A model generated the notes under the pieces. The model had not been told where the DNA came from and made no database searches. It was given only the letters and a program-made list of their open reading frames with translations. DNA of 64,000 bases from Planctomycetota bacterium (GTDB lineage Bacteria; Planctomycetota; UBA8742; UBA2392), in NCBI GenBank assembly GCA_015075515.1, contig JABTUE010000002.1:661478-725477 (forward strand). The letters run 5' to 3'. Shown piece after piece: positions 1 through 64,000 of this stretch. Each line of letters opens with the position of its first letter. Position 1 is the stretch's first letter. The position numbers and the translations under genes were made by a program.

Positions 1-2626
1 CACGCCCGAAAGCGTGGCAGCGGCACGCGGAAGCTGGATCACCAGCCCGCTGACACTGGCGCGGGCATTCAGGTACGGGCGCGTGGCCATGCCGTTCTTT
101 TCGCTGCGCACGGTCAGGCGGTAAAAGCCGGGGCTGAGGCCACGGATGGTGAACTCGCCTTTTTCGCCGGCGTTGGTTTCCTCGACCACCAGCATCTCAA
201 GCGAGTTGACCTGTTCGTTGTCGTTGCCGGCGTCGTCGCCTTCGGCGCTTACGGGGCTGGCCATCACGCGCACGCGGCCTTCCGGCACGCCGCCGCCCTC
301 AAGCTCAATGCGGCCGGAAATGCTGACGGTGAAGAAATCAATGTTGACTTCGATGTCGCCGGCCTTGTCCACGCGCACGCGCTGGCGCACCAGCGAAGGC
401 CCGCGCTGTCCGCCGCGGGCGATCTGGTAGGTGCCCAGCGGCACGCTGCGGAATTCATAACGGCCGTCGGGGTCGGTGGTGGTGTTGTTGGCGGCAAAGC
501 CGCCGAAACTGCCGCCGATCAGCACCAGCGACTTTTCGGCGTACACCTCGCCGTCCAGGCGCACCCGGCCGTAGATGCGCGCCGTGCCGGGTTTCTGGTC
601 GTACAGGTCGAACTGCACGCGCTGGCCGGGCTGGACCTCGACCTCGCTGGCCGGGTTGGGCAGCAGCAGCCGCGTCAGGTCGCCGGTGTTGCGCACCACG
701 CGGTACACCCCGCCGCCCAGTCCGGTCAGTTCATAGTTGCCGTTGCGGTCGGTGTAGGCGGTCTTGACGCGCACCGAATCGTCGGCAATCAGCCGCGCGC
801 CGGTGACCGGCACGCCGGGCATGGGCAGCCCCGCGGCGTCGTACACGCGCCCGTAAATGATGCCGCCGGCGGCAAGCTTGATGTCATGGCGCGTCTCCGT
901 GCCGACTTTCAGCGCCAGCGGCTCGCTGACATGCTTTTCGTGCAGCGGGCCCGTGGCCACCACCACATAACGCGCGGCCTTGAGACCCTCAATGCGATAA
1001 CTGCCGTCGGTGCCGCTGCGGATCGAAGTGGGGAACATCGTGCTTTCGCCGCGGTCGGGCAGGGATTCGCCGAAAAAGCTTTTCATGACAAAGCCCAGCT
1101 CGCGCGGGCCGTCGGCCTCGTAGGCCGCCACGGCCACGCCCGCCACGGGTTCGCCGCGGTCGTCGGTGACCGTGCCATAGATGACGGCCTGGGGCGCCAG
1201 CACCAGCGTCACGGTCTGGGGCGTGCCGACCACGGCCTGCACGGTGGCCGTGGCGTTGGCGTAGCCCTGGCGCGCCGCGGCCAGCGTGACCGTGCCGGGC
1301 GGAATTGCCGCCAGGGTAAAACTGCCGTCTTCGGCGCTGGTGGTTGCCACCTTGCGCGGCGGGATGGTGATGCCCACCACCAGCTCGCCGCCGCGCTGAA
1401 AATCGGTGTCGTTGTAATAGACAGCGGCGCCCGCCACCGGTTCGCCCCGGTCGTTGACCACGCGGCCGTTCACCACACAGCCCGAATCCAGCAGGATGTC
1501 CTGGCCGGAACGGGTCTGGCCGCTGCTTACACGCACGTTGCGCGTGCCGATGGCATAGCCCGGCGCGGTGGCGCGCAGCGTGAGCCCGCCCATGTCCTGG
1601 CCCGGCCCTTGGCCCTGGGCGTTGCCGCCAATGCCCGGCGGCGCGTTTTCAAACCGGAAGCGCCCCTGCGCGTCGGTAACCTGAAGCTCGAACATCCCGC
1701 CCAGAATCGTGCCCAGCTCCACGACCGCGCCGCCAATCGGCGTGTTGTCGGCCTTGCGCAGCACGCGGCCTTCAATGATGCCGGCCTGCACCAGCACAAA
1801 CGGCAGCAGTTCGAAGCTGGCAAATTCGGCCAGTTCGACCTCCTGGCGGTCGCGCGTCAGCGGGTTGATTTCGTTGGCTGTCCAGCCCGGCTTGTGGGCC
1901 GTGAACAGGTGCGTGCCGGGCGCCAGGTGTTCCAGGGCAAAGCGGCCGGCCTCGTCGCTGACACAGGGCCGCAGCCGCCCCAGCAGCGCGCCCAGGCGCG
2001 CCAGCGTGCCGCCGGCCCGGGCCGAGGTTTCGATTTTCACGCCCGGCAGCGGTTCATTGCTGGCGCCGTTGATCACCACGCCAAAGGCGCGCGCGGCGTC
2101 CAGCACGGTCAGTGTCAGGCCCTCGACGGGTTTGTCTTTCTCGACAAGAAAGGGTGCCGTGGCCGCCAGCGCCTTGCGTTCCATCAGGCAGGCCACAAAG
2201 TAGCGGTCGCCGACGTTGAGCTGTTCCTCAAAACTGAAGTTGCCGTTGTCGTCGGTGACGGCACTGGGACCGGTGGTGACGGGTTCGTCTTCGGGCAGCA
2301 GCGTCACGGTAATGCCGGGGGCACCATCGCCGTAGAAATCCAGGGCGCGGCCCGAAACACGGGCAGCAGCGCGCAGCCTGGGCACGACCACTTTGGGCTG
2401 GGGTTGCGGGTTTTCAGGCCCGGTCTCGGGGCCGCCGGAATCCGGCGTTTGCGGGCGGGGGGCGTCGGGGCGCAGGGCGATGGCGGCGTTTCCGGCCGGG
2501 GCGTTGGCGGCTTTGGCGCGGCTGTTTGCCGGCGCCGGCTGTTGCAGCACAAACCAGGCGATCAACAGCCCGACCAAAAGCAGAACCACAACCCCGGCAA
2601 GCAGCGGCGCGCGTGACTGGCCCATG
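1..2626 (-). CDS. Large secreted or membrane-anchored protein with tandem carboxypeptidase-regulatory-like (CarboxypepD_reg/Cna-B-like) beta-sandwich domains. The ATG at 2624-2626 is in the window. The gene continues past coordinate 1, so its 3' end is truncated by the window edge.
   Basis: Manual reverse-complement translation from ATG 2626: MGQSRAPLLAGVVVLLLVGLLIAWFVL... (N-terminal hydrophobic anchor). It stays open for more than 870 codons to the window edge. It is absent from the ORF track because no stop lies in the window. Repeated motifs of the type G.V.D..G.P..GA.V...DGSF and GRYEF are typical of CarboxypepD_reg domains. GC3 is high, consistent with real coding. The plus-strand ORF 886..2616 is its low-complexity antisense shadow. 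Confidence 0.75.
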
Positions 2627-2820
2627 GTCTCTCTCGAACTCTTTGCCCCCGTCCAAACATAGTGCATCGGGGCAGCAAACCCTCACGGTACGGGCACGTT
2701 AAATGTTGCCACGGAACGTGGTTACGTCACAGGCACGGGCGCGGCGCCGTCCTTTGCGTCCCGCTGATTCCCTGCGGCGGAATGCCGCGCCGTCCGTACA
2801 ATCCCCTCAGGAGACAACCG

Positions 2821-4068
2821 ATGCGCCTGATGACCGCCCTGTTTGCCCTGTTTGTCCTTGCGGCCGCGCCGCTGTGCGCCCAGGCCACGGTACGCAGCAT
2901 CTTCAAGGATCCGGTGACGGGCAAGATCCGCAAACTGGACGCCCAGGGCCGGCTGGAAATCGAAATCGCCGGCAGCGATGTGCCCGAGCGCATCGGCCTG
3001 GATGAAATCGAGCAGGTCTCGTTTGCCCACAAGGGCGACGAACGCAAGCCCGAAGACGCGCCGCTGCGGGTGTATCTGGTCAACGGCGACGTGCTGTACG
3101 GCACGCCCGACACCGCGCCCGACAAGGACGAAGACAAGTTCGTGCTGCGCAGCCCCCGCTTTGGCGAACTGGTGCTGGGCATCAACATGGTGCGCCGCAT
3201 CGAGGTCGTGGCCAACGTGCAGCCCGGCGTTCTGCCCGAGCTGGAACCCTCGGCCAAGGGCGATGTCACCTACTTCGCCGCCGTGGGCAACAAGCCCGCC
3301 CAGGCCGACCCGGCCTCGTCGCTGATGCGCATCGTCAAGGAAGGCGCCTGGCTGTACAACGAACACCTGGACGACGACGAGTCCGGCATGCTGTACGAAT
3401 GGGGCCGGCTGCGCGGCGTGGTGTGCCTGCGTTCGCGCCACAACGCCTACGACAAGCTGCTGGGCATTGCGCTGCTGCGCGACGGCAGCCAGCTTCGCGG
3501 CCCGATCGCAAGCTGGCAGGACGGCAAACTGGTGCTGGACCACAAGGTGACGGGCAAGCCCGTGACTCTGGCCGAAACCGCGCTGCTGTCGGTGACGATG
3601 AAAAACGGGCGCTACCAGTACCTGAGCGACATGGAGTTCGCCCGCCAGCCCGAAGAGCGCCCGTTTTACCTGCCGGGCGACTTCAAGTACGAAGACTATC
3701 TGTTCAAGGTGCGCCGCGACCAGGCCCAGGGCGGCGGCCCGCTGAGCATCCGGGGCCGCACCTACGCCAAGGGCCTTGGTGTGCACGCGATCAGCCGGCT
3801 GACGTTCAATGTCAACCGCGGCTACAAGCGCTTTCTGGCCGATGTCGGCCTTGACGACAGCGCCGGCGACCTGGCCAGCGTGGAGTTCAAGGTTTACGCC
3901 GACGGCAAGCTGGTGTGGGAATCGGGCGTGCTGCGCCGCAGCACGGGCGTCAAAACGATTGACATCGAGATCCTGAACGTGACCCAGCTTGTTCTGGAGG
4001 TCACGGCCGCCGACAACGCCGACATCCAGGACCGCGCCAACTGGGCCAACGCCAAGGTGGTGCGCTGA
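2821..4068 (+). CDS. Secreted protein with a C-terminal NPCBM/NEW2 carbohydrate-binding-like domain.
   Basis: Signal peptide MRLMTALFALFVLAAAPLCAQA. C-terminal GRTYAKGLGVHAISRLTFNVNRGYKRFLADVGLDDSAGDLASVEFKVYADGKLVWESGV...ADIQDRANWANAKVV matches the NPCBM hallmark (GLGVHA...VG.DD....V.F.V..DG......D.A.WA.AK). The start is taken at ATG 2821, internal to track ORF 2662..4068. Confidence 0.75.
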   Translation: MRLMTALFALFVLAAAPLCAQATVRSIFKDPVTGKIRKLDAQGRLEIEIAGSDVPERIGLDEIEQVSFAHKGDERKPEDAPLRVYLVNGDVLYGTPDTAPDKDEDKFVLRSPRFGELVLGINMVRRIEVVANVQPGVLPELEPSAKGDVTYFAAVGNKPAQADPASSLMRIVKEGAWLYNEHLDDDESGMLYEWGRLRGVVCLRSRHNAYDKLLGIALLRDGSQLRGPIASWQDGKLVLDHKVTGKPVTLAETALLSVTMKNGRYQYLSDMEFARQPEERPFYLPGDFKYEDYLFKVRRDQAQGGGPLSIRGRTYAKGLGVHAISRLTFNVNRGYKRFLADVGLDDSAGDLASVEFKVYADGKLVWESGVLRRSTGVKTIDIEILNVTQLVLEVTAADNADIQDRANWANAKVVR

Positions 4069-4218
4069 ACGCGCGCCGCGCCGGGGCGTATCGCGCGCCA
4101 GAACGGCTGCTAGAATCCGGCGCCTCTGTTCCGCGGCATGCCGCCGCGGCTGTTCTCCGACGATCTCGCGTTGTGTCCTTCGACATTGCCGACGATTCCG
4201 GGCCATGAAAGCCTCTGC

Positions 4219-5535
4219 ATGGAACCAGCCAGTTTTGAAGCCCTGTCACTCGATGTCCCGTTGTTGCGCGCCCTGGCCGACGAAGGTTACGAAAGACCGA
4301 CCCAGATCCAGCGCGATTCGATTCCGCCGGCCCTGGCCGGCCGCGACCTGCTGGCGATTGCCCCCACCGGCACCGGCAAGACCGCCGCGTTTACACTGCC
4401 GATTCTGCAGCGTCTGGCGCGCGAAAGCCGGCCCGGCCCGCGCGTGATCCGCGCGCTGATTCTGACCCCCACGCGCGAACTGGCGCTGCAGGTCGAAACC
4501 AGCCTGACGGCCTACGGCCGCCACCTGGCGCTGACCAGCGCGGTGGTGATGGGCGGTGTGAACATGAACCCGCAGATCCGCGCGCTGCGCAAGGGCGTGG
4601 ACATTCTGGTGGCGACACCGGGGCGGCTGCTGGACCTGATGCAGCAGGGTCATGTGAAACTGGACAGCGTGCAGGTGTTTGTGCTGGACGAAGCCGACCG
4701 CATGCTGGACATGGGTTTCATTCATGACGTGCGCCGGATCGCGGCGCGCGTGCCGGCGGCGCGCCAGACCCTGTTCTTTTCAGCCACCATGCCGCCGCCG
4801 GTGGCGGAACTGGCCCACACGCTGCTGCGCGACCCGGCCCGGGTCGAAGTAGCCCCCGAGCCGGTGGCGCGTCCCAGGATCACGCAGCGGCTGATGTTCG
4901 TGGACCAGAAGGACAAGTTCGGGCTGCTGGTCAGCCTGCTGCACCAGTTTGCGGGCGGGCGGGTGCTGGTGTTCGCACGCACCAAACACCGCGCCGACAA
5001 AATCGTGCGCCAGTTGTCGCGCAACGGCATCCGCGCCGACGCCATGCACGGCAACAAAAGCCAGAACGCGCGGGTGCGCACGCTGGCCGATTTCGCCGCC
5101 GGCAAGCTGCGCGTGCTGGTGGCCACCGACATTGTGGCGCGCGGCATTGACGTGGACGGCATCAGCCACGTGATCAACTTTGACCTCAGCGACGAACCCG
5201 AGAACCATATTCACCGCATCGGGCGCACCGCCCGGGCCGGGGCCAGCGGCGTGGCGATTTCATTCTGCGATCACGACGAAATTGAAAAGCTGTGGCAGAT
5301 CGCACGCCTGCACGACGAACCGCTGCCCCAGGACACCGGCCACGCGTTTCACCGGCCCGCGATCACCAGCGCCTATGACGATTTCGCGGCCGTGCGCGTG
5401 GGCGGCCGCCGCGCGCCCGCCCCGGCCGCGACAGCACACAGGCGCGAAGGCGGCGGACACCGGGGCCCGGGCGACAAACCCGGCCGCCCGCGCGGGTTCG
5501 GCCGCCGCCGGCGCCGGGGCGGACACCGGCGGTAA
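4219..5535 (+). CDS. rhlE: DEAD-box ATP-dependent RNA helicase (RhlE-like) with an Arg/Gly-rich C-terminal tail.
   Basis: Q-motif (PTQIQRDSIP), motif I APTGTGKT, DEAD (VLDEADRM), SAT, HRIGRTARAG. C-terminal RGG/RRRR tail. The start is taken at ATG 4219 (MEPASFEALSLDVP...). Confidence 0.85.
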   Translation: MEPASFEALSLDVPLLRALADEGYERPTQIQRDSIPPALAGRDLLAIAPTGTGKTAAFTLPILQRLARESRPGPRVIRALILTPTRELALQVETSLTAYGRHLALTSAVVMGGVNMNPQIRALRKGVDILVATPGRLLDLMQQGHVKLDSVQVFVLDEADRMLDMGFIHDVRRIAARVPAARQTLFFSATMPPPVAELAHTLLRDPARVEVAPEPVARPRITQRLMFVDQKDKFGLLVSLLHQFAGGRVLVFARTKHRADKIVRQLSRNGIRADAMHGNKSQNARVRTLADFAAGKLRVLVATDIVARGIDVDGISHVINFDLSDEPENHIHRIGRTARAGASGVAISFCDHDEIEKLWQIARLHDEPLPQDTGHAFHRPAITSAYDDFAAVRVGGRRAPAPAATAHRREGGGHRGPGDKPGRPRGFGRRRRRGGHRR

Positions 5536-5543
5536 ACCGTTCT

Positions 5544-8500
5544 TCAGGCCGTGGCGGGTTCGACGGCGTTGAGTTTTTCCTCGGCCAGTTTCCTGACGCC
5601 GCGCAGGTCAATCTTGCCCGTGCCCAGAACCGGCAGCGCCGGCACTTCGACAAAATCGTTGGGCCTGGGGATGAACAGGTTGGGCAGGCCCTGCTTCTGA
5701 AGGCCTTCCAGCAGGATTTCGATGCTGACTTCGCACTTGCAGTGCACCACGGCGATGCGTTCGCCCTTGCGTTCGTCGCGCACGGCGGTCACGGCAAACA
5801 CCTGCTGGGTGGCGGTGACGCAGGCGTGCAGGGCTTCTTCGATTTTGATGTGCGGTACCATTTCGCCGCCGATCTTGGAAAAGCGCGACAGCCGGTCGGT
5901 GATCGCGATATAGCCGTCCTCGTCCACTTTGGCGATGTCGCCGGTGACGTACCACCCGTCGCGCAGCACCTTGGCGTCAAGGTCCGGCCGGTCGAGGTAC
6001 CCCTTCATCACGTTGGGGCCCTTGACCAGCAGCATGCCCGGCGTGCCGACAGGCAGGGGCTCAAACGTGTCCGGATCCACCACACGCACGCTCACGCCCG
6101 GCAGGGGCTGGCCCACGGTGCCCACGCGGTTGCCCTTCTGGTAGAAGCCGCGGGCGCGGAAATCCAGGCTGTTGACGGCAATCACCGGCGCGCATTCCGT
6201 GCAGCCGTAGCCCTCCAGAATCTCGACACCGAAGTGTTCCTTGAACGCGGCGGCGAACTTGGGCGAAAGTTTTTCCGCCCCGGCCACGACCAGCCGCATG
6301 CTGCCGAACTGGCCGGGCTGGATGCGCTTCATGTACATCTGCAGAAACGTGGGCGTGGCGCAGATCGCCGTGCCGCCGTAGCCCTCGCACAGGTGCCCGA
6401 TCGTCTCGGCATCCAGGGGGTTGGGCGCCAGCACCAGCGCCGGCCCCACGTGCACACCCACCCACAACAGCAGGTTGCCGAAGCTGTGAAACAGCGGCAG
6501 CAGATGCACCAGCCGGTCTCGGGCGTCAAAGTGCAGCGTCTGGGCCGCGGCCTCCACGTTGCTCAGAATATTGAAGTGCGTCAGTTGCACGCCCTTGGGC
6601 TCGCCGGTGCTGCCGCTTGAGAAAATGATCGTGGCCACGTCGTCCATTTCGGGGCGCTTGCGCGCGTGCACCAGCCGTTCAATCGCGAAATACGGCATCA
6701 CTGCCGCGAAAAGCATGGCCTTGAGCCTTTCGCGCGTGCCGATGGTCGGGGCGATGTCTTCCAGCAGCACGACCTGCACGTTGCCCGGCGGTTCCAGTTT
6801 TGCCTTTTCCAGAAACGCGCGGCTGGTGACCACGGTTTTCAGCCCGGCCTGGGCGCAGGCGGCCTCCATGCCGGCTTTGCCCGTGGTGTAGTTCAGGTTG
6901 ACAAAACAGCGCGCTGAAATCGCGGCGGCCATGTTCACCAACGCGCCGCCGACACTGGGCGGCAGCAGAATGCCCACCCGCGCCTGGTCGGCCCACACCT
7001 TGCGCAACGCGCGCGCCAGCGCGATCGCGCCGGTCACGGCCTTGAGCCGGATCAGCGCCCCGCGCACCGGGTCAGCCAGCCCCAGCGTGAACGGGTGGCG
7101 GCGGGCGCTGCGCACCACGCTGTAGCCCAGCGGCAGCATGCCGCGCTTGCGCAGCATCCAGCCCTGCTGGCTCAAATCGTGAACCGCGCGGCGCACCTCG
7201 GTCAGCGGCGTGGACGACGGCATGGGCGCGCCGAACAGCACGTTGATCGGCCGCGGGAAACGGCGCGGCAGCTTGGTCACCATGCGGCCGCCGGCGGGGC
7301 TGAAGACACTGCCCCACACGTTGTCCAGTTGCATCGGGATGATCGGAACGTTGCGGCCCTTGACGATAATTTCGGCGCCGCGCCGGAACGGCAGCAGCAT
7401 GCCGATGCGGCTGATTTCACCCTCGGCAAAAATGCACACCAGCTCGCCCTGGTCCAGATAGCGCCCGGCGTCCTTCAGCGCGCGCATCACCACCTTGGGC
7501 CCGCCGGTGCTGGAAACCGGAATCGCGCCCAGCGCCTTCATGAACGGCTTGAGCAGCGGGTGGTAAAAGTAATGCTCGTCCACAATGAAGCGCACCGGCC
7601 GGTCAATCGAGGCCAGCACGAACAGCCCGTCGGCCAGCGACAGGTGGTTGGCCACCAGCAGCGCCCCGCCCGTGCGCGGCACGTGGTGACGCCCGGAAAC
7701 GTGAATGCGGTAGGCCGTGCCGGCCAGAATCACGGCCACCAGCCGCACCAGCGCGTCAGGCAGAAGTTTGATCGCCCAGGCCGTTCCGGCCAGGGTAATG
7801 CCCGCCGCGCCCAGAAAGATGCCCACCGGCGACAGCCGGGCAAAGAACGCCAGGCCGGTGCCCAAAAGCGAACCCGCCAGCACGCCCGTGAACACAAAGA
7901 TGTTGGCCAGCGCGATCACACTGCCGCGCAGGTGCGCCCGCGGACGGCTTTGCAGCACCGCCTGCAGCGGAACGACGATCAGGCCGCTGGAGATGCCCAT
8001 CAGTGTCATCAGCACGCACACGCCGGTCATGCCCGGCGCGCCGGCGCCCAGCGCCAGTGTCAGCACGCCCAGCCCGATACTGCCCAGCGGAATCAGGCCG
8101 TATTCGACCTTGCCGCCGGACAACCGCCCGGCCAGCACGCTGCCGGCACCCACGCCCAGGCCGAACAGCGCCAGCGGCAGACCGGCCAGGTCGTCGCCGG
8201 CGCGCACCACGGCCTTCATGTACACGACCAGGTTCTGGCCCAGCAGGCTGGCCACGCCCCAGAACAGCGTGGCGCCCAGCACCGTCAGCCACAGCACGCG
8301 GTCGGCGCGCACTTCGCGCCAGGCCGCGCGCATGCCGCCTTCCTGGCCCGGCGCGCGCGCGGGGCTCACGCGCGGCACGGCCAGCGACGCCGCCAGCCCG
8401 ATCGCGGCAAAGGCCAGCAGCGGCAGAATCGCCCAGTGCGGCGCGGCACCGGCCCGGGCCAGCATCACACCGCCCAGCGCCGTGCCGCCGATGATGGCCA

Positions 8501-8999
8501 GAAACGTCCACAGTTCGAGCAGCCCGTTGCCGCGCGAAAGTTTTTCATGGGGCAGAATCTCGGGCAGAATGCCGTACTTGGCCGGGCTGAAGAACGCGCT
8601 CTGGATGCCCATCGCCGCCAGCACCGCCAGCAGCGGCCAGAACGCGCCCTCGGGCGCCAGCCACAGCACCGCAAACGCCCCGGCCACCAGCAGCAGCTCA
8701 AGACCCTTGAGCGCCACGATCAGCCTGTGCTTGCTGACCCGGTCAGCCAGCACGCCGGCCGGAATCGAACACAGCGCCAGCGGAATCGTCAGCGCCGCCA
8801 TCACACCCGCTGTCACCAGTTGCGCCGCCCGCGCCGCCGATTCGCCGGAATCCCCGCGCGTGAACGCAGCAATGCCCAGCAGCGTCAGAATCATCTTCAG
8901 CGCGTTGTCGTTGAACGCGCCGAAGAACTGCGCCACCAGCAGCCCCGGCATCGGGCGCCGGCGTGACGCCGGCGCCGAAGTTGTCGCGCTTTCGTTCAT
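5544..8999 (-). CDS. aas: Triple-fusion protein: MFS lysophospholipid transporter (LplT-like), PlsC-type acyltransferase (HX4D), and AMP-dependent acyl-ACP synthetase (Aas-like).
   Basis: 1151 aa. N-terminal ~400 aa has 12 predicted TM segments of MFS type. The middle region carries the acyltransferase motif VANHLSLADG with FAEGEISR. The C-terminal region has the AMP-binding motif IIFSSGSTGEPKGV and ligase motifs. A coherent single ORF with high GC3. Confidence 0.85.
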   Translation of the reverse strand: MNESATTSAPASRRRPMPGLLVAQFFGAFNDNALKMILTLLGIAAFTRGDSGESAARAAQLVTAGVMAALTIPLALCSIPAGVLADRVSKHRLIVALKGLELLLVAGAFAVLWLAPEGAFWPLLAVLAAMGIQSAFFSPAKYGILPEILPHEKLSRGNGLLELWTFLAIIGGTALGGVMLARAGAAPHWAILPLLAFAAIGLAASLAVPRVSPARAPGQEGGMRAAWREVRADRVLWLTVLGATLFWGVASLLGQNLVVYMKAVVRAGDDLAGLPLALFGLGVGAGSVLAGRLSGGKVEYGLIPLGSIGLGVLTLALGAGAPGMTGVCVLMTLMGISSGLIVVPLQAVLQSRPRAHLRGSVIALANIFVFTGVLAGSLLGTGLAFFARLSPVGIFLGAAGITLAGTAWAIKLLPDALVRLVAVILAGTAYRIHVSGRHHVPRTGGALLVANHLSLADGLFVLASIDRPVRFIVDEHYFYHPLLKPFMKALGAIPVSSTGGPKVVMRALKDAGRYLDQGELVCIFAEGEISRIGMLLPFRRGAEIIVKGRNVPIIPMQLDNVWGSVFSPAGGRMVTKLPRRFPRPINVLFGAPMPSSTPLTEVRRAVHDLSQQGWMLRKRGMLPLGYSVVRSARRHPFTLGLADPVRGALIRLKAVTGAIALARALRKVWADQARVGILLPPSVGGALVNMAAAISARCFVNLNYTTGKAGMEAACAQAGLKTVVTSRAFLEKAKLEPPGNVQVVLLEDIAPTIGTRERLKAMLFAAVMPYFAIERLVHARKRPEMDDVATIIFSSGSTGEPKGVQLTHFNILSNVEAAAQTLHFDARDRLVHLLPLFHSFGNLLLWVGVHVGPALVLAPNPLDAETIGHLCEGYGGTAICATPTFLQMYMKRIQPGQFGSMRLVVAGAEKLSPKFAAAFKEHFGVEILEGYGCTECAPVIAVNSLDFRARGFYQKGNRVGTVGQPLPGVSVRVVDPDTFEPLPVGTPGMLLVKGPNVMKGYLDRPDLDAKVLRDGWYVTGDIAKVDEDGYIAITDRLSRFSKIGGEMVPHIKIEEALHACVTATQQVFAVTAVRDERKGERIAVVHCKCEVSIEILLEGLQKQGLPNLFIPRPNDFVEVPALPVLGTGKIDLRGVRKLAEEKLNAVEPATA

Positions 9000-9145
9000 G
9001 GCTTTCGCCCGGCCCGATCTATCACGGCATTATATCATACCATGATACATTTGCAACCGGCTTCTGAACCCGGCAATCATAGGCACCGCCCGCGTCCGCG
9101 CGACACGATTCACCCCGGATTGTTCCCCCTTGCTACAATCCGTCC

Positions 9146-10312
9146 ATGCGCCGTCTTGCCGCCGTTGTGCTGGTGCTTCTGGTCTTTACCGCTTCGTCCG
9201 TGGCCAAGGACGAGCCGCTGGTGATCGAAATTGCCAACACCGGGGCCCACGCCACGGCCTTGCGCGTGATTGAGCACGAACTGGCGGCGCTCAGCGGCGA
9301 TTTCGCCGTGCGCGGCCCCGACGGCAAGGATCTGCCGGCGGTGTATGACGCCAAAGGCAAAAAACTGCGCTTTCTGGCCAGTGTGCCGGCCGGGGGCGGC
9401 AAGTTCACGCTGCACCGGGGGACCAAATCCACGGCCAAATTGCCGGCGTGGAAGAAGGCAAAAATTGACAAGTCGCAGCTCAAGCTGGATGAAAAGAAGA
9501 CCATAGACTGGGTCAGCGGCGGTCTGGACAACGGCCTGCTGTACTGCGGCGTGATGGCCGAAAAGACCGTGCAGGGGCGGGTAGAGATCCGGACGCTCAA
9601 GGGCGACTACGCGATCCGTCTTTCGCCGCTGGGCGCCAGCGCCGGCTGTGTCGAGACCGCCCAGGACGGCGCCAAGGTCAACGAGGACTACGCCAAAGGC
9701 GTGCAGAAATCGCCCGAGATTTTCTCGATCACGCCCTGCATCGCCACGGCAATCAAGGTGGATGAAAGCGACCCGCTGCGGCGCGTGATCCGCGTGACCT
9801 GCCACGCCCACGCCCGGCGCAACGACGGCAGGATGCTGGATCTGTTTGAAAACCTGGGCTACGACATCACGCTTACCTGGAACAGCCCGGTGGTGGTCAT
9901 TACCGCCACGCGCAAGCTCAAGACTGCCTATTACAACCACAACGGCGTGAACCTGAACGAGATCTACGTGGACGCCCTGCCCGTCGGTTACGCGGCCGAC
10001 GGCGGCGAAATCAAGGACACAAAGCCGACCGGCGCGGTGCTGAACCTGAACTTTGAACGCACGATGTGGCTGCGCGACAAGACCGGCTCGACCGTGATCT
10101 GCCAGCCCGACTACAAACGCCTGGGCATCTACAAGCCCTGCGTTGTGCTGGCCAGCGACCGCATCATGACGATTCTGAGCCAGAGCTGGCACGAAGGCTG
10201 GAAGGCCATTGAAATCAAGGCCGGCGACTACGTGGACACCATGACCTTGGCCTGCAACGTGGGCGGGGACAAGACCCTGGCCGACTGGACGGCCGAACTT
10301 CTGCCAGAATAG
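9146..10312 (+). CDS. Hypothetical secreted protein (388 aa) with no recognisable domain.
   Basis: Signal peptide MRRLAAVVLVLLVFTASSVA. Balanced K/D/E-rich composition, unlike the antisense ORF 9110..10192, which is R/G/H-rich. A TACAAT box lies 8 bp upstream of the ATG. Confidence 0.7.
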   Translation: MRRLAAVVLVLLVFTASSVAKDEPLVIEIANTGAHATALRVIEHELAALSGDFAVRGPDGKDLPAVYDAKGKKLRFLASVPAGGGKFTLHRGTKSTAKLPAWKKAKIDKSQLKLDEKKTIDWVSGGLDNGLLYCGVMAEKTVQGRVEIRTLKGDYAIRLSPLGASAGCVETAQDGAKVNEDYAKGVQKSPEIFSITPCIATAIKVDESDPLRRVIRVTCHAHARRNDGRMLDLFENLGYDITLTWNSPVVVITATRKLKTAYYNHNGVNLNEIYVDALPVGYAADGGEIKDTKPTGAVLNLNFERTMWLRDKTGSTVICQPDYKRLGIYKPCVVLASDRIMTILSQSWHEGWKAIEIKAGDYVDTMTLACNVGGDKTLADWTAELLPE

Positions 10313-10333
10313 CGGCCGGAACCGCGGCGGGAT

Positions 10334-11761
10334 TTACCCGGTGTCGCCGGGTTTGCGCGGCGTGGGCAGGCGCACGCTTTTCTGGCCGGGGTTGGTCGGG
10401 GGCGCGCCGGGCAGGCGCACGCTGGTGCCCGCGTTGGGCAGGCGCACGCTGGTGCCGGGCTTGATCGGCGGCTTGCGGATCGAGCTGGTGTTGCTGCCGG
10501 CCCCGGTCACCGGCGGCTTGCGCACACTGCCCGCGGGGCCGCCCACCGGCGCCATGCGTGTGGAACTGTTGCGCACCGGCGCGAACTTGCCCGTGCTGTG
10601 GCCCGCCAGGCGCTGGGTGGAACTGGGATTGCCCAGCATGAACGGGCTGGTCGGGTCGTTTTCGGGGTTGTACTGAAGGTCCGCCGCGCCCTGCAGCACC
10701 TCGGTCACGTCGTCCACCACCTCGCGCGCTGTCTGGTACCGGAAGTCGCGTTCCTTGCTCATCATCTTTTCGATGAAGTAGTGCATGTGCACGCTGATCT
10801 TGCCGCCCTTGAGCGTGTGCTGGTTCAAACCTTCCATCACCTGCTTGGCCATGACCTCCATGCTGTCCTTGCCGGTGAACGGCAGTTCGCCGATCACCAT
10901 GTGGTACAGCGTGGCGCCCAGACTGTAGATGTCGGCGCGGATGTCCAGGTCGGCCATGCCGCGGGCCTGTTCGGGGCTGATGTACTGCACAGTGCCGCAG
11001 GTTTCGTCTTCGTACTGGCCGGCCAGGTCCTTGCGGATTGGCGTGGCAAAACCCAGATCCACCAGCATCACGCGCCCGTCGCCGGCCCACATGATGTTGT
11101 CGGGCTTGACGTCGCGGTGCACCACGCCGCGTTCCTGCATGTAGGCCAGGGCGCGCGCGGCCTCCAGAATCACGTACACCGACTTCTGTTCGTCAAACGG
11201 CCCGTCGCGGTCCAGCAGGTCCTGGATGCTGGGGCCGTCAATGTATTCCATGCTCATGAAGTACAGCGGGCTGCCGGAATCCTTGCCCACCACGCCGTAG
11301 TCGTAGCCCTTGGCGATGTTTTCGCACTCAAACTCTTTCAGCAGCCGGCCTTCGCGGATGAAGCGCTCGACGAACTTCTTGTTGCTGACGTGTTTGGGGT
11401 ACAGAACTTTCAGCGCGCACCTGGCGCCGGTCTGCTTGTTGCGCGCCAGAAACACCTGGGCCATGCCGCCGGCGCCGATCTCGCGCTCGACCTCGAAAAT
11501 CGGAATCCGCCGCGCCTCTTCCAGCGACACGCTGTCGCCAACGCCCGGAATGTCCACCGGCCCGCCGCCGCCGCTGAGATTGGCCGCCTGTTCGGGCGTC
11601 AGGTACTTCTTCTTCAGCGCGATCTGCACCAGCGGAATGTCAACGCCCTTGGCCTCCTTGACCGCGGCCTGCAGGTCCATGCATTCCTGCACCCGCTCCT
11701 TGGTCAGCAGGCCCTGCTTGACGGCCAGCGCCATCAGCATCATTTCCTGGTTGGCGGCCAT
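10334..11761 (-). CDS. Serine/threonine protein kinase (Hanks-type) with an N-terminal ~60-aa extension and a Pro-rich C-terminal tail containing SVRLP repeats.
   Basis: Gly-loop and VAIK-like region (ARCALKVL). HRDVKPDNIM catalytic loop. DLGFA (DFG variant). SPE (YISPEQ) activation segment. C-terminal GTSVRLPNAGTSVRLPGAPPTNPGQKSVRLP. Confidence 0.9.
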   Translation of the reverse strand: MAANQEMMLMALAVKQGLLTKERVQECMDLQAAVKEAKGVDIPLVQIALKKKYLTPEQAANLSGGGGPVDIPGVGDSVSLEEARRIPIFEVEREIGAGGMAQVFLARNKQTGARCALKVLYPKHVSNKKFVERFIREGRLLKEFECENIAKGYDYGVVGKDSGSPLYFMSMEYIDGPSIQDLLDRDGPFDEQKSVYVILEAARALAYMQERGVVHRDVKPDNIMWAGDGRVMLVDLGFATPIRKDLAGQYEDETCGTVQYISPEQARGMADLDIRADIYSLGATLYHMVIGELPFTGKDSMEVMAKQVMEGLNQHTLKGGKISVHMHYFIEKMMSKERDFRYQTAREVVDDVTEVLQGAADLQYNPENDPTSPFMLGNPSSTQRLAGHSTGKFAPVRNSSTRMAPVGGPAGSVRKPPVTGAGSNTSSIRKPPIKPGTSVRLPNAGTSVRLPGAPPTNPGQKSVRLPTPRKPGDTG

Positions 11762-12054
11762 CAGGAATCACCGCCTTCGTCGGGGTCGTCAATCAGGATT
11801 TCGTCGCACATCTTGTGCACGCCGTTGATCACCAGCACCGTGATCAGCTCGCGTTCCTCGGCCGGAAAATCGTCCAGCGCGTCCTTGATCGCCATCAGGC
11901 AGTCGCGGATGCGCAGTTCCTGCGCGTCCACGCGGCGCGACAGCTCGGGGTGCTTCAGCTTGATCGTGCGCACGCGATCGAAGATGCGGGTGACCATGCC
12001 CGGCGTGAAATCGCCCGCGTCTTTGGGTTCCGCCTTTGCCGCTTTGGGGGCCAT
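11761..12054 (-). CDS. Small hypothetical acidic protein (97 aa) translationally coupled to the downstream Ser/Thr kinase by an ATGA overlap.
   Basis: Its TGA stop (11761-11763, complement) overlaps the kinase ATG (11759-11761, complement). High GC3. Sensible composition (MAPKAAKAEPKDAGDF...DDPDEGGDS). Confidence 0.6.
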   Translation of the reverse strand: MAPKAAKAEPKDAGDFTPGMVTRIFDRVRTIKLKHPELSRRVDAQELRIRDCLMAIKDALDDFPAEERELITVLVINGVHKMCDEILIDDPDEGGDS

Positions 12055-12177
12055 GAATGCTCCGCCTACAGTGTATGTCCTAACGCACAGGCCGCGCGAG
12101 AGATTTCACGCTACCTGACGCAGCATTACCCGTTATCATGCCTTGGGGACCAAAAGCTTACCAATCCGGGGGTTGCA

Positions 12178-12699
12178 ATGCATTACCGTGCTGTCGCCGC
12201 CGTCTGTCTGGCCCTGTCTCTGGGTCTGGGCGTTGTGTCAACCGTCATGGGCCAGGCCAAGGCCAAGGAAGAGCCCAAGGTCGAGCCCAAGAAAGAAGAA
12301 CCCAAAAAGGAAGACCCGAAGAAAGAAGAACCCAAGGAAGCCCCCAAGCCCCTGACCAGCGACGAATACGACGCCCTGATGAAGAAGATCAAGACCGCGC
12401 AGGGCAAGCTGCGCGCCAACCTGCGCAACAAAAAGGGCGCCGAGGCCGCCGAAGCCGGCGAAGAACTGGCCAAGCTGGCCGCCGAGATTCTGCGCTATGA
12501 CGGCGACGTCAAGGAAGGCGACAACAAGGGCCAGAAAGTCCGCGACCAGAAAGACTTCAAGCAGTGGGCGGAAGACCTGAAAAAGGCCGGTGAAACCGTA
12601 GCCAAACACGCCAAGGCCGGCAAGTGGGACGACGCCGACAAGGAAAAGGACAACATCGGCCGCACCTGCAGCAACTGCCACGACGTGTACGACAAGTAG
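12178..12699 (+). CDS. Class II c-type cytochrome (cytochrome c'-like four-helix-bundle family). It has a signal peptide, a Lys/Glu/Pro-rich linker and a C-terminal CXXCH.
   Basis: Signal peptide MHYRAVAAVCLALSLGLGVVSTVMG. Low-complexity KAKEEPKVEPKKEEPKKEDPKKEEPKEAPK linker. The single heme-binding motif CSNCH lies 5 residues from the C-terminus (…RTCSNCHDVYDK), the arrangement characteristic of cytochrome c' and c556. GGGGG Shine-Dalgarno 6 nt upstream of the ATG. Confidence 0.7.
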   Translation: MHYRAVAAVCLALSLGLGVVSTVMGQAKAKEEPKVEPKKEEPKKEDPKKEEPKEAPKPLTSDEYDALMKKIKTAQGKLRANLRNKKGAEAAEAGEELAKLAAEILRYDGDVKEGDNKGQKVRDQKDFKQWAEDLKKAGETVAKHAKAGKWDDADKEKDNIGRTCSNCHDVYDK

Positions 12700-12784
12700 A
12701 CCCCGCAAACTCCGCCGCGGGCGCGATCACGCAGTGACGCGATCCGCGGTTGCGCGTTTGCGGCCATGCCGGCGCGCAAATGTT

Positions 12785-12812
12785 GAAGGGGCGACTCGGG
12801 AGTGTCGCCCCT
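12785..12812. terminator. Stem-loop between convergent genes (cytochrome c-like, plus strand, and FHA-CAP gene, minus strand). Likely a bidirectional terminator.
   Basis: Perfect 10-bp stem aaggggcgac / gtcgcccctt with 8-nt loop tcgggagt. No strong U-tract, so possibly a factor-dependent or weak intrinsic terminator. Confidence 0.45.
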
Positions 12813-12867
12813 TCGAGCCAGGCCGCGCTGGGCATCGTGGCCTGACAGTCAACTGTCTGCGGGCGGG

Positions 12868-15663
12868 TTACTGGCCGCCGCGGCTTTCGGTGTTGCCGGT
12901 ACCTTCGTCCTTGCCGCCGAAGTTCTGGGTCCAGATGTTGCCGAACTTGCCGCTGCCCAGCACGCGCCAGGCCGGGTGCAGGATGTTGCGGTGGTGGCCG
13001 CTGCTGTTGCACCAGGCGTCGTGGCTGCTCTGGGCCGTGGGGCCGCGCCCGTTCATGTGGATGTTTTCGCCGCCGGGGCCGTTGTAGCCCTCATAGCGCA
13101 TGCGTTCGGCGGGGTTGTTGCCGCGCGGTCCGCCGGGCGAATCGTGGGCGATCTGGCCGCCGTTCTGCTCCACGCACCACTTGCTGTGGTGCCACGCGGC
13201 CCAGAACAGCTTGTCGTTGATCTTCAGCGCCACGCGCCCGAACATGATGCGGTACTCGTTGGTGATGCGTACCTGTTCGCGGCCGTCGCCGTCGGTGTGG
13301 CCCTGGCCGGTCGGGAACTTTTCGTTGTATTCCATGATCTCGCGGTTGAGGCTGATCAGGGCCTTGCGCTGCTTGTCTTCGGCCGGGGCGTAGTTGCGGA
13401 TGCTCAGGGCCTTGTTGGCGATGGTTTCCACGTACTTGATGTCTTCTTCGGGTGTGCCGGTGTAGAACTTCTGTTCGGGGTCAAGCTGCGCCATCCGTTC
13501 GCAGATCGCGCGCACGCGGGCCAGAATCGCCTCGTATTCGGGGTTGGTCTGGCCGGTGAACTTGGTGGGATCGTTCCAGATCTCGCGCACCGCCGCCACG
13601 CGCTGGTTGACTTCGGCCTGGACCTCGGCCTGGTTGGGGCCGTAGGGGTACGGGTAGCGCACGGTGTCCATGATCAGTTCCAGCGCGTGCGCCCGGCGCT
13701 TGTCCAGTTCGGTCAGCAGCGCGCGCATCTTGGTGTCGTCGCTGGCCAGCAGTCCCGTAGCGGCCTCGGCCCGGGCGATTTCGGCCTGGCGCAGCTTGTC
13801 CAGAATCGCCACGGCGGGGCCCACGGCGCGCTCGCCCATGGACTGGATTTCGGCAAAGGCCTTTTCCGCTTCCTCGGCCTTCTTCCTGTCCTTGCTGCCG
13901 GCGTTTTTCTCAAACCGCGTCAGCACCGCGCGCAGCCGCCGGTCGAACTCGATGTTTTCGCGCTCGGCGGGCGCGATCAGCGCGCCCTCGAACTCGATGT
14001 AGCCGCCCTCGGGAATCGCCATGCGGCGTTTGGTGGCAATCAGGATGTCAATGCCTTCCTTCCAGCCGTTTTCTTTCTTGTACAGAGCGCAGGCGCGCTT
14101 GCTGGCCTCGTCCACCAGACCGGCGTTGAAGGCAAAGATCACCGCCGCCAGCAGGTCTTCGCTGGTCAGCCCGGGCACCCGGTCGTAAAGCTGCAGCATG
14201 TCCTCGGGCGCGATCTCGGACCACTTGACGCGGGTGCGGAACGGGATTTCCTCGCCGGTCTTCTTGTCCGTGCTTGAGGCGTCAATCGTGATCTTGTCGT
14301 CGCTGGCGTCCTTGATCTGCGCGGGCTTGCCGCGGTAGGTAAAGCGCCGGTCGGTCAGCTTCTGGCCTTGCGCCGCGGCCACCAGCTTCTTGTGCAGGGC
14401 CGCCAGCAGCTTTTCCTCGCTGCGCGCGCCGTCGGCCAGCAGCGGGTTTTTACCCGGCAGGTTTTCTTTGGTTTCCTTGACGCGATCCAGCACCGAAGGC
14501 TTGCGCGGCGTGTCCACCACCGGCGTTTCTTCGGGGGCGCTGGTGGCCTTGAGTTCGTACAGCTTGGCCTGTTCGGCGCGGTACAGTGATTCTTCTTCGG
14601 CGCTCAGCCAGGCGCGGTCCAGCACCATGGCCAGAATCGCCAGCGCGTCGTCGTAACGCTTAAGATCGCGCAGGTCCGTAACCTGGGCAAAGGCGCCGCC
14701 GACCCAGCGTTCGTTGGCTTTGACCGCGTCGGTGCGGAACTTTTCGATGCGCGAACGGTAGTTGTTGCCCGTGGCGCGCAGGTATTCGTTGCTGTTCAGC
14801 CACGCGGCCAGCGTGGCCGCGCGCGAAATACCGCGACGGAACTCGCCGTCTTCCAGATCGGCCGAAGCCGCCGCCAGGTCGCCCTCAACGCGGGTCTTGA
14901 CCTCGGTGTCCAGTTCGCGCAGCACCGCCGCGCGCAGGTCCGAAATGCGTCCGGCCGCCACGCTGCCGTGCTTGCCCTTCAGCGGTTCGGCCAGCTTGTC
15001 CAGCGCGTTCAGGCGTTCCAGCGCCGGGGCCGACGAACCGGCCTTTTCTTCGGCCAGGGCAATCGCGGCCTTTTCGTCTTCGGAAAGTTCGGCCTGGCGC
15101 GGGATCACCGGGCCGGTGCGGGCCACTTCGGGCTGCTGGCCGCCGCCGCCCAGGTTGCTGAACAGCAGGTACGAACCAACGCCCAGCACAACCACCGCCG
15201 CGGCCGCCGCCGCCAGCGCGAACACCGGCGGCTTCTTGGACGGCATGGCGTGCACCGGCGCTTCGCCTTCGGGACGGTCCGCGCGCGGCGCCTTGGGTGC
15301 AGCCCGCCGTGCGGGCCGGGCTGCCACCGGCGCCCCCCCGGGAGCGGGTGAGGCCTGGGCCACATCGGCCGGCAGCAATCCGGTCACCTGGATGCGCGTC
15401 TTGCCGATGATGATGACGTCGTTTTCCTTAAGGTAGGCGAAGTTCACCTTTTCGTCGTTGACCACCGTGCCGTTGGATGACATCTGGTCTACCAGCTTCC
15501 AGCCGTCCACCGTGCGTTCCAGCGTCAGATGTTCGCGCGAGGCCGCCTTTTCGTCGGGAATGGCCAGGTCATTGGAGGGCGCGCGGCCGACCTTGATGAT
15601 GCCCAGGTCAGGGTTGGGGTTGAACTCGCGCACCACACCGTTTTCGGATACCAGAAGTTTCAT
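12868..15663 (-). CDS. FHA-domain membrane protein with a long coiled-coil-rich extracytoplasmic region and a C-terminal CAP (SCP/PR-1-like) domain.
   Basis: N-terminus MKLLVSENGVVREFNPNPDLGIIKVGRAPSNDLAIPDEKAASREHLTLERTVDGWKLVDQMSSNGTVVND (FHA: GR...N.....SR.H..L......D..S.NGT.VN). Single TM segment (VFALAAAAAAVVVLGVGSYLLF). C-terminal block with ...GHHRNILHPAWRVLGSG... and ...HDSPGG...GENI..., resembling CAP-domain motifs. 931 aa. Confidence 0.8.
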   Translation of the reverse strand: MKLLVSENGVVREFNPNPDLGIIKVGRAPSNDLAIPDEKAASREHLTLERTVDGWKLVDQMSSNGTVVNDEKVNFAYLKENDVIIIGKTRIQVTGLLPADVAQASPAPGGAPVAARPARRAAPKAPRADRPEGEAPVHAMPSKKPPVFALAAAAAAVVVLGVGSYLLFSNLGGGGQQPEVARTGPVIPRQAELSEDEKAAIALAEEKAGSSAPALERLNALDKLAEPLKGKHGSVAAGRISDLRAAVLRELDTEVKTRVEGDLAAASADLEDGEFRRGISRAATLAAWLNSNEYLRATGNNYRSRIEKFRTDAVKANERWVGGAFAQVTDLRDLKRYDDALAILAMVLDRAWLSAEEESLYRAEQAKLYELKATSAPEETPVVDTPRKPSVLDRVKETKENLPGKNPLLADGARSEEKLLAALHKKLVAAAQGQKLTDRRFTYRGKPAQIKDASDDKITIDASSTDKKTGEEIPFRTRVKWSEIAPEDMLQLYDRVPGLTSEDLLAAVIFAFNAGLVDEASKRACALYKKENGWKEGIDILIATKRRMAIPEGGYIEFEGALIAPAERENIEFDRRLRAVLTRFEKNAGSKDRKKAEEAEKAFAEIQSMGERAVGPAVAILDKLRQAEIARAEAATGLLASDDTKMRALLTELDKRRAHALELIMDTVRYPYPYGPNQAEVQAEVNQRVAAVREIWNDPTKFTGQTNPEYEAILARVRAICERMAQLDPEQKFYTGTPEEDIKYVETIANKALSIRNYAPAEDKQRKALISLNREIMEYNEKFPTGQGHTDGDGREQVRITNEYRIMFGRVALKINDKLFWAAWHHSKWCVEQNGGQIAHDSPGGPRGNNPAERMRYEGYNGPGGENIHMNGRGPTAQSSHDAWCNSSGHHRNILHPAWRVLGSGKFGNIWTQNFGGKDEGTGNTESRGGQ

Positions 15664-16044
15664 GGGGCTCTCCGCACAATCGTCAACCTGGTTACCAGCA
15701 CGGGCAGGTTCGCCTAAATCGGCCCGGCCGGAAGGGTTCCAACGACGCTATAGCGCATAGCCCGTGCCAATCCGGTTTTGGGGTGTGAGCAACGGCCCAA
15801 AGCCGGTGACGGGGCGACGCGAAAAGAGCGTGGCACGACGGGTGTGTAACTTACACACAAATCGGAAGGTTTGGATGCAGTTGGGCACTGTTTCCGAGGT
15901 GTCCAAATTTCTGGAAACCTTGATTTCAATAGGGTTACCAGTTAGTAGCCGGAAAATGGTCCTGTGTAGAAAGGACACAGTGACTGGAGAAGGTTGGATG
16001 GGCAGAGTCTGCGCCCAGGCCCGTGGCCCCTGACCTTAAACCCA
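15664..16044. promoter_or_regulatory. Low-GC intergenic region upstream of the FHA-CAP gene containing several palindromes. It is a putative promoter and operator region.
   Basis: GTGTGTAAcTTACACAC is a perfect 7+7 palindrome at 15843-15862. CTGTGT-N7-ACACAG lies near 15958-15980. GTTTCC/GGAAAC and TTTGGA/TCCAAA inverted repeats lie at ~15869-15925. Local GC is markedly below the window average. Confidence 0.4.
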
Positions 16045-16070
16045 GCGGCCCCGGCGCGAACCGGGGCCGC
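16045..16070 (-). terminator. Hairpin 18 bp downstream of the stop of the 1029-aa gene. Putative intrinsic terminator.
   Basis: 10-bp perfect stem gcggccccgg / ccggggccgc with loop cgcgaa. On the minus strand it is followed by GGGTTTAAGG (short T-run). Confidence 0.45.
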
Positions 16071-16087
16071 CACAGCGCAACAGCGCG

Positions 16088-19000
16088 TCAGTTGCCAGTC
16101 TTGATTTCCGTGTCTGATTCGCGGTACCAGAAGGCCCGCTGGCGGCGGATCAGATCGCGGAAGTTTTCAAACTCGTCGCCCAGCCGTTCAAACCGCACGC
16201 GGTAGACCCATTCTTCCGACGCATAGCGCGGGTTGAAGTAGGTCTTCTTGACCGGCGTCTTGCCCAGGTCGGCCGGGTTGGGCACTTCCTTGACCGATTC
16301 GTCCACAGACAGGCCGGCCTTGGCCACCTGGCCGCGCAGCCCGCGCACGATCACGTTGGCCCAGTCCCAGTCGCGGCTGACGTTGCGGAAGATGGCCACG
16401 CCCCACATTTCGCTGACGTAACGGGTAATGAAGCGCGGGGCGTCGGCGCCGTCCCAGCGGTTGGCGGGGCCGATCTTGTCGGCCAGGCGCGTGATCACCT
16501 GCCACTCGCCGCTGTCGGGATCCTGGTAGACCATCGGGGGCGGCACGGTCCAGCGCCGCCAGGTCTGCATGTTTTCTTCCAGGGCGTTGTCCTTGACCTC
16601 GGTTTCTTCAAAATCGCCGCTGTCCACGGCCTTGCCGCGGCGCACGTCGCCGCCCTGGCTGACAAAGCGGTCGCGGAAGCGGTTGACATAGCGGATCACG
16701 GTGCGCGAGCGCACCTCAAAGCCGTCGGCCTTGGCGCGGGCTTCGGCGTCCTGCCAGCTTTCGACGCGGGCGCCGGCGGGCACGCGCACGCCGTCGGCGA
16801 ACACGCCGACCACAACCGGCTCGGTGGTCTTGCGGGCGCGCACGATCTTGACCTTGACGACCTCGCGGCCGGGTTCCTTGCCGTTGGCCTGGGCGTATTC
16901 TTCTCTGGTCAGGTACGAAACCTTGCCCTCGGCGTCGCGGGATTCATAGCCGTCCAGCACTTCGGGCTCGGTGATTTCGCGGTTTTCATAGATCAGGCGC
17001 GACAGCGGCGCGACGTCAACCTCGCCGGCGGGGCCGCGCTTGACCATCATGCGGATTTCTTCCTGCACCAGCTTCCAGCGGTCGCCGCCGTACTGGCCCT
17101 TGAAGCCTTCGTCTTCCTGGGCCTCGGACGCGTAGTGGTACAGGTACACGTATTCGTATTCGTATTCCTTCAGGTACAGCAACTGGTCGAACTCGTCGCG
17201 CACCAGATCGCCCTTTTCGTCGCTCATGGGCACGCGCACGCCGCTGAACTCGTCGTGCCAGTCGGCCCAGGCGCCGTGCTGGTCAAACCGGGGCACCGGC
17301 ACCGCGTTTTCGCCGGGGCCGCCCAGCGGCGCGTACACGTATTCTTCGCCGGGGCGCAGGCTGGCGCCTTCGGGGATCGGGGCCACGCGATTGGTCGTGT
17401 ATTCACCGTCGGGGTCACGCATGAAGTCGTCGGCCTGGATCGTGCGCGGGTCGTAAGGCCGGCCGGTCTTGTAATCCACGGTGGTCAGGATGATTTCGCC
17501 CTTGGGCCCCTTGCGGCCGGTGTTGACGCCGCGCTTGATGGTTTCGGGCTGGTTGCGGTCGGCGGGCCCGACGAAGTAGCCCAGCTTGATCTTGGGCAGA
17601 CCCACCAGCGGGTCGTCGGCGGTCAGGGGCCGGCCGACAATGTTGTTCAGGTTGGTGTAGCGTGCCAGCACGCCGGGCCCGATGCGCGCGCGCCAGATAT
17701 CCCATTCGGCCTGGGTGATCACGTCGCCGGCCTGGTAGGTGACCAGATACTTGCGCAGGGCGCGCCCGCGCGAGTCCACCATCTTGACCGGCTTGCCCAC
17801 AACATTGGCGCCGAACTTTTCGGTGCCGGCGTCAATCGCCTCGGCCTCGGCATAGCGCGGGTCGGCGGCGTTGATGATCACGCCATTGATCTTGAACGTG
17901 TCGTTGCGCCGGCCGGGGATGGTGATGCCGGTGTCGTGGTTGAACAGCACTTTGTCGCCGTCCTTGTACTGCAGGAAGTGCGGCATGGTCACGCCCTGGC
18001 CCACGGCCGGGTGGTTGGGGCCGATCAGGCCGTAGCTGTTTTCGCCCTCGCCGTTGCCGCCGGCGATGCGCGCGTTCAGATAGCCCGGGTCGTTGGCGCG
18101 CAGCACGCGGCCGTAGCGGTCAATGCAGTCGCCGGGTTCATAGCGGCGCTGGGTCAGCTTGCCCCACATGCGGTCGTCGGTGCTGGTCACCAGACGCGCG
18201 CCGTCGGGCAGGCGGTCGCCGGTGCCAAAGATGCCGGCATAGGTGTTGTCGGCAAACACGGCCACATAGCGCGTGGTTTCGACGCGCTCGTTGCCCTGCA
18301 GCACCACGGCGCGGTACGGCAGACAGCGCGGGCCGGACAGGTCGGGCGCGCTGCGGTCAAAGCCGCGGCCCATCTGGCGCTGGAAGTCCGACAGCGGGTG
18401 CAGCAGCGTCACCGGCTCGGGCGTGCCGGCAAAGTTGCCGTTCCATTCCCACATCTCTTCCTTTTCCGCAATGCGCTGCAGCACGAACGGATCCGACACC
18501 GCGCGGTAGGTGCGCTTGATGTTGGCCCGGCGTTCGGCCTCGGCCTGTTCCGATGCCGGAAGCTGGCTGGGCCGTTCGATTTCTTCGGGGTCGCGCGGCC
18601 ATTCGGTATCCCAGGGGTCGCGCTCGACGTTGCGCGTGAACACCTGAAGCTCGAAATCAATGTGGCAGTTGACCGGCACGCCCTCGAAGTTCGGGGTGTT
18701 GCCGCCGCGGATTTCCAGCGGCTCGGGCGGGCGGCCCAGGTCCACTTCTTCGGGGTTGGGCTCGGGCAGGGTCGTGGACTTGACCTGGCGCACGTTGTTG
18801 TTGATCACCCGGAACAGCACGTACCAGTATTCGCGGCTGGTGCCATCGGGGTAGTTCACCACGATGCTCTTGGGGTCGTACAGGTCAATCTTGAGCTGCC
18901 ACTGCGGGTCGTTCAGGTGCCGTTCGTTCTTTTCGCCGAACTGTTTGAAGTTTTCCGGCCCGTAGGGGTCGGGGCCGCCAAACCGCCCCGCCTGGTCGCT

Positions 19001-19174
19001 GGTGTTGCCCTGCATCGGGTGGTCAGGCCCCTGGTGGCTTTCGCGCGTGCCCTCTTTGCGCAGCTTTTCATGCTCGCTTTCAGGGATTTCCTTGAGCGAC
19101 TTCTGGGCCAGCGACAGGTTGAGCACCAGCCCCGCCAGGGCCAGCGCCGCCAGAGCGCGAAACACAATCCGCAT
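16088..19174 (-). CDS. Large secreted hypothetical protein (1029 aa) with no recognisable domains.
   Basis: Start at ATG 19174 (MRIVFRALAALALAGLVLNLSLAQ, a signal peptide) with GGAG 7 nt upstream. D/E/K/Y/W-rich balanced composition. Contains the unusual YEYEYVYLYHY stretch. The upstream in-frame extension to 19471 lacks coding character. Plus-strand ORF 17135..19180 is an H/V/G-rich antisense shadow. Confidence 0.75.
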   Translation of the reverse strand: MRIVFRALAALALAGLVLNLSLAQKSLKEIPESEHEKLRKEGTRESHQGPDHPMQGNTSDQAGRFGGPDPYGPENFKQFGEKNERHLNDPQWQLKIDLYDPKSIVVNYPDGTSREYWYVLFRVINNNVRQVKSTTLPEPNPEEVDLGRPPEPLEIRGGNTPNFEGVPVNCHIDFELQVFTRNVERDPWDTEWPRDPEEIERPSQLPASEQAEAERRANIKRTYRAVSDPFVLQRIAEKEEMWEWNGNFAGTPEPVTLLHPLSDFQRQMGRGFDRSAPDLSGPRCLPYRAVVLQGNERVETTRYVAVFADNTYAGIFGTGDRLPDGARLVTSTDDRMWGKLTQRRYEPGDCIDRYGRVLRANDPGYLNARIAGGNGEGENSYGLIGPNHPAVGQGVTMPHFLQYKDGDKVLFNHDTGITIPGRRNDTFKINGVIINAADPRYAEAEAIDAGTEKFGANVVGKPVKMVDSRGRALRKYLVTYQAGDVITQAEWDIWRARIGPGVLARYTNLNNIVGRPLTADDPLVGLPKIKLGYFVGPADRNQPETIKRGVNTGRKGPKGEIILTTVDYKTGRPYDPRTIQADDFMRDPDGEYTTNRVAPIPEGASLRPGEEYVYAPLGGPGENAVPVPRFDQHGAWADWHDEFSGVRVPMSDEKGDLVRDEFDQLLYLKEYEYEYVYLYHYASEAQEDEGFKGQYGGDRWKLVQEEIRMMVKRGPAGEVDVAPLSRLIYENREITEPEVLDGYESRDAEGKVSYLTREEYAQANGKEPGREVVKVKIVRARKTTEPVVVGVFADGVRVPAGARVESWQDAEARAKADGFEVRSRTVIRYVNRFRDRFVSQGGDVRRGKAVDSGDFEETEVKDNALEENMQTWRRWTVPPPMVYQDPDSGEWQVITRLADKIGPANRWDGADAPRFITRYVSEMWGVAIFRNVSRDWDWANVIVRGLRGQVAKAGLSVDESVKEVPNPADLGKTPVKKTYFNPRYASEEWVYRVRFERLGDEFENFRDLIRRQRAFWYRESDTEIKTGN

Positions 19175-19461
19175 GGGTAGCTCCACGGCCGAACCAATAC
19201 ACGCCAGATACCACACACCGGTCACGGCCAAACACCGGCCGTACCGGGGCGAACGCAATCCTGCGGGGGGTCGGCGCAGTCTACCCCACCCCCTTACCCC
19301 GTCAAGGCTTGCAACGTCATGGCTGTGTCGCGGGAAGGCGGGGGTTGGGGGTTGGTACCAATCCAAAACCCCGGCCCCCGGCCCCCGGCCTCCATCTTCC
19401 GGCCTTCCAAAGTTTGTCGCATGGCCCCGTATACTTCCCTGCAACACATACGGAGACCACC

Positions 19462-20214
19462 ATGCCCGCACGCAAACCCGAACGAGAAATCATCCCCCAC
19501 TTTGTCGCCGTCGGTCTGGCACCCGAGGGCGAACTCAAGCAGCAGGTGATTGCCCACGCCGAGCGCATCCTGGCCGTGCGCATGCGCATGCTGGAACTCG
19601 CGCTTGACACCACCGCCGCCGCGGTCGCCTGGGCCAACCGCTATCTGCGCGACCTGTCCAAACGCCCCGCGCCCGGCCCCGAAACCCCGGTCCGCCGCGA
19701 CCCCTCCGCCGTCACCGTCGCCCAGACCAACCGCGCCGTCGCTTTGGGCATCAGGCTGCTGCACGACATGGACCGTCTGCGCGAATCGGCCTACCGCGAA
19801 GCCCGCGAGGCCGCCTACCGCCGCACCGGCACGCGCGTGGGGCCGGTGTTCTGGTCCGATGCAGGCGATGATCTGCCGCCGGGCGCGACCGCGCCGCGGG
19901 CGGAACCGGCCTGGAGCGAAACACCGCCCGAGCCGGTCACAGAAACAGCCGCGGAAACGGCCGCGCTGCCGGTTGACATGAACCCGCCCGCGCCGGAACA
20001 GCCGGCCGAGGCAGCCGAAACCGGGCCCAAAACGCTGACCAAGCGGCTGGTCAAGCTGGGCCAGGCGCGCATGGCCAACGCGGGCATCCACCGGCGGGTG
20101 CAGGTGGAACTGGCGCGCCGGGCGCGGCAACTGCGCTGGACCATCGAGAAATTCAACGCCGAAATAGACGCGGCAATTGCCGCGCGGGGAAGCGCCGCCG
20201 TCCCGGCGGCATAG
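19462..20214 (+). CDS. Hypothetical protein (250 aa). Its last ~9 codons are encoded by the first copy of an intergenic repeat element.
   Basis: Start ATG 19462 preceded by GGAGA. MPARKPEREIIPHFVAVGLAPEGEL... Ala/Pro/Glu-rich C-terminal half. Ends ...AARGSAAVPAA inside the repeat gggaagcgccgccgtcccggcggca. Confidence 0.55.
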   Translation: MPARKPEREIIPHFVAVGLAPEGELKQQVIAHAERILAVRMRMLELALDTTAAAVAWANRYLRDLSKRPAPGPETPVRRDPSAVTVAQTNRAVALGIRLLHDMDRLRESAYREAREAAYRRTGTRVGPVFWSDAGDDLPPGATAPRAEPAWSETPPEPVTETAAETAALPVDMNPPAPEQPAEAAETGPKTLTKRLVKLGQARMANAGIHRRVQVELARRARQLRWTIEKFNAEIDAAIAARGSAAVPAA

Positions 20215-20397
20215 CGCGGGCATCTCGCCCCTGGGAAGCGCCGCCGTCCCGGCGGCAGGTTGTCTCGTTTTGTACAGGCCGGAGGCGGGACGCCTGCGGT
20301 CTATGCCAGCGGCAAGCCGGCGTCCCGGCGGCAGGTTGCCTCGTTTTGCACAGGCCGAAGGCGCGACGCCTCCGGTTCATGTCGGCGGGATGCCGGC
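20187..20397. repeat. Intergenic tandem direct repeats. A 25-bp motif (gggaagcgccgccgtcccggcggca) occurs twice. Two adjacent 76-bp units (20246-20321 and 20322-20397) share ~85% identity.
   Basis: Direct alignment: gtcccggcggcaggttgtctcgttttgtacaggccggaggcgggacgcctgcggtctatgccagcggcaagccggc versus gtcccggcggcaggttgcctcgttttgcacaggccgaaggcgcgacgcctccggttcatgtcggcgggatgccggc. Each unit contains the small inverted repeat ccgccg-tcc-cggcgg. Confidence 0.8.
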
Positions 20398-20439
20398 GCT
20401 CTCTTCCGTGACAAGAATGTGACAATGCCCGGAAAGCCG

Positions 20440-22560
20440 CTAGATCTCGTCCAGGTCCACCTCAATCTCGTCTTCTTCGGGTGGCTTCTTTGGCGCCGCC
20501 TTCTGGGCCGGCGGCGCGTCCTGGCGCGCCTGGATGCTCTCGTTCACGCGCCGGGCCGTGTCGGCCAGGGTTATCACCGCTGTGGCCCCGGCCTTGGCGG
20601 CCAGCAGCGCCCTGGCCTTTTCGTGGTCGGGTTCGTATTCGATCAGCAGGCGGGCGTGGAGTTTGCCGGCCACATCTTCGCCGGTGGCAAAGCAGTCTTC
20701 GGCCAGGCGCAACCGCGCGGCGTGAAAGCGCGAATCTTCGCGCAGGGCCCGCACCAGCAGCGCGCGGCCCTGCTTGCGCTGGCCGATGCTGAGCAGCAAT
20801 TCGCCCATGGCGTAGGCCAGCACCGGGTCGCGGTTGTCCACCTGGCGCGCGGCGTGAAAGCGGGCCAGAGCCCCGGCGGCGTCACCGGTAAGCCAGGCCG
20901 CGTCGCCCAGAAAGCGCAGCGCCCAGAAGCAGTCCGGCCAGAGCTTGAGCGCGCGCTGGGCCACGGCGGTGACTTTCTTGAAGTCGCGCTGCATCAGGGC
21001 GATTTCGGCCGACAGCCGCAACGGGGCCTGTTTTTCCGGGGCGCTCTGGGCCAGGTCTTCGGCCGCCGCCGCGGCCTGGGGCAGTTTGCCCTCGCCCACG
21101 GCCCGCAGCGCCTCAACAAACCCGCGCACCAGGCGCTCGTCGTCGCCGCTGATGCCGGGCAGGTGCTTTTTGCGGCCGGCCGGGGCCACGGCGATGCACA
21201 GGCCGTCGTCGTGGCGCCAGGCCTGTTCGAACTCGGCGTAGGGAATCTCGACCGGCTCCAGAAAACGCGGGTCCTGGGCAATCACCAGCCGCCCGGTGTC
21301 GTCGTAACCGATCACGGCCAGGGCGTGGCCGCTCATGCCCCAGTATTCGGTGGTGATCACGGGCAGGCCGGCGTCCACGCAGCGGCGCAGCAGATCCAGC
21401 GACCCGAAATAGGCGCGCCAGGCGATGCCCTCAACACCGGCCAGATAGTCGAAAATCTCGGGCCAGCGCGTGCCGCCGCCGCGGAACACCCGCGCCGCCA
21501 CCTCTTCCTGGCTGACGGGCTTGCCCGCGAACGACAGCACATTGGCCAGCGTGTTGGGGGCGCAGAACGCGCGCTTCTGCAGCTTGCGCGGAAAGCCGGT
21601 CAGCCGCGCGGCTTTGGCGCCGGTCTGCCGCGCCTGAAGCGCCGTCAGCCGCAGCTCGGCCAAACGCCGCAGTTCCGAGCGCGGGTGCTGCTGGATCATT
21701 TCGGTAAAGGCCAGCGTCGCGGCCTCCAGCCGGCCGGCGTGGTACAGGCTGCAGGCCAGTTCAAAGCGTATGGCGTCGGCGCCGTCGCATTCGGGGCTGA
21801 CCTCCAGCGCGCGCTTGAGAAACGCCGCGGACTCCTTGTGCTGGCCGCGCATTTCGTACATGCGCGCCATCAGCTCGTAGAAGTTCACGTTTTCGGGCGA
21901 TTGCTCAATGCCGTAGGCCAGCACTTCCTGGGCCGGGTCCAGCTTGTTCTGGATCATCAGCGCCGTGGCCAGACGGAAAAACGCGTCCTCGCACGTGGCG
22001 TCCACCTGAAGCCCCTTGGCCAGCTGTACCTCGGCCTCGGGGTAGGCGCCGATGCGCATCAGGCGGTAGCCTTCGTCGGCCAGCAACTGGCCGCTGATCA
22101 GGCCGAAGCCCGCCGATTTTTCCAGCGCGTCCTGGCTGCTTTTGTTCAGTCCCAGCGCCGAATAGGCGACACTGAGCGCACCGCCGGCGTGCACCCGGTA
22201 CGGCACCAGTTCGTCGTCGTCGTGCAGCACGGCGTCCAGCACGCGCACGGCGTCTTCGGTGCGGCGCCCGTCCAGCAGCGCCCGCCCCAGCAGATAGCGC
22301 GCCTCGACGTGGCAGTCCTCCTGGCGCGCCGCAAGCTGAAGACAGCGCCGCGCCTCGCGCAGCCGGCGCTGGCGCCACGCCACATGCCCCAGCAGCGTCA
22401 GGTATTCGTGCTCAAAGGCCAGCGCGGGCCACTGGCGCAGGCCCTTGTCCAGCGTGTTGCGGGCGGCGCGGAACGCGCGGTTGTTAAGGTGCTCGCGCGC
22501 GCGGGCCAGACAGGCCTTGCGGTTGGAAAAAGATTCCGCGGTGACATCACCGGCAGCCAT
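20440..22560 (-). CDS. TPR-repeat protein with a central peptidase-C39-like (papain-fold Cys/His) domain.
   Basis: Start ATG 22560 (MAAGDVTAESF...). N- and C-terminal TPR-like helical repeats. The central region FCAPNTLANVLSFAGKPVSQEEVAARV...ITTEYWGMSGHALAVIGYDDTGRLVIAQDP has Cys (CAPNT) and His (GHALAV) in the arrangement of C39/BtrH-like peptidases. Confidence 0.65.
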   Translation of the reverse strand: MAAGDVTAESFSNRKACLARAREHLNNRAFRAARNTLDKGLRQWPALAFEHEYLTLLGHVAWRQRRLREARRCLQLAARQEDCHVEARYLLGRALLDGRRTEDAVRVLDAVLHDDDELVPYRVHAGGALSVAYSALGLNKSSQDALEKSAGFGLISGQLLADEGYRLMRIGAYPEAEVQLAKGLQVDATCEDAFFRLATALMIQNKLDPAQEVLAYGIEQSPENVNFYELMARMYEMRGQHKESAAFLKRALEVSPECDGADAIRFELACSLYHAGRLEAATLAFTEMIQQHPRSELRRLAELRLTALQARQTGAKAARLTGFPRKLQKRAFCAPNTLANVLSFAGKPVSQEEVAARVFRGGGTRWPEIFDYLAGVEGIAWRAYFGSLDLLRRCVDAGLPVITTEYWGMSGHALAVIGYDDTGRLVIAQDPRFLEPVEIPYAEFEQAWRHDDGLCIAVAPAGRKKHLPGISGDDERLVRGFVEALRAVGEGKLPQAAAAAEDLAQSAPEKQAPLRLSAEIALMQRDFKKVTAVAQRALKLWPDCFWALRFLGDAAWLTGDAAGALARFHAARQVDNRDPVLAYAMGELLLSIGQRKQGRALLVRALREDSRFHAARLRLAEDCFATGEDVAGKLHARLLIEYEPDHEKARALLAAKAGATAVITLADTARRVNESIQARQDAPPAQKAAPKKPPEEDEIEVDLDEI

Positions 22561-22676
22561 GCAGATCCATACGGTCCGTGGGGCCGCGCGGGCCCCCCAC
22601 ACAATGCCTCGGTCACATGCTCAGCCGCGAGAAACACGCGGGGGAACGATTGTAGGCCGCGCGCGCTTTGGCGCAA

Positions 22677-23612
22677 CTACGCCAGCCGGCGCGCCACCAC
22701 GTTGCCCGGACGCAGCCCCGCGTCGGTGATCTTTTTGACCGCCGCGGCCAGCGCCGGGTCTTCGCCGCGCGCGACGCTGTCGGGCGGGGCCGACCCGTCG
22801 GGCCGGGTGATCTTGCCGCCCAGGCGGCGCACAAAGTAGTTGCAGGCGGTGAACATGCGTTCCAGTGTCTTGGCGGGCTGGGCCACCTTGACCGGCTCGA
22901 AACTGAAGTGGACCCTGGCCACCGCGCCCCTGGCACCGGCGGCCAGCGCCGTGGGCTCGCCGCGCACCACAAACGTGGGCTCGTCGCCGACACTGCCGAA
23001 CCAGCCGAACTGGTCGCCCCGGCGCTTCATGCCCAGACACAGGCAGCAGTCAATCACCTTGGCGGCGTCAAAACTGCCGGCCACAACCAGCGCGCAACGG
23101 TCGGCGAACCTGCCCTTCAATGCCGCCAGCTTGGCGCTGCGGGCCGCGGCGCCGGCGGCGTTTTCGGTCATCGGCTGCTTGTCGCGCTTGAGCAGCTTGG
23201 CAATGCGGCCGGCCACCATCTCGAACATGCCCAGGTCGTCTTCGGCCATGGGCTGGCCTGAAACGCCGAACAGTTCCTGGGCCACGATCAACTGCACCGG
23301 TTCGGGGCTTACGGCCTCGACTTCCAGCCACGGTTCGCTGTCGGCGGCGCGGCCGAACAGGTGCACGTCGGCCAGGCTCTGGAACAGCGACGCGCCCAGC
23401 AGCTCGCCCAGCGTGCGGGGCGGGTTGCCGGGGCTGCCGTCGGCAAGACGCATGGAAAAGAACGCCGCGGGCACGAACTCCTTGTCCTGCGGCAGCTCGC
23501 GAATCGCGGGCAGAAGGTGCGAGGCTTCTTCACTGGCGGCCTCTTCGTTGCCGAAGTCGCCCATCAGGTCCGGCTGCAGTTCCGGCCCGTCCGGCGCAAG
23601 TTCGTTGCTCAT
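22677..23612 (-). CDS. Hypothetical protein (311 aa) with an acidic N-terminus.
   Basis: Start ATG 23612 (MSNELAPDGPELQPDLMGDFGNEE...) with GGTGGA upstream. High GC3. No recognised motifs. Confidence 0.55.
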   Translation of the reverse strand: MSNELAPDGPELQPDLMGDFGNEEAASEEASHLLPAIRELPQDKEFVPAAFFSMRLADGSPGNPPRTLGELLGASLFQSLADVHLFGRAADSEPWLEVEAVSPEPVQLIVAQELFGVSGQPMAEDDLGMFEMVAGRIAKLLKRDKQPMTENAAGAAARSAKLAALKGRFADRCALVVAGSFDAAKVIDCCLCLGMKRRGDQFGWFGSVGDEPTFVVRGEPTALAAGARGAVARVHFSFEPVKVAQPAKTLERMFTACNYFVRRLGGKITRPDGSAPPDSVARGEDPALAAAVKKITDAGLRPGNVVARRLA

Positions 23613-23684
23613 TCCACCCCCGACTTGTGTTCGAACGCCCCGCTGGGGCCCCGGGCCGGAAGATAGCACCGGCACCCTACCGCG

Positions 23685-24776
23685 TCATGGGGCTAGGGGC
23701 GGCGGCGGGGCAAGCCTGACGCGCCTGATGTGCCGGCCCAGCCAGTCGCAGAATACCCTGGCGCCGCCAACCTCCAGGTGCGAACCGTCGGGCGTCCACA
23801 AGTCTGCCAGTTCGGGCTCGTCGGCAAAGTGCACACACCGTCCCGGCAGAGCCGCCGCCAGCACGTCCCAGGTCTGGCGCCGGGGGTACAGGCGTTCTTC
23901 CTTTTCCGCGTACAGGCCGCCCACGGGCAGCCTCAGCCACAACACTGTCACGCCCCGCGCCTCCAGCCGCCGGCACAGGGCGACACTTTCGGCCACAGCC
24001 ACGCGCGCGGCGCGCGCGTCAGGCGGCAACACAAGCGGCGGAGTGAGCGCCGACTGTTCAATGGCCCGGGCATTCCAGTACGCGCGGTCGCCCCGCAGCA
24101 GTGTCCACTCGCGAAAGCCGTTGTCGTGCGCAACCACACGCTGGGTCGGGTCCTGCCCCGGGTCCTCTATGGGCCGGCCCAGCGCGCGCCGCGCCAGCCC
24201 GTGCACGGCCTCGAGCGGACCTTCGCCGGCGCGGGCGATGGCCAGGTTTTTCTTCAGCCCGCGGGCCAGTTCGTCTTCCAGCCACTGGTACGGGCGGGCC
24301 CGTGCCAGCCGGTTCTCCGCCTCCTGCTGCTGCTCCAGCTTGCGTCCGCCAAAGTACACCGACGGCAGCACATCCAGAACCACCACGTCGCCGGCCGAGA
24401 GGTCCGCCTCGAGCGTTTCCAGCATCTTCAGCGAGTTGCCGACCGGGATGCCAAGGTTGTGGGCGCTGTACCCGCCGCCCGCGGCCCGCGCCAGCCAGGG
24501 CGGGTTCACGGCGTTCAGCGTGCGCGAACTGCCCAGCACCAGAATCCGCGGCGGAACGGCGGCCCGTGCCGCCTCCCATTGCCGCACCCAACGGCGCGAA
24601 CCGGGCTCTTCGCTTTTCAGTGGCACCGCGCCGCCGCGCGCCGCGGCCTCCCAGACCGCCGCCAGCACCGCCAGCAGCGCCAGCGCCGCAAGCACCATGC
24701 GCCCGTCCGCCACTGGCGGACAGCGCAGCGCCGCGGCCGGCGCCTCAGAACTGGAAGTAGATGAAGTCTCCGCCAC
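23685..24776 (-). CDS. SGNH/GDSL-fold hydrolase-like protein (AlgJ/AlgX/DltD/PatB-type partner of the adjacent MBOAT). Putative polysaccharide O-acetyltransferase component.
   Basis: N-terminal TM/signal anchor. Block-I-like LVLGSSRT, a GDS variant with Ser in position. Block-V-like TPDGSHLE, giving the DxxH catalytic dyad. It overlaps the 3' end of the MBOAT gene by ~30 bp. The alternative start at MVLAALALLAV (~24698) would remove the overlap. Confidence 0.6.
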   Translation of the reverse strand: MAETSSTSSSEAPAAALRCPPVADGRMVLAALALLAVLAAVWEAAARGGAVPLKSEEPGSRRWVRQWEAARAAVPPRILVLGSSRTLNAVNPPWLARAAGGGYSAHNLGIPVGNSLKMLETLEADLSAGDVVVLDVLPSVYFGGRKLEQQQEAENRLARARPYQWLEDELARGLKKNLAIARAGEGPLEAVHGLARRALGRPIEDPGQDPTQRVVAHDNGFREWTLLRGDRAYWNARAIEQSALTPPLVLPPDARAARVAVAESVALCRRLEARGVTVLWLRLPVGGLYAEKEERLYPRRQTWDVLAAALPGRCVHFADEPELADLWTPDGSHLEVGGARVFCDWLGRHIRRVRLAPPPPLAP

Positions 24777-26154
24777 CGTGCCCCCTGCTGATCACCAGAA
24801 ACAGCATGACCGCCACCACCGCCGCCGTGCCAAAACGACCCAGACGCCGGGCCCAGTCCTCGGGCGTGCGGTCGCCCCAGCACAGATGCACCACAAACAG
24901 CGCCGCGCAGGCACCCGCCGCCAGCGCCAGTTCCAGACGCGAACGTATCGGCCGGTCGGCCCCCTGCCCGGCCAGCGCCAGCACAATCCCCCACAGATCG
25001 GCCAGCGACGCGGCACGAAACAGCAGCCAGCCCGCGCACACGGCCTGAAATGTCAAAAACACCCCGATCACCCGCCACAGCCGCCCGCGCCAGGCCGCCA
25101 CCACCGGCCGCAGCACGCGCTCAAGCCCCAGCAGCATGCCGTGCCAGGCACCCCACAGCACAAACGTCCAGGCCGCGCCGTGCCACAACCCGCCCAGCAG
25201 CATGGTCAGGGCCAGGTTCACACGGGTGCGGATCGGGCCTTTGCGGTTGCCGCCCAGCGGAATGTACAGGTAATCGCGCAGCCATGTGGACAGGCTGATG
25301 TGCCAGCGCCGCCAGAACTCGGAAAACCCCGGCGCGCCGTAGGGCGCCCGGAAGTTGTCCGGCAGCACAAACCCCAGCGCCAGCGCCAGCGCAATCGCCA
25401 TGTCGGAATAGCCGCTGAAGTCGCAGTAAATCTGCCCGGCAAAGGCGTACAGCCCGGCCCAGGCCTGCCAGGTGCCGGGCGCCACACCGGGCGCGAACGC
25501 CTGTTCGGCCACCGGCGCGAACAGCCGGTCGGCCAGAAAGCTCTTTTTGAACAGACCCAGCGAAAACAGCGCAAAGCCCCAGGCCACGTGGCGCGGTTCG
25601 GCCTGGCGCGGGGTTTTAAGCTGGGGCAGAAACGTGGCGGCGCGCACAATCGGCCCGGCGACCAATTGAGGAAAGAAGGTGACGAACAGGGCAAAGTCCA
25701 GCAGGCTGCGCTCGACCTCGATGCGGCGCCGGTAAAGGTCAATGCTGTAGGACAGCGTCTGGAACGTGTAAAAGCTGATGCCCACGGGCAGCACCAGGTT
25801 GAACGGCATCAGTTGCACTTCCAGGCCGGCTGCGCCGGCCAAAGCCACAAAGCTGGCGGCCAGAAAGTCGGCGTACTTGAACGCCGCCAGCACGCCCAGG
25901 TTGCCGCACAGGCTCAGACCCAGCAGCAGCCGGCGCGCGCCAGGCCGCTGCGCGCGGCCAAGCCCCAGCCCGACACAGTAGTCCAGCACCACCGACCCCA
26001 GCAGCAGCAGCACAAACGGCGGGTTCCACGCGGCGTAAAACGCCAGGCTGGCGGCCAGCAGAATCGCCTTGCGCAGCGGCCAGGGCGGGCCCAGCCGGCA
26101 CAGCGCGAACACCAGCGCAAAGAACAGCAGAAAGACCGGCGACGTGAACAGCAT
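24745..26154 (-). CDS. MBOAT-family membrane O-acyltransferase (AlgI/DltB-like).
   Basis: 469 aa, multi-TM. Contains the MBOAT signature FWRRWHISLSTWLRDYLYIPLGGNRKG with the invariant His. Confidence 0.85.
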   Translation of the reverse strand: MLFTSPVFLLFFALVFALCRLGPPWPLRKAILLAASLAFYAAWNPPFVLLLLGSVVLDYCVGLGLGRAQRPGARRLLLGLSLCGNLGVLAAFKYADFLAASFVALAGAAGLEVQLMPFNLVLPVGISFYTFQTLSYSIDLYRRRIEVERSLLDFALFVTFFPQLVAGPIVRAATFLPQLKTPRQAEPRHVAWGFALFSLGLFKKSFLADRLFAPVAEQAFAPGVAPGTWQAWAGLYAFAGQIYCDFSGYSDMAIALALALGFVLPDNFRAPYGAPGFSEFWRRWHISLSTWLRDYLYIPLGGNRKGPIRTRVNLALTMLLGGLWHGAAWTFVLWGAWHGMLLGLERVLRPVVAAWRGRLWRVIGVFLTFQAVCAGWLLFRAASLADLWGIVLALAGQGADRPIRSRLELALAAGACAALFVVHLCWGDRTPEDWARRLGRFGTAAVVAVMLFLVISRGHGGGDFIYFQF

Positions 26155-26166
26155 GAAGGGGCGGCA

Positions 26167-27342
26167 CTATACCTTGCGGGCCGAACCCAGGGCATCCCGC
26201 CAGGCCGACGCCACCGCCGCGGGGGCAAAACGCCGGCTGTATGCCAGCCCGCGCGCCGCCACCGCCGCGCGCCGCGCCGGATCGGCCAGCAGTTCGCCCA
26301 GCGCCGCGGCCAGGGCGCCGGGCTCGGGCTCGCTGCACAGCAGTGCCCCCGCCGCCGCCATTTCAGGGGCCAGCAGGGCGCGCGGACTGGCCAGCACGCA
26401 CACGCCGGCGCTGGCGGCCTCGGCGATCACCATCCCGAAGTTTTCATAGCCCGTGGCCGGGTGCACCAGCACGTCGGCCGACTGCACCAGCGCCCGCGCG
26501 TCCTCGGGGCCCAGCGCCGGCCGCAGCGTAAGCACACCCGCGGCCTCACGCGCCACGCGCGCGGCATAGGCCGGATCTTGGGCCGGGCCGGCGGCCACGG
26601 CCTCGAACTTCACGCCGCGCCGGCGCAGCACATGCAGCGCGCGGCACAGTTCCAGCACGCCCTTGCGCGGGTGCAGCCGGTTCAGGCACACCACGCGCGG
26701 CACGGCCCGGGCCGGCACCGGCGCCGGACGCCAGGCCGGATCCACGGGGTTTGGAATCACCACATGCGGCAGCGCCGCAACGGCGGCGGTGCGGCGGGCG
26801 CGCCGGGCGTCTTCCACGGTGCTGAACACCAGCGTGCAGGCGCGCACGCGGCGGCCCTCGCCGCCCAGCCAGCGCAGGCGCTTGCGCCAGGCGTGGTGCG
26901 CCAGCGCGTCCGGATCCAGCATGCCGTGCGGCGCCAGCCACACCGGAACGCCCGCGGCCCGGGCCGCGTCCACGGCATAGCGCGTGGGCGACAGCCAGAT
27001 CGTGTGCGCCACCACGGCGTCATAACCGTCGGCGTGTTCGGCCAGCCAGCGTTTCAGCGGCGCGCTGGCCCGTGTCAGGCGCGGGGCGGTGGGCGCAAAG
27101 GCCCGCACGCAAACGTCGCCCAGCGGCGGCTCGGGCTCGCCCACACAGGCGACCTCGGCGCCCAGGCCCGCGCCGGTCATGGCCCGCAGCGTGCCCGCCA
27201 CGGCGGTGCGAATGCCGCCCTGGGCGGACTCAAGCCCCGGCACAACGTGCAGAACTTTCAAGCGGCCATGCGCCGCGCGGCCTCGCGGTCCAGCCGCGCA
27301 AAGCCCAGCAGCGCCCCCACACAGGACCAGAACACCAGGCAC
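26167..27342 (-). CDS. Glycosyltransferase family 4 (GT-B).
   Basis: C-terminal EX7E-type motif HPATGYENFGMVIAEAASAGVCVLAS. The N-terminus has the LKVLHVVPGL GT4 start. The true start may be the TTG at 27261, which overlaps the TGA of the upstream gene, rather than ATG 27342. Confidence 0.7.
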   Translation of the reverse strand: MPGVLVLCGGAAGLCAAGPRGRAAHGRLKVLHVVPGLESAQGGIRTAVAGTLRAMTGAGLGAEVACVGEPEPPLGDVCVRAFAPTAPRLTRASAPLKRWLAEHADGYDAVVAHTIWLSPTRYAVDAARAAGVPVWLAPHGMLDPDALAHHAWRKRLRWLGGEGRRVRACTLVFSTVEDARRARRTAAVAALPHVVIPNPVDPAWRPAPVPARAVPRVVCLNRLHPRKGVLELCRALHVLRRRGVKFEAVAAGPAQDPAYAARVAREAAGVLTLRPALGPEDARALVQSADVLVHPATGYENFGMVIAEAASAGVCVLASPRALLAPEMAAAGALLCSEPEPGALAAALGELLADPARRAAVAARGLAYSRRFAPAAVASAWRDALGSARKV

Positions 27343-28805
27343 ATCGTGCCGTTTTCAAGGATCGGAAAGGCCTTCAGCAGATACCAGGCGAATTGCCCGC
27401 ACAGGTACACCCACAGCGCCATGCGCAGCGGCGCGTAACGCATGCGGCGGTTTTCAAGCGCCAGCGACAGTAGCCCCAGAAAGAACCATGCCATCAACAG
27501 CCCGCCGGCAAACAGGCCCAGATCGCCGTAACAATACCGGATCAGCGCCCCGCCCCATTCCACCCATTCGGCGCTGGCCGAAGGCTGGCCGATCAAAGAC
27601 ATCACGCGGCCGCTGGCACCGGCGGTGCCCGTGCCGTGACCGAGCAGCCCGGCCTCGACGGCCAGCGGGGCGCTTACGGCAAAGTCCACGCGCTCGCGCA
27701 CGACTTCGGGGCTCAGCGCCGTCCAGAACGCCGTGGTGCGGGCCGGGCCCATGCTGCCCACCAGCAGCGCGCCGATCAGCAGCCCGGCCAGACCGCCGGC
27801 CAGAAGCCCGCCGCGCCGCCGCGTTTCGGGCACCAGCAGCGGCCCGCGCGGCTCGATGTAGAAACGCGCGAACGCCAGCGGAAACATGGCGATCACGCCG
27901 CACACAATCAGCGACAAACCGGTGCGGATGCCCGACAGGTACGCGCCCGACACGGCGCAATAACCGCACAGCCACAACCAGAGGGTATGCCGATGCGACT
28001 GGCCGGTCTTGATCAGCCCCACCACCAGACAGAACTGCAGCAGGCAGACCAGCGCGTACAGCGTGGGCGTGGCAAAGATGGATTCGTTGTAGCCCAGCAC
28101 TTCGCCGCTTTCGAGCCAGCGTTCGCCAAAGAACGCGCGGTCGGTCAGAAAATCCGGCAGCAGGTCGCGGTAGTCGTTCTGCAACAGACACAACACCAGC
28201 AACGGCACGGCCAGGTACACAATCCGCCGCAGCCAGGCCGTTGTCACTTCGCCGTCACGAACCGACGCATAGACCAGCAGGGCCAGCGGCACGTACACCG
28301 ACCAGGTGCGCAGGCCCGAAACCGCCACCAGCCAGTGCGGCACATCGGGGTTCAACATGCCCACAACCACAAGCCCCAGCCACAACACCACCGGCGCAAC
28401 CACCTTCGCCTTCATGTCCGGCGCCAGCGGCACACGTCCGGCGCGCGGGCCGAAGAAATACGACAGGTACGCCCCGGCGGCCACCAGGTCTTTCATCACC
28501 GGAACCCAGCCCGGCATGCCCGGCAGGGCCTTGCGCACGGAATCTTCCATCAGGGCCAGAAGCAGCAGAAGAAACAGCCCGCGCCGCCAGTCCAGCACGG
28601 CAATCAGCACGCTGCAGGCCAGAACCGCCGCGCCGGCGCCCAGAATCGCGCCGGTGACGGGGTCATCACGGTTCAGCGCCGCGCCAAAACCGGCGCTGAG
28701 CGCCGCCAGCACGCCCATCAGCAGAAATACCCCGCCCATGCGCATCGGCAAAAGCGCCGGGCGCGGGGTGGGGGCTGGGGGCGCGGGATTCAAGATTGGC
28801 GGCAT
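27258..28805 (-). CDS. Polytopic membrane protein of the O-antigen ligase/polymerase (Wzy_C / WaaL-like) family.
   Basis: Start ATG 28805 (MPPILNPAPPAPTP...) or 28745 (MRMGGVFLL...). ~12 predicted TM helices with a large loop. The track ORF 27258..30452 is a chimera: its part above 28805 is the antisense shadow of the plus-strand Wzz gene. Confidence 0.55.
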   Translation of the reverse strand: MPPILNPAPPAPTPRPALLPMRMGGVFLLMGVLAALSAGFGAALNRDDPVTGAILGAGAAVLACSVLIAVLDWRRGLFLLLLLALMEDSVRKALPGMPGWVPVMKDLVAAGAYLSYFFGPRAGRVPLAPDMKAKVVAPVVLWLGLVVVGMLNPDVPHWLVAVSGLRTWSVYVPLALLVYASVRDGEVTTAWLRRIVYLAVPLLVLCLLQNDYRDLLPDFLTDRAFFGERWLESGEVLGYNESIFATPTLYALVCLLQFCLVVGLIKTGQSHRHTLWLWLCGYCAVSGAYLSGIRTGLSLIVCGVIAMFPLAFARFYIEPRGPLLVPETRRRGGLLAGGLAGLLIGALLVGSMGPARTTAFWTALSPEVVRERVDFAVSAPLAVEAGLLGHGTGTAGASGRVMSLIGQPSASAEWVEWGGALIRYCYGDLGLFAGGLLMAWFFLGLLSLALENRRMRYAPLRMALWVYLCGQFAWYLLKAFPILENGTMCLVFWSCVGALLGFARLDREAARRMAA

Positions 28806-28889
28806 GCCGCCCTTGAGTGTAAGGCAATTTGTGCCGATAATAAAAGGTAAGCTCACCCGGCCGCCGCTTCCTCGACGGCAGGAGACATT

Positions 28890-30971
28890 GTGACCGAGCA
28901 CACGGAGTCCGCCGTTGCCGAAGTCCGCCGCTTTGCCGCGGCCGGCGACTACACGTCCGCCCGGCGCCGTCTGGGCGAATACGTGGCCGCGCACCCCGAA
29001 CTCGACCCCCCTACTGCCGCGCGGCTGGACGAACAGCGCCGCACGCTGGAAGTTCTGGAATCGCTCGAAGTTATCCGCCAGTTGCTGCGCGAGGGCAAGA
29101 CCGCCTCGGCCGCCCGGGCCGCCGACGGCATCCGCGAAGCCCTGACCGCGGCCGACTACGCGCGGCTGGGCATTGTCGGTGCGGCCCTGGCGCTTCTGGG
29201 CCGCGCCGGAGACCTGGCCCGCCGCGCGCAATCCGGCGACCGCAGCGCGACCTTGCGCGACGAAATGGGCGCCTTTGTCGAACACCTGGCGATCGAGCTC
29301 AATCACCTTCAGACCGAGCAGGTGGACCGGCGCCTTCAGGCCGTTCTTGAACCCGCCACCGGCGGCGCGACACTGGGTGATCTGCTGTCGCGCCGGCCCT
29401 GGAAATCCAACCTGTTGCCGGCGGTACCCCCTGAACCCGAGCCGGCGCGGGCTTCTCAGGCCTCGGCCTCGGTTCCGGCCACGGCGGCACCCGGCGGTGA
29501 CGGCCCGGTGATCGGCCGGATTCTGATCGCCCAGGAACAGCAGGAACGCGTGGCCCCCGTGGCGCAGCCCCAGCCCGTGACGGGGCGCGGGGACGCCTTT
29601 GACCTGGTGGGCGGCGCGGCGTTGCGCTACTGGCATGTGGTCGCGTTTGTGGCGCTGTTGGGCGCAGCGATCGGCTGGATGGGCGTGCTTTCGACGCCCG
29701 AGACCTGGCAGTCCTCCAGCATTCTGCAGAAGTCGCCCCAGTCCATCCCGCGCGCGCCGTTGACCGGCCGGCCCGAAACCTACGTGTCGTCGTTGCCCAG
29801 CCAGACCGCCCTGCAGCTTGCGGCATTGCCCACGTTTCATGAACGCATCGCGCGCCGGTTGTCGGAAACCGGCTGGGCCGAAGACGGCGCCAAGCCCCGC
29901 ACCATGCCCGTAACCCGCGCTGAGGTCACCGGTTCGCTCAAGCCCACGGTCGAAAACACCGGCGGCGGTTTCTATTCCATCCGCTTTACCGCCACCTCGC
30001 GCGAAGCCGACCGGGCCCAGGCCATTGCCGCCGCCGCCGCCGAAGAATTCCAGAAACTGCACTTTGAACACATCACGCGCGAGGCCGACGCCAACCTGTC
30101 CGAATACGAACAGCGCCAGCGCCAGGTCAACGCGGCGCTGGACAAGATTCACGCCCGGCGGCTGGAAGAATTCGCCGTGGACGCCGCGGCCGTGGGCGTG
30201 ACGATCAAGGACCGGATTGACCAGTTGCTGTCCGAACTGCGCTCGGCGCGCCAGGCCCAGGCCGACCTGCGCGACAACCTGGCCGCGGCGCGCCAGCAGG
30301 CCAACGCCCTGCGCGAAATCGCCGAGCGCATCCCGCCGCTGGAAGAACCCCGGCCCGACCCGAAGCTGGAGGCGCTGCGCAAACTGCAGACCGAAATTGA
30401 AAAGGAACTGTACGACCTGCTGCGGCGGCGCGGCGACTTCGGGCCCGAGCACCCCATGCAGCGCCGTATCCGCGACCTTCAGGAAGACCTGCGCCTGACG
30501 GAAAAGGAAGTGCAGGAACTGGAACGCGCCGCGGCATCCGACCTTGACCGGCGCCGGCCCAACCCCCAGCGCGCCGCCGCCGACAGCCGAGCAGCCGAGG
30601 CCGCCGGCGCGGTGTCACTGGCCGAAATGCGCTACAACGCCGCCAGCGAAAGCATCCCGCGCCTGGAAGGCGAGCTGTCCGGCCTGCGCGAAAAATATCT
30701 GGCCAGTGAATCGCTGCGCCGCGAGGAATCGGCGCTGCTGGCCCAGAAGGAACGCTACGCCGTGATCGTCGAGGAACTGACGGCCGTGCGCGGCTCGGCC
30801 GCGCGTGAATTGACACTGATTGCCCCGGCGGGCAAGGCGCACCTGGTGCCGCGCCAGGAACTGGTGGGCATCGCCGCCGGTCTGGTTGCGGGCCTGGTGA
30901 TCGGCATCGGCGTGGCGGTCATGCTGCTGCGCCGGCGGCAACTGGCCAGGATGGAGGCGGCAGAAGCATGA
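28890..30971 (+). CDS. Polysaccharide co-polymerase (Wzz/GumC/ExoP-like chain-length determinant) without an obvious kinase domain.
   Basis: GTG start at 28890 with AGGAGA upstream. N-terminal TM region (WHVVAFVALLGAAIGWMGVL). Long coiled-coil periplasmic region. C-terminal TM LVGIAAGLVAGLVIGIGVAVMLL followed by RRRQ. 693 aa. Confidence 0.7.
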   Translation: MTEHTESAVAEVRRFAAAGDYTSARRRLGEYVAAHPELDPPTAARLDEQRRTLEVLESLEVIRQLLREGKTASAARAADGIREALTAADYARLGIVGAALALLGRAGDLARRAQSGDRSATLRDEMGAFVEHLAIELNHLQTEQVDRRLQAVLEPATGGATLGDLLSRRPWKSNLLPAVPPEPEPARASQASASVPATAAPGGDGPVIGRILIAQEQQERVAPVAQPQPVTGRGDAFDLVGGAALRYWHVVAFVALLGAAIGWMGVLSTPETWQSSSILQKSPQSIPRAPLTGRPETYVSSLPSQTALQLAALPTFHERIARRLSETGWAEDGAKPRTMPVTRAEVTGSLKPTVENTGGGFYSIRFTATSREADRAQAIAAAAAEEFQKLHFEHITREADANLSEYEQRQRQVNAALDKIHARRLEEFAVDAAAVGVTIKDRIDQLLSELRSARQAQADLRDNLAAARQQANALREIAERIPPLEEPRPDPKLEALRKLQTEIEKELYDLLRRRGDFGPEHPMQRRIRDLQEDLRLTEKEVQELERAAASDLDRRRPNPQRAAADSRAAEAAGAVSLAEMRYNAASESIPRLEGELSGLREKYLASESLRREESALLAQKERYAVIVEELTAVRGSAARELTLIAPAGKAHLVPRQELVGIAAGLVAGLVIGIGVAVMLLRRRQLARMEAAEA

Positions 30972-31741
30972 AGCCCGCGCGCGTGACAACCTGGGCGGCG
31001 GTTCTGGCGCTGCTGGTGCTGCTGGCACCGGCCTGTGCCGGGCCCGAAAAGTACACCGACGTCAGCAAGCTGCAGGAACTGCCGGCCGACCATTACGTCT
31101 ACACGCTGGCGCCGGGCGACGAAGTCGCCATCGAGGTGCTGCAGGACAAGGACTACAACCACGAAACCACGGTGCTGCCTGACGGCTCGGCCAGCTTCCG
31201 CTGGATCGGCGAGATCCAGGTGGCCGGGTTGACTCTGGCCCAGACGCGGGAATCGCTGCGCGCGAAACTGGCGCCGTACTACAACGCGCCCACGCTCAGC
31301 CTCAAGCTCAAGCGTATCAACGGCCCCGACCCGATCGTGTTTCTGGGCAACTTCGGCGGCAGCGCCAGCGGCGGCCCCACCCCGCAGGTCAGCCGCGGCG
31401 GCGTCATCCCCTACCGCAAGGGCATGGGCGTGATGGAGGCCGTGGCCCGCGCCGGCGGCGTGGGCGAACCCGACATTGACGTGGCGCCGTACCTGTTTGT
31501 GGTGCGCAACATCAAGTCGGTCAAGGACCGCACCGTGTACCGTTTTGACCTGGCCGAGGCCGTGCGCGGCGGCTCGCCGGACCTGCCGCTGCACCCCGGC
31601 GACGTGATGTTCATTGACCAGTCGTGGCTGCAGGACCTGTCGCGCGCGCTGGGCTATGTGTCGCAGGTGGTGGGCTCAACCACCCAGGGCATCGGCACGG
31701 CCCTGCTGATTGACACGATTTCAGACCGGGCGCGCAACTGA
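30968..31741 (+). CDS. wza: Outer-membrane polysaccharide export protein (Wza/OPX family; Poly_export + SLBB).
   Basis: Signal/lipobox MKPARVTTWAAVLALLVLLAPACAG. Poly_export motif YTLAPGDEVAIEV...DGSASF..GEIQVAGLTLAQ. SLBB-like HPGDVMFI. ATGA overlap with the upstream Wzz gene. Confidence 0.8.
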   Translation: MKPARVTTWAAVLALLVLLAPACAGPEKYTDVSKLQELPADHYVYTLAPGDEVAIEVLQDKDYNHETTVLPDGSASFRWIGEIQVAGLTLAQTRESLRAKLAPYYNAPTLSLKLKRINGPDPIVFLGNFGGSASGGPTPQVSRGGVIPYRKGMGVMEAVARAGGVGEPDIDVAPYLFVVRNIKSVKDRTVYRFDLAEAVRGGSPDLPLHPGDVMFIDQSWLQDLSRALGYVSQVVGSTTQGIGTALLIDTISDRARN

Positions 31742-32688
31742 TGGCCCGGGTTCTGGTCACCGGCGGCGCGGGCTTTCTGGGCAGCCACCTGTGCGGGCGG
31801 CTTCTGGCACAGGGCCACCACGTCACCTGTCTGGACGACTTCAGCACCGGCTCTGCGGACAACCTGCGCGAGTTTGAAGCCCTCCCCGCGTTCACCCTGG
31901 CGCGCGGCGACGTGACCGAGCCCTTGACCGGTCAATACCAGCAGATCTATCACCTGGCCTGCCCGGCCAGCCCCGTGGCCTACCGCCGCGACCCCGTTCG
32001 CACCTGGCGCGTGGCGGCGCTGGGCACGCTGCGCGCGCTGGAACTGGCGCGCGATTGCGGGGCGCGTTTTTTGCTGGCCTCGACCAGTGAAGTGTACGGC
32101 GACCCGCTGGTGCACCCCCAACCCGAAGATTACCGCGGCAACGTGGACACCCAGTCGGTGCGCGCCTGTTACGACGAAGGCAAGCGCGCCGCCGAAACCC
32201 TGGCCGCCGACTTTCACCGCGTGCAAGGCACGGGCGTGCGCATCGCGCGCATCTTCAACACCTACGGCCCGCACATGGCGCCAAACGACGGCCGCGTGGT
32301 CAGCAGCTTCATCGCCGCGGCACTGGCCGGCGTGCCGTTGCAACTGGCCGGCGGCGGGCGCCAGAGCCGAAGCTTCTGCTACGTGGATGACCTGATCGGC
32401 GGCCTGGTCGCGCTGATGGAATGTAACGCGCCCGACGCGCACCAGCCCGTCAACCTGGGCAACCCGCACGAAATCACGATCCGCGAACTGGCCGAAACAA
32501 TCACGCGCCTGACGGGCTCAGGTTCGGCGCTTGTGGACGCACCCGCCGAACCCGCCGACCCGGCCCGGCGCTGCCCGGACATCCGCCGCGCGCGCGCGCT
32601 TGTCGGCTTTGCACCCGCCACCGGCATCGAGCAGGGCCTGGCTCGAACCATCGCCTGGGCGCGGGCTCAGGGCGCCAGCTCACGATAA
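31741..32688 (+). CDS. uxs: UDP-glucuronate decarboxylase / UDP-xylose synthase (extended SDR; UXS/ArnA-decarboxylase family).
   Basis: MARVLVTGGAGFLGSHLCGRLL (GxxGxxG). STSEVYGDP. Catalytic YDEGKR. 315 aa. TGATG start/stop overlap with wza. Confidence 0.8.
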   Translation: MARVLVTGGAGFLGSHLCGRLLAQGHHVTCLDDFSTGSADNLREFEALPAFTLARGDVTEPLTGQYQQIYHLACPASPVAYRRDPVRTWRVAALGTLRALELARDCGARFLLASTSEVYGDPLVHPQPEDYRGNVDTQSVRACYDEGKRAAETLAADFHRVQGTGVRIARIFNTYGPHMAPNDGRVVSSFIAAALAGVPLQLAGGGRQSRSFCYVDDLIGGLVALMECNAPDAHQPVNLGNPHEITIRELAETITRLTGSGSALVDAPAEPADPARRCPDIRRARALVGFAPATGIEQGLARTIAWARAQGASSR

Positions 32689-34823
32689 AGCACCGCGTAT
32701 TGCGCGGCCACCGCCGGCGCCGCAAAACGCGCCGCGTTGCGCAGCCCGGCCTCGCGCAGCGATTGCCGCATCACCGGGTCGTCGCGCAGCCGCAGCACCG
32801 CCGCGCGGATCGCCGTTTCGTCGCACGGGTCCACCAGCAGCGCGCCGTCGCCCGCCACCCAGTCCATGGGCGCCAGCGCCGAGGTCACAACCGGAAGACC
32901 ACAGGCCTGGGCCTCGATAATCGGCATGCCGAAACCCTCAAACGTCGAGGCAAACAGCAGCACCCCGGCCTGGTGATAGGCACGGGCCATGGCCGGGCCG
33001 TCCAGGTTCACGCTGTTGCGCCACGGCAGGCCCGCGCGGTCCAGCGCGCCGCGCAGGGCCGTGTCGGGCTCGCCCACCACGTGCAGCGTCAGGCCCGTGC
33101 CCGCCAGCGCCGAAACGCAGCGCGCCAGGTTCTTGTGCGGCAGCGTGCCGACCATAAGGACCGTAAAGTCGTCTGCCGGGGGGCCGGGTGTAAAGTGCGA
33201 CGCCACGCAGTTCGGGATCACGCGCACCCGGGCCGAATCCACACCCGCCAGTTCGTGCAACTGGTCGCGCGTGGCCGCCGACACCGCCGTGACCGCCGCC
33301 ACGCGTGCCGCCGGCGCCAAAAAATACAGCCGGCGCAACAGCGCCCGCCGCAGCCCGCCGTGACGCAACAGCGCCCCGCAGTCATGCACCGTAAGCAGCG
33401 TGCGGCGCGGATCCGTGGCCAGCGCCAGGTAATGCGAATCGCCGGTCACGTGCAGCACGTCGCCGCGCGCGCCGGCCGCCGCAGCCAGATTCAACAGCCG
33501 CCGCAGCACGCCGCCGTTGTCGCAGGGGCTCTGCCGCACCCGCGGCTCAATGTCGCCCGGCAGCTCGCGCCGCAGTTCGGCAAACAGGTTTTCGATGCTG
33601 TGAAAACCCGGCATCGGCCGGCGCACAAGCTGTGTCACCCGTGTGACGCGGCCGGCCCGCGCGCGCTCGGCCGCGCGCAGCACCACCGGCGCGTAGCGCG
33701 CCGCAAAGGCCGCCGTGCCCCAGCGCGCCAGCACCTGTTCGCGCCACAGGCGGCGCTCGTCATCCTGGACCTCCAGCCCGCGCCGCGCCGCCGCCGCCAG
33801 CGCCGCCACATCAGCCACGGGGGCCGTTGCGCCCCACGGGTCGCGGCACCACTCGCGCACGCCGCCGCTGTCATAGGCCGCCACGGCGCAACCACGGGCC
33901 GCGGCCTCGGGCCCGGCCATGCCCCAGGCTTCAAACAGCCGCGACGGCATCAGCAGACAGCGCGATTGCGCCATGCGCCGCCCGAGTTCGGCCTCGTTCA
34001 GCCACGGCGTGAATTCGACGCGATCGGCCACGCCCAGCCGGTGGGCCAGTTCGCGCGCCCGCGGCCCGGCAGGCCCGGTGCCGGCCACGCACAGCCGCGT
34101 GCCGTCCAGACGCGCGCAGACGGCAATCGCGTCCAGCACGCCCTTGGTCTCGATCAACCGGCCGCAGAACAGCAGGCTGCCCTCGGCGGGTTCGGCCGCG
34201 TGCGCGGGTTCGGGCACCGCCGGCGCAATCACCCAGGCGCGGCCCGGCACGCCCACGGTTTCGGCAAACAGGCGCTCCAGTGCCGCGCTGTTGAACACCA
34301 CGCCCCAGGCCAGATCCAGCACCTGCCGCGTCAACACCCCGCGCAGCGGCGCGCGCAGACGCTGGTTGAGGCCAAAGGGCGTGCCGTCGGGCGTGCACAG
34401 ACACCGCCGCGCGGCATCCACGCCAAGACAGGCCACACCCGGCGGCCGGTCACACACCGCGCCGATGGCCGGCAAAGCGCGCCCGCCCGCCGGGCAGGTC
34501 AGTTCCGAGGTGTGGGCAAACAGCAGCATCGGCACCCGGCCCGCCAGCGCGCGCATCAGCGGCAGCGGCGCGCAGCCGTGAAACTCGACCACATCGCAGC
34601 CTGCGGCCACAACGTCGGCGCTGCGGGCCACGGCCGCGGCGTCGGGCCGGCGCAACGGGTGCAGCGATTCGCCCAGTTCCAGCCCGCGCGCGTCCCAGGC
34701 TTTAACCGTCGCGCCCAGTTCGCGCTGGGTTTGCATCAGGCGGCGCACGTAGATTTCCGTGCCGCCCACCGGCTCCAGCCGCGGCGTGATCACCCCCAGG
34801 CGCAGGCCGCCAAGCACGCTCAT
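32667..34823 (-). CDS. Tandem (double) GT4 glycosyltransferase.
   Basis: 718 aa with two GT-B halves, each with an EX7E-like motif (SRLFEAWGMAGPEAAARGCAV and STFEGFGMPIIEAQACGLPVV). Its 3' end overlaps the 3' end of the convergent uxs by 22 bp. Confidence 0.75.
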   Translation of the reverse strand: MSVLGGLRLGVITPRLEPVGGTEIYVRRLMQTQRELGATVKAWDARGLELGESLHPLRRPDAAAVARSADVVAAGCDVVEFHGCAPLPLMRALAGRVPMLLFAHTSELTCPAGGRALPAIGAVCDRPPGVACLGVDAARRCLCTPDGTPFGLNQRLRAPLRGVLTRQVLDLAWGVVFNSAALERLFAETVGVPGRAWVIAPAVPEPAHAAEPAEGSLLFCGRLIETKGVLDAIAVCARLDGTRLCVAGTGPAGPRARELAHRLGVADRVEFTPWLNEAELGRRMAQSRCLLMPSRLFEAWGMAGPEAAARGCAVAAYDSGGVREWCRDPWGATAPVADVAALAAAARRGLEVQDDERRLWREQVLARWGTAAFAARYAPVVLRAAERARAGRVTRVTQLVRRPMPGFHSIENLFAELRRELPGDIEPRVRQSPCDNGGVLRRLLNLAAAAGARGDVLHVTGDSHYLALATDPRRTLLTVHDCGALLRHGGLRRALLRRLYFLAPAARVAAVTAVSAATRDQLHELAGVDSARVRVIPNCVASHFTPGPPADDFTVLMVGTLPHKNLARCVSALAGTGLTLHVVGEPDTALRGALDRAGLPWRNSVNLDGPAMARAYHQAGVLLFASTFEGFGMPIIEAQACGLPVVTSALAPMDWVAGDGALLVDPCDETAIRAAVLRLRDDPVMRQSLREAGLRNAARFAAPAVAAQYAVLYRELAP

Positions 34824-35965
34824 GCCCGGCCCTCCAGCAGCAGCCCGCGCCAGGCCGCATCGGCCCGCACCAGATCAAAGTGCTCGCGCGCGTGCCGCCA
34901 GGCCGCATGGCTCATGGCCTCCAGCCGCGCGCGGTCGGCAGACAGCGCCGACACATGCCCGGCCATCGCCTCAACGACGGCGTCTTCAGGCATCGCTTCG
35001 ACCAGCAGCGCGGCGCCTGGCGGCAGCAGTGCCAGCCCGCCCACGCGCGTGCACAACGGTACGGCGCCGCGAGCCATTGCCTCCATGACCGCCACCGGAA
35101 AGCCCTCGCGTTCGGATGTCAGCACCAGCACATGCGCCGCGGCGTACTCGGCGGCCAGAACGGCCGGGTCGGTCACCAGCCCGGCAAAGCGACAATGCCG
35201 CGCGTCGGCCTCGGGCATCGCCGCGCGCACGTCGCCCAGGCACGTCACCGCGGCATCCACACCCATTGCCGCCAGCCGCGCGGCCAGACGCCCCACCAGA
35301 TGCACGCGCTTTTCCGGTGTGGCGCGGCCGGCATACAGCACGCGCAGCGTGCCCGCGGGCTTTGCCGGCGGCGTATCGGGCACCTCGACGGCGTTGGCAA
35401 TGACCGTAACGCGACCGGCCAGATCATCCAGCCCGCGCGCGCGGTACAGGGCGGTCAGTTCGTCGCGCAGCAGCGGCGTGATCACCACCCGCGCGGCCAG
35501 ACGCCGCGCATGAGGCAGGCTGTAGTGTTCAAAGTTCACGCCGAAGTTGTGGAGCAGGTCCACGCAGCGCACGCCGTTCAGGTGCGGCAGCATGTCGTAA
35601 AAGAAATGGCTGAAGGCACCGAACACCGTGCGCACCCCGCCGCGCCGGATGCGCCCGGCCTGCAGCCCGGCCTGGAAGTACGCGCCCGGCCGGCGGCGCA
35701 GCCGGCCGCCCAGCATCACGACCGGCGCCACGGCCTGATAACGCGGCAGCAGCCCGCCATCGCGGGGCGTTTCCGTGAACCAGACCTCGGGACAGGCCTG
35801 GGCCACGGCGCGCACGATCTCGGCGTGCACGCGCTCGGCCCCGCCGACGTCGGGTGTGGCAAACACGCACACCAGCGGGGCCCGCACCGGCGGCACAAGC
35901 AGCGCGCACAGGCGCCCCAGGGCACCCAGCACCGCGCGCAAAGTCACCACAACCAGGCGCTTCAC
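34820..35965 (-). CDS. GT4 glycosyltransferase.
   Basis: 381 aa. SEREGFPVAVMEAMARGAVPL motif. ATGA coupling to both neighbours. Confidence 0.75.
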   Translation of the reverse strand: MKRLVVVTLRAVLGALGRLCALLVPPVRAPLVCVFATPDVGGAERVHAEIVRAVAQACPEVWFTETPRDGGLLPRYQAVAPVVMLGGRLRRRPGAYFQAGLQAGRIRRGGVRTVFGAFSHFFYDMLPHLNGVRCVDLLHNFGVNFEHYSLPHARRLAARVVITPLLRDELTALYRARGLDDLAGRVTVIANAVEVPDTPPAKPAGTLRVLYAGRATPEKRVHLVGRLAARLAAMGVDAAVTCLGDVRAAMPEADARHCRFAGLVTDPAVLAAEYAAAHVLVLTSEREGFPVAVMEAMARGAVPLCTRVGGLALLPPGAALLVEAMPEDAVVEAMAGHVSALSADRARLEAMSHAAWRHAREHFDLVRADAAWRGLLLEGRA

Positions 35966-37149
35966 AGGCCCATCTCCGTGCGCACGACTTCGGCCGTGCG
36001 ATCCCAGTCAAAGGCGTGCAGCCGCGACGCGAGATCGTCGGGGTCGAATTTCGGAAACGTCGCCGGGTTGGCCAGCGCACGGCCCCATTCATCGGCGTTG
36101 TGCGCCGCAAACGTCAGGTTCGGCCAGGCCAGCCGCTTCAGTTCGCGCAGCGGGCTGCACAGCACGGGCTTGCCGCAGGTGCTGAACTCGACCACGTTCA
36201 GGGGCGTGGCGTCTTCGGTTACCGGGCGCGGCACATAGGGGTGAACGCCGGCGTCACAGGCGTGAAGATACGCCGCGACTTCGTCGGGCTTTACCGGCCC
36301 TACGCAGTGCACGCCCTCGGCGGGCCCAAGCCGTCGCGGGCCGGCCACGCGGTCGCTGCCGGGCCCGACAACCAGCAACGCCAGTTCGGGCCGCGCCGCC
36401 CGCGCCACCAGCCAGGCATCCAGCAGCATTTCCATGCCGTCAAAGGCCATGCGATGGTTGCCGATGAAACCCACCACAAAACGCCCCTCAAGACCAAGGC
36501 GCGCGCGCACCCGCGCGCCCTGTTCGGGCGGGCATTGCAGCAGGGCCGCGCGAGCCGCGCCGTTGGGCGCATAGGCGGCCCGGCGGCCGGCCAGCTCTTC
36601 GGCCTGTTCGCACAAACTGTGGCTGCAGGCGCTCAGGGTATCGGCGCGGCGCATGGCGTCCTGCAGAAACCGGCGCCGCGAACGCGCCACCACGCCGCCG
36701 CGCCATTCGTCGTGAAAGTTGTCAATCACATCAAAGTGAACGCGATACTTCCTGCGTCCGGGCGCGGGCGGCAGAAAGAAAAACGGGTTGCCGTGAAACA
36801 CGTGCGTGCAGCCGAAACGTTCCACCAGCGCGGCAATGCGGCGGTTGTTGCCCCAGGCCGCCAGGCGGTTGAACAGCGGCCCCGTGGCCGGCCACACCGG
36901 CATGGTGACGCGCGTGACCTTGCCATCTTCCAGCACGCGCGTGCCGCCGAACGCCAGCCTGCGCCGCATGGCCAGCCGCGCGCCCAGGCTGTTGTCGGAG
37001 GTGTTGACGGCTTCGCTGCGGTCCAGCGCGAACACCGGCACGTGCTCGGCCACGCGCCGGGCGATTTCGACCTCGCGCACGCGCAGATCCGGCGCAAACA
37101 GCATGCGCCCGATCCACAGCACCGCCGGTTTTCGGCCCTGGGGCGGCAA
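35962..37149 (-). CDS. Glycosyltransferase (GT4-like).
   Basis: 395 aa. C-terminal PYVPRPVTEDATPLNVVEFSTCGKPVLCS resembles EX7E. ATGA coupling downstream. Confidence 0.6.
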   Translation of the reverse strand: MPPQGRKPAVLWIGRMLFAPDLRVREVEIARRVAEHVPVFALDRSEAVNTSDNSLGARLAMRRRLAFGGTRVLEDGKVTRVTMPVWPATGPLFNRLAAWGNNRRIAALVERFGCTHVFHGNPFFFLPPAPGRRKYRVHFDVIDNFHDEWRGGVVARSRRRFLQDAMRRADTLSACSHSLCEQAEELAGRRAAYAPNGAARAALLQCPPEQGARVRARLGLEGRFVVGFIGNHRMAFDGMEMLLDAWLVARAARPELALLVVGPGSDRVAGPRRLGPAEGVHCVGPVKPDEVAAYLHACDAGVHPYVPRPVTEDATPLNVVEFSTCGKPVLCSPLRELKRLAWPNLTFAAHNADEWGRALANPATFPKFDPDDLASRLHAFDWDRTAEVVRTEMGL

Positions 37150-37155
37150 TCCGGC

Positions 37156-39123
37156 CTAATCCTTTCTGGCGCGCGCGCCGCGCCACAGTTTCAGCAGCGG
37201 CCCGGGAACCAGCGCGCGCACCCCGGCCCGGCACGCCGCCCAGGGCCGCAACGGCGCCAGCCGCCACGCCGCACCCAGGCTGGCCAGCACCATGCCCTGG
37301 TTCTTGTACGCGCCCGCCAGACGCACAAGCTGGTCGGCGCGCGCCGCGCTGTCGGGCCTGCCCACGTGCGTCTGCTGCACGCGCATGGTCATCTCCAGAA
37401 CCTGCGCCAGCCGGCTTTGCGTCAGCGTACCGGCGTGCTCGGTCACCGTATACAGCACCCGCGCCAGCCGCCGCAGCCGCGTCAGACGCGACAGACGCAG
37501 CCACAGCTCGTAGTCTTCGGCCAGGTGGTACTGCGGGTTCACGCCCCCGGCCTGCTGCCACACCGAACGCCGGATCAGAAAGCACAGCCCGATCACGTTG
37601 CGTGACGCCAGTTCGTGCAGCGGCCCGGTCTGCACCACACGGCGCGCGCCAGACGCGTCGGCCAGTTCGTAATCGGCAAAAACCACGCCGGCCTCGGGGT
37701 CCAGCACCAGCTCGCGCGCCAGCGCGGCAATTGCGCCGGGCGCGAACAGGTCATCGTCGGCCTTCCACATCACCAGTTCGCCGTCGGCCACGGCCATGCC
37801 GGCATTGATCGCACCACTCAGGCCGGCGTTGGGCTGGTGGATCACGCGCACGCGATGGTCGGACTCAAAGGGCTTCAGGCGCCGTGCCGTGTCGTCGGTG
37901 CTGCCGTCGTTGACCACAATCAGTTCCAGATCCGGGTAGTCCTGCCCCAGCGTGTTGCGCACGGCGGCTTCGACCCAGTCCGCGCGGTTGTACGTGGGCA
38001 TGACGACGCTGACCTTGGGCAGCGGCGCGCCGGTAGCCAGCGCGTAGACGCCGGCCTCGCGCCGGCCGATCGTGGCCACGTCGTAGGCTTCGCTGGCGGC
38101 GCGGGCCGGCGCCGCCAGCCGCGCGCGCAGCGCGGGGTCGGCAATCGCGCCGATCGCGCGCGCGATGTCGGGCACGCTCAGCGGATCGAAGAGCAGACCG
38201 TCCCACTGGTCGGTAACAACCTCGTTCATCGGCGCGCGGTTGGATGTCAACACCGGCGTGCCGCAGGCCAGAGCCTCGACAATCGCCGTGCCGAAGCCCT
38301 CAAACAGGCTGGGCAGGACCAGCGCGTCGGCCCAGCGGTACCACGGCGGCAGCTCGACGTTAGGCACGGCATCAAGGTGCAACGCGAACCCGAGACGAGA
38401 CCAGTCGCGCGCGCTGCGCCCGATGTGCACCAGCCGCAGTTGCGGGTGAACCGCGCGCGCGCTTTGGCAGGCTTCCACCAACCGGTCCAGGTTCTTCTGG
38501 GGCACATCGCGGGCCACGCACAACAGGCACGGCGAGCCTTTTGGCCCCGCGGCCGTCGGGCCGTCAGGCGAAAACAGCGCGCGGTCTACACGGTTGTGCA
38601 CCGTAACCACACAGGCCGGATCGGCACCCTGCCCGATGGCCGCGCGGGCAACTTCGTCGCTGACGGCGATCAGCCGGCGCGCCCGGCGCAGCACCGCCGA
38701 GCACAACCCGATCACATTGTGCAGGCTGATCACCACCGGAACGCCCAGCGCGGCGGCAAGCTCGAGGCCCAGCCAGCCGCTCCAGCGCGCGCCGTAGGCC
38801 CGCACGCAGCAAGGCCCGAACTCGCGCGCCTGCGCCAGCCACGAAGGGGGCACACCGGGCCAGCCCGCGGCGATTTCGTCGCCCATGGGCGCGGCAAAGT
38901 CCGCCGCCTGTACCGTAGCCAGCCAGGCCTCCAGCGCGGGCTCGGGCGGCAGGGCCATGACGGGAATGCCGGGCCAGTCTCCGCCCCGGCCCCAGTCCAT
39001 GAGCGTAAACCCGTCAAAACAGCCCGCCGGGTTGTAGTACGCGGTCTTGACGGCCGCGTCGGCGCCCGCGGCGCAAAGCTCGCGGGGCAGTTCTTCGGTG
39101 ATCACCAGAAGGCGTCGGCTCAT
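37156..39123 (-). CDS. Bifunctional glycosyltransferase: N-terminal GT4 and C-terminal GT2.
   Basis: GT4: LPSLFEGFGTAIVEALACGTPVLTS. GT2: VSVVMPTYNRADWVEAAVRNTLGQDYPDLELIVVNDGSTDDT with DXD-like D/E residues downstream. 655 aa. Confidence 0.8.
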   Translation of the reverse strand: MSRRLLVITEELPRELCAAGADAAVKTAYYNPAGCFDGFTLMDWGRGGDWPGIPVMALPPEPALEAWLATVQAADFAAPMGDEIAAGWPGVPPSWLAQAREFGPCCVRAYGARWSGWLGLELAAALGVPVVISLHNVIGLCSAVLRRARRLIAVSDEVARAAIGQGADPACVVTVHNRVDRALFSPDGPTAAGPKGSPCLLCVARDVPQKNLDRLVEACQSARAVHPQLRLVHIGRSARDWSRLGFALHLDAVPNVELPPWYRWADALVLPSLFEGFGTAIVEALACGTPVLTSNRAPMNEVVTDQWDGLLFDPLSVPDIARAIGAIADPALRARLAAPARAASEAYDVATIGRREAGVYALATGAPLPKVSVVMPTYNRADWVEAAVRNTLGQDYPDLELIVVNDGSTDDTARRLKPFESDHRVRVIHQPNAGLSGAINAGMAVADGELVMWKADDDLFAPGAIAALARELVLDPEAGVVFADYELADASGARRVVQTGPLHELASRNVIGLCFLIRRSVWQQAGGVNPQYHLAEDYELWLRLSRLTRLRRLARVLYTVTEHAGTLTQSRLAQVLEMTMRVQQTHVGRPDSAARADQLVRLAGAYKNQGMVLASLGAAWRLAPLRPWAACRAGVRALVPGPLLKLWRGARARKD

Positions 39124-40382
39124 GTTACCCGCGCCGCCGGCGCCGCCACCTGCCAGCGCTGGCGCACGTCAATCAGTCCGCGCGCGTCACCCCACGCGGG
39201 CCGCACGCACTCCAGGCGCGCCGCGCCGTCACGCGCGTACAGGGGGTTCTGGTGCGCGCCGTCAAACACGTAGACCTTGCAGCGATAGCGGCCCGCCGGC
39301 AGATGCAGGGCTTCCACCTCCACTTCAACCGCGCCCGTGCCCTCAAGCGTGCGGCCGGCAAACGCGCCGCCGCTGTGCAGATGCACCAGATAGCCCCGCA
39401 TCGCCAGACCAAAACGCGGGTCATCGTGAAACAGCGACAACGCAAACATCGGGCCGTTCAGCGGTGCCCTGGCCTCGAAATGCAGGCGCACCGTCGCGCC
39501 CTGGCCGGGTGTTAAGGTTTCCAGTTCGGCACCGTCAGGGCCAAGCCACTGCACGCGCGTGATCTCGACCAGCGGGCGGCCCTGGACATCTGCGACAAAG
39601 CCGACCTCGTCGGCACGGGCGCCCGAACCGCCGCTGTCAGCCAGATAGCGTGCGACCACGTCGGCGGGTTCACCCAGCGCCGCGGCCCGGCCCTGGTTCA
39701 GGTACAGAACGCGATCGCAGGGCCGGATGTTGTGCATTTCGTGGCTGACCAGCACCACCGCCCCGCCGCCGCGACGCCGCGAGGCGATCCAGTCATAGCA
39801 CTTCACCTGAAACGCCGCGTCGCCCACGGCCAGAACTTCGTCCACCACCAGCACGTCGGGTTCGGCGTGGGCCGCAATCGCAAAGGCCAGCCGCGCGTAC
39901 ATGCCGCTGGAGTAATCCTTGACCGGCATGTCCATGAACTCGGCAAGTCCGGCAAACTCGACAATCGAATCGTACTTGCGCCGCACCTCGGCCCGGGACA
40001 GTCCCAGAATCACGCCATTGATGGCCACGTTTTCGCGCCCGGACAGGTACGGGTGAAACCCGGCACCCAGTTCAATCAGCCCGCCGGCACGCCCGCGCAC
40101 GGCCACAACTCCGGCGTCCGGGCGCAGAATGCGCGTAAGCAGCTTGAGAACCGTGCTTTTGCCCGAACCGTTGGGGCCGATGATGCCCAGCATCTCGCCC
40201 GGCCGCACCTGAAACGAAACGTCGCGCAGGGCAAAGAACTCGCCCGGCCGCAGGCCCTCGGCATCACGCCCGGCGGCCCACCGGCGCCAGGCACCGCTGA
40301 CCAGTTCCGCCAGCGTGCGCGCGCGACCGGTGCGCGCAAAGCGCTTGGACACGCCGGTGACCTCGACGCAGGGGGCGCTCAT
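39120..40382 (-). CDS. wzt: ABC transporter ATP-binding protein Wzt/TagH/KpsT type with a C-terminal ~170-aa extension (Wzt_C-like glycan-terminus-binding domain).
   Basis: Start ATG 40382 in an ATGA overlap with wzm. Walker A GPNGSGKST. ABC signature YSSGMYARLAFA. Walker B VLVVDE. The ~170 residues after the NBD (…VQWLGPDGAELETLTPGQGATVRLHFEA...RYRCKVYVFDG…) form a beta-rich extra domain. The upstream in-frame extension to 41114 is the antisense of wzm. Confidence 0.85.
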   Translation of the reverse strand: MSAPCVEVTGVSKRFARTGRARTLAELVSGAWRRWAAGRDAEGLRPGEFFALRDVSFQVRPGEMLGIIGPNGSGKSTVLKLLTRILRPDAGVVAVRGRAGGLIELGAGFHPYLSGRENVAINGVILGLSRAEVRRKYDSIVEFAGLAEFMDMPVKDYSSGMYARLAFAIAAHAEPDVLVVDEVLAVGDAAFQVKCYDWIASRRRGGGAVVLVSHEMHNIRPCDRVLYLNQGRAAALGEPADVVARYLADSGGSGARADEVGFVADVQGRPLVEITRVQWLGPDGAELETLTPGQGATVRLHFEARAPLNGPMFALSLFHDDPRFGLAMRGYLVHLHSGGAFAGRTLEGTGAVEVEVEALHLPAGRYRCKVYVFDGAHQNPLYARDGAARLECVRPAWGDARGLIDVRQRWQVAAPAARVT

Positions 40383-41164
40383 GCCAGCTCCCCAAAGCGT
40401 GGTTCCGCGCGCCGGAACCACAGCCAGCCCGACACCAGCACCAGCGCGCTGATCGCGGCGGACGCGCCGAATTCGGGCGCCAGGGTAAACTGCCCGCCGA
40501 CAATCAGCCCGCGGTAGGCGTCCAGAATCGGCGTCATCGGGTTCAGCCACGCCAGCAGCGCCAGCGAACCCTGGCGTGGAATCGGCCAGATCACTGAACT
40601 GGCGAACATCCACACCAGCACCACAAGCTGCAGAATGAACTGCACGTCGCGGTACAGGAGGTTTGCCGCCGACACCCACAGCGCCACGCCGCAGGCCAGC
40701 ACAAGCTGCACGCCGATCACCACCGGCACCAGCAGCAGCCCGGCCCCCGGCTTGACCCCGAACCAGGCCATCAACCCCGCGACCAGAACACCCGCCACGG
40801 CAAAATCCACCAGCGCCGAAAGTACCACGGAAAGCGGCAGCACCTCGCGCCGGAAGTAAACCTTGGTGACCAGGTTGCGGTTGTCGCTCAGGCTGCGCGC
40901 GGCGCCGGTCAGCACCGCGGCGTGGAACTGCCACGGCACCAGCCCGATGTACACAAACACCGGGTAAGGAACGGGCGCGGTGTCCAGCCGCGCCACGCGC
41001 GTGAACACCAGCGTGAACACCAGCATCAGGCACAGCGGCTGGGCCACGGCCCAGCCAAGACCCAGCAGCGTGTGCTTGTAGCGCACGCGCACCTCGCGCA
41101 TGCCCAGCATCCACGCCAGTTCGCGGCTGCGGAAAATTTCGCCAAGGTCGGCAAGCAGGGCCAT
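40379..41164 (-). CDS. wzm: ABC-2 type polysaccharide exporter permease (Wzm/KpsM/TagG).
   Basis: Start ATG 41164 (MALLADLGEIFRSRELAWMLGMREVRVRYKHTLLGLGWAV..., the canonical ABC-2 N-terminus). Six TM helices. 262 aa. Confidence 0.85.
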   Translation of the reverse strand: MALLADLGEIFRSRELAWMLGMREVRVRYKHTLLGLGWAVAQPLCLMLVFTLVFTRVARLDTAPVPYPVFVYIGLVPWQFHAAVLTGAARSLSDNRNLVTKVYFRREVLPLSVVLSALVDFAVAGVLVAGLMAWFGVKPGAGLLLVPVVIGVQLVLACGVALWVSAANLLYRDVQFILQLVVLVWMFASSVIWPIPRQGSLALLAWLNPMTPILDAYRGLIVGGQFTLAPEFGASAAISALVLVSGWLWFRRAEPRFGELA

Positions 41165-41216
41165 GTGTGCATTGTGCGAAACGCGCACGGCATGAACAGC
41201 CCGCCCGTCAGGGCCG

Positions 41217-44200
41217 TCAGTCGCCCCAGAACCAGGTGTCGGCAAAGCCGTCGGAATCCACGGCCGGGATCTCGCCGTCAATGAACCCGCCCACCATCAC
41301 CATGCGCGCGCCCACCGGGTCCCAGACCGCGCCGTGGCCCCAGCGCCGCTGCGGCTGCGCCACGGGCGGTGCGGTCAGCGACCACACCAGCGTGGCGACG
41401 TCAAGCACGTACAGGCCGTTGGCGGCCTCGCTGCCGAACCCGCCAAACAGCAGCACGCGGTGCAGGGCGGCGTCGTAGACCATGCTGTGGTAGTACAGCG
41501 ACGGTGGCGCGGTACCGGTCTTGGTCAGCGTGGTCCAGACCGGCGCCCCGGTCAGGTTCAGCGCGTGGAAGGTGCCCAGCGCGCCGCCGTTCAGCCCGCC
41601 GTACAGCAGCATGCGCTGGCCCGCCGGGTCGTACACCGCCGCCGCGGCCAGACGCGGCAGCGGCGCGTTGGCGGCCGCAATCTGCGACCAGACCAGCGTG
41701 TTCAGGTTCAGTTCGAAGGTGGTGTTCTGGATCGCGCCGGTTTCGCTGGCGCCGCCGAAAATCACCATGCGGCCGGGCCCGGCCAGAACCGCCACGTGCT
41801 GGGCGCGTCGGCCGGGCGAGGCGCCGGATGTGGTCAACAGCGTCCACTGTTCGGACCCGGGCGTAAGGTCCAGCGCCCAGACTTCGTCCGTAATCGTGCT
41901 GTTGGCAATGCCGGTGCGGCCGCCATACAGGATCATGCGCCCGCCCGCGGCGTCATAGACCATCGTGCCCGTGCGGCGCGGGCCGGGGCGCGGGCCGGTC
42001 ACGGCAAGCCGCGCCCAGGCCGGACGCACGGCATTGAGGTCAAGCTGCCACAGTTCACCGTCGTTGGCGCCGGCAAGGAACCCGCCGAACGCAATCAACC
42101 GGTGGTTGGCCGCGTCGCGTTCCACGTGCGAGTGCACCAGCCCCGGCGGCTGAAGCGGCGCGCCCGCAAGCTGCCAGCCCGCCGACGGGTTGGTCACGTC
42201 CAGGCGCCACAGGTCGCGCACGCCAGCCCCGGCCTCAAGCCCGAAACCGACCAGCAGGTCGTTGCCGTCCATCACCGCGTTGTGGCTGGTGCGCGCGCCG
42301 GGGCCGCCGCCGGGCAGTGTGACCGGCGCCCAGGCCGCCTGCGTGCCGCCAAGATCCAGATGCCACAGGTCGGCCGCGGCGCCGTTGCCGCTGTGGATCC
42401 AGACCGACGTGGCCGCGGCGTTGGCCGCCCAGGCAAAATGCGACCGCACGTTCATGGGCGTGCCGCCGACCTGCGAAATGTTCGTCCACGCACCGGCGGG
42501 GTTCAGGTCCAGCGCCCATACGTCGTTCAGACCCTTGAGCGAGTTGCGCCCGGCAAAGATCACCATGCGCTGACGAACGGCGTCATAGATTGCGCCATGG
42601 CCCTGGCGCACATCCGGCGACAGGCCGGGCAGATGCTGCACCCAGCCCGGCGCCGCGAAATCAAAGATCCAGACATCATTGTAGTTGGTGGTACCCAGAC
42701 CGCCGAACAACACTGCGCGGTCCAGCACACTGTCGTACACCAGCGTGTGGAAGATGCGCCCGGCGGGGCCGCCGGCTGCATGCTGGGTCCAGCTTGCGCC
42801 GGTGGCCGAAGACAGATCCAGTGACCACAGGTCGGCGTGCCGCACGCCCGAGGCATCCTGGCCGCCGCTGATCAACAGGCGACGGTTCAACGCGTCATAG
42901 GCACCGGCGGCGTACACGCGCGTGGCGGGGCCGCTGCCGGTCACGCTCAGACGCTGCCAGGCCGCGCCCGCCACGGAACGATCCAGCACCCATACATCGC
43001 CGAAGTAGCTGCTGGCATCCTTGCCGCCCCACAGCACCAGCCGGTCATGGAACGTGTCGTGAACCATCACCGCGCCCCAGCGCGCCGCCGGATAGGCGGT
43101 GACAGATGCCGGCGGTGTCCAGACCGGAACAGCGCCCAGCGCCAGGATACTCAGGCCGGTCATCGGCTGCGTGTTGACGTTCAGGCCGCCGTAGAAGATA
43201 CCCTCCAGGCGCGCCGGATCCATCACCGCCGAACCCTGCACGCGACCCGTGGCGGCGATTTCGTCCTGGGCCAAAGGAGTCCAGACGTGCTGGTTGGGAC
43301 CCTGCAGGTCCAGAATGAAGCCGTCCAGCCGCACAGTGCTGCCGTTGTAGCCGCTGCAGGTGATCAGCCGGTTGGCCGCCGTGTCGTGCAGATAACTGCT
43401 GAAGTAGCGCGCCCCCGGTGTACCCGTCGTGCTGACAGCAGACCAGGCCAGACTGGTCAGGTTCATCTGCCACACGTCGGACTGCGTGCCGGCGGTGGTG
43501 TGCCCGCCGTACACCACCATGCGGTTGCCCGCGGCGTCCAGCACCGCGGCGTGGCCGTTGCGACCCGGGCCGCCGGTGCTGATAGCGGCAGCGCCCCACA
43601 GGCTGGTGCCCAGGTCCAGCGCCCAGGTGTCGTTCAGATAGGTGCTGCCCAGGCCGCCGTGCATCAGCACACGGTTGTTGCCGGCATCCAGCACCAGCGA
43701 ATGGCCGTACCGCGCCGCCGGAATGCCCGGCGAGGCCGCGGCAATCTGTGTCCAGGTTTCGGTGCCCGCGCCCAGGCTGAGCTGCCAGGCGTCATTGAGC
43801 GCGCCGGAGTTGCCAAACCCGCCGAACACGATCATGCGCTGGCCCGCGGCGTCGTAGACGGCCGCTGCGTACTGGCGGCCCGCCGGTGTTGTGCCCGCCG
43901 GGTAAATACGGCGCCAGTACGGTGCGGCACCACGCTGGTACACCCAGGTTTCGTTGCTGCGGATCGAACCCTTGCGACCGCCGAAGATCACCATGCGGTC
44001 GTTGGCGGCATCAAACACCGCCACGTGGCCGAACAGCGGCACGCTTTGTTCGCCGGGCGTAAGGTGCTTGGCCCAGCCGCCGTCACGACTGAGCGCAAAC
44101 GGCGGGCTGAGACCCGGCGCGCCGGGCAGGGCACCGATAAACGGCTGCAACGTCAGTACATAGGCCGGGTCTGTCGCGTGGCGCTCGGTGGCGTAGGCGT

Positions 44201-47200
44201 CCCAGACAAACTCAAGGCTTGAGTTGGCCGGAATGCCGACGATCGTGTTGCCGGAAATTGTGCCGGTGCTGGTCCAGACCAGCACCGGCGGCCCGGCGTT
44301 GGCGCCGCCCGTGTAGGTAACAACTACGTCAATTGTGGTCAGCGGCGTGCCGTTGACCGTGGCGCTGACGCGCAGCGGCCCGCCGTCGTCGGGGCTGACT
44401 GTCACGCCGGTGACACTGCTGGCCGGCAAGGCATTGCCACTGACGGCAATGTCGTAGGTAGCTTCATCCAGATCATCACTGTCAATGTCGAGGTCAAACG
44501 ACCAGCCTCCGGCCGCAATCGGCGTGATGGTCACGTCCAGCGTGGCAGTACCCAAGGGCGACAGGTTGGTCGAGCTGAAGCTGCCCAGTACCACGTTGCA
44601 GTTGCTGTTGTTGGCAAAGCTGCGGCCGGTCAGGGTCAGGTCGGCCGAACCAAAGTTGCGGATCGTGTAGGTGATCAGCGTCGGCGTGCCGGAAACAGTG
44701 CCGGTCACGCTGTCGCTGCCGCCGTCGGCAATCGGGTTGCCCGCCGGGCGCTGCACGTCAATCTCGCCGCCGGGCGCGGCCGTGCCGCTGACCGCAATGT
44801 CGTAGGGGTTCTCGTCCACATCGTCGCTGGCAATGTCGAGATCAAACGACCAGGCCCCGGCCGCGATCGGCGTGATGGTCACATTCAGTGTCGCCGTGGC
44901 CGATGGAGCCAGGCTGGTGCTGCTGAACGTACCCAGCACCACGTTGCAGTTGCTGTTGTTGGCAAAGCTGCGGCCGGTCAGGGTCAACGTCGCCGTTCCC
45001 TGGTTGCGGATCGTGTAGGTAATCAACGTGGCCACACCGGCCACCGTACCGGTCACGCTGTCACTGCCGCCATCCACAATGGTCGTACCGGCCGGGCGTT
45101 CCACGTTGATCTCGCCGCCGGGCACGGCTGTGCCGCTGACGGCAATGTCGTAGGTACCTTCGTCGAGATCGTCGCTGAAGATGTTCAGCGTAAACGACCA
45201 GCCGCCGGCGGAAAGCGGCGTAATTGCCACGTTCAGTGTTGCCGTCGCCGCGGGGGCCAGGCTGCTGGAACTGAAAGCGCCCAGCGCCACGTTGGTGTTG
45301 AAAAGCGACGTCACGTTGCGGCCGGTCAAAGTCAACGTCGCCGTACCCTGGTTGCGGATCGTGTAAGTGATGATCGTGGCCGAGCCGGCGCTCGTGCCGG
45401 TCACCGTGTCACTGCCGCCATCCAGAATGGTCGTACCCGCCGGGCGCTCCACGTTGATTTCGCCGCCAACCTGAGCCGTGCCGCTGACAAAAATGTCATA
45501 GGTGGCCTCGTCCAGGTCGTCGCTGTCTATGTCGAGGTCAAACGACCAGCCACCGGCGGCGATCGGCGTGATGGTCACGTCCAGTGTTGCCGTGGCCGAC
45601 GGCGCCAGGCTGGTGGAACTGAAGCTGCCCAGCACCACGTTGCAGTTGCTGTTGTTGGCAAAGCTGCGGCCGGTCAAAGTTAACGTTGCCGTGCCCTGGT
45701 TGCGGATCGTGTAGGTGATGTTGGTGGGTGCCCCGGCCACCGTGCCGCTTACACTGTCACTGCCGCCATCGAGGATTGTCGTACCCGCCGGACGTTCAAC
45801 ATTGATCTCGCCACCGGGAGCAGCCGTGCCGCTGACAAAGATGTCGTAGGGCGACTCGTCCAGGTCGTCGCTGTCAATGTCGAGGTCAAACGACCAGCCA
45901 CTGGCGGCAATCGGCGTGATGGTCACGCCCAGTGTCGCCGTAGCCGACGGCGCGAGGCTGGTGGAGCTGAAGCTGCCCAGCACCACGTTGCAGTTGCTGT
46001 TGTTGGCAAAGCTGCGGCCGGTCAAGGTCAGCGTAACCGGGCCGGTGTTGCGGATCGTGTACGTGATGACAATCGGCGCGCCGGCGATGCTGCCGGTAAC
46101 GCCATCACTGCCGCCGTCGAGGATGGTCGTTCCCGCCGGGCGCTCGACGTTGATGTCGCCGCCGGGCGCTGCCGTGCCGCTGACAAAAATGTCGTAGGGG
46201 TTTTCATCCGTGTCGTTGCTGTTGATATCGAGATCAAACGACCAGAAGCCCGCCGCGGCAGGCGTGATTGTGACGGCCAGCGTGGCCGTGGCCGCCGGGG
46301 CCAGGTTTGTGGAACTGAAGGAACCCAAGGCGACGCCGCAGTTGACTTCGTTGGCGGTGCTGCGCCCCGTCAGTGTCAGTGTCGAAGAGCCCTGGTTGCG
46401 GATAGTGTAGGTAATCACCGTCGGCGCGCCGGCCACGGTTCCGCTCACGCTGTCGCTGCCGCCATCGGCGATGGTCGTGCCTGACGGACGTTCAACATTG
46501 ATCTCGGCGCCGGTGGTGGCGGTGCCGCTGACGGCAATGTTGTACGGGTTCTCATCGAGGTCGTCGCTGAGGATATTCAGGGTGAACGACCAACCGCCGG
46601 CGGCAACCGGCGTGATGCTTACGCTAAGCGTCGCTGTGGCACCGGGCGCCAGGCTGCCGGAACTGAAGGACCCAAGCCCGACACCGCAGTTGACCAGCGA
46701 CGCCGCGTTGCGGCCAGTCAGTGTCAGTGTTGCCGTACCCTGGTTGCGGATCGTGTAGGTGACAATCGTGGCCACACCGGCCACGGTGCCGGTCACGGTG
46801 TCACTGCCGCCGTCCACGATGGTTGTGCCGGCCGGGCGTTCCACGTTGATTTCGCCGCCTACCAGGGCCGTGCCGCTGACGGCAATGTCGTAGGGGTTCT
46901 CGTCGCTGTCGTTGCTGTCTATGTCGAGGTCAAACGACCACGCGCCGGCCGCCGTGGGCGTAACGGTAACGGTCAGCGTCGTCGAGCCGCCGGCGGCCAC
47001 AGTGGACGAGCCGAAGCTGCCCAGTGCCACACCACAGTTCACCAGGTTTGCAACGCTGCGCCCGGTAAGGTTCAGTGTGGAACCACCCAGATTCTGGATC
47101 GTGAATGTCACCGGCGTGCCTGCCCCGGCCACGGTACCGGTCACCGCGGTGCTGCCGCCGTCGGCGATGTTGGTGCCCGCCGGGCGCTGCACATTGATTT

Positions 47201-49547
47201 CGGGCGGGGCCAGAGCCGTGCCGCTGGCGTTGATGTCGTAGGGGTTCTCGTCCAGATCATCGTTGGCCAGGTGCAGGGCAAAACTGAACGCGCCCGCCGC
47301 CGTCGGCGTCACCGTGGCCTGCATGGTAGTGCTGCCGCCAGGAGCCAGGGGCGTCGCGCCGGGCGGGGTCAACACCACGCCGCAGTTCACAATGCCGTTT
47401 ACGGTAAACGCGCCCAGATTGATGCTGCCGGTGGCCGCCACGTTGCGCACAGTGTAGGTCAGAACCAGCGGCACACCCGCCACGTGCGTGCCCAGGGCGT
47501 CGTTGCCGTTGTCGGCAATGATTGTGCCCGCCGGGCGCTCAATCTGGATTTCGCCGGGCACACCGGTACCGGACACATTCACCGTGTAGCTGGGCACGTC
47601 GGGGTCGTTGCTGGCAAAAACCAGCTGGCACGAAAACGCGCCGGCCGCCAGCGGTGTCACCTGCACCTGAGCGGTCGTGGTTGCCGACGCCGCCAGCAGG
47701 GTACCCGACGGGTTTGTAGTCACGTTGACGCTACAATTGGTCGCGCCGCTGAACGAAAGCGCAGGGTTTCCCAGCAGCAGCCCGGTGCTGCCGATGTTGC
47801 GCAGCGTGTAGGTCAGGGTCTGCGGCGCGCCGGTGGGCACACTGCCCAGGGCTTCCGCGCCACCGGCGGGAATGATCGTGCCGGCCGGGCGCTCTACCTG
47901 AAGCCGTCCCAGAATTTCGCGGTCGCGGTCGGCCATAATCTGCGCCGCGGTGCGCGCATGGGCCCAGAAGCGGAACTCATCCACACGGCCGTCAAACGAC
48001 GTGGGAGTCCCCCCGCCATTTCGCATCACAAAGAGCTGCGCGTTGGCAAATGGAAACGTGTAGTTGATGGACTCAAATGCCTGTGTGCCGTTGGCATACA
48101 CCCGCAGGCCGAACACGCCCGGGTTGGAAACAATGGCAATATGCGTCCAGCCATTGTTGGCCAGGTTCACCCCGGTGGAGATGTCCTGGTCGCCGCCCGC
48201 CGGGCCGCTCTGGATGCGTAGTGTCGCGTTCTGGCGATACACCCGAAACGAGGTTCCGTCGCCGCAGATGGTCGTGGTGGCATTGCCCGATCGCCACACC
48301 CAGAACTCCAGTGTGAACTCCGGGCGCGGCAACTGCGTGCAACTGAAACCGGTGGGAAGGTTCGTGGTGGCCTGGACTGCAGATGCCCCAAGCCGCGCAT
48401 TGGCCGTTGTGGTCCAGGACACTGCGGCAAATGTGGCGGGATTATTCCCCCGGCCCGGCGATGCGTCATTGCGCGTGGTTGTACCTGTACCCTCGTTGAA
48501 CCGGTAATACAGCATCTCCGGTCGGCCCGTGTTCACCATGCCGTTGAACGTGAACGTATACGGGTTGGGCGATCGGTCATTGTTGATGTTCACCGTGAAC
48601 GTGAACTCGGCCTGGGCCGGCGTGACCTGAATCGTGAACGTCGTGGTGGCCCCCGGCGCGATCGTCGAAGGCTGCACCGTAACGTTGGCGGTTGCGCCGG
48701 TGATGCTTCCCAGAGTCACGGGCGTAAAGCTCACGTTGCCGGCGGGGCGCATGTTGCGAATCGTGAACGTGAAGTTTGACGCCACACCCGAGGCCACGTT
48801 CGTAAATCCGGCCAGACCCTGGTGCTTCACAAAGATGTTCGAAGAGTCAAAAACATCTATGTCCTGGGTAAGGAATGACGCGAACCGGTTGGCCTCAAGC
48901 TCGGCCTGGGTGCGCTGAACCGACCACAGCCGGAACTCATCCATTTCACCGCTGTAGGTCGCGGGCGAGGCGCCCTGCCAGTACAGCAGACCCATGGCGT
49001 TGGTGGTGAACGTGTTTGCCATGGTGCCTGTTACGCTGGTCAGACCGGGCGCCGTGGTTCCCCAGTACAAGGTCCAGGCGTTGGTGGCGTTGCGGGTGAC
49101 GGCAACGTAGCGCCAGGTGCCGTCGTTGTTGTTTGTGTTGGTGGACTGAATCGTACCCGCGCTGGTCTGCAACTCGATGCGGCCGTTGTTCAGCCACAGA
49201 CCGAAGTTCACGCTGTCGTTGACGAAGTCCTGATACCCGGTGCCCGTGGTGCGGAACCACAGTTCAATCGTCAGGGCCTGGCCGTTACGTTCGGCCAGCG
49301 AATAGCCCGTGTTCAGGCGCCGGTTCTGGCCAACGTTGTTGACTGCCGCCGGCGGAATCTGTGGCGTTGTGGTGTTCCACAATGGCGCGGCGCTGAAGGC
49401 ACCCTGGTTCCAGCCTTGGCCGGGTATGGCGTGGTTCTTGGCCGCGGCGCCGGATGTTTCGTCGAACTTGTAGTAGATGATCTGCGGCTGCGCGAAGCAG
49501 CCGGCGGCCAGCACCAGACATGACACCAGCAACCAGAGCTTCCGCAT
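41217..49547 (-). CDS. Giant secreted protein (2,776 aa). Architecture: LamG (concanavalin-like) - Ig-like repeat - LamG - ten tandem 116-aa Ig-like (ASH / choice-of-anchor-D-like) repeats - ~100-aa beta domain - ~950-aa C-terminal region of Kelch-type beta-propeller blades.
   Basis: Start ATG 49547 (MRKLWLLVSCLVLAAGCFAQP, a signal peptide). The upstream in-frame extension to 49736 lies in low-GC promoter DNA. LamG motifs: ALTIELWFRTT...EMDEFRLWSVQRTQAE and FTLEFWVWRS...VDEFRFWAHARTAAQI. Repeat consensus: EINVERPAGTTI.DGGSDSV.GTVAG...ITYTIRN.GTATLTLTGRSFANNSNCNVVLGSFSSTSLAPSATATL.VTITPIAAGGWSFDLDIDSDDLDE..YDI.VSGTA. More than 14 Kelch-like blades in the C-terminal region (e.g. RYGHSLVLDAGNNRVLMHGGLGSTYLNDTWALDL; HTLVYDSVLDRAVLFGGLGTTNYNDVWIFDF). 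Confidence 0.85.
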   Translation of the reverse strand: MRKLWLLVSCLVLAAGCFAQPQIIYYKFDETSGAAAKNHAIPGQGWNQGAFSAAPLWNTTTPQIPPAAVNNVGQNRRLNTGYSLAERNGQALTIELWFRTTGTGYQDFVNDSVNFGLWLNNGRIELQTSAGTIQSTNTNNNDGTWRYVAVTRNATNAWTLYWGTTAPGLTSVTGTMANTFTTNAMGLLYWQGASPATYSGEMDEFRLWSVQRTQAELEANRFASFLTQDIDVFDSSNIFVKHQGLAGFTNVASGVASNFTFTIRNMRPAGNVSFTPVTLGSITGATANVTVQPSTIAPGATTTFTIQVTPAQAEFTFTVNINNDRSPNPYTFTFNGMVNTGRPEMLYYRFNEGTGTTTRNDASPGRGNNPATFAAVSWTTTANARLGASAVQATTNLPTGFSCTQLPRPEFTLEFWVWRSGNATTTICGDGTSFRVYRQNATLRIQSGPAGGDQDISTGVNLANNGWTHIAIVSNPGVFGLRVYANGTQAFESINYTFPFANAQLFVMRNGGGTPTSFDGRVDEFRFWAHARTAAQIMADRDREILGRLQVERPAGTIIPAGGAEALGSVPTGAPQTLTYTLRNIGSTGLLLGNPALSFSGATNCSVNVTTNPSGTLLAASATTTAQVQVTPLAAGAFSCQLVFASNDPDVPSYTVNVSGTGVPGEIQIERPAGTIIADNGNDALGTHVAGVPLVLTYTVRNVAATGSINLGAFTVNGIVNCGVVLTPPGATPLAPGGSTTMQATVTPTAAGAFSFALHLANDDLDENPYDINASGTALAPPEINVQRPAGTNIADGGSTAVTGTVAGAGTPVTFTIQNLGGSTLNLTGRSVANLVNCGVALGSFGSSTVAAGGSTTLTVTVTPTAAGAWSFDLDIDSNDSDENPYDIAVSGTALVGGEINVERPAGTTIVDGGSDTVTGTVAGVATIVTYTIRNQGTATLTLTGRNAASLVNCGVGLGSFSSGSLAPGATATLSVSITPVAAGGWSFTLNILSDDLDENPYNIAVSGTATTGAEINVERPSGTTIADGGSDSVSGTVAGAPTVITYTIRNQGSSTLTLTGRSTANEVNCGVALGSFSSTNLAPAATATLAVTITPAAAGFWSFDLDINSNDTDENPYDIFVSGTAAPGGDINVERPAGTTILDGGSDGVTGSIAGAPIVITYTIRNTGPVTLTLTGRSFANNSNCNVVLGSFSSTSLAPSATATLGVTITPIAASGWSFDLDIDSDDLDESPYDIFVSGTAAPGGEINVERPAGTTILDGGSDSVSGTVAGAPTNITYTIRNQGTATLTLTGRSFANNSNCNVVLGSFSSTSLAPSATATLDVTITPIAAGGWSFDLDIDSDDLDEATYDIFVSGTAQVGGEINVERPAGTTILDGGSDTVTGTSAGSATIITYTIRNQGTATLTLTGRNVTSLFNTNVALGAFSSSSLAPAATATLNVAITPLSAGGWSFTLNIFSDDLDEGTYDIAVSGTAVPGGEINVERPAGTTIVDGGSDSVTGTVAGVATLITYTIRNQGTATLTLTGRSFANNSNCNVVLGTFSSTSLAPSATATLNVTITPIAAGAWSFDLDIASDDVDENPYDIAVSGTAAPGGEIDVQRPAGNPIADGGSDSVTGTVSGTPTLITYTIRNFGSADLTLTGRSFANNSNCNVVLGSFSSTNLSPLGTATLDVTITPIAAGGWSFDLDIDSDDLDEATYDIAVSGNALPASSVTGVTVSPDDGGPLRVSATVNGTPLTTIDVVVTYTGGANAGPPVLVWTSTGTISGNTIVGIPANSSLEFVWDAYATERHATDPAYVLTLQPFIGALPGAPGLSPPFALSRDGGWAKHLTPGEQSVPLFGHVAVFDAANDRMVIFGGRKGSIRSNETWVYQRGAAPYWRRIYPAGTTPAGRQYAAAVYDAAGQRMIVFGGFGNSGALNDAWQLSLGAGTETWTQIAAASPGIPAARYGHSLVLDAGNNRVLMHGGLGSTYLNDTWALDLGTSLWGAAAISTGGPGRNGHAAVLDAAGNRMVVYGGHTTAGTQSDVWQMNLTSLAWSAVSTTGTPGARYFSSYLHDTAANRLITCSGYNGSTVRLDGFILDLQGPNQHVWTPLAQDEIAATGRVQGSAVMDPARLEGIFYGGLNVNTQPMTGLSILALGAVPVWTPPASVTAYPAARWGAVMVHDTFHDRLVLWGGKDASSYFGDVWVLDRSVAGAAWQRLSVTGSGPATRVYAAGAYDALNRRLLISGGQDASGVRHADLWSLDLSSATGASWTQHAAGGPAGRIFHTLVYDSVLDRAVLFGGLGTTNYNDVWIFDFAAPGWVQHLPGLSPDVRQGHGAIYDAVRQRMVIFAGRNSLKGLNDVWALDLNPAGAWTNISQVGGTPMNVRSHFAWAANAAATSVWIHSGNGAAADLWHLDLGGTQAAWAPVTLPGGGPGARTSHNAVMDGNDLLVGFGLEAGAGVRDLWRLDVTNPSAGWQLAGAPLQPPGLVHSHVERDAANHRLIAFGGFLAGANDGELWQLDLNAVRPAWARLAVTGPRPGPRRTGTMVYDAAGGRMILYGGRTGIANSTITDEVWALDLTPGSEQWTLLTTSGASPGRRAQHVAVLAGPGRMVIFGGASETGAIQNTTFELNLNTLVWSQIAAANAPLPRLAAAAVYDPAGQRMLLYGGLNGGALGTFHALNLTGAPVWTTLTKTGTAPPSLYYHSMVYDAALHRVLLFGGFGSEAANGLYVLDVATLVWSLTAPPVAQPQRRWGHGAVWDPVGARMVMVGGFIDGEIPAVDSDGFADTWFWGD
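44440..47900. repeat. In-frame DNA tandem array inside the giant gene: ~10 copies of a 348-bp unit. The central copies are near-identical.
   Basis: The same antisense mini-ORF (MSRSNDQPPAAIGVMVT...LRPV.VNVAVPWLRIV) recurs in the track at 44485, 44833, 45181, 45529, 45877, 46225, ~46573 and ~46921. That is an exact 348-bp period (116 aa x 3). The protein repeats 6-9 differ at only a few residues. Confidence 0.85.
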
Positions 49548-49609
49548 ACCGGCCCGTCCCAGCATTATTGGCGTCGCAGGATGCCCGAACACGAAAATGC
49601 AGCAGGCCA

Positions 49610-49700
49610 ATATTCTATACCTGCGGCCCCACCGGCGCCACAATTGCACTGCGCCATTTTGAATTGTTGTCTTGCTATATCGCCTATTTTGCACATAACA
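49610..49700 (-). promoter_or_regulatory. Candidate sigma70-type promoter or promoters and 5' leader of the giant gene, in a low-GC island.
   Basis: On the minus strand: TTGTGG -N18- TATAGAAT (complement of 49613-49644). A second candidate is TTGTTA -N16- TATAGC (complement of ~49670-49700). A 5'-UTR inverted repeat TATTGGC...GCCAATA flanks ~32 nt upstream of the ATG. GC here is far below the window average. Confidence 0.35.
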
Positions 49701-49810
49701 ATACGCACGATGCTGGGGTCCGATAATCCCAAACAACGCCTTCGCCTGCGCGAGGATAGGCCAACCAGGCCAGCGATATGTCGTTTTGACTAGTTTCGGA
49801 TCGCCTGCGC

Positions 49811-51634
49811 GTGGAAAGTCTGTTCACAAAAAGACTTAGGCTTTGCTGGCCAAATTGCCAACACAGGGGGTATCCTTCCGCCGACGGGGGTCTCTTGGAT
49901 TCAGCCCAGCCCAACCCAACCTGGTGCGTTGCCAGCCAGCGCACCGCGGCCGTGAAAGAACTTGCCCAAGCCTTGGGCGTACCCGATTTCTTTGCCCGCG
50001 CGCTGCTGAACCGCGGCGTGCGCGACGCGGATTCCGCGCGGGTTTACCTGTCCGCCAGCACCGCCAGTCTGGAAGACCCGTTCACATTCCGCCACATGGA
50101 GCGCGCCGTGGCCCGCATCCAGCAGGCCCTGGCGCGGGGCGAAAAGATCCTGATCCAGGGCGACTACGACGTGGACGGCAGCACCAGCGCGGCGCTTCTG
50201 GTGAACCTGTTTCGCCTGCTGGGTGCCCAGGCCGAAGTCAGCAGTCCGGTGCGCAGCCAGGACGGTTACGGTCTGAACGAGCGCATCGTGCGCGAGGCCG
50301 CCGCGCGGGGCGTGAACCTGATGATCACCTGCGACAACGGCACCACCGCCCACCGCGAGATCGCGCTGGCCCGCGAACTGGGCATCGAAACCATCGTGAC
50401 CGACCACCATACCGTGGGCGAAACCCTGCCTGACGCCGTGGCGGTGCTTAACCCGCACGTGAAGGAAGAAACCGTGCGCTTTCGGGATCTGTGCGGCGCC
50501 GGCGTGGCATTCAAGCTGGCCTGGGCGGTGCTGCAGCGCGTGGGCGGCGCGCCGAGACTGGAACAGGCGCACCGCGACTTTCTGGCCGGGGCCCAGAGTC
50601 TGGTGGCGCTGGCCAGCGTGGCCGACGTCGTGCCGCTGGTGGCGGACAACCGAGTCTTGACCCGTCAAGGTCTGCGCGCGATGCCCGACAGCCCCAACCC
50701 CGGCATCCGCGCGCTGATGGAAACCAGCGGCCTGCAGGGCGTGCCCAGCGGCACGGATGTGGGGTTCAAACTGGCGCCGCGCATCAATGCCGGCGGCAGG
50801 CTGGGGCGCGAAACGCTGGGGCTGGAACTGCTCACGGCGCGCGGCTACGGCGAAGCCGTGGAACTGGCGCGCCAGATGGACGCCCTGAACCGCCAGCGCC
50901 AGAGCCTGGACCGCGAACTGACGCGCATGGCAGAAGAGATCGTGGCGGCCGACCGCACCTACGAATCAGAGCGCGTGCTGGTTGTAGGACACGACGACTT
51001 CCATGCCGGCGTGGTGGGGATTGTGGCGGCGCGCATTTCGCGCCGGTTCAACAAGCCGGCAGTGCTGGTGGCCACGCGCGACGGCATCGGGCGCGGCAGC
51101 GGCCGCAGCATTCCGGGCTTTCACCTGTACAATGCGCTGAACGAATGCGCGCCGCTGATGCACCGGTTTGGCGGGCACGCGCTGGCGGCCGGGCTGGAAA
51201 TCACGCGCGAGAACCTGGGGCTGCTGCGCCGGCGCGTCAACGAGGTTGCCGAGCGCCACGTGGTGCGGGCCGACTACGCGACGCCGACATTGAACATTGA
51301 CGCCGAAGTCGCGCTGGGCGACCTGGAGGTTCGCGGCGTGCAGGCGCTGACCCAGATGGAGCCCTTTGGCGAAGGAAACCCCGAGCCGGTGTTTGCGTCG
51401 GTTGCGGCCGAAGTCGCCGCGCCGCCCAAGGTGGTGGGGCCGGGCAAGGGCCATTTGCAGATTCTGCTGCGCCAGAACGGGCCGGCGCTGCGCGCGATCG
51501 GGTTTGGCATGGGCGAGCGCGTGGCTCAGTTCAAGCGCGGGGATCGCGTGCGCGTGGCATTCACGCCGCGGATCAGCACATACCGAGGGCCGGCCGAGGT
51601 TGAACTGGAGTTGAAGGATATTCGCGGCCAGTAG
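49811..51634 (+). CDS. recJ: Single-stranded-DNA-specific 5'-3' exonuclease RecJ (DHH/DHHA1).
   Basis: ILIQGDYDVDGSTSAALL (DHH motif I). TCDNGTTAHRE. ITDHHT (DHH). C-terminal DHHA1 region (GGHALAAG) and an OB-fold tail. The true start is probably downstream of ATG 49811, e.g. the in-frame TTG 49895 preceded by GGGGG. The first ~28 codons lie in the low-GC promoter island, and the E. coli RecJ alignment begins ~60 aa before the conserved GDYDxDG. Confidence 0.85.
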   Translation: MESLFTKRLRLCWPNCQHRGYPSADGGLLDSAQPNPTWCVASQRTAAVKELAQALGVPDFFARALLNRGVRDADSARVYLSASTASLEDPFTFRHMERAVARIQQALARGEKILIQGDYDVDGSTSAALLVNLFRLLGAQAEVSSPVRSQDGYGLNERIVREAAARGVNLMITCDNGTTAHREIALARELGIETIVTDHHTVGETLPDAVAVLNPHVKEETVRFRDLCGAGVAFKLAWAVLQRVGGAPRLEQAHRDFLAGAQSLVALASVADVVPLVADNRVLTRQGLRAMPDSPNPGIRALMETSGLQGVPSGTDVGFKLAPRINAGGRLGRETLGLELLTARGYGEAVELARQMDALNRQRQSLDRELTRMAEEIVAADRTYESERVLVVGHDDFHAGVVGIVAARISRRFNKPAVLVATRDGIGRGSGRSIPGFHLYNALNECAPLMHRFGGHALAAGLEITRENLGLLRRRVNEVAERHVVRADYATPTLNIDAEVALGDLEVRGVQALTQMEPFGEGNPEPVFASVAAEVAAPPKVVGPGKGHLQILLRQNGPALRAIGFGMGERVAQFKRGDRVRVAFTPRISTYRGPAEVELELKDIRGQ

Positions 51635-51641
51635 AAACGGA

Positions 51642-51671
51642 CACGGGCCGCAGAGTGATCTGCGGCCCGTG
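51642..51671 (-). terminator. rrn operon terminator hairpin, shared with the convergent recJ.
   Basis: Perfect 12-bp stem cacgggccgcag / ctgcggcccgtg with loop agtgat. It lies immediately 3' of the 5S rRNA. On the minus strand it is followed by a TTTCT run. Confidence 0.6.
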
Positions 51672-51676
51672 CTATA

Positions 51677-51783
51677 ACCCGGCACCGACCTACTTTCGCC
51701 TTTCGACTATCATCGGCCCCAAGGGCTTAACTTCCGAGTTCGGAATGGGATCGGGTGTGACCCCTTGGGTATGGGCACCGAGA
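51677..51783 (-). rRNA. rrf: 5S ribosomal RNA (short, ~107 nt).
   Basis: The minus-strand read CUCGGUGCCCAUACCCAAGGGGUCACACCCGAUCCCAUUCCGAACUCGGAAGUUAAGCCCUUGGGGCCGAUGAUAGUCGAAAGGCGAAAGUAGGUCGGUGCCGGG aligns closely with bacterial 5S (cf. B. subtilis GGUCACACCCGUUCCCAUACCGAACACGGAAGUUAAGC). Helix I pairs with G-U wobbles. Helix IV is shortened. Confidence 0.85.
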
Positions 51784-51944
51784 AAAATTGTCAAGCGGTT
51801 CGCTGACAACAACATACTGCTGGTTGCAGAAGCCAGGGCTTGCGCCCAGAAAATGCGTGATCGCGTACGGCATGTCCTGGAGTGTTGTAACATTCCAACC
51901 ACCCCTGAAGAATCAGAGATTGTTGAGGTCAAGCCGATCGGATG

Positions 51945-54890
<2,946 letters not shown>

Positions 54891-55146
54891 ACCTCCGGAT
54901 CCCTCCGAGGTGTAATTCCCCGCAACCCGGCCGACATTCGGCCGCCGGGCCGCAGAGAGCCAAGACATGTCGTAGCGATACATCGTTTTTCTCTCAGACA
55001 CGCCATGATGTCTCTCGACACATGGTGAATCAGGAGTGACTTCTGCACTTCACAGTATGTTGTTGTCAAAGAACCGTCGGTACCACTGCTCCGGCACCGG
55101 GGGCAGGCCATCACAATGACCTGCCCCCGAAGCCGGCACGCGCGCC

Positions 55147-55221
55147 TGGTGGACCAGAGGGGATTCGAACCCCTGACCCTCGGCTTGCAAAGCCGATGCT
55201 CTACCACTGAGCTACTGGCCC
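55147..55221 (-). tRNA. tRNA-Ala (anticodon UGC) with the G3:U70 wobble. CCA is encoded.
   Basis: GGGCCAG-TA-GCTC-AGTGGTA-GAGC-A-TCGGC-TTTGCAA-GCCGA-GGGTC-AGGGG-TTCGAAT-CCCCT-CTGGTCC-A-CCA. Clean cloverleaf. Located in the 16S-23S spacer. Confidence 0.95.
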
Positions 55222-55254
55222 CCTGTGCCGCAGGGATTTCGGCCAGCGGCAGGG

Positions 55255-55331
55255 TGGTGCGCCGGGGCGGACTCGAACCGCCGACCTCACGCTTATCAGG
55301 CGTGTGCTCTAACCAGCTGAGCTACCGGCGC
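55255..55331 (-). tRNA. tRNA-Ile (anticodon GAU). CCA is encoded.
   Basis: GCGCCGG-TA-GCTC-AGCTGGTTA-GAGC-A-CACGC-CTGATAA-GCGTG-AGGTC-GGCGG-TTCGAGT-CCGCC-CCGGCGC-A-CCA. Perfect cloverleaf, 77 nt. Confidence 0.95.
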
Positions 55332-55510
55332 CCGACTTGCAGCCCCGGAAACTCTGGGCACCTCTGCCTCGCCCCGCGGTCCGCGGCGCGATGCCGCATC
55401 GGGCCGCGGGAAATATCCCCGCGGCCCGGTGCACGCGTATATGTTGAATAGCCAGAACGTGAGGACATGCCTTACGACGGGGCGAATCGCTTCGCACCGA
55501 AGTCTATGTA

Positions 55511-57040
<1,530 letters not shown>

Positions 57041-57694
57041 ATCAACAAAAGATTGATCCAGAGTCACATCAAACTCGGCTGTTTGGGCAAAACACCGAAT
57101 TCACGGTGCTTGCTTGCATACATCGAGGATGTGACCTGATTGTTTGAATCAGCGTCCGTCCGGGCAGGCCCGGCGGACTTCTGCGACGTTTCCATCGCGC
57201 ATTCCCTGACCCCTAAGGGTCGAGGGCGCAGAACCATGCTTCCGGTAATTGCCCACCGTTGTGGTGGCCACCAACACACCCGAAGGGGTCTGCCGGCAGG
57301 GTCATGGACCGTCAACCAGGAAGATCAAGTCCGCCTCACATCCTCGCGTTCTTGGCTATTCAGTTTTCAAAGAGCACATCTTTCAGGCCGCCTTTGGCCG
57401 CCCAAAAAATCACCGGTGCCGATCCCTTTGCAGGGCAGGCACCGGACGCGCGAGGCTCGCAAGCCTCAGGCGTTCAGCGCCCTGCTCCTGTCCCAGGAGA
57501 TTCGGTTGCGCTAACGGCACATTCCTGCTGTGCCGGGCCGCGCAGTGTAACCCGGGGGTTATTGCCGGTCAACCCCGTACCTGCCTGTTTTTTGCCCGTG
57601 CTTCGCTGCGGCCACTGCCGAAACCCGCGCTGTGACGCAACTTCCGGGCTGGTGGGTACTTCGTGCTTCCTTCAACTTCCCCCGAAGGGGACGC

Positions 57695-57765
57695 GAAGGG
57701 TATACACCGTTCGGGCCGCGTCAACGGGTTTCTTGAAAAAATCTTTTCCAAGGCCGCGTCAATGC
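57695..57765 (-). promoter_or_regulatory. Candidate rrn promoter region with a duplicated TTGACGCGGCC box and an intervening A/T-rich tract.
   Basis: Minus strand: TTGACGCGGCCttggaaaagattttttcaagaaacccgTTGACGCGGCCcgaacggtgTATACCc. The proximal TTGACG lies 14-17 nt from a TATAC(C) box. The distal copy and the AAAAGATTTTTT tract resemble an UP or second promoter. It lies ~660 nt upstream of mature 16S. Confidence 0.4.
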
Positions 57766-57811
57766 CCGCCGCCCCTTAACGCTTCGGCGTTTCCCGCTCT
57801 TCCACGGCCGG

Positions 57812-58327
57812 TCAGATCGTCACCAGGCTGACAATCTGTCGCCCCGGCAACTTCTGGCGCCCACCCAGAAACCCCAGCTCAATCACAAACCCCAGTGCAA
57901 CTACCTGCGCCCCAAGCTTTTCCACCAACTGGCACGCGGCGGCGGCCGTGCCGCCCGTGGCCAGCAGGTCGTCTATCACCACCGCGCGCTCGCCACGGGT
58001 TACGCCGTCGGTGTGCATTTCCAGTGTGCCTTCGCCGTACTCCAGCGAATAACTGACGCTGATCTTGTCATAGGGCAGTTTGCCGGGCTTGCGCACCGGT
58101 GAAAACGGCAGATTCATCGCCGCCGCCAGCACGCCGCCGAACAGAAACCCGCGCGATTCAATGCCCACGATGCGCGTGGGCTTGAGCGGCTCCAGCGTCT
58201 GCTCGAACGCGCCGGTAATGCGCGCCATCGCCGCCGGGTCACCCAGGATCGGCGTGATGTCCTTGAAGATGATGCCCTTCTTGGGAAAGTCCGGAATGTC
58301 GCGGATCAGGTGCTTGATGGATTCCAT
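57812..58327 (-). CDS. apt: Adenine phosphoribosyltransferase.
   Basis: Start ATG 58327 (MESIKHLIRDIPDFPKKGIIFKDITPILGDP...). PRPP-binding motif VVIDDLLATGGT. 171 aa. The longer track ORF start at 58444 is a non-coding-like extension. Confidence 0.9.
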   Translation of the reverse strand: MESIKHLIRDIPDFPKKGIIFKDITPILGDPAAMARITGAFEQTLEPLKPTRIVGIESRGFLFGGVLAAAMNLPFSPVRKPGKLPYDKISVSYSLEYGEGTLEMHTDGVTRGERAVVIDDLLATGGTAAAACQLVEKLGAQVVALGFVIELGFLGGRQKLPGRQIVSLVTI

Positions 58328-58458
58328 GGCCGCTCCTTTGCGCCGCGCACAATAGTCAGGCCGCGAAAAAGCGAAACCGCGAACCCGGCGCACGCAACAC
58401 CTTTGCTTTTGCACGCGCTTCCCTTGCGCTGGCGCCTGAATCAACCGAAAAGACGGGC

Positions 58459-60561
58459 ATGAAGAGCCTTTACCGCGATGACGAAGCCGCCCAGTACGTG
58501 GAACGCTTCAAGGCCGCCGGCACCGATCTTGCGCTGCGTGTTTACACGTCAAGACTGATCGGGCGCGATCCTTCGCTGGTCATGCACGGTGGCGGCAACA
58601 CCAGCGTCAAGGGCGAGTTCACCAACCTGCTGGGCGAGCGCGTGCCGGCCATCTTTGTCAAAGGCAGCGGCTGGAATCTCGACAGCATCGAGCCGCCGGG
58701 CTTTCCCGGACTGGACCAGAACTACCTCAAGCGTCTGCGCGCGTTGCCCGCGCTGGGCGACGAAGAAATGGTGAACCAGCTTCGCACCCACATGTTCGAC
58801 GCCGAGGGCCCGAACCCCAGTGTCGAAACGCTGCTGCACGCCTTTCTGCCGCACAAAGTCGTGGACCACAGCCACGCCGACGCGATCCTGGCCGTCACCA
58901 ACCGGCCCAACGGCGAAGCGCTGGTGCGCGAAATCTTCGGCGCGCGGGTCGGCATTGTTCCCTACGTGATGCCGGGTTTTGCCCTGGCCAAAGTCTGCGC
59001 CGAAGTGTTCGAACGCGACCCGAACGTTGAAGGTCTTGTACTGCTCAAGCACGGGCTGTTCAGCTTCGGCGACAGCGCGAAGCAAAGCTACGAGCGCCAC
59101 ATCGCACTGGTCACGCTGGCCGAAGAATACCTGGCGCGCGAGTCACGCGCCGGCCGCAAACTTTCGCCGCGTTTTGACCCGCCGGCTGAACCCTCCGAAC
59201 TGTGCGCGCGCGTCGCGCCGGTGCTGCGCGGGCTGCTGGCCGAAGCCACGGGTGACCAGGACACGGCCTGGCGTCGCATGGTGCTGGACTGGCGCTGCAA
59301 CGACACAATCCTGGACTTCGTGAACAGCGCGGAATTTGCCAGGCTGGCGTTCACAGGCCCGCTGACGCCCGATCACGTAATCCGCACCAAGGCTCTGCCG
59401 CTGGTTGTGGCCGAACCGGATTTTGAAAACCTCGACGAGCAGTTGCAGGCGCTGGTGACCGACTACCGCCGCGCCTACAACGCGTACTTCGATCGCGTCA
59501 GCGAAATGCGCGGCGTCAAGCGCACACGGCTGGATGACTTCCCGCGCGTGGTGCTGATGCCCGGCGTGGGCATTCTGGCCTGGGGCGGCGGCAAGAAAGA
59601 CGCGCGCATCGCCGCCGACCTGGCCGAGCACACGCTGGCGGTCAAGGCGCAGGTGTTTGCCGGCGGCGAGTACCAGGCCCTGCCGGAAGAAGACCTTTTT
59701 GACGTCGAATACTGGCCGCTGGAACAGGCCAAACTGGGCAAACACAAACCCAAGGCTCTGGCCGGCCAGGTCGCGATTGTCACCGGCGGCGCCGGCGCGA
59801 TCGGCAGCGCCGTTGCAGCCGGTTTGATTGAACAGGGCTGTCACGTGATGCTGGCCGACATCAACGGCGAGCGTCTGGAGGCCACCTGCGAGGCTCTTGG
59901 CGCGAAGTACGGCAAGGATTCACGCCGCGGCGTGGTCTGCGACGTGACCGATGAACACAGCGTGCAGGCGCTGTTCCAGGAAACGGCGCGCCAGTTCGGC
60001 GGCGTGGACATCGTGATTCCCAACGCCGGCATCGCCCACAGCCAGCCTTTGGCCGACCTGGACCTGCACGACTGGCGCCGCGTGCAATCCGTCAACAGCG
60101 ACGGTTACTTCCTTGTCTGTCGTGAAGCCGCGCGTGCCCTGCGCGCGCAGGGCACCGGCGGGCATATCATTATCATCGGCAGCAAAAACGTGGCCGCACC
60201 CGGCGCCGAGTTTGCGGCCTACAGCGCCAGCAAAGCCGCCAGCCACCAGTTGGCCAAGGTTGCGGCCCTGGAACTGGCCCGCGACCACATCCGCGTCAAC
60301 ATTGTGGCGCCCGACGCCGTGTTCGGCGACGAACGCAACCCCAGCGGCCTGTGGGCCGAAGTCGGGCCTGACCGCGCCAGGGCCCACGGCATTGAGTTCA
60401 AGAACCTTGAGGAACACTATCGCGCCCGCAACCTGCTCAAAGCCCGGGTCACGGGGCGGCACGTGGCAAACGCCGTGATCTTTTTTGCCACCAACCAGAC
60501 CCCCACCACCGGTGCGACACTGCCCGTAGACGGCGGTCTTGCCCCGGCGTTCCCGCGTTAG
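58459..60561 (+). CDS. Bifunctional class II aldolase/adducin-domain protein fused to a short-chain dehydrogenase/reductase (rhamnulose-1-phosphate aldolase/alcohol dehydrogenase family).
   Basis: 700 aa. N-terminal ~430-aa class II aldolase-like region (HGGGNTS...; HSHADAILA metal-binding His cluster). C-terminal SDR with TGGAGAIGSAVA (TGxxxGxG), NAG, and YSASKAA (YxxxK). Confidence 0.8.
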   Translation: MKSLYRDDEAAQYVERFKAAGTDLALRVYTSRLIGRDPSLVMHGGGNTSVKGEFTNLLGERVPAIFVKGSGWNLDSIEPPGFPGLDQNYLKRLRALPALGDEEMVNQLRTHMFDAEGPNPSVETLLHAFLPHKVVDHSHADAILAVTNRPNGEALVREIFGARVGIVPYVMPGFALAKVCAEVFERDPNVEGLVLLKHGLFSFGDSAKQSYERHIALVTLAEEYLARESRAGRKLSPRFDPPAEPSELCARVAPVLRGLLAEATGDQDTAWRRMVLDWRCNDTILDFVNSAEFARLAFTGPLTPDHVIRTKALPLVVAEPDFENLDEQLQALVTDYRRAYNAYFDRVSEMRGVKRTRLDDFPRVVLMPGVGILAWGGGKKDARIAADLAEHTLAVKAQVFAGGEYQALPEEDLFDVEYWPLEQAKLGKHKPKALAGQVAIVTGGAGAIGSAVAAGLIEQGCHVMLADINGERLEATCEALGAKYGKDSRRGVVCDVTDEHSVQALFQETARQFGGVDIVIPNAGIAHSQPLADLDLHDWRRVQSVNSDGYFLVCREAARALRAQGTGGHIIIIGSKNVAAPGAEFAAYSASKAASHQLAKVAALELARDHIRVNIVAPDAVFGDERNPSGLWAEVGPDRARAHGIEFKNLEEHYRARNLLKARVTGRHVANAVIFFATNQTPTTGATLPVDGGLAPAFPR

Positions 60562-60597
60562 CCGGCGAATTGCCTGCTGTCAGCGGCCGGCAATGCG

Positions 60598-60609
60598 TCC
60601 TATATAGGA
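60598..60609. promoter_or_regulatory. Perfect 12-bp palindrome TCCTATATAGGA, 24 bp upstream of the esterase/RcnA operon start codon. Putative operator overlapping a TATA-like -10.
   Basis: Self-complementary sequence read directly from the DNA. It is the only A/T-rich hexamer in this GC-rich intergenic region. Confidence 0.35.
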
Positions 60610-60632
60610 AGCTGCCAATCCGGGAGTCTGCC

Positions 60633-62306
60633 GTGAGGACTTTGCGCATCAGCCTGCTGGCCTGTCTTGTGTTGACGCCTGCTTTTCTGGCAAAGCCGGG
60701 CCAGGCACAGGATGAACCGGCCGCCAAGCCTTTGATCCAGCGCTATCTGGACGCCACGGAGAACCGCAAGCCGGAGTACCGCAAACAACTGATCGCTCTG
60801 GGTGCCGACGGCCTGCGCAAGGCAATCGCCGAGTACCGATTTGAAAAACCAGCCCAGACCGGCACGGTCAAACAGCGCGTGATGTGCCCCGACGGCCACG
60901 TGCGCCCGATGTGGGTTTACGTTCCCGCAAACTACGACCCGCAAAAAAGCTACCCGCTGATCGTTCACATGCACGGCGGCGTGCGCGGCGCACCCGCCGA
61001 CGCCGACCCCGTCGGCCCCGGCCAGTACGAGCTGGAAAGCTGGCTGAATGTTCTGCCCGAAAACTGGCGCAACGAGTTGATCCTGCTGGGCGTTTCGGCC
61101 GGTGTACCCCAGACCGGCGAAGACGCCATGTGGTGGCGAAACGCCGGCCAGAAAAACGTGCTGCACATGATCCGCGAAACGCGCCGCCTGCTGAACATTG
61201 ACGACGACCGCATCTTCATTGAAGGCCACAGTGACGGCGCCAGCGGCGCGTTCGGGTTTGCCTTCCGGCGGCCTGACACCTTTGCCGGCTTTTTTCCCAT
61301 GAACGGTCACCCGCTGGTGCCGCACAGCAACGGCACAACGGCGTGGCTTGAAAACCTCAAGGGAAGCAGCATCTACGCCGTCAACGGCGGGGCGGACCAG
61401 CTTTACCCGGCGCAGTCACTGGCGCCGGTTTACACCCAGGCGCTGAACACCGGCGCCAGCATCGAGTGGAAGGTTCACGACCGCCTTGGCCACCAGATCA
61501 CACCCGTGCTGAAAGAGGAAGTCGCCAATATCCTAGCCACCCGCGTGGCCAAACAGCGGCGTGATCGCGCGCCCACAACTGTGGACTGGACCACCGACGA
61601 CCCCCAGACCGGCCGCCGCGCCTGGCTGGAGATTACCGAACTGCTGGACCTGGGCCGACACAACTCGGCACCGGCCAACGTGCAGATCCAGATTCCGGGC
61701 CGCCGCGTGCGCCTGGGTGTGCAGCTTTCCCAGGAGGCCGAAGCCCCCACCGTGGACACGGTCGTGGCCGGCAGCGTGGCCGAAAAGATCGGCGTCAAGG
61801 CCGGCGACGTGATTCTCAAGCTGGATGACAACGAAACGCCGGCCGTGGAAGACCTGCTGGAAGTGCTGGGCAAGAAGGCACCGGGCGACAACTTCACCCT
61901 GACGGTCCGCCGCGCCGGTAAAGAACACACGCTCAAGGGCCAGTTCGAGGGTGCCGATTCGCCTGCTGGCGCGGCAGCCATCACCGCCCGGGTTGTGGCC
62001 GAGCTTGCGCCGGGGCTGGTCAGCATTCGCGTGCGCAATGCGGGCACTGTGGTTCTGCACGTGACGCCGGCCATGCTGGACAGCGAGGGCAAACTTCAGG
62101 TTGTGCTGGTTCGCGCCGACGGCAAGACCCAGGTACTGCGCGCGGCCGCGCCCGTGGTCGCCGACCCGGCGGCAATCCTGGACGCCTTTGAGGCCGGCCT
62201 GGACCGCAAGGACACCACCATCGCGCGCCTTGTGCTGGACATTGCCGGGGCACTGGAAGTCAAGCGCAAGCCCAAGGCGCCGCCCCAGCAGGAAGATGAC
62301 TTCTAG
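60633..62306 (+). CDS. Secreted alpha/beta-hydrolase (PHB-depolymerase/esterase-like, GXSXG) with a C-terminal PDZ domain.
   Basis: GTG start 60633 with GGGAG 7 nt upstream. Signal peptide RTLRISLLACLVLTPAFLAKPGQAQ. PLIVHMHGG oxyanion-type motif. GHSDGASGAFGFAF nucleophile elbow. PDZ: VDTVVAGSVAEKIGVKAGDVILKLDDNETPAVEDLLEVLGKKAPGDNFTLTVRRAG. Confidence 0.65.
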   Translation: MRTLRISLLACLVLTPAFLAKPGQAQDEPAAKPLIQRYLDATENRKPEYRKQLIALGADGLRKAIAEYRFEKPAQTGTVKQRVMCPDGHVRPMWVYVPANYDPQKSYPLIVHMHGGVRGAPADADPVGPGQYELESWLNVLPENWRNELILLGVSAGVPQTGEDAMWWRNAGQKNVLHMIRETRRLLNIDDDRIFIEGHSDGASGAFGFAFRRPDTFAGFFPMNGHPLVPHSNGTTAWLENLKGSSIYAVNGGADQLYPAQSLAPVYTQALNTGASIEWKVHDRLGHQITPVLKEEVANILATRVAKQRRDRAPTTVDWTTDDPQTGRRAWLEITELLDLGRHNSAPANVQIQIPGRRVRLGVQLSQEAEAPTVDTVVAGSVAEKIGVKAGDVILKLDDNETPAVEDLLEVLGKKAPGDNFTLTVRRAGKEHTLKGQFEGADSPAGAAAITARVVAELAPGLVSIRVRNAGTVVLHVTPAMLDSEGKLQVVLVRADGKTQVLRAAAPVVADPAAILDAFEAGLDRKDTTIARLVLDIAGALEVKRKPKAPPQQEDDF

Positions 62307-62314
62307 CTGATACA

Positions 62315-64000
62315 ATGCCGCGGATGCGCAACCTGCTTCTGGTCGTGGCCCTGCTTGCCCTCTGTCCGGGGGTGGCTCTTGCGCATCCCTTTGACGACCG
62401 CGCTGAAGTGCTGGCCGAGGTGCTGATCGTCCGCACCGACCAGAAGCTCGAGAGCCTGAAGGTCACGGTTCAGTACCGCTACGAGGCGATTTACGCGTCA
62501 TTCAACGAAGCGCATCTGGAGCTGGACGACGACCGCGACGGTTTCATCAGCGCCTCCGAGCGCGACTCACGGTTTGCCGAACTGGCCCGCGACATCGCCG
62601 CGGCGGCGCAGCTTAAGGTTCGCGGCAAGCCGGCGCGGCTGGTTCCGCGCTTTGAGGAATTCTCGCTGGTTGATTTGGGCAACCCCGACAACCTGATCAC
62701 ACCCGAACGCGGCATGGACGTGCGCAACCTGCGCATCGGTTACTGGTTCACCTTTGACGTGGAACTGGCCGAAGCCTGGGGGCCGGGCAGCCACCCGGTC
62801 GAGTTCTACTTTTCCACGCGCATAAGCGCCGAACGCACGGCGCTGACCGACCCCGAAGACCAGTTGCGCGCCTTTGACGACCGCGGCTCGCGTCGCCGGG
62901 CCGTGCCGACCGTGCAGTACGGCAAAACCCGCGACAAGCACGACGTAATGGCCTTTGTCTGGGAGGCCCAGACCGACACCACCGGCCCGGCGCCGCGGCC
63001 GGTAGAGCCTCAGCCCGCGCCGCCTGTCGCGCCAGACAACTCCGCCGAGGAAGCCCGCGCCGCCGGTACCCGCCGGCTGCTGGAAACAGACAAGGAACGA
63101 CGCGACGAGTCCAGCGTGGACGCCCAGATTGACCGCGCCTTTCGCCAGTTACGTGACGGCAGCGCCGGGCCGCTGGTGTGGCTGTCGGTGCTGGGCCTGA
63201 TGTTTCTGCTTGGCTGTTACCACGCCGTGCAGCCCGGCCACGGCAAAACGCTGGTGGCCGGTTATCTGATCGGCACCCAGGGCAAACGCACCGATGCCCT
63301 GTTTCTGGGCGTAGTGGTCACGGCCGCGCACACCAGCGGCGTGCTGGCGCTGATGGGCGGCGCCTGGATCATCAGCGAAATCTGGCCCGGAACCTTCCGT
63401 GACGCCCACAAGACCATGGCCGAATGGATCACGTTCGGCGTGGGCGCAACCATTCTGCTGATGGGCGTCGGCCTTGCACTCAAGCGTGCCGGCGGCGTGC
63501 CGCACGTACACGACGCGCTGGGCCGCCACATTGACCCGCGTGACGGCCGCGTGCTAGACGACGGCCACAGCCATGACCACATGCACGATTCCGAACCCGA
63601 CCTGCCGGCCCACGAGCTGCGCGAACACCACGACCACACGCACGATCGTAACCACCGTCACCACGACCACGCTCACGGGCACACCCACCACACCCACGAA
63701 CATGACCACCACCACGTTCACGGGCACGGGCACGACCATCACCACGGACACACTCACGCGGCCGGCACCGGTCTGTCACGCTGGGAGGTTCTGCGGCTGG
63801 GTATTCTGGGCGGCATCATCCCGTGCCCCAGCGCATTTGTGATCGGCGCGATCGCCTTTCAACAACAGATGTATTTTGCCGGTCTGGTCATGGTGATTGT
63901 GTTCAGCCTCGGGCTGGCGCTGGTGCTGGCCACGATCGGTCTGGTGCTGGTTCAGACCAAGGACTACCTCAACGAGAAGCGTCGCACCACCCGCTCGCGC
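62315..64000 (+). CDS. Membrane protein with an N-terminal ~290-aa secreted domain fused to an RcnA/NicO-family Ni/Co efflux domain containing a ~65-aa His-rich loop. Partial: it continues beyond the window.
   Basis: Found by manual translation; it is not in the track because no stop lies in the window. MPRMRNLLLVVALLALCPGVALA signal peptide. HAVQPGHGKT (RcnA signature). His-rich HSHDHMHDSEPDLPAHELREHHDHTHDRNHRHHDHAHGHTHHTHEHDHHHVHGHGHDHHHGHTH. LGGIIPCPSA (RcnA GxxPCP motif). Starts 9 bp after the esterase stop. Confidence 0.7.
   Translation, partial: MPRMRNLLLVVALLALCPGVALAHPFDDRAEVLAEVLIVRTDQKLESLKVTVQYRYEAIYASFNEAHLELDDDRDGFISASERDSRFAELARDIAAAAQLKVRGKPARLVPRFEEFSLVDLGNPDNLITPERGMDVRNLRIGYWFTFDVELAEAWGPGSHPVEFYFSTRISAERTALTDPEDQLRAFDDRGSRRRAVPTVQYGKTRDKHDVMAFVWEAQTDTTGPAPRPVEPQPAPPVAPDNSAEEARAAGTRRLLETDKERRDESSVDAQIDRAFRQLRDGSAGPLVWLSVLGLMFLLGCYHAVQPGHGKTLVAGYLIGTQGKRTDALFLGVVVTAAHTSGVLALMGGAWIISEIWPGTFRDAHKTMAEWITFGVGATILLMGVGLALKRAGGVPHVHDALGRHIDPRDGRVLDDGHSHDHMHDSEPDLPAHELREHHDHTHDRNHRHHDHAHGHTHHTHEHDHHHVHGHGHDHHHGHTHAAGTGLSRWEVLRLGILGGIIPCPSAFVIGAIAFQQQMYFAGLVMVIVFSLGLALVLATIGLVLVQTKDYLNEKRRTTRSR

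Follow-up and report, generated by a model that had tools for sequence, protein, structure and literature searches.

Giant adhesins of Gram-negative bacteria such as MpIBP, LapA and SiiE consist of BIg-domain extenders placed between terminal functional modules. They are type I secretion substrates which carry C-terminal RTX signals and have no Sec signal. Another comparable group is the Periscope Proteins, bacterial surface proteins of variable length that include SasG/Aap, Rib/alpha C, Sgo_0707 and Esp (Whelan et al. 2021, PMC8201768). In the methods of that paper, tandem repeats are detected from a protein identity of 80% upwards, and the repeat number is required to vary among closely related strains whose proteins are at least 90% identical. 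Also, the long and highly similar DNA repeats of these genes facilitate intragenic recombination, and the proteins are attached to the cell surface and project a binding domain on a rod-like array.

We analysed a stretch of 64,000 nucleotides of planctomycete DNA (the window) which contains a giant gene of 8,331 nt, with its stop codon at 41217-41219. The encoded protein is 100% identical over 100% of its length to NCBI MBE7491760.1, a "choice-of-anchor D domain-containing protein" from a Planctomycetota MAG. From the N- to the C-terminus it is ordered as a Sec signal, a LamG domain, an Ig-like domain, a second LamG domain, 10 Ig units in tandem, a beta domain and 18 Kelch blades (Table 1). 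We read the array of ten Ig units as a probable spacer or stalk in a Sec-exported protein, from which whole units would be gained and lost by recombination, and we assign a probability of roughly 65% to this reading. With MpIBP, LapA and SiiE the protein would have in common the long tandem beta-sandwich chain as an extender, and conserved acidic residues which might bind Ca2+. It differs from them by an N-terminal Sec signal and by the lack of RTX repeats, and the ABC transporter next to the gene is of the Wzm/Wzt kind (ABC-2, polysaccharide) rather than a type I secretion system. A type I-secreted RTX adhesin was thus rejected, as no RTX family was matched in Pfam or NCBIfam, the Sec signal is present and the neighbouring transporter carries a Wzt_C domain.

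Table 1. Features of the giant gene, its tandem array and the adjacent transporter genes (window coordinates).
Feature	Position	Strand	Basis or remark
wzt-like ABC ATPase with Wzt_C domain	39120..40382	-	PF00005 + PF14524; GCA_048499555.1 gene call
wzm-like ABC-2 permease	40379..41164	-	PF01061; coordinates mapped from GCA_048499555.1 gene call
Giant gene, 2,776-aa secreted multidomain protein	41217..49547	-	ORF and translation, Pfam/NCBIfam matches
Kelch region, ~946 aa, 18 blades of ~52 aa	41220..44057	-	Kelch family matches, blade motif count
Linker domain, ~117 aa (SSVTGVTV...)	44058..44408	-	kept in all orthologues
Unit 10, 348 bp, final array unit	44409..44756	-	
Unit 9, 348 bp	44757..45104	-	
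Unit 8, 348 bp	45105..45452	-	
Unit 7, 348 bp	45453..45800	-	fusion of 7a (5' part) with 7b (3' part), both units of 11-unit allele
Junction of 348-bp indel relative to 11-unit allele	45654..45656	-	only switch interval with zero mismatches gene-wide
Unit 6, 348 bp	45801..46148	-	59-nt exact patch (45967-46025) in common with unit 7
Unit 5, 348 bp	46149..46496	-	
Unit 4, 348 bp	46497..46844	-	
Unit 3, 116 aa, 348 bp	46845..47192	-	positional orthologue
Unit 2, 117 aa, 351 bp	47193..47543	-	positional orthologue
Unit 1, 118 aa, 354 bp	47544..47897	-	positional orthologue of unit 1 in orthologues
Second LamG domain (Laminin_G_3)	47898..48515	-	best PF13385 stretch = aa 404-537
Isolated divergent Ig-like copy, aa 236-344, between both LamG domains	48516..48842	-	10-unit HMM
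First LamG / concanavalin-like domain (Laminin_G_3)	48843..49490, approximate	-	PF13385, 2 stretches, E = 1.9e-25
Putative Sec-type signal peptide MRKLWLLVSCLVLAAGCFA, followed by QP	49491..49547	-	read from translation and orthologue N-termini

The signal peptide is probably cut by signal peptidase I after an A-x-A-type site, because the lipobox-like Cys is not conserved in the orthologues. A lipoprotein anchor, suggested by AAG before a Cys in the signal peptide, was rejected: the orthologues have no Cys or a misplaced one, and all of them keep A-x-A followed by QP. An HMM made from the 10 array units also matches the isolated copy between the LamG domains with 34.7 bits (iE = 8e-12). The linker domain after the array had no match in the family search and is probably another beta-sandwich. 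In the Kelch region, PF24681 matches with E = 7.5e-130 together with other Kelch families, a sequence search of the PDB also returns Kelch proteins, and the 18 blades would form three six-bladed propellers. The region ends with W[FY]WGD, which is kept in the orthologues. This ending is unsupported as a sorting signal and resembles the D-x-W-x-[LF]-D strand that closes each Kelch blade. When the whole protein was scanned against Pfam and NCBIfam, none of the PEP-CTERM, LPXTG and T9SS CTD sorting or anchor models matched, and the Sec signal was the only targeting signal found when a cell-surface anchor or outer-membrane export signal was looked for. As only the Sec signal is present, a cell-surface position of the stalk is assumed. 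Promoter and terminator scans of the giant-gene region remained at chance level. Plus-strand open reading frames within the array (e.g. 45877-46197) were rejected as antisense artefacts that arise from the high GC of the coding region, because the minus-strand frame has all the domain matches and the orthology.

From profile matches and a predicted structure, each array unit is assigned to the choice-of-anchor D / HYDIN-VesB-CFA65 family of the ASH/PapD-like superfamily and is predicted to be an Ig-like beta-sandwich. NF012200 matches with 163.6 bits in 10 stretches (cut-off 45), PF22544 with 150.9 bits (cut-off 25.5) and the ASH family PF15780 with 98.1 bits (cut-off 27), so that all ten units match far above the curated cut-offs, and the NCBI name agrees. 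The AF2 model of units 6 and 7 shows two all-beta domains with a pLDDT of 82.9. When compared with the PDB by Foldseek, the top matches are the central-apparatus ASH proteins 9ijj and 7sqc and the SPD-2 domain of CEP192 (E = 5e-13 to 2e-08). The predicted fold is thus like that of solved arrays in hydin, other central-apparatus proteins and CEP192. These solved structures belong to eukaryotic proteins of cilia or centrosomes, and the window units have no match to them at the sequence level: a sequence search of the PDB with a two-unit segment found nothing, and only the fold search was informative. The choice-of-anchor families are named after their alternative C-terminal sorting signals. Such a signal is typical of many members and not required, and the giant protein has none.

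The original prediction was an exact 348-bp, in-frame array of 10 copies at 44440-47900. The array is real and in frame on the minus strand within the giant gene, and it has 10 units. Its bounds are 44409-47897, and the exact length of 348 bp (116 aa) is limited to eight units, u3-u10 at 44409-47192. TRF reports a period of 348 with 8.1 copies, 76% matches and a score of 2416 at 44435-47262, and leaves u1 and u2 outside the array. The autocorrelation peaks at lag 348 with an identity of 0.56 compared with about 0.33 at other lags. For unrelated 348-nt pieces of the giant gene, used as a control, the in-phase identity is 0.29 +/- 0.025 with a maximum of 0.38. The units are more diverged than had been thought. 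The central protein repeats were predicted as near-identical (~90%), but over u3-u10 the pairwise protein identity is 60-87% with a mean of 73%, and the DNA identity is 66-84% with a mean of 73.5%. The top pair, u6-u7, reaches 87% in protein and 84% in DNA, u7-u9 and u6-u9 follow with 86% and 83% in protein, and the other adjacent pairs have 66-78%. The DNA identity is below 70% in 7 of the 28 pairs among u3-u10, and it is 51-61% when u1 and u2 are compared with the remaining units. Units below 70% had been named in advance as a sign of ancient repeats, and the outer units accordingly count as old and divergent. Between units, dS is about 0.52-1.1 and omega 0.15-0.46, and exact DNA matches between units of the window reach 59 nt at most. 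The window units are not recent on the population time scale.

We compared the copy number among three metagenome assemblies, at the assembly level. GCA_048499555.1 has one extra 348-bp unit, i.e. 11 units compared with 10 in the window, which lengthens the protein from 2,776 to 2,892 aa, both within one 90% cluster. Apart from this 348-bp indel there are zero mismatches over the 8,331-nt gene, and one mismatch over ~21 kb of gene and flanks: the 10 kb downstream are 100% identical, and the 2.6 kb upstream have one mismatch (99.96%). In the 11-unit allele, the place of unit 7 is taken by units 7a and 7b, with 94% identity in protein, 90% in DNA and an exact run of 86 nt in common. In the third near-identical assembly, GCA_023384155.1, the contigs end inside unit 7. 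There we find the window-type junction, then a 7a-type tail and then a further unit-7-like unit, which is a third, mosaic haplotype. The instability is focused on one spot, unit 7, where the 11-unit allele has a 90%-identical adjacent pair. These results, from assemblies only, bear out the expectations that the copy number may vary and alter the length of the protein, and that the array troubles assemblies. Exact scans of JGI metagenome contigs with the patch shared by u6/u7/u9/u10 and with a u8-specific 41-mer gave 0 matches and hence no further alleles (one pattern was confirmed in the window and the other in the loci), and a literature search by the assembly accessions found no mention.

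The most serious alternative is that there is one true copy number, and one assembly has collapsed or expanded the array, with no biological length variation in the strain. Each of the three sequences comes from a MAG contig, the break in the third assembly falls exactly within the array, and the 11-unit contig begins inside a 23S rRNA gene, which suggests a fragmented assembly. The three assemblies also differ by only 0-1 SNP per 15-20 kb and may come from the same or related samples. However, the junction in unit 7 of the window (C144-AA-C147) is in neither 7a nor 7b, and therefore it cannot come from a k-mer-graph collapse of the 11-unit allele. It is also found in the independent assembly GCA_023384155.1. 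The window lacks 34 sites which 7a has in its 3' part and 7b in its 5' part, so real reads with such sequences must exist. Differences between 7a and 7b are spaced by at most 86 nt, so that ordinary assemblers can resolve both, and the window contig is 987 kb long and crosses a complete rRNA operon. We therefore consider a pure assembly artefact unlikely, though assembly or haplotype mixing could account for some of the 10-versus-11 difference or for some of the mosaicism at the contig ends.

A comparison was also performed in related genomes, as had been proposed, and the syntenic orthologues hold from 2 to 18 units (2, 2, 2, at least 6, 7 (+10), 15, 17 (+5) and 18). Units 1-3 are positional orthologues across species. 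For example, unit 1 has 79% protein identity to unit 1 of the orthologue P0002 and 48% to any unit of its own protein. In contrast, units 4-10 are 79-87% identical in protein to each other and 65-81% to any unit of a syntenic orthologue. By these identities, the inner units appear as a lineage-specific expansion or homogenisation and cluster by genome, not by position. Recent expansion or concerted evolution, as originally suggested, thus holds in so far as units 4-10 are closer to each other than to orthologue units; a recent date is at odds with the dS values and the 59-nt longest match. The gene order is also kept, with recJ beside the giant gene, which is followed by wzm, wzt, glycosyltransferases and an epimerase. 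Judged from this order, the giant gene heads a conserved Wzm/Wzt polysaccharide locus. The wzm start lies 52 nt downstream of the giant-gene stop codon, and the two genes are probably co-transcribed.

For the role of the array, we propose that it would act as an extended spacer or stalk, and that its length would set how far apart the two ends lie, which putatively bind glycans or ligands. Were one of them held at the envelope, the array length would set the distance from the cell to the distal end. Both the stalk function and the localisation are inferred, and the protein would belong functionally to the Wzm/Wzt polysaccharide locus. Alternatively, the units themselves may be binding modules for Ca2+ or for the polysaccharide of that locus, and copy number would then tune avidity and not reach. 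A candidate Ca2+ motif, D-x-D-x-x-S-D-D-x-D-E-x-x-Y, is conserved, and R3, P4, G6, N34, D95, D97, E98 and Y101 are invariant across units. Purifying selection is strong, as in the inner units of the orthologue L001, which have 92-95% protein identity yet 77-86% DNA identity, and the gene is kept beside a polysaccharide export locus. On the other hand, the family in general carries this acidic motif as a signature, and the motif could equally serve to make the linkers between domains rigid. The literature searched on "choice-of-anchor D" returned nothing on function and documents no ligand binding for this domain family. We regard this alternative as rather improbable, a little more so than an assembly artefact.

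The spacer reading comes with a proposed mechanism, of which both the recombination process and the direction of the event are inferred. Homologous (unequal) recombination would add or remove whole 348-bp units, and short tracts would pass between units by gene conversion. Units 1-3 would be an old fixed core, and the inner units lineage-specific expansions under purifying selection. The 10-unit allele of the window would be the 11-unit allele minus one period, after a crossover between the similar neighbours 7a and 7b. An exact patch of 43-59 nt is common to u6, u7, u9 and u10. In a permutation test of run lengths, 0 of 2,000 shuffles reach the observed run in five of the six pairs of these units, and 2 of 2,000 reach it for u7-u9 (p = 0.001); the global test gives 0 of 2,000. 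Recombination should be infrequent, because the DNA identity is 66-84% and the longest exact match is 59 nt in the window allele. An old static set of diverged domains, free of biologically relevant ongoing dynamics, would accord with the high dS, the pairs below 70%, the distance of u1 and u2 and the position-by-position conservation of units 1-3, but it is very improbable and already contradicted for the inner units by the 10 and 11 units and unit-7 mosaics of near-clonal assemblies, the 2-18 units of the orthologues, the grouping of inner units by genome and the significantly long identical patches.

If the fusion junction arose directly from the allele of GCA_048499555.1, there is an identity of only 2 nt between the informative sites. 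A simple crossover then needs an already-converted intermediate of the GCA_023384155.1 type. This intermediate haplotype is seen only in part.

When compared with the Periscope Proteins as described in the parts of PMC8201768 used here, the giant protein is putatively a variable-length, "periscope-like" stalk. Both are built of tandem folded domains of more than 50 aa, mostly Ig-like beta-sandwiches (the units here have 116-118 aa), and both have a non-repetitive putative binding module beyond the array. In both the repeat number differs between very close genomes and widely between homologues, although here this is known from assemblies. There are also several differences. The mean protein identity of the units is 73%, with only u6, u7 and u9 at 83-87% and the 7a-7b pair of the 11-unit allele at 94%. 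In place of long, highly similar DNA repeats, the window allele has at most 84% DNA identity with 59 nt exact, and the 11-unit allele 90% with 86 nt. No cell-wall or outer-membrane anchor is identified in the giant protein, putative functional modules are placed at both of its ends, and the organism that carries it is an environmental planctomycete and no host-associated pathogen. The characterised stalk domains named in the parts of that paper used here do not include choice-of-anchor D / ASH.

Bacterial surface proteins are well known to carry tandem Ig-like arrays whose copy number varies, and no concept is changed by our results. The copy number of 10 in the window should not be read as fixed, as a virtually identical assembly has 11 units and a third one fails at this spot. 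The locus provides a nucleotide-resolved case of whole-domain gain or loss in an uncultured planctomycete, within a secreted protein of giant size, and it suggests a series from gene conversion to unequal crossover as plausible. The conserved pairing with the Wzm/Wzt locus is a testable lead for a protein family without known function. We tentatively suggest, at less than even odds, that the stalk is truly length-variable within one population of planctomycetes where 10-unit, 11-unit and mosaic alleles co-exist, in an uncharacterised, Planctomycetota-restricted family of the form LamG-Ig-LamG-(ASH)n-Kelch x3 coupled to a Wzm/Wzt export locus, and that switching of the domain number tunes the interaction with, or the span of, the cell's own polysaccharide layer. 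If this is true, the "periscope" principle would extend to an environmental phylum with a new stalk domain, and to repeats which remain alike in protein while their synonymous sites diverge.

A ten-copy in-frame tandem array had been predicted at 44440-47900, and it was found there: ten consecutive in-frame units are present, with boundaries (see the table) set by anchoring on the recurring motif [VI][EQ]RP[AS]G. Tandem Repeats Finder (TRF) reports one array, at 44435-47262 (period 348, 8.1 copies, 76% matches, score 2416), and a lag scan of 43.5-48.6 kb gives sharp peaks at 348 (identity 0.56) and 696 (0.53), other lags being at about 0.33-0.35. The background, taken from unrelated 348-nt stretches of this gene compared in phase, is 29 +/- 2.5% identity and never exceeds 38%. 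Exact 348-bp units were expected, which is correct for units 3-10 alone (116 aa), since unit 1 has 118 aa and unit 2 has 117 aa. The original prediction of near-identical central units, at about 90% protein identity, is not supported, as the best pair in the window, u6-u7 (units 6 and 7), reaches only 87% in protein (84% in DNA), and for units 3-10 the mean identity is 73% (protein) and 73.5% (DNA, range 66-84%). Units 1-2 are 51-61% identical to the other units in DNA. An eleventh copy, divergent and isolated, lies at aa 236-344 between two LamG domains.

The array lies inside a single minus-strand ORF whose true start is the ATG at 49547. The resulting 2,776-aa product matches NCBI MBE7491760.1, a 'choice-of-anchor D domain-containing protein' of a Planctomycetes/Planctomycetota MAG, with 100% identity from end to end; both the giant protein and its domain have an existing annotation in NCBI. 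From the N- to the C-terminus, it consists of a Sec signal peptide; a LamG domain, the isolated Ig domain and a second LamG domain (PF13385); the 10 units; a conserved domain of ~117 aa that has no family match; and a Kelch region of ~946 aa (PF24681, E = 7.5e-130), in which 18 blades of ~52 aa were counted. The units match NCBIfam NF012200 (choice-of-anchor D) in 10 stretches with 163.6 bits (cut-off 45), and also Pfam PF22544 (HYDIN/CFA65/VesB-like Ig) and PF15780 (ASH). An AlphaFold2 model of u6-u7 (mean pLDDT 82.9) has two all-beta domains. Among solved structures it best matches the ASH-domain proteins 9ijj and 7sqc from the ciliary central apparatus (E down to 5e-13), together with the CEP192 SPD-2 domain; a sequence-level search of the PDB gave no match to the units. 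By HMM and by fold, the units belong to the choice-of-anchor D / ASH family. No anchor or sorting motif was detected in the giant protein, and the lipobox-like Cys in the signal peptide is not kept in the orthologues. The motif W[FY]WGD directly precedes the stop codon in every orthologue; it resembles the strand that ends a Kelch blade and so probably closes the last propeller, a less likely alternative being a recognition signal.

Ten ASH-type Ig-like domains form a chain, under purifying selection, between the LamG and Kelch modules of a Sec-exported protein. The chain is a putative spacer or stalk, whose terminal modules are predicted to recognise ligands, glycans or others, that are connected with the co-encoded polysaccharide. 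Alternatively, the units themselves may be multivalent binding modules, for example via the acidic motif D-x-D-E...Y, which is invariant across them.

The giant gene heads a conserved Wzm/Wzt polysaccharide locus. A wzm-like ABC-2 permease gene lies 52 nt downstream on the same strand, followed on that strand by a wzt-like ATPase gene with a Wzt_C domain and several glycosyltransferase genes, and further downstream by Poly_export (Wza-like), epimerase and MBOAT acyltransferase genes. The giant gene, wzm, wzt and the glycosyltransferase genes keep the same order in the orthologous loci L001-L004, with extra methyltransferase genes interleaved in L001 and L002. Upstream and divergent are recJ and then a complete rRNA operon, which accounts for the low-GC stretch at 52-58 kb. 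Elsewhere in the window, five coding-type ORFs (GC3 0.79-0.86), two of them above 1,000 aa, have no Pfam match, one of them within the polysaccharide locus. A Ser/Thr kinase and a nearby 931-aa FHA/CAP protein (region 10334-15663) may be a signalling pair.

Features of the window, with positions and strands
Feature	Position	Strand	Remarks
Repetitive beta-sandwich protein	1-2667	-	runs off window start; >= 889 aa; multiple CarboxypepD_reg / SdrD_B / SpaA-type prealbumin-like domains (PF13620, E = 2.6e-66)
ORF	9146-10312		no Pfam match (E <= 1e-5)
Ser/Thr protein kinase	10334-11761	-
931-aa protein	12868-15663	-	FHA domain N-terminal, CAP/SCP domain C-terminal
ORF	16088-19471	-	no Pfam match (E <= 1e-5)
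ORF	22677-24776		no Pfam match (E <= 1e-5)
Polysaccharide biosynthesis/export locus	~23.7-41.2 kb	-	wzm, wzt (Wzt_C), several GT4/GT2 glycosyltransferases, Poly_export (Wza-like), NAD-dependent epimerase/dehydratase, MBOAT acyltransferase
Polysaccharide locus, further part	30968-32688	+
ORF	27258-30452	-	no Pfam match (E <= 1e-5); within polysaccharide locus
ORF	34880-36238		no Pfam match (E <= 1e-3)
ORF containing the array	41217-49736	-
Giant gene	41217-49547	-	2,776 aa
C-terminus of giant protein, ending in W[FY]WGD	41220-41240	-
Ten repeat units	44409-47897	-	in frame
348-bp indel site	45654-45656		gene nt 3891-3893
rRNA operon	51677-57045	-	complete, adjoins recJ
5S	51677-51782	-
23S	51925-54884	-
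tRNA-Ala	55147-55221	-
tRNA-Ile	55255-55331	-
16S	55519-57045	-

The 90% cluster of the window protein contains one member of 2,892 aa, exactly 116 aa longer, and two partial proteins from another MAG. The longer gene is on JASNZQ010000009.1 of the assembly GCA_048499555.1 (L004), a contig which starts within the 23S gene. Its 10 kb downstream of the gene are 100% identical to the window and its 2.6 kb upstream have one base different, and given a single 348-bp indel the two genes have zero mismatches over 8,331 nt. L004 has 11 units (TRF 9.1 copies vs 8.1), and hence the copy number does vary, as had been suspected, between these near-identical metagenome assemblies. At the unit-7 position, L004 has two units, 7a and 7b, with 94% identity in protein and 90% in DNA (dS 0.35, 34 differing sites, longest exact run 86 nt). 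Window unit 7 is identical to 7a through nt 144 of the unit and to 7b beginning with nt 147. No other sequence in the array is more than 81% identical to the 3' part of 7a, which leaves this part with no close donor there, and the remainder of the locus is practically free of substitutions; the 11-unit form therefore cannot be a recent duplication of window unit 7. Either the 10-unit form would be the derived, deleted one, or both forms would come from a polymorphic pool.

A third assembly, GCA_023384155.1, belongs to the same strain: over ~16 kb it has a single mismatch outside unit 7. Both of its contigs (L005 and L006) end inside the array, consistent with the expected difficulty of assembling it. 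Unit 7 of L005 has the window-like 7a-to-7b junction but a 7a-type tail, and runs on into another unit-7-like head, not unit 8; this assembly therefore has 11 units or more and adds a third mosaic haplotype. The three alleles could be ordered in a series. Starting from an L004-type allele, a gene-conversion tract would have brought 7b into the middle of 7a to give an L005-type allele, and unequal crossover in the now-identical tract would then have given the 10-unit window allele. Such an intermediate resolves the difficulty that, for a direct origin from L004, there are only 2 nt of identity between the informative sites flanking the junction. We consider it unlikely that the 10-vs-11 difference is purely technical, even though all three sequences are metagenome assemblies, so alike that their source samples may be related or identical, and contig ends inside repeats can be chimeric. 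The window-type junction is absent from both 7a and 7b, is not producible by a k-mer graph of the 11-unit allele, and is found again in the independent assembly (L005); moreover, the window contig is 987 kb long and spans the rRNA operon, and 7a and 7b are distinct enough for assembly. Artefact or not, the window copy number should be treated as one of several states.

A recent expansion of the central units, which had been proposed along with concerted evolution, is not supported. Between window units dS is 0.52-1.1 (omega 0.15-0.46, purifying selection being evident), compared with 0.9-1.3 when the non-repeat parts and units 1-3 of the window are set against those of the orthologues. By this measure u6, u7 and u9, the youngest units, arose after the split from the nearest sampled orthologue, yet by no means recently. 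Exact DNA matches between window units extend to at most 59 nt (u6-u7); others of 43-49 nt link u6, u7, u9 and u10, all falling at unit positions 118-182. In a permutation test, runs of concordant polymorphic sites are longer than chance: the observed value was reached by 0/2,000 shuffles in five of the six pairs of these units, by 2/2,000 for u7-u9 (p = 0.001) and by 0/2,000 in the global test. This suggests a shared gene-conversion tract, to which local constraint could contribute. A static, ancient array is contradicted for the inner units.

The closest homologues, P0002 (3,717 aa), P0003 (4,155 aa), P0004 (3,395 aa), P0006 and P0007, all share its N- and C-terminal modules with the window protein; P0005, a partial sequence ending inside the repeat array, was compared by its N-terminal module only. 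The retrieved contigs share the neighbourhood recJ <-> giant gene -> (methyltransferase) wzm, wzt, glycosyltransferase fusion, UDP-GlcNAc 2-epimerase, and from the same modules and neighbourhood we regard the homologues as orthologues. Six further orthologues are in species-representative Planctomycetota MAGs. The count of units of this type differs widely. P0002 has 18, P0003 has 17 and a further 5 of a 333-bp type, and P0004 has 15, compared with 10 in the window. The partial protein P0005 (locus L008) has 7, together with 10 of a second subtype; L007, also partial, has 6 or more, and the loci L009, L011 and L012 have 2 each. Units 1-3 are each orthologous by position; u1 of the window, for instance, shares 79% identity with u1 of P0002 and no more than 48% with the other units in the same protein. 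For units 4-10 of the window, identity is 79-87% with one another and 65-81% with any orthologue unit, and the inner units of P0002 are 84-95% identical, mostly 91-95%. The array therefore combines an old, fixed proximal core with lineage-specific inner expansions.

In P0002 (L001 10001-21154), eight of these inner units compared in DNA are 77-86% identical (dN 0.03-0.09, dS 0.55-1.67). Nearly identical protein with diverged synonymous sites is the opposite of the outcome of plain gene conversion; strong constraint, saturated dS estimates or selection against recombinogenic DNA identity may account for it. Further arrays of other Ig-like subtypes lie between the main array and the Kelch block in P0003 (333-bp period, L002 17896-18718), P0005 (the ~10 units of the second subtype), P0006, P0007 and P0011 (17-19 units of ~125 aa; its N-terminus also differs). 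Across orthologues the putative stalk region behaves as an exchangeable cassette would.

Among known systems the Periscope Protein class, as set out in PMC8201768, comes nearest, with an operational definition of tandem repeats >50 aa, >= 80% identity, and repeat number varying among proteins >= 90% identical. The giant protein resembles the class so defined in repeat length and strain-level repeat-number variation; the identity threshold is reached by part of the units, u6/u7/u9 being at 83-87% and 7a/7b of the 11-unit allele at 94%; unlike the proteins described there, the window allele has no high DNA identity between units. Identity as a T1SS/RTX adhesin was rejected. What is new here is the copy-number polymorphism at nucleotide resolution, together with the synteny and the architecture of the family. 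Species differ in unit number, and so do near-clonal genomes; homologous recombination between similar neighbouring units would change the length of the putative stalk in whole-domain steps.
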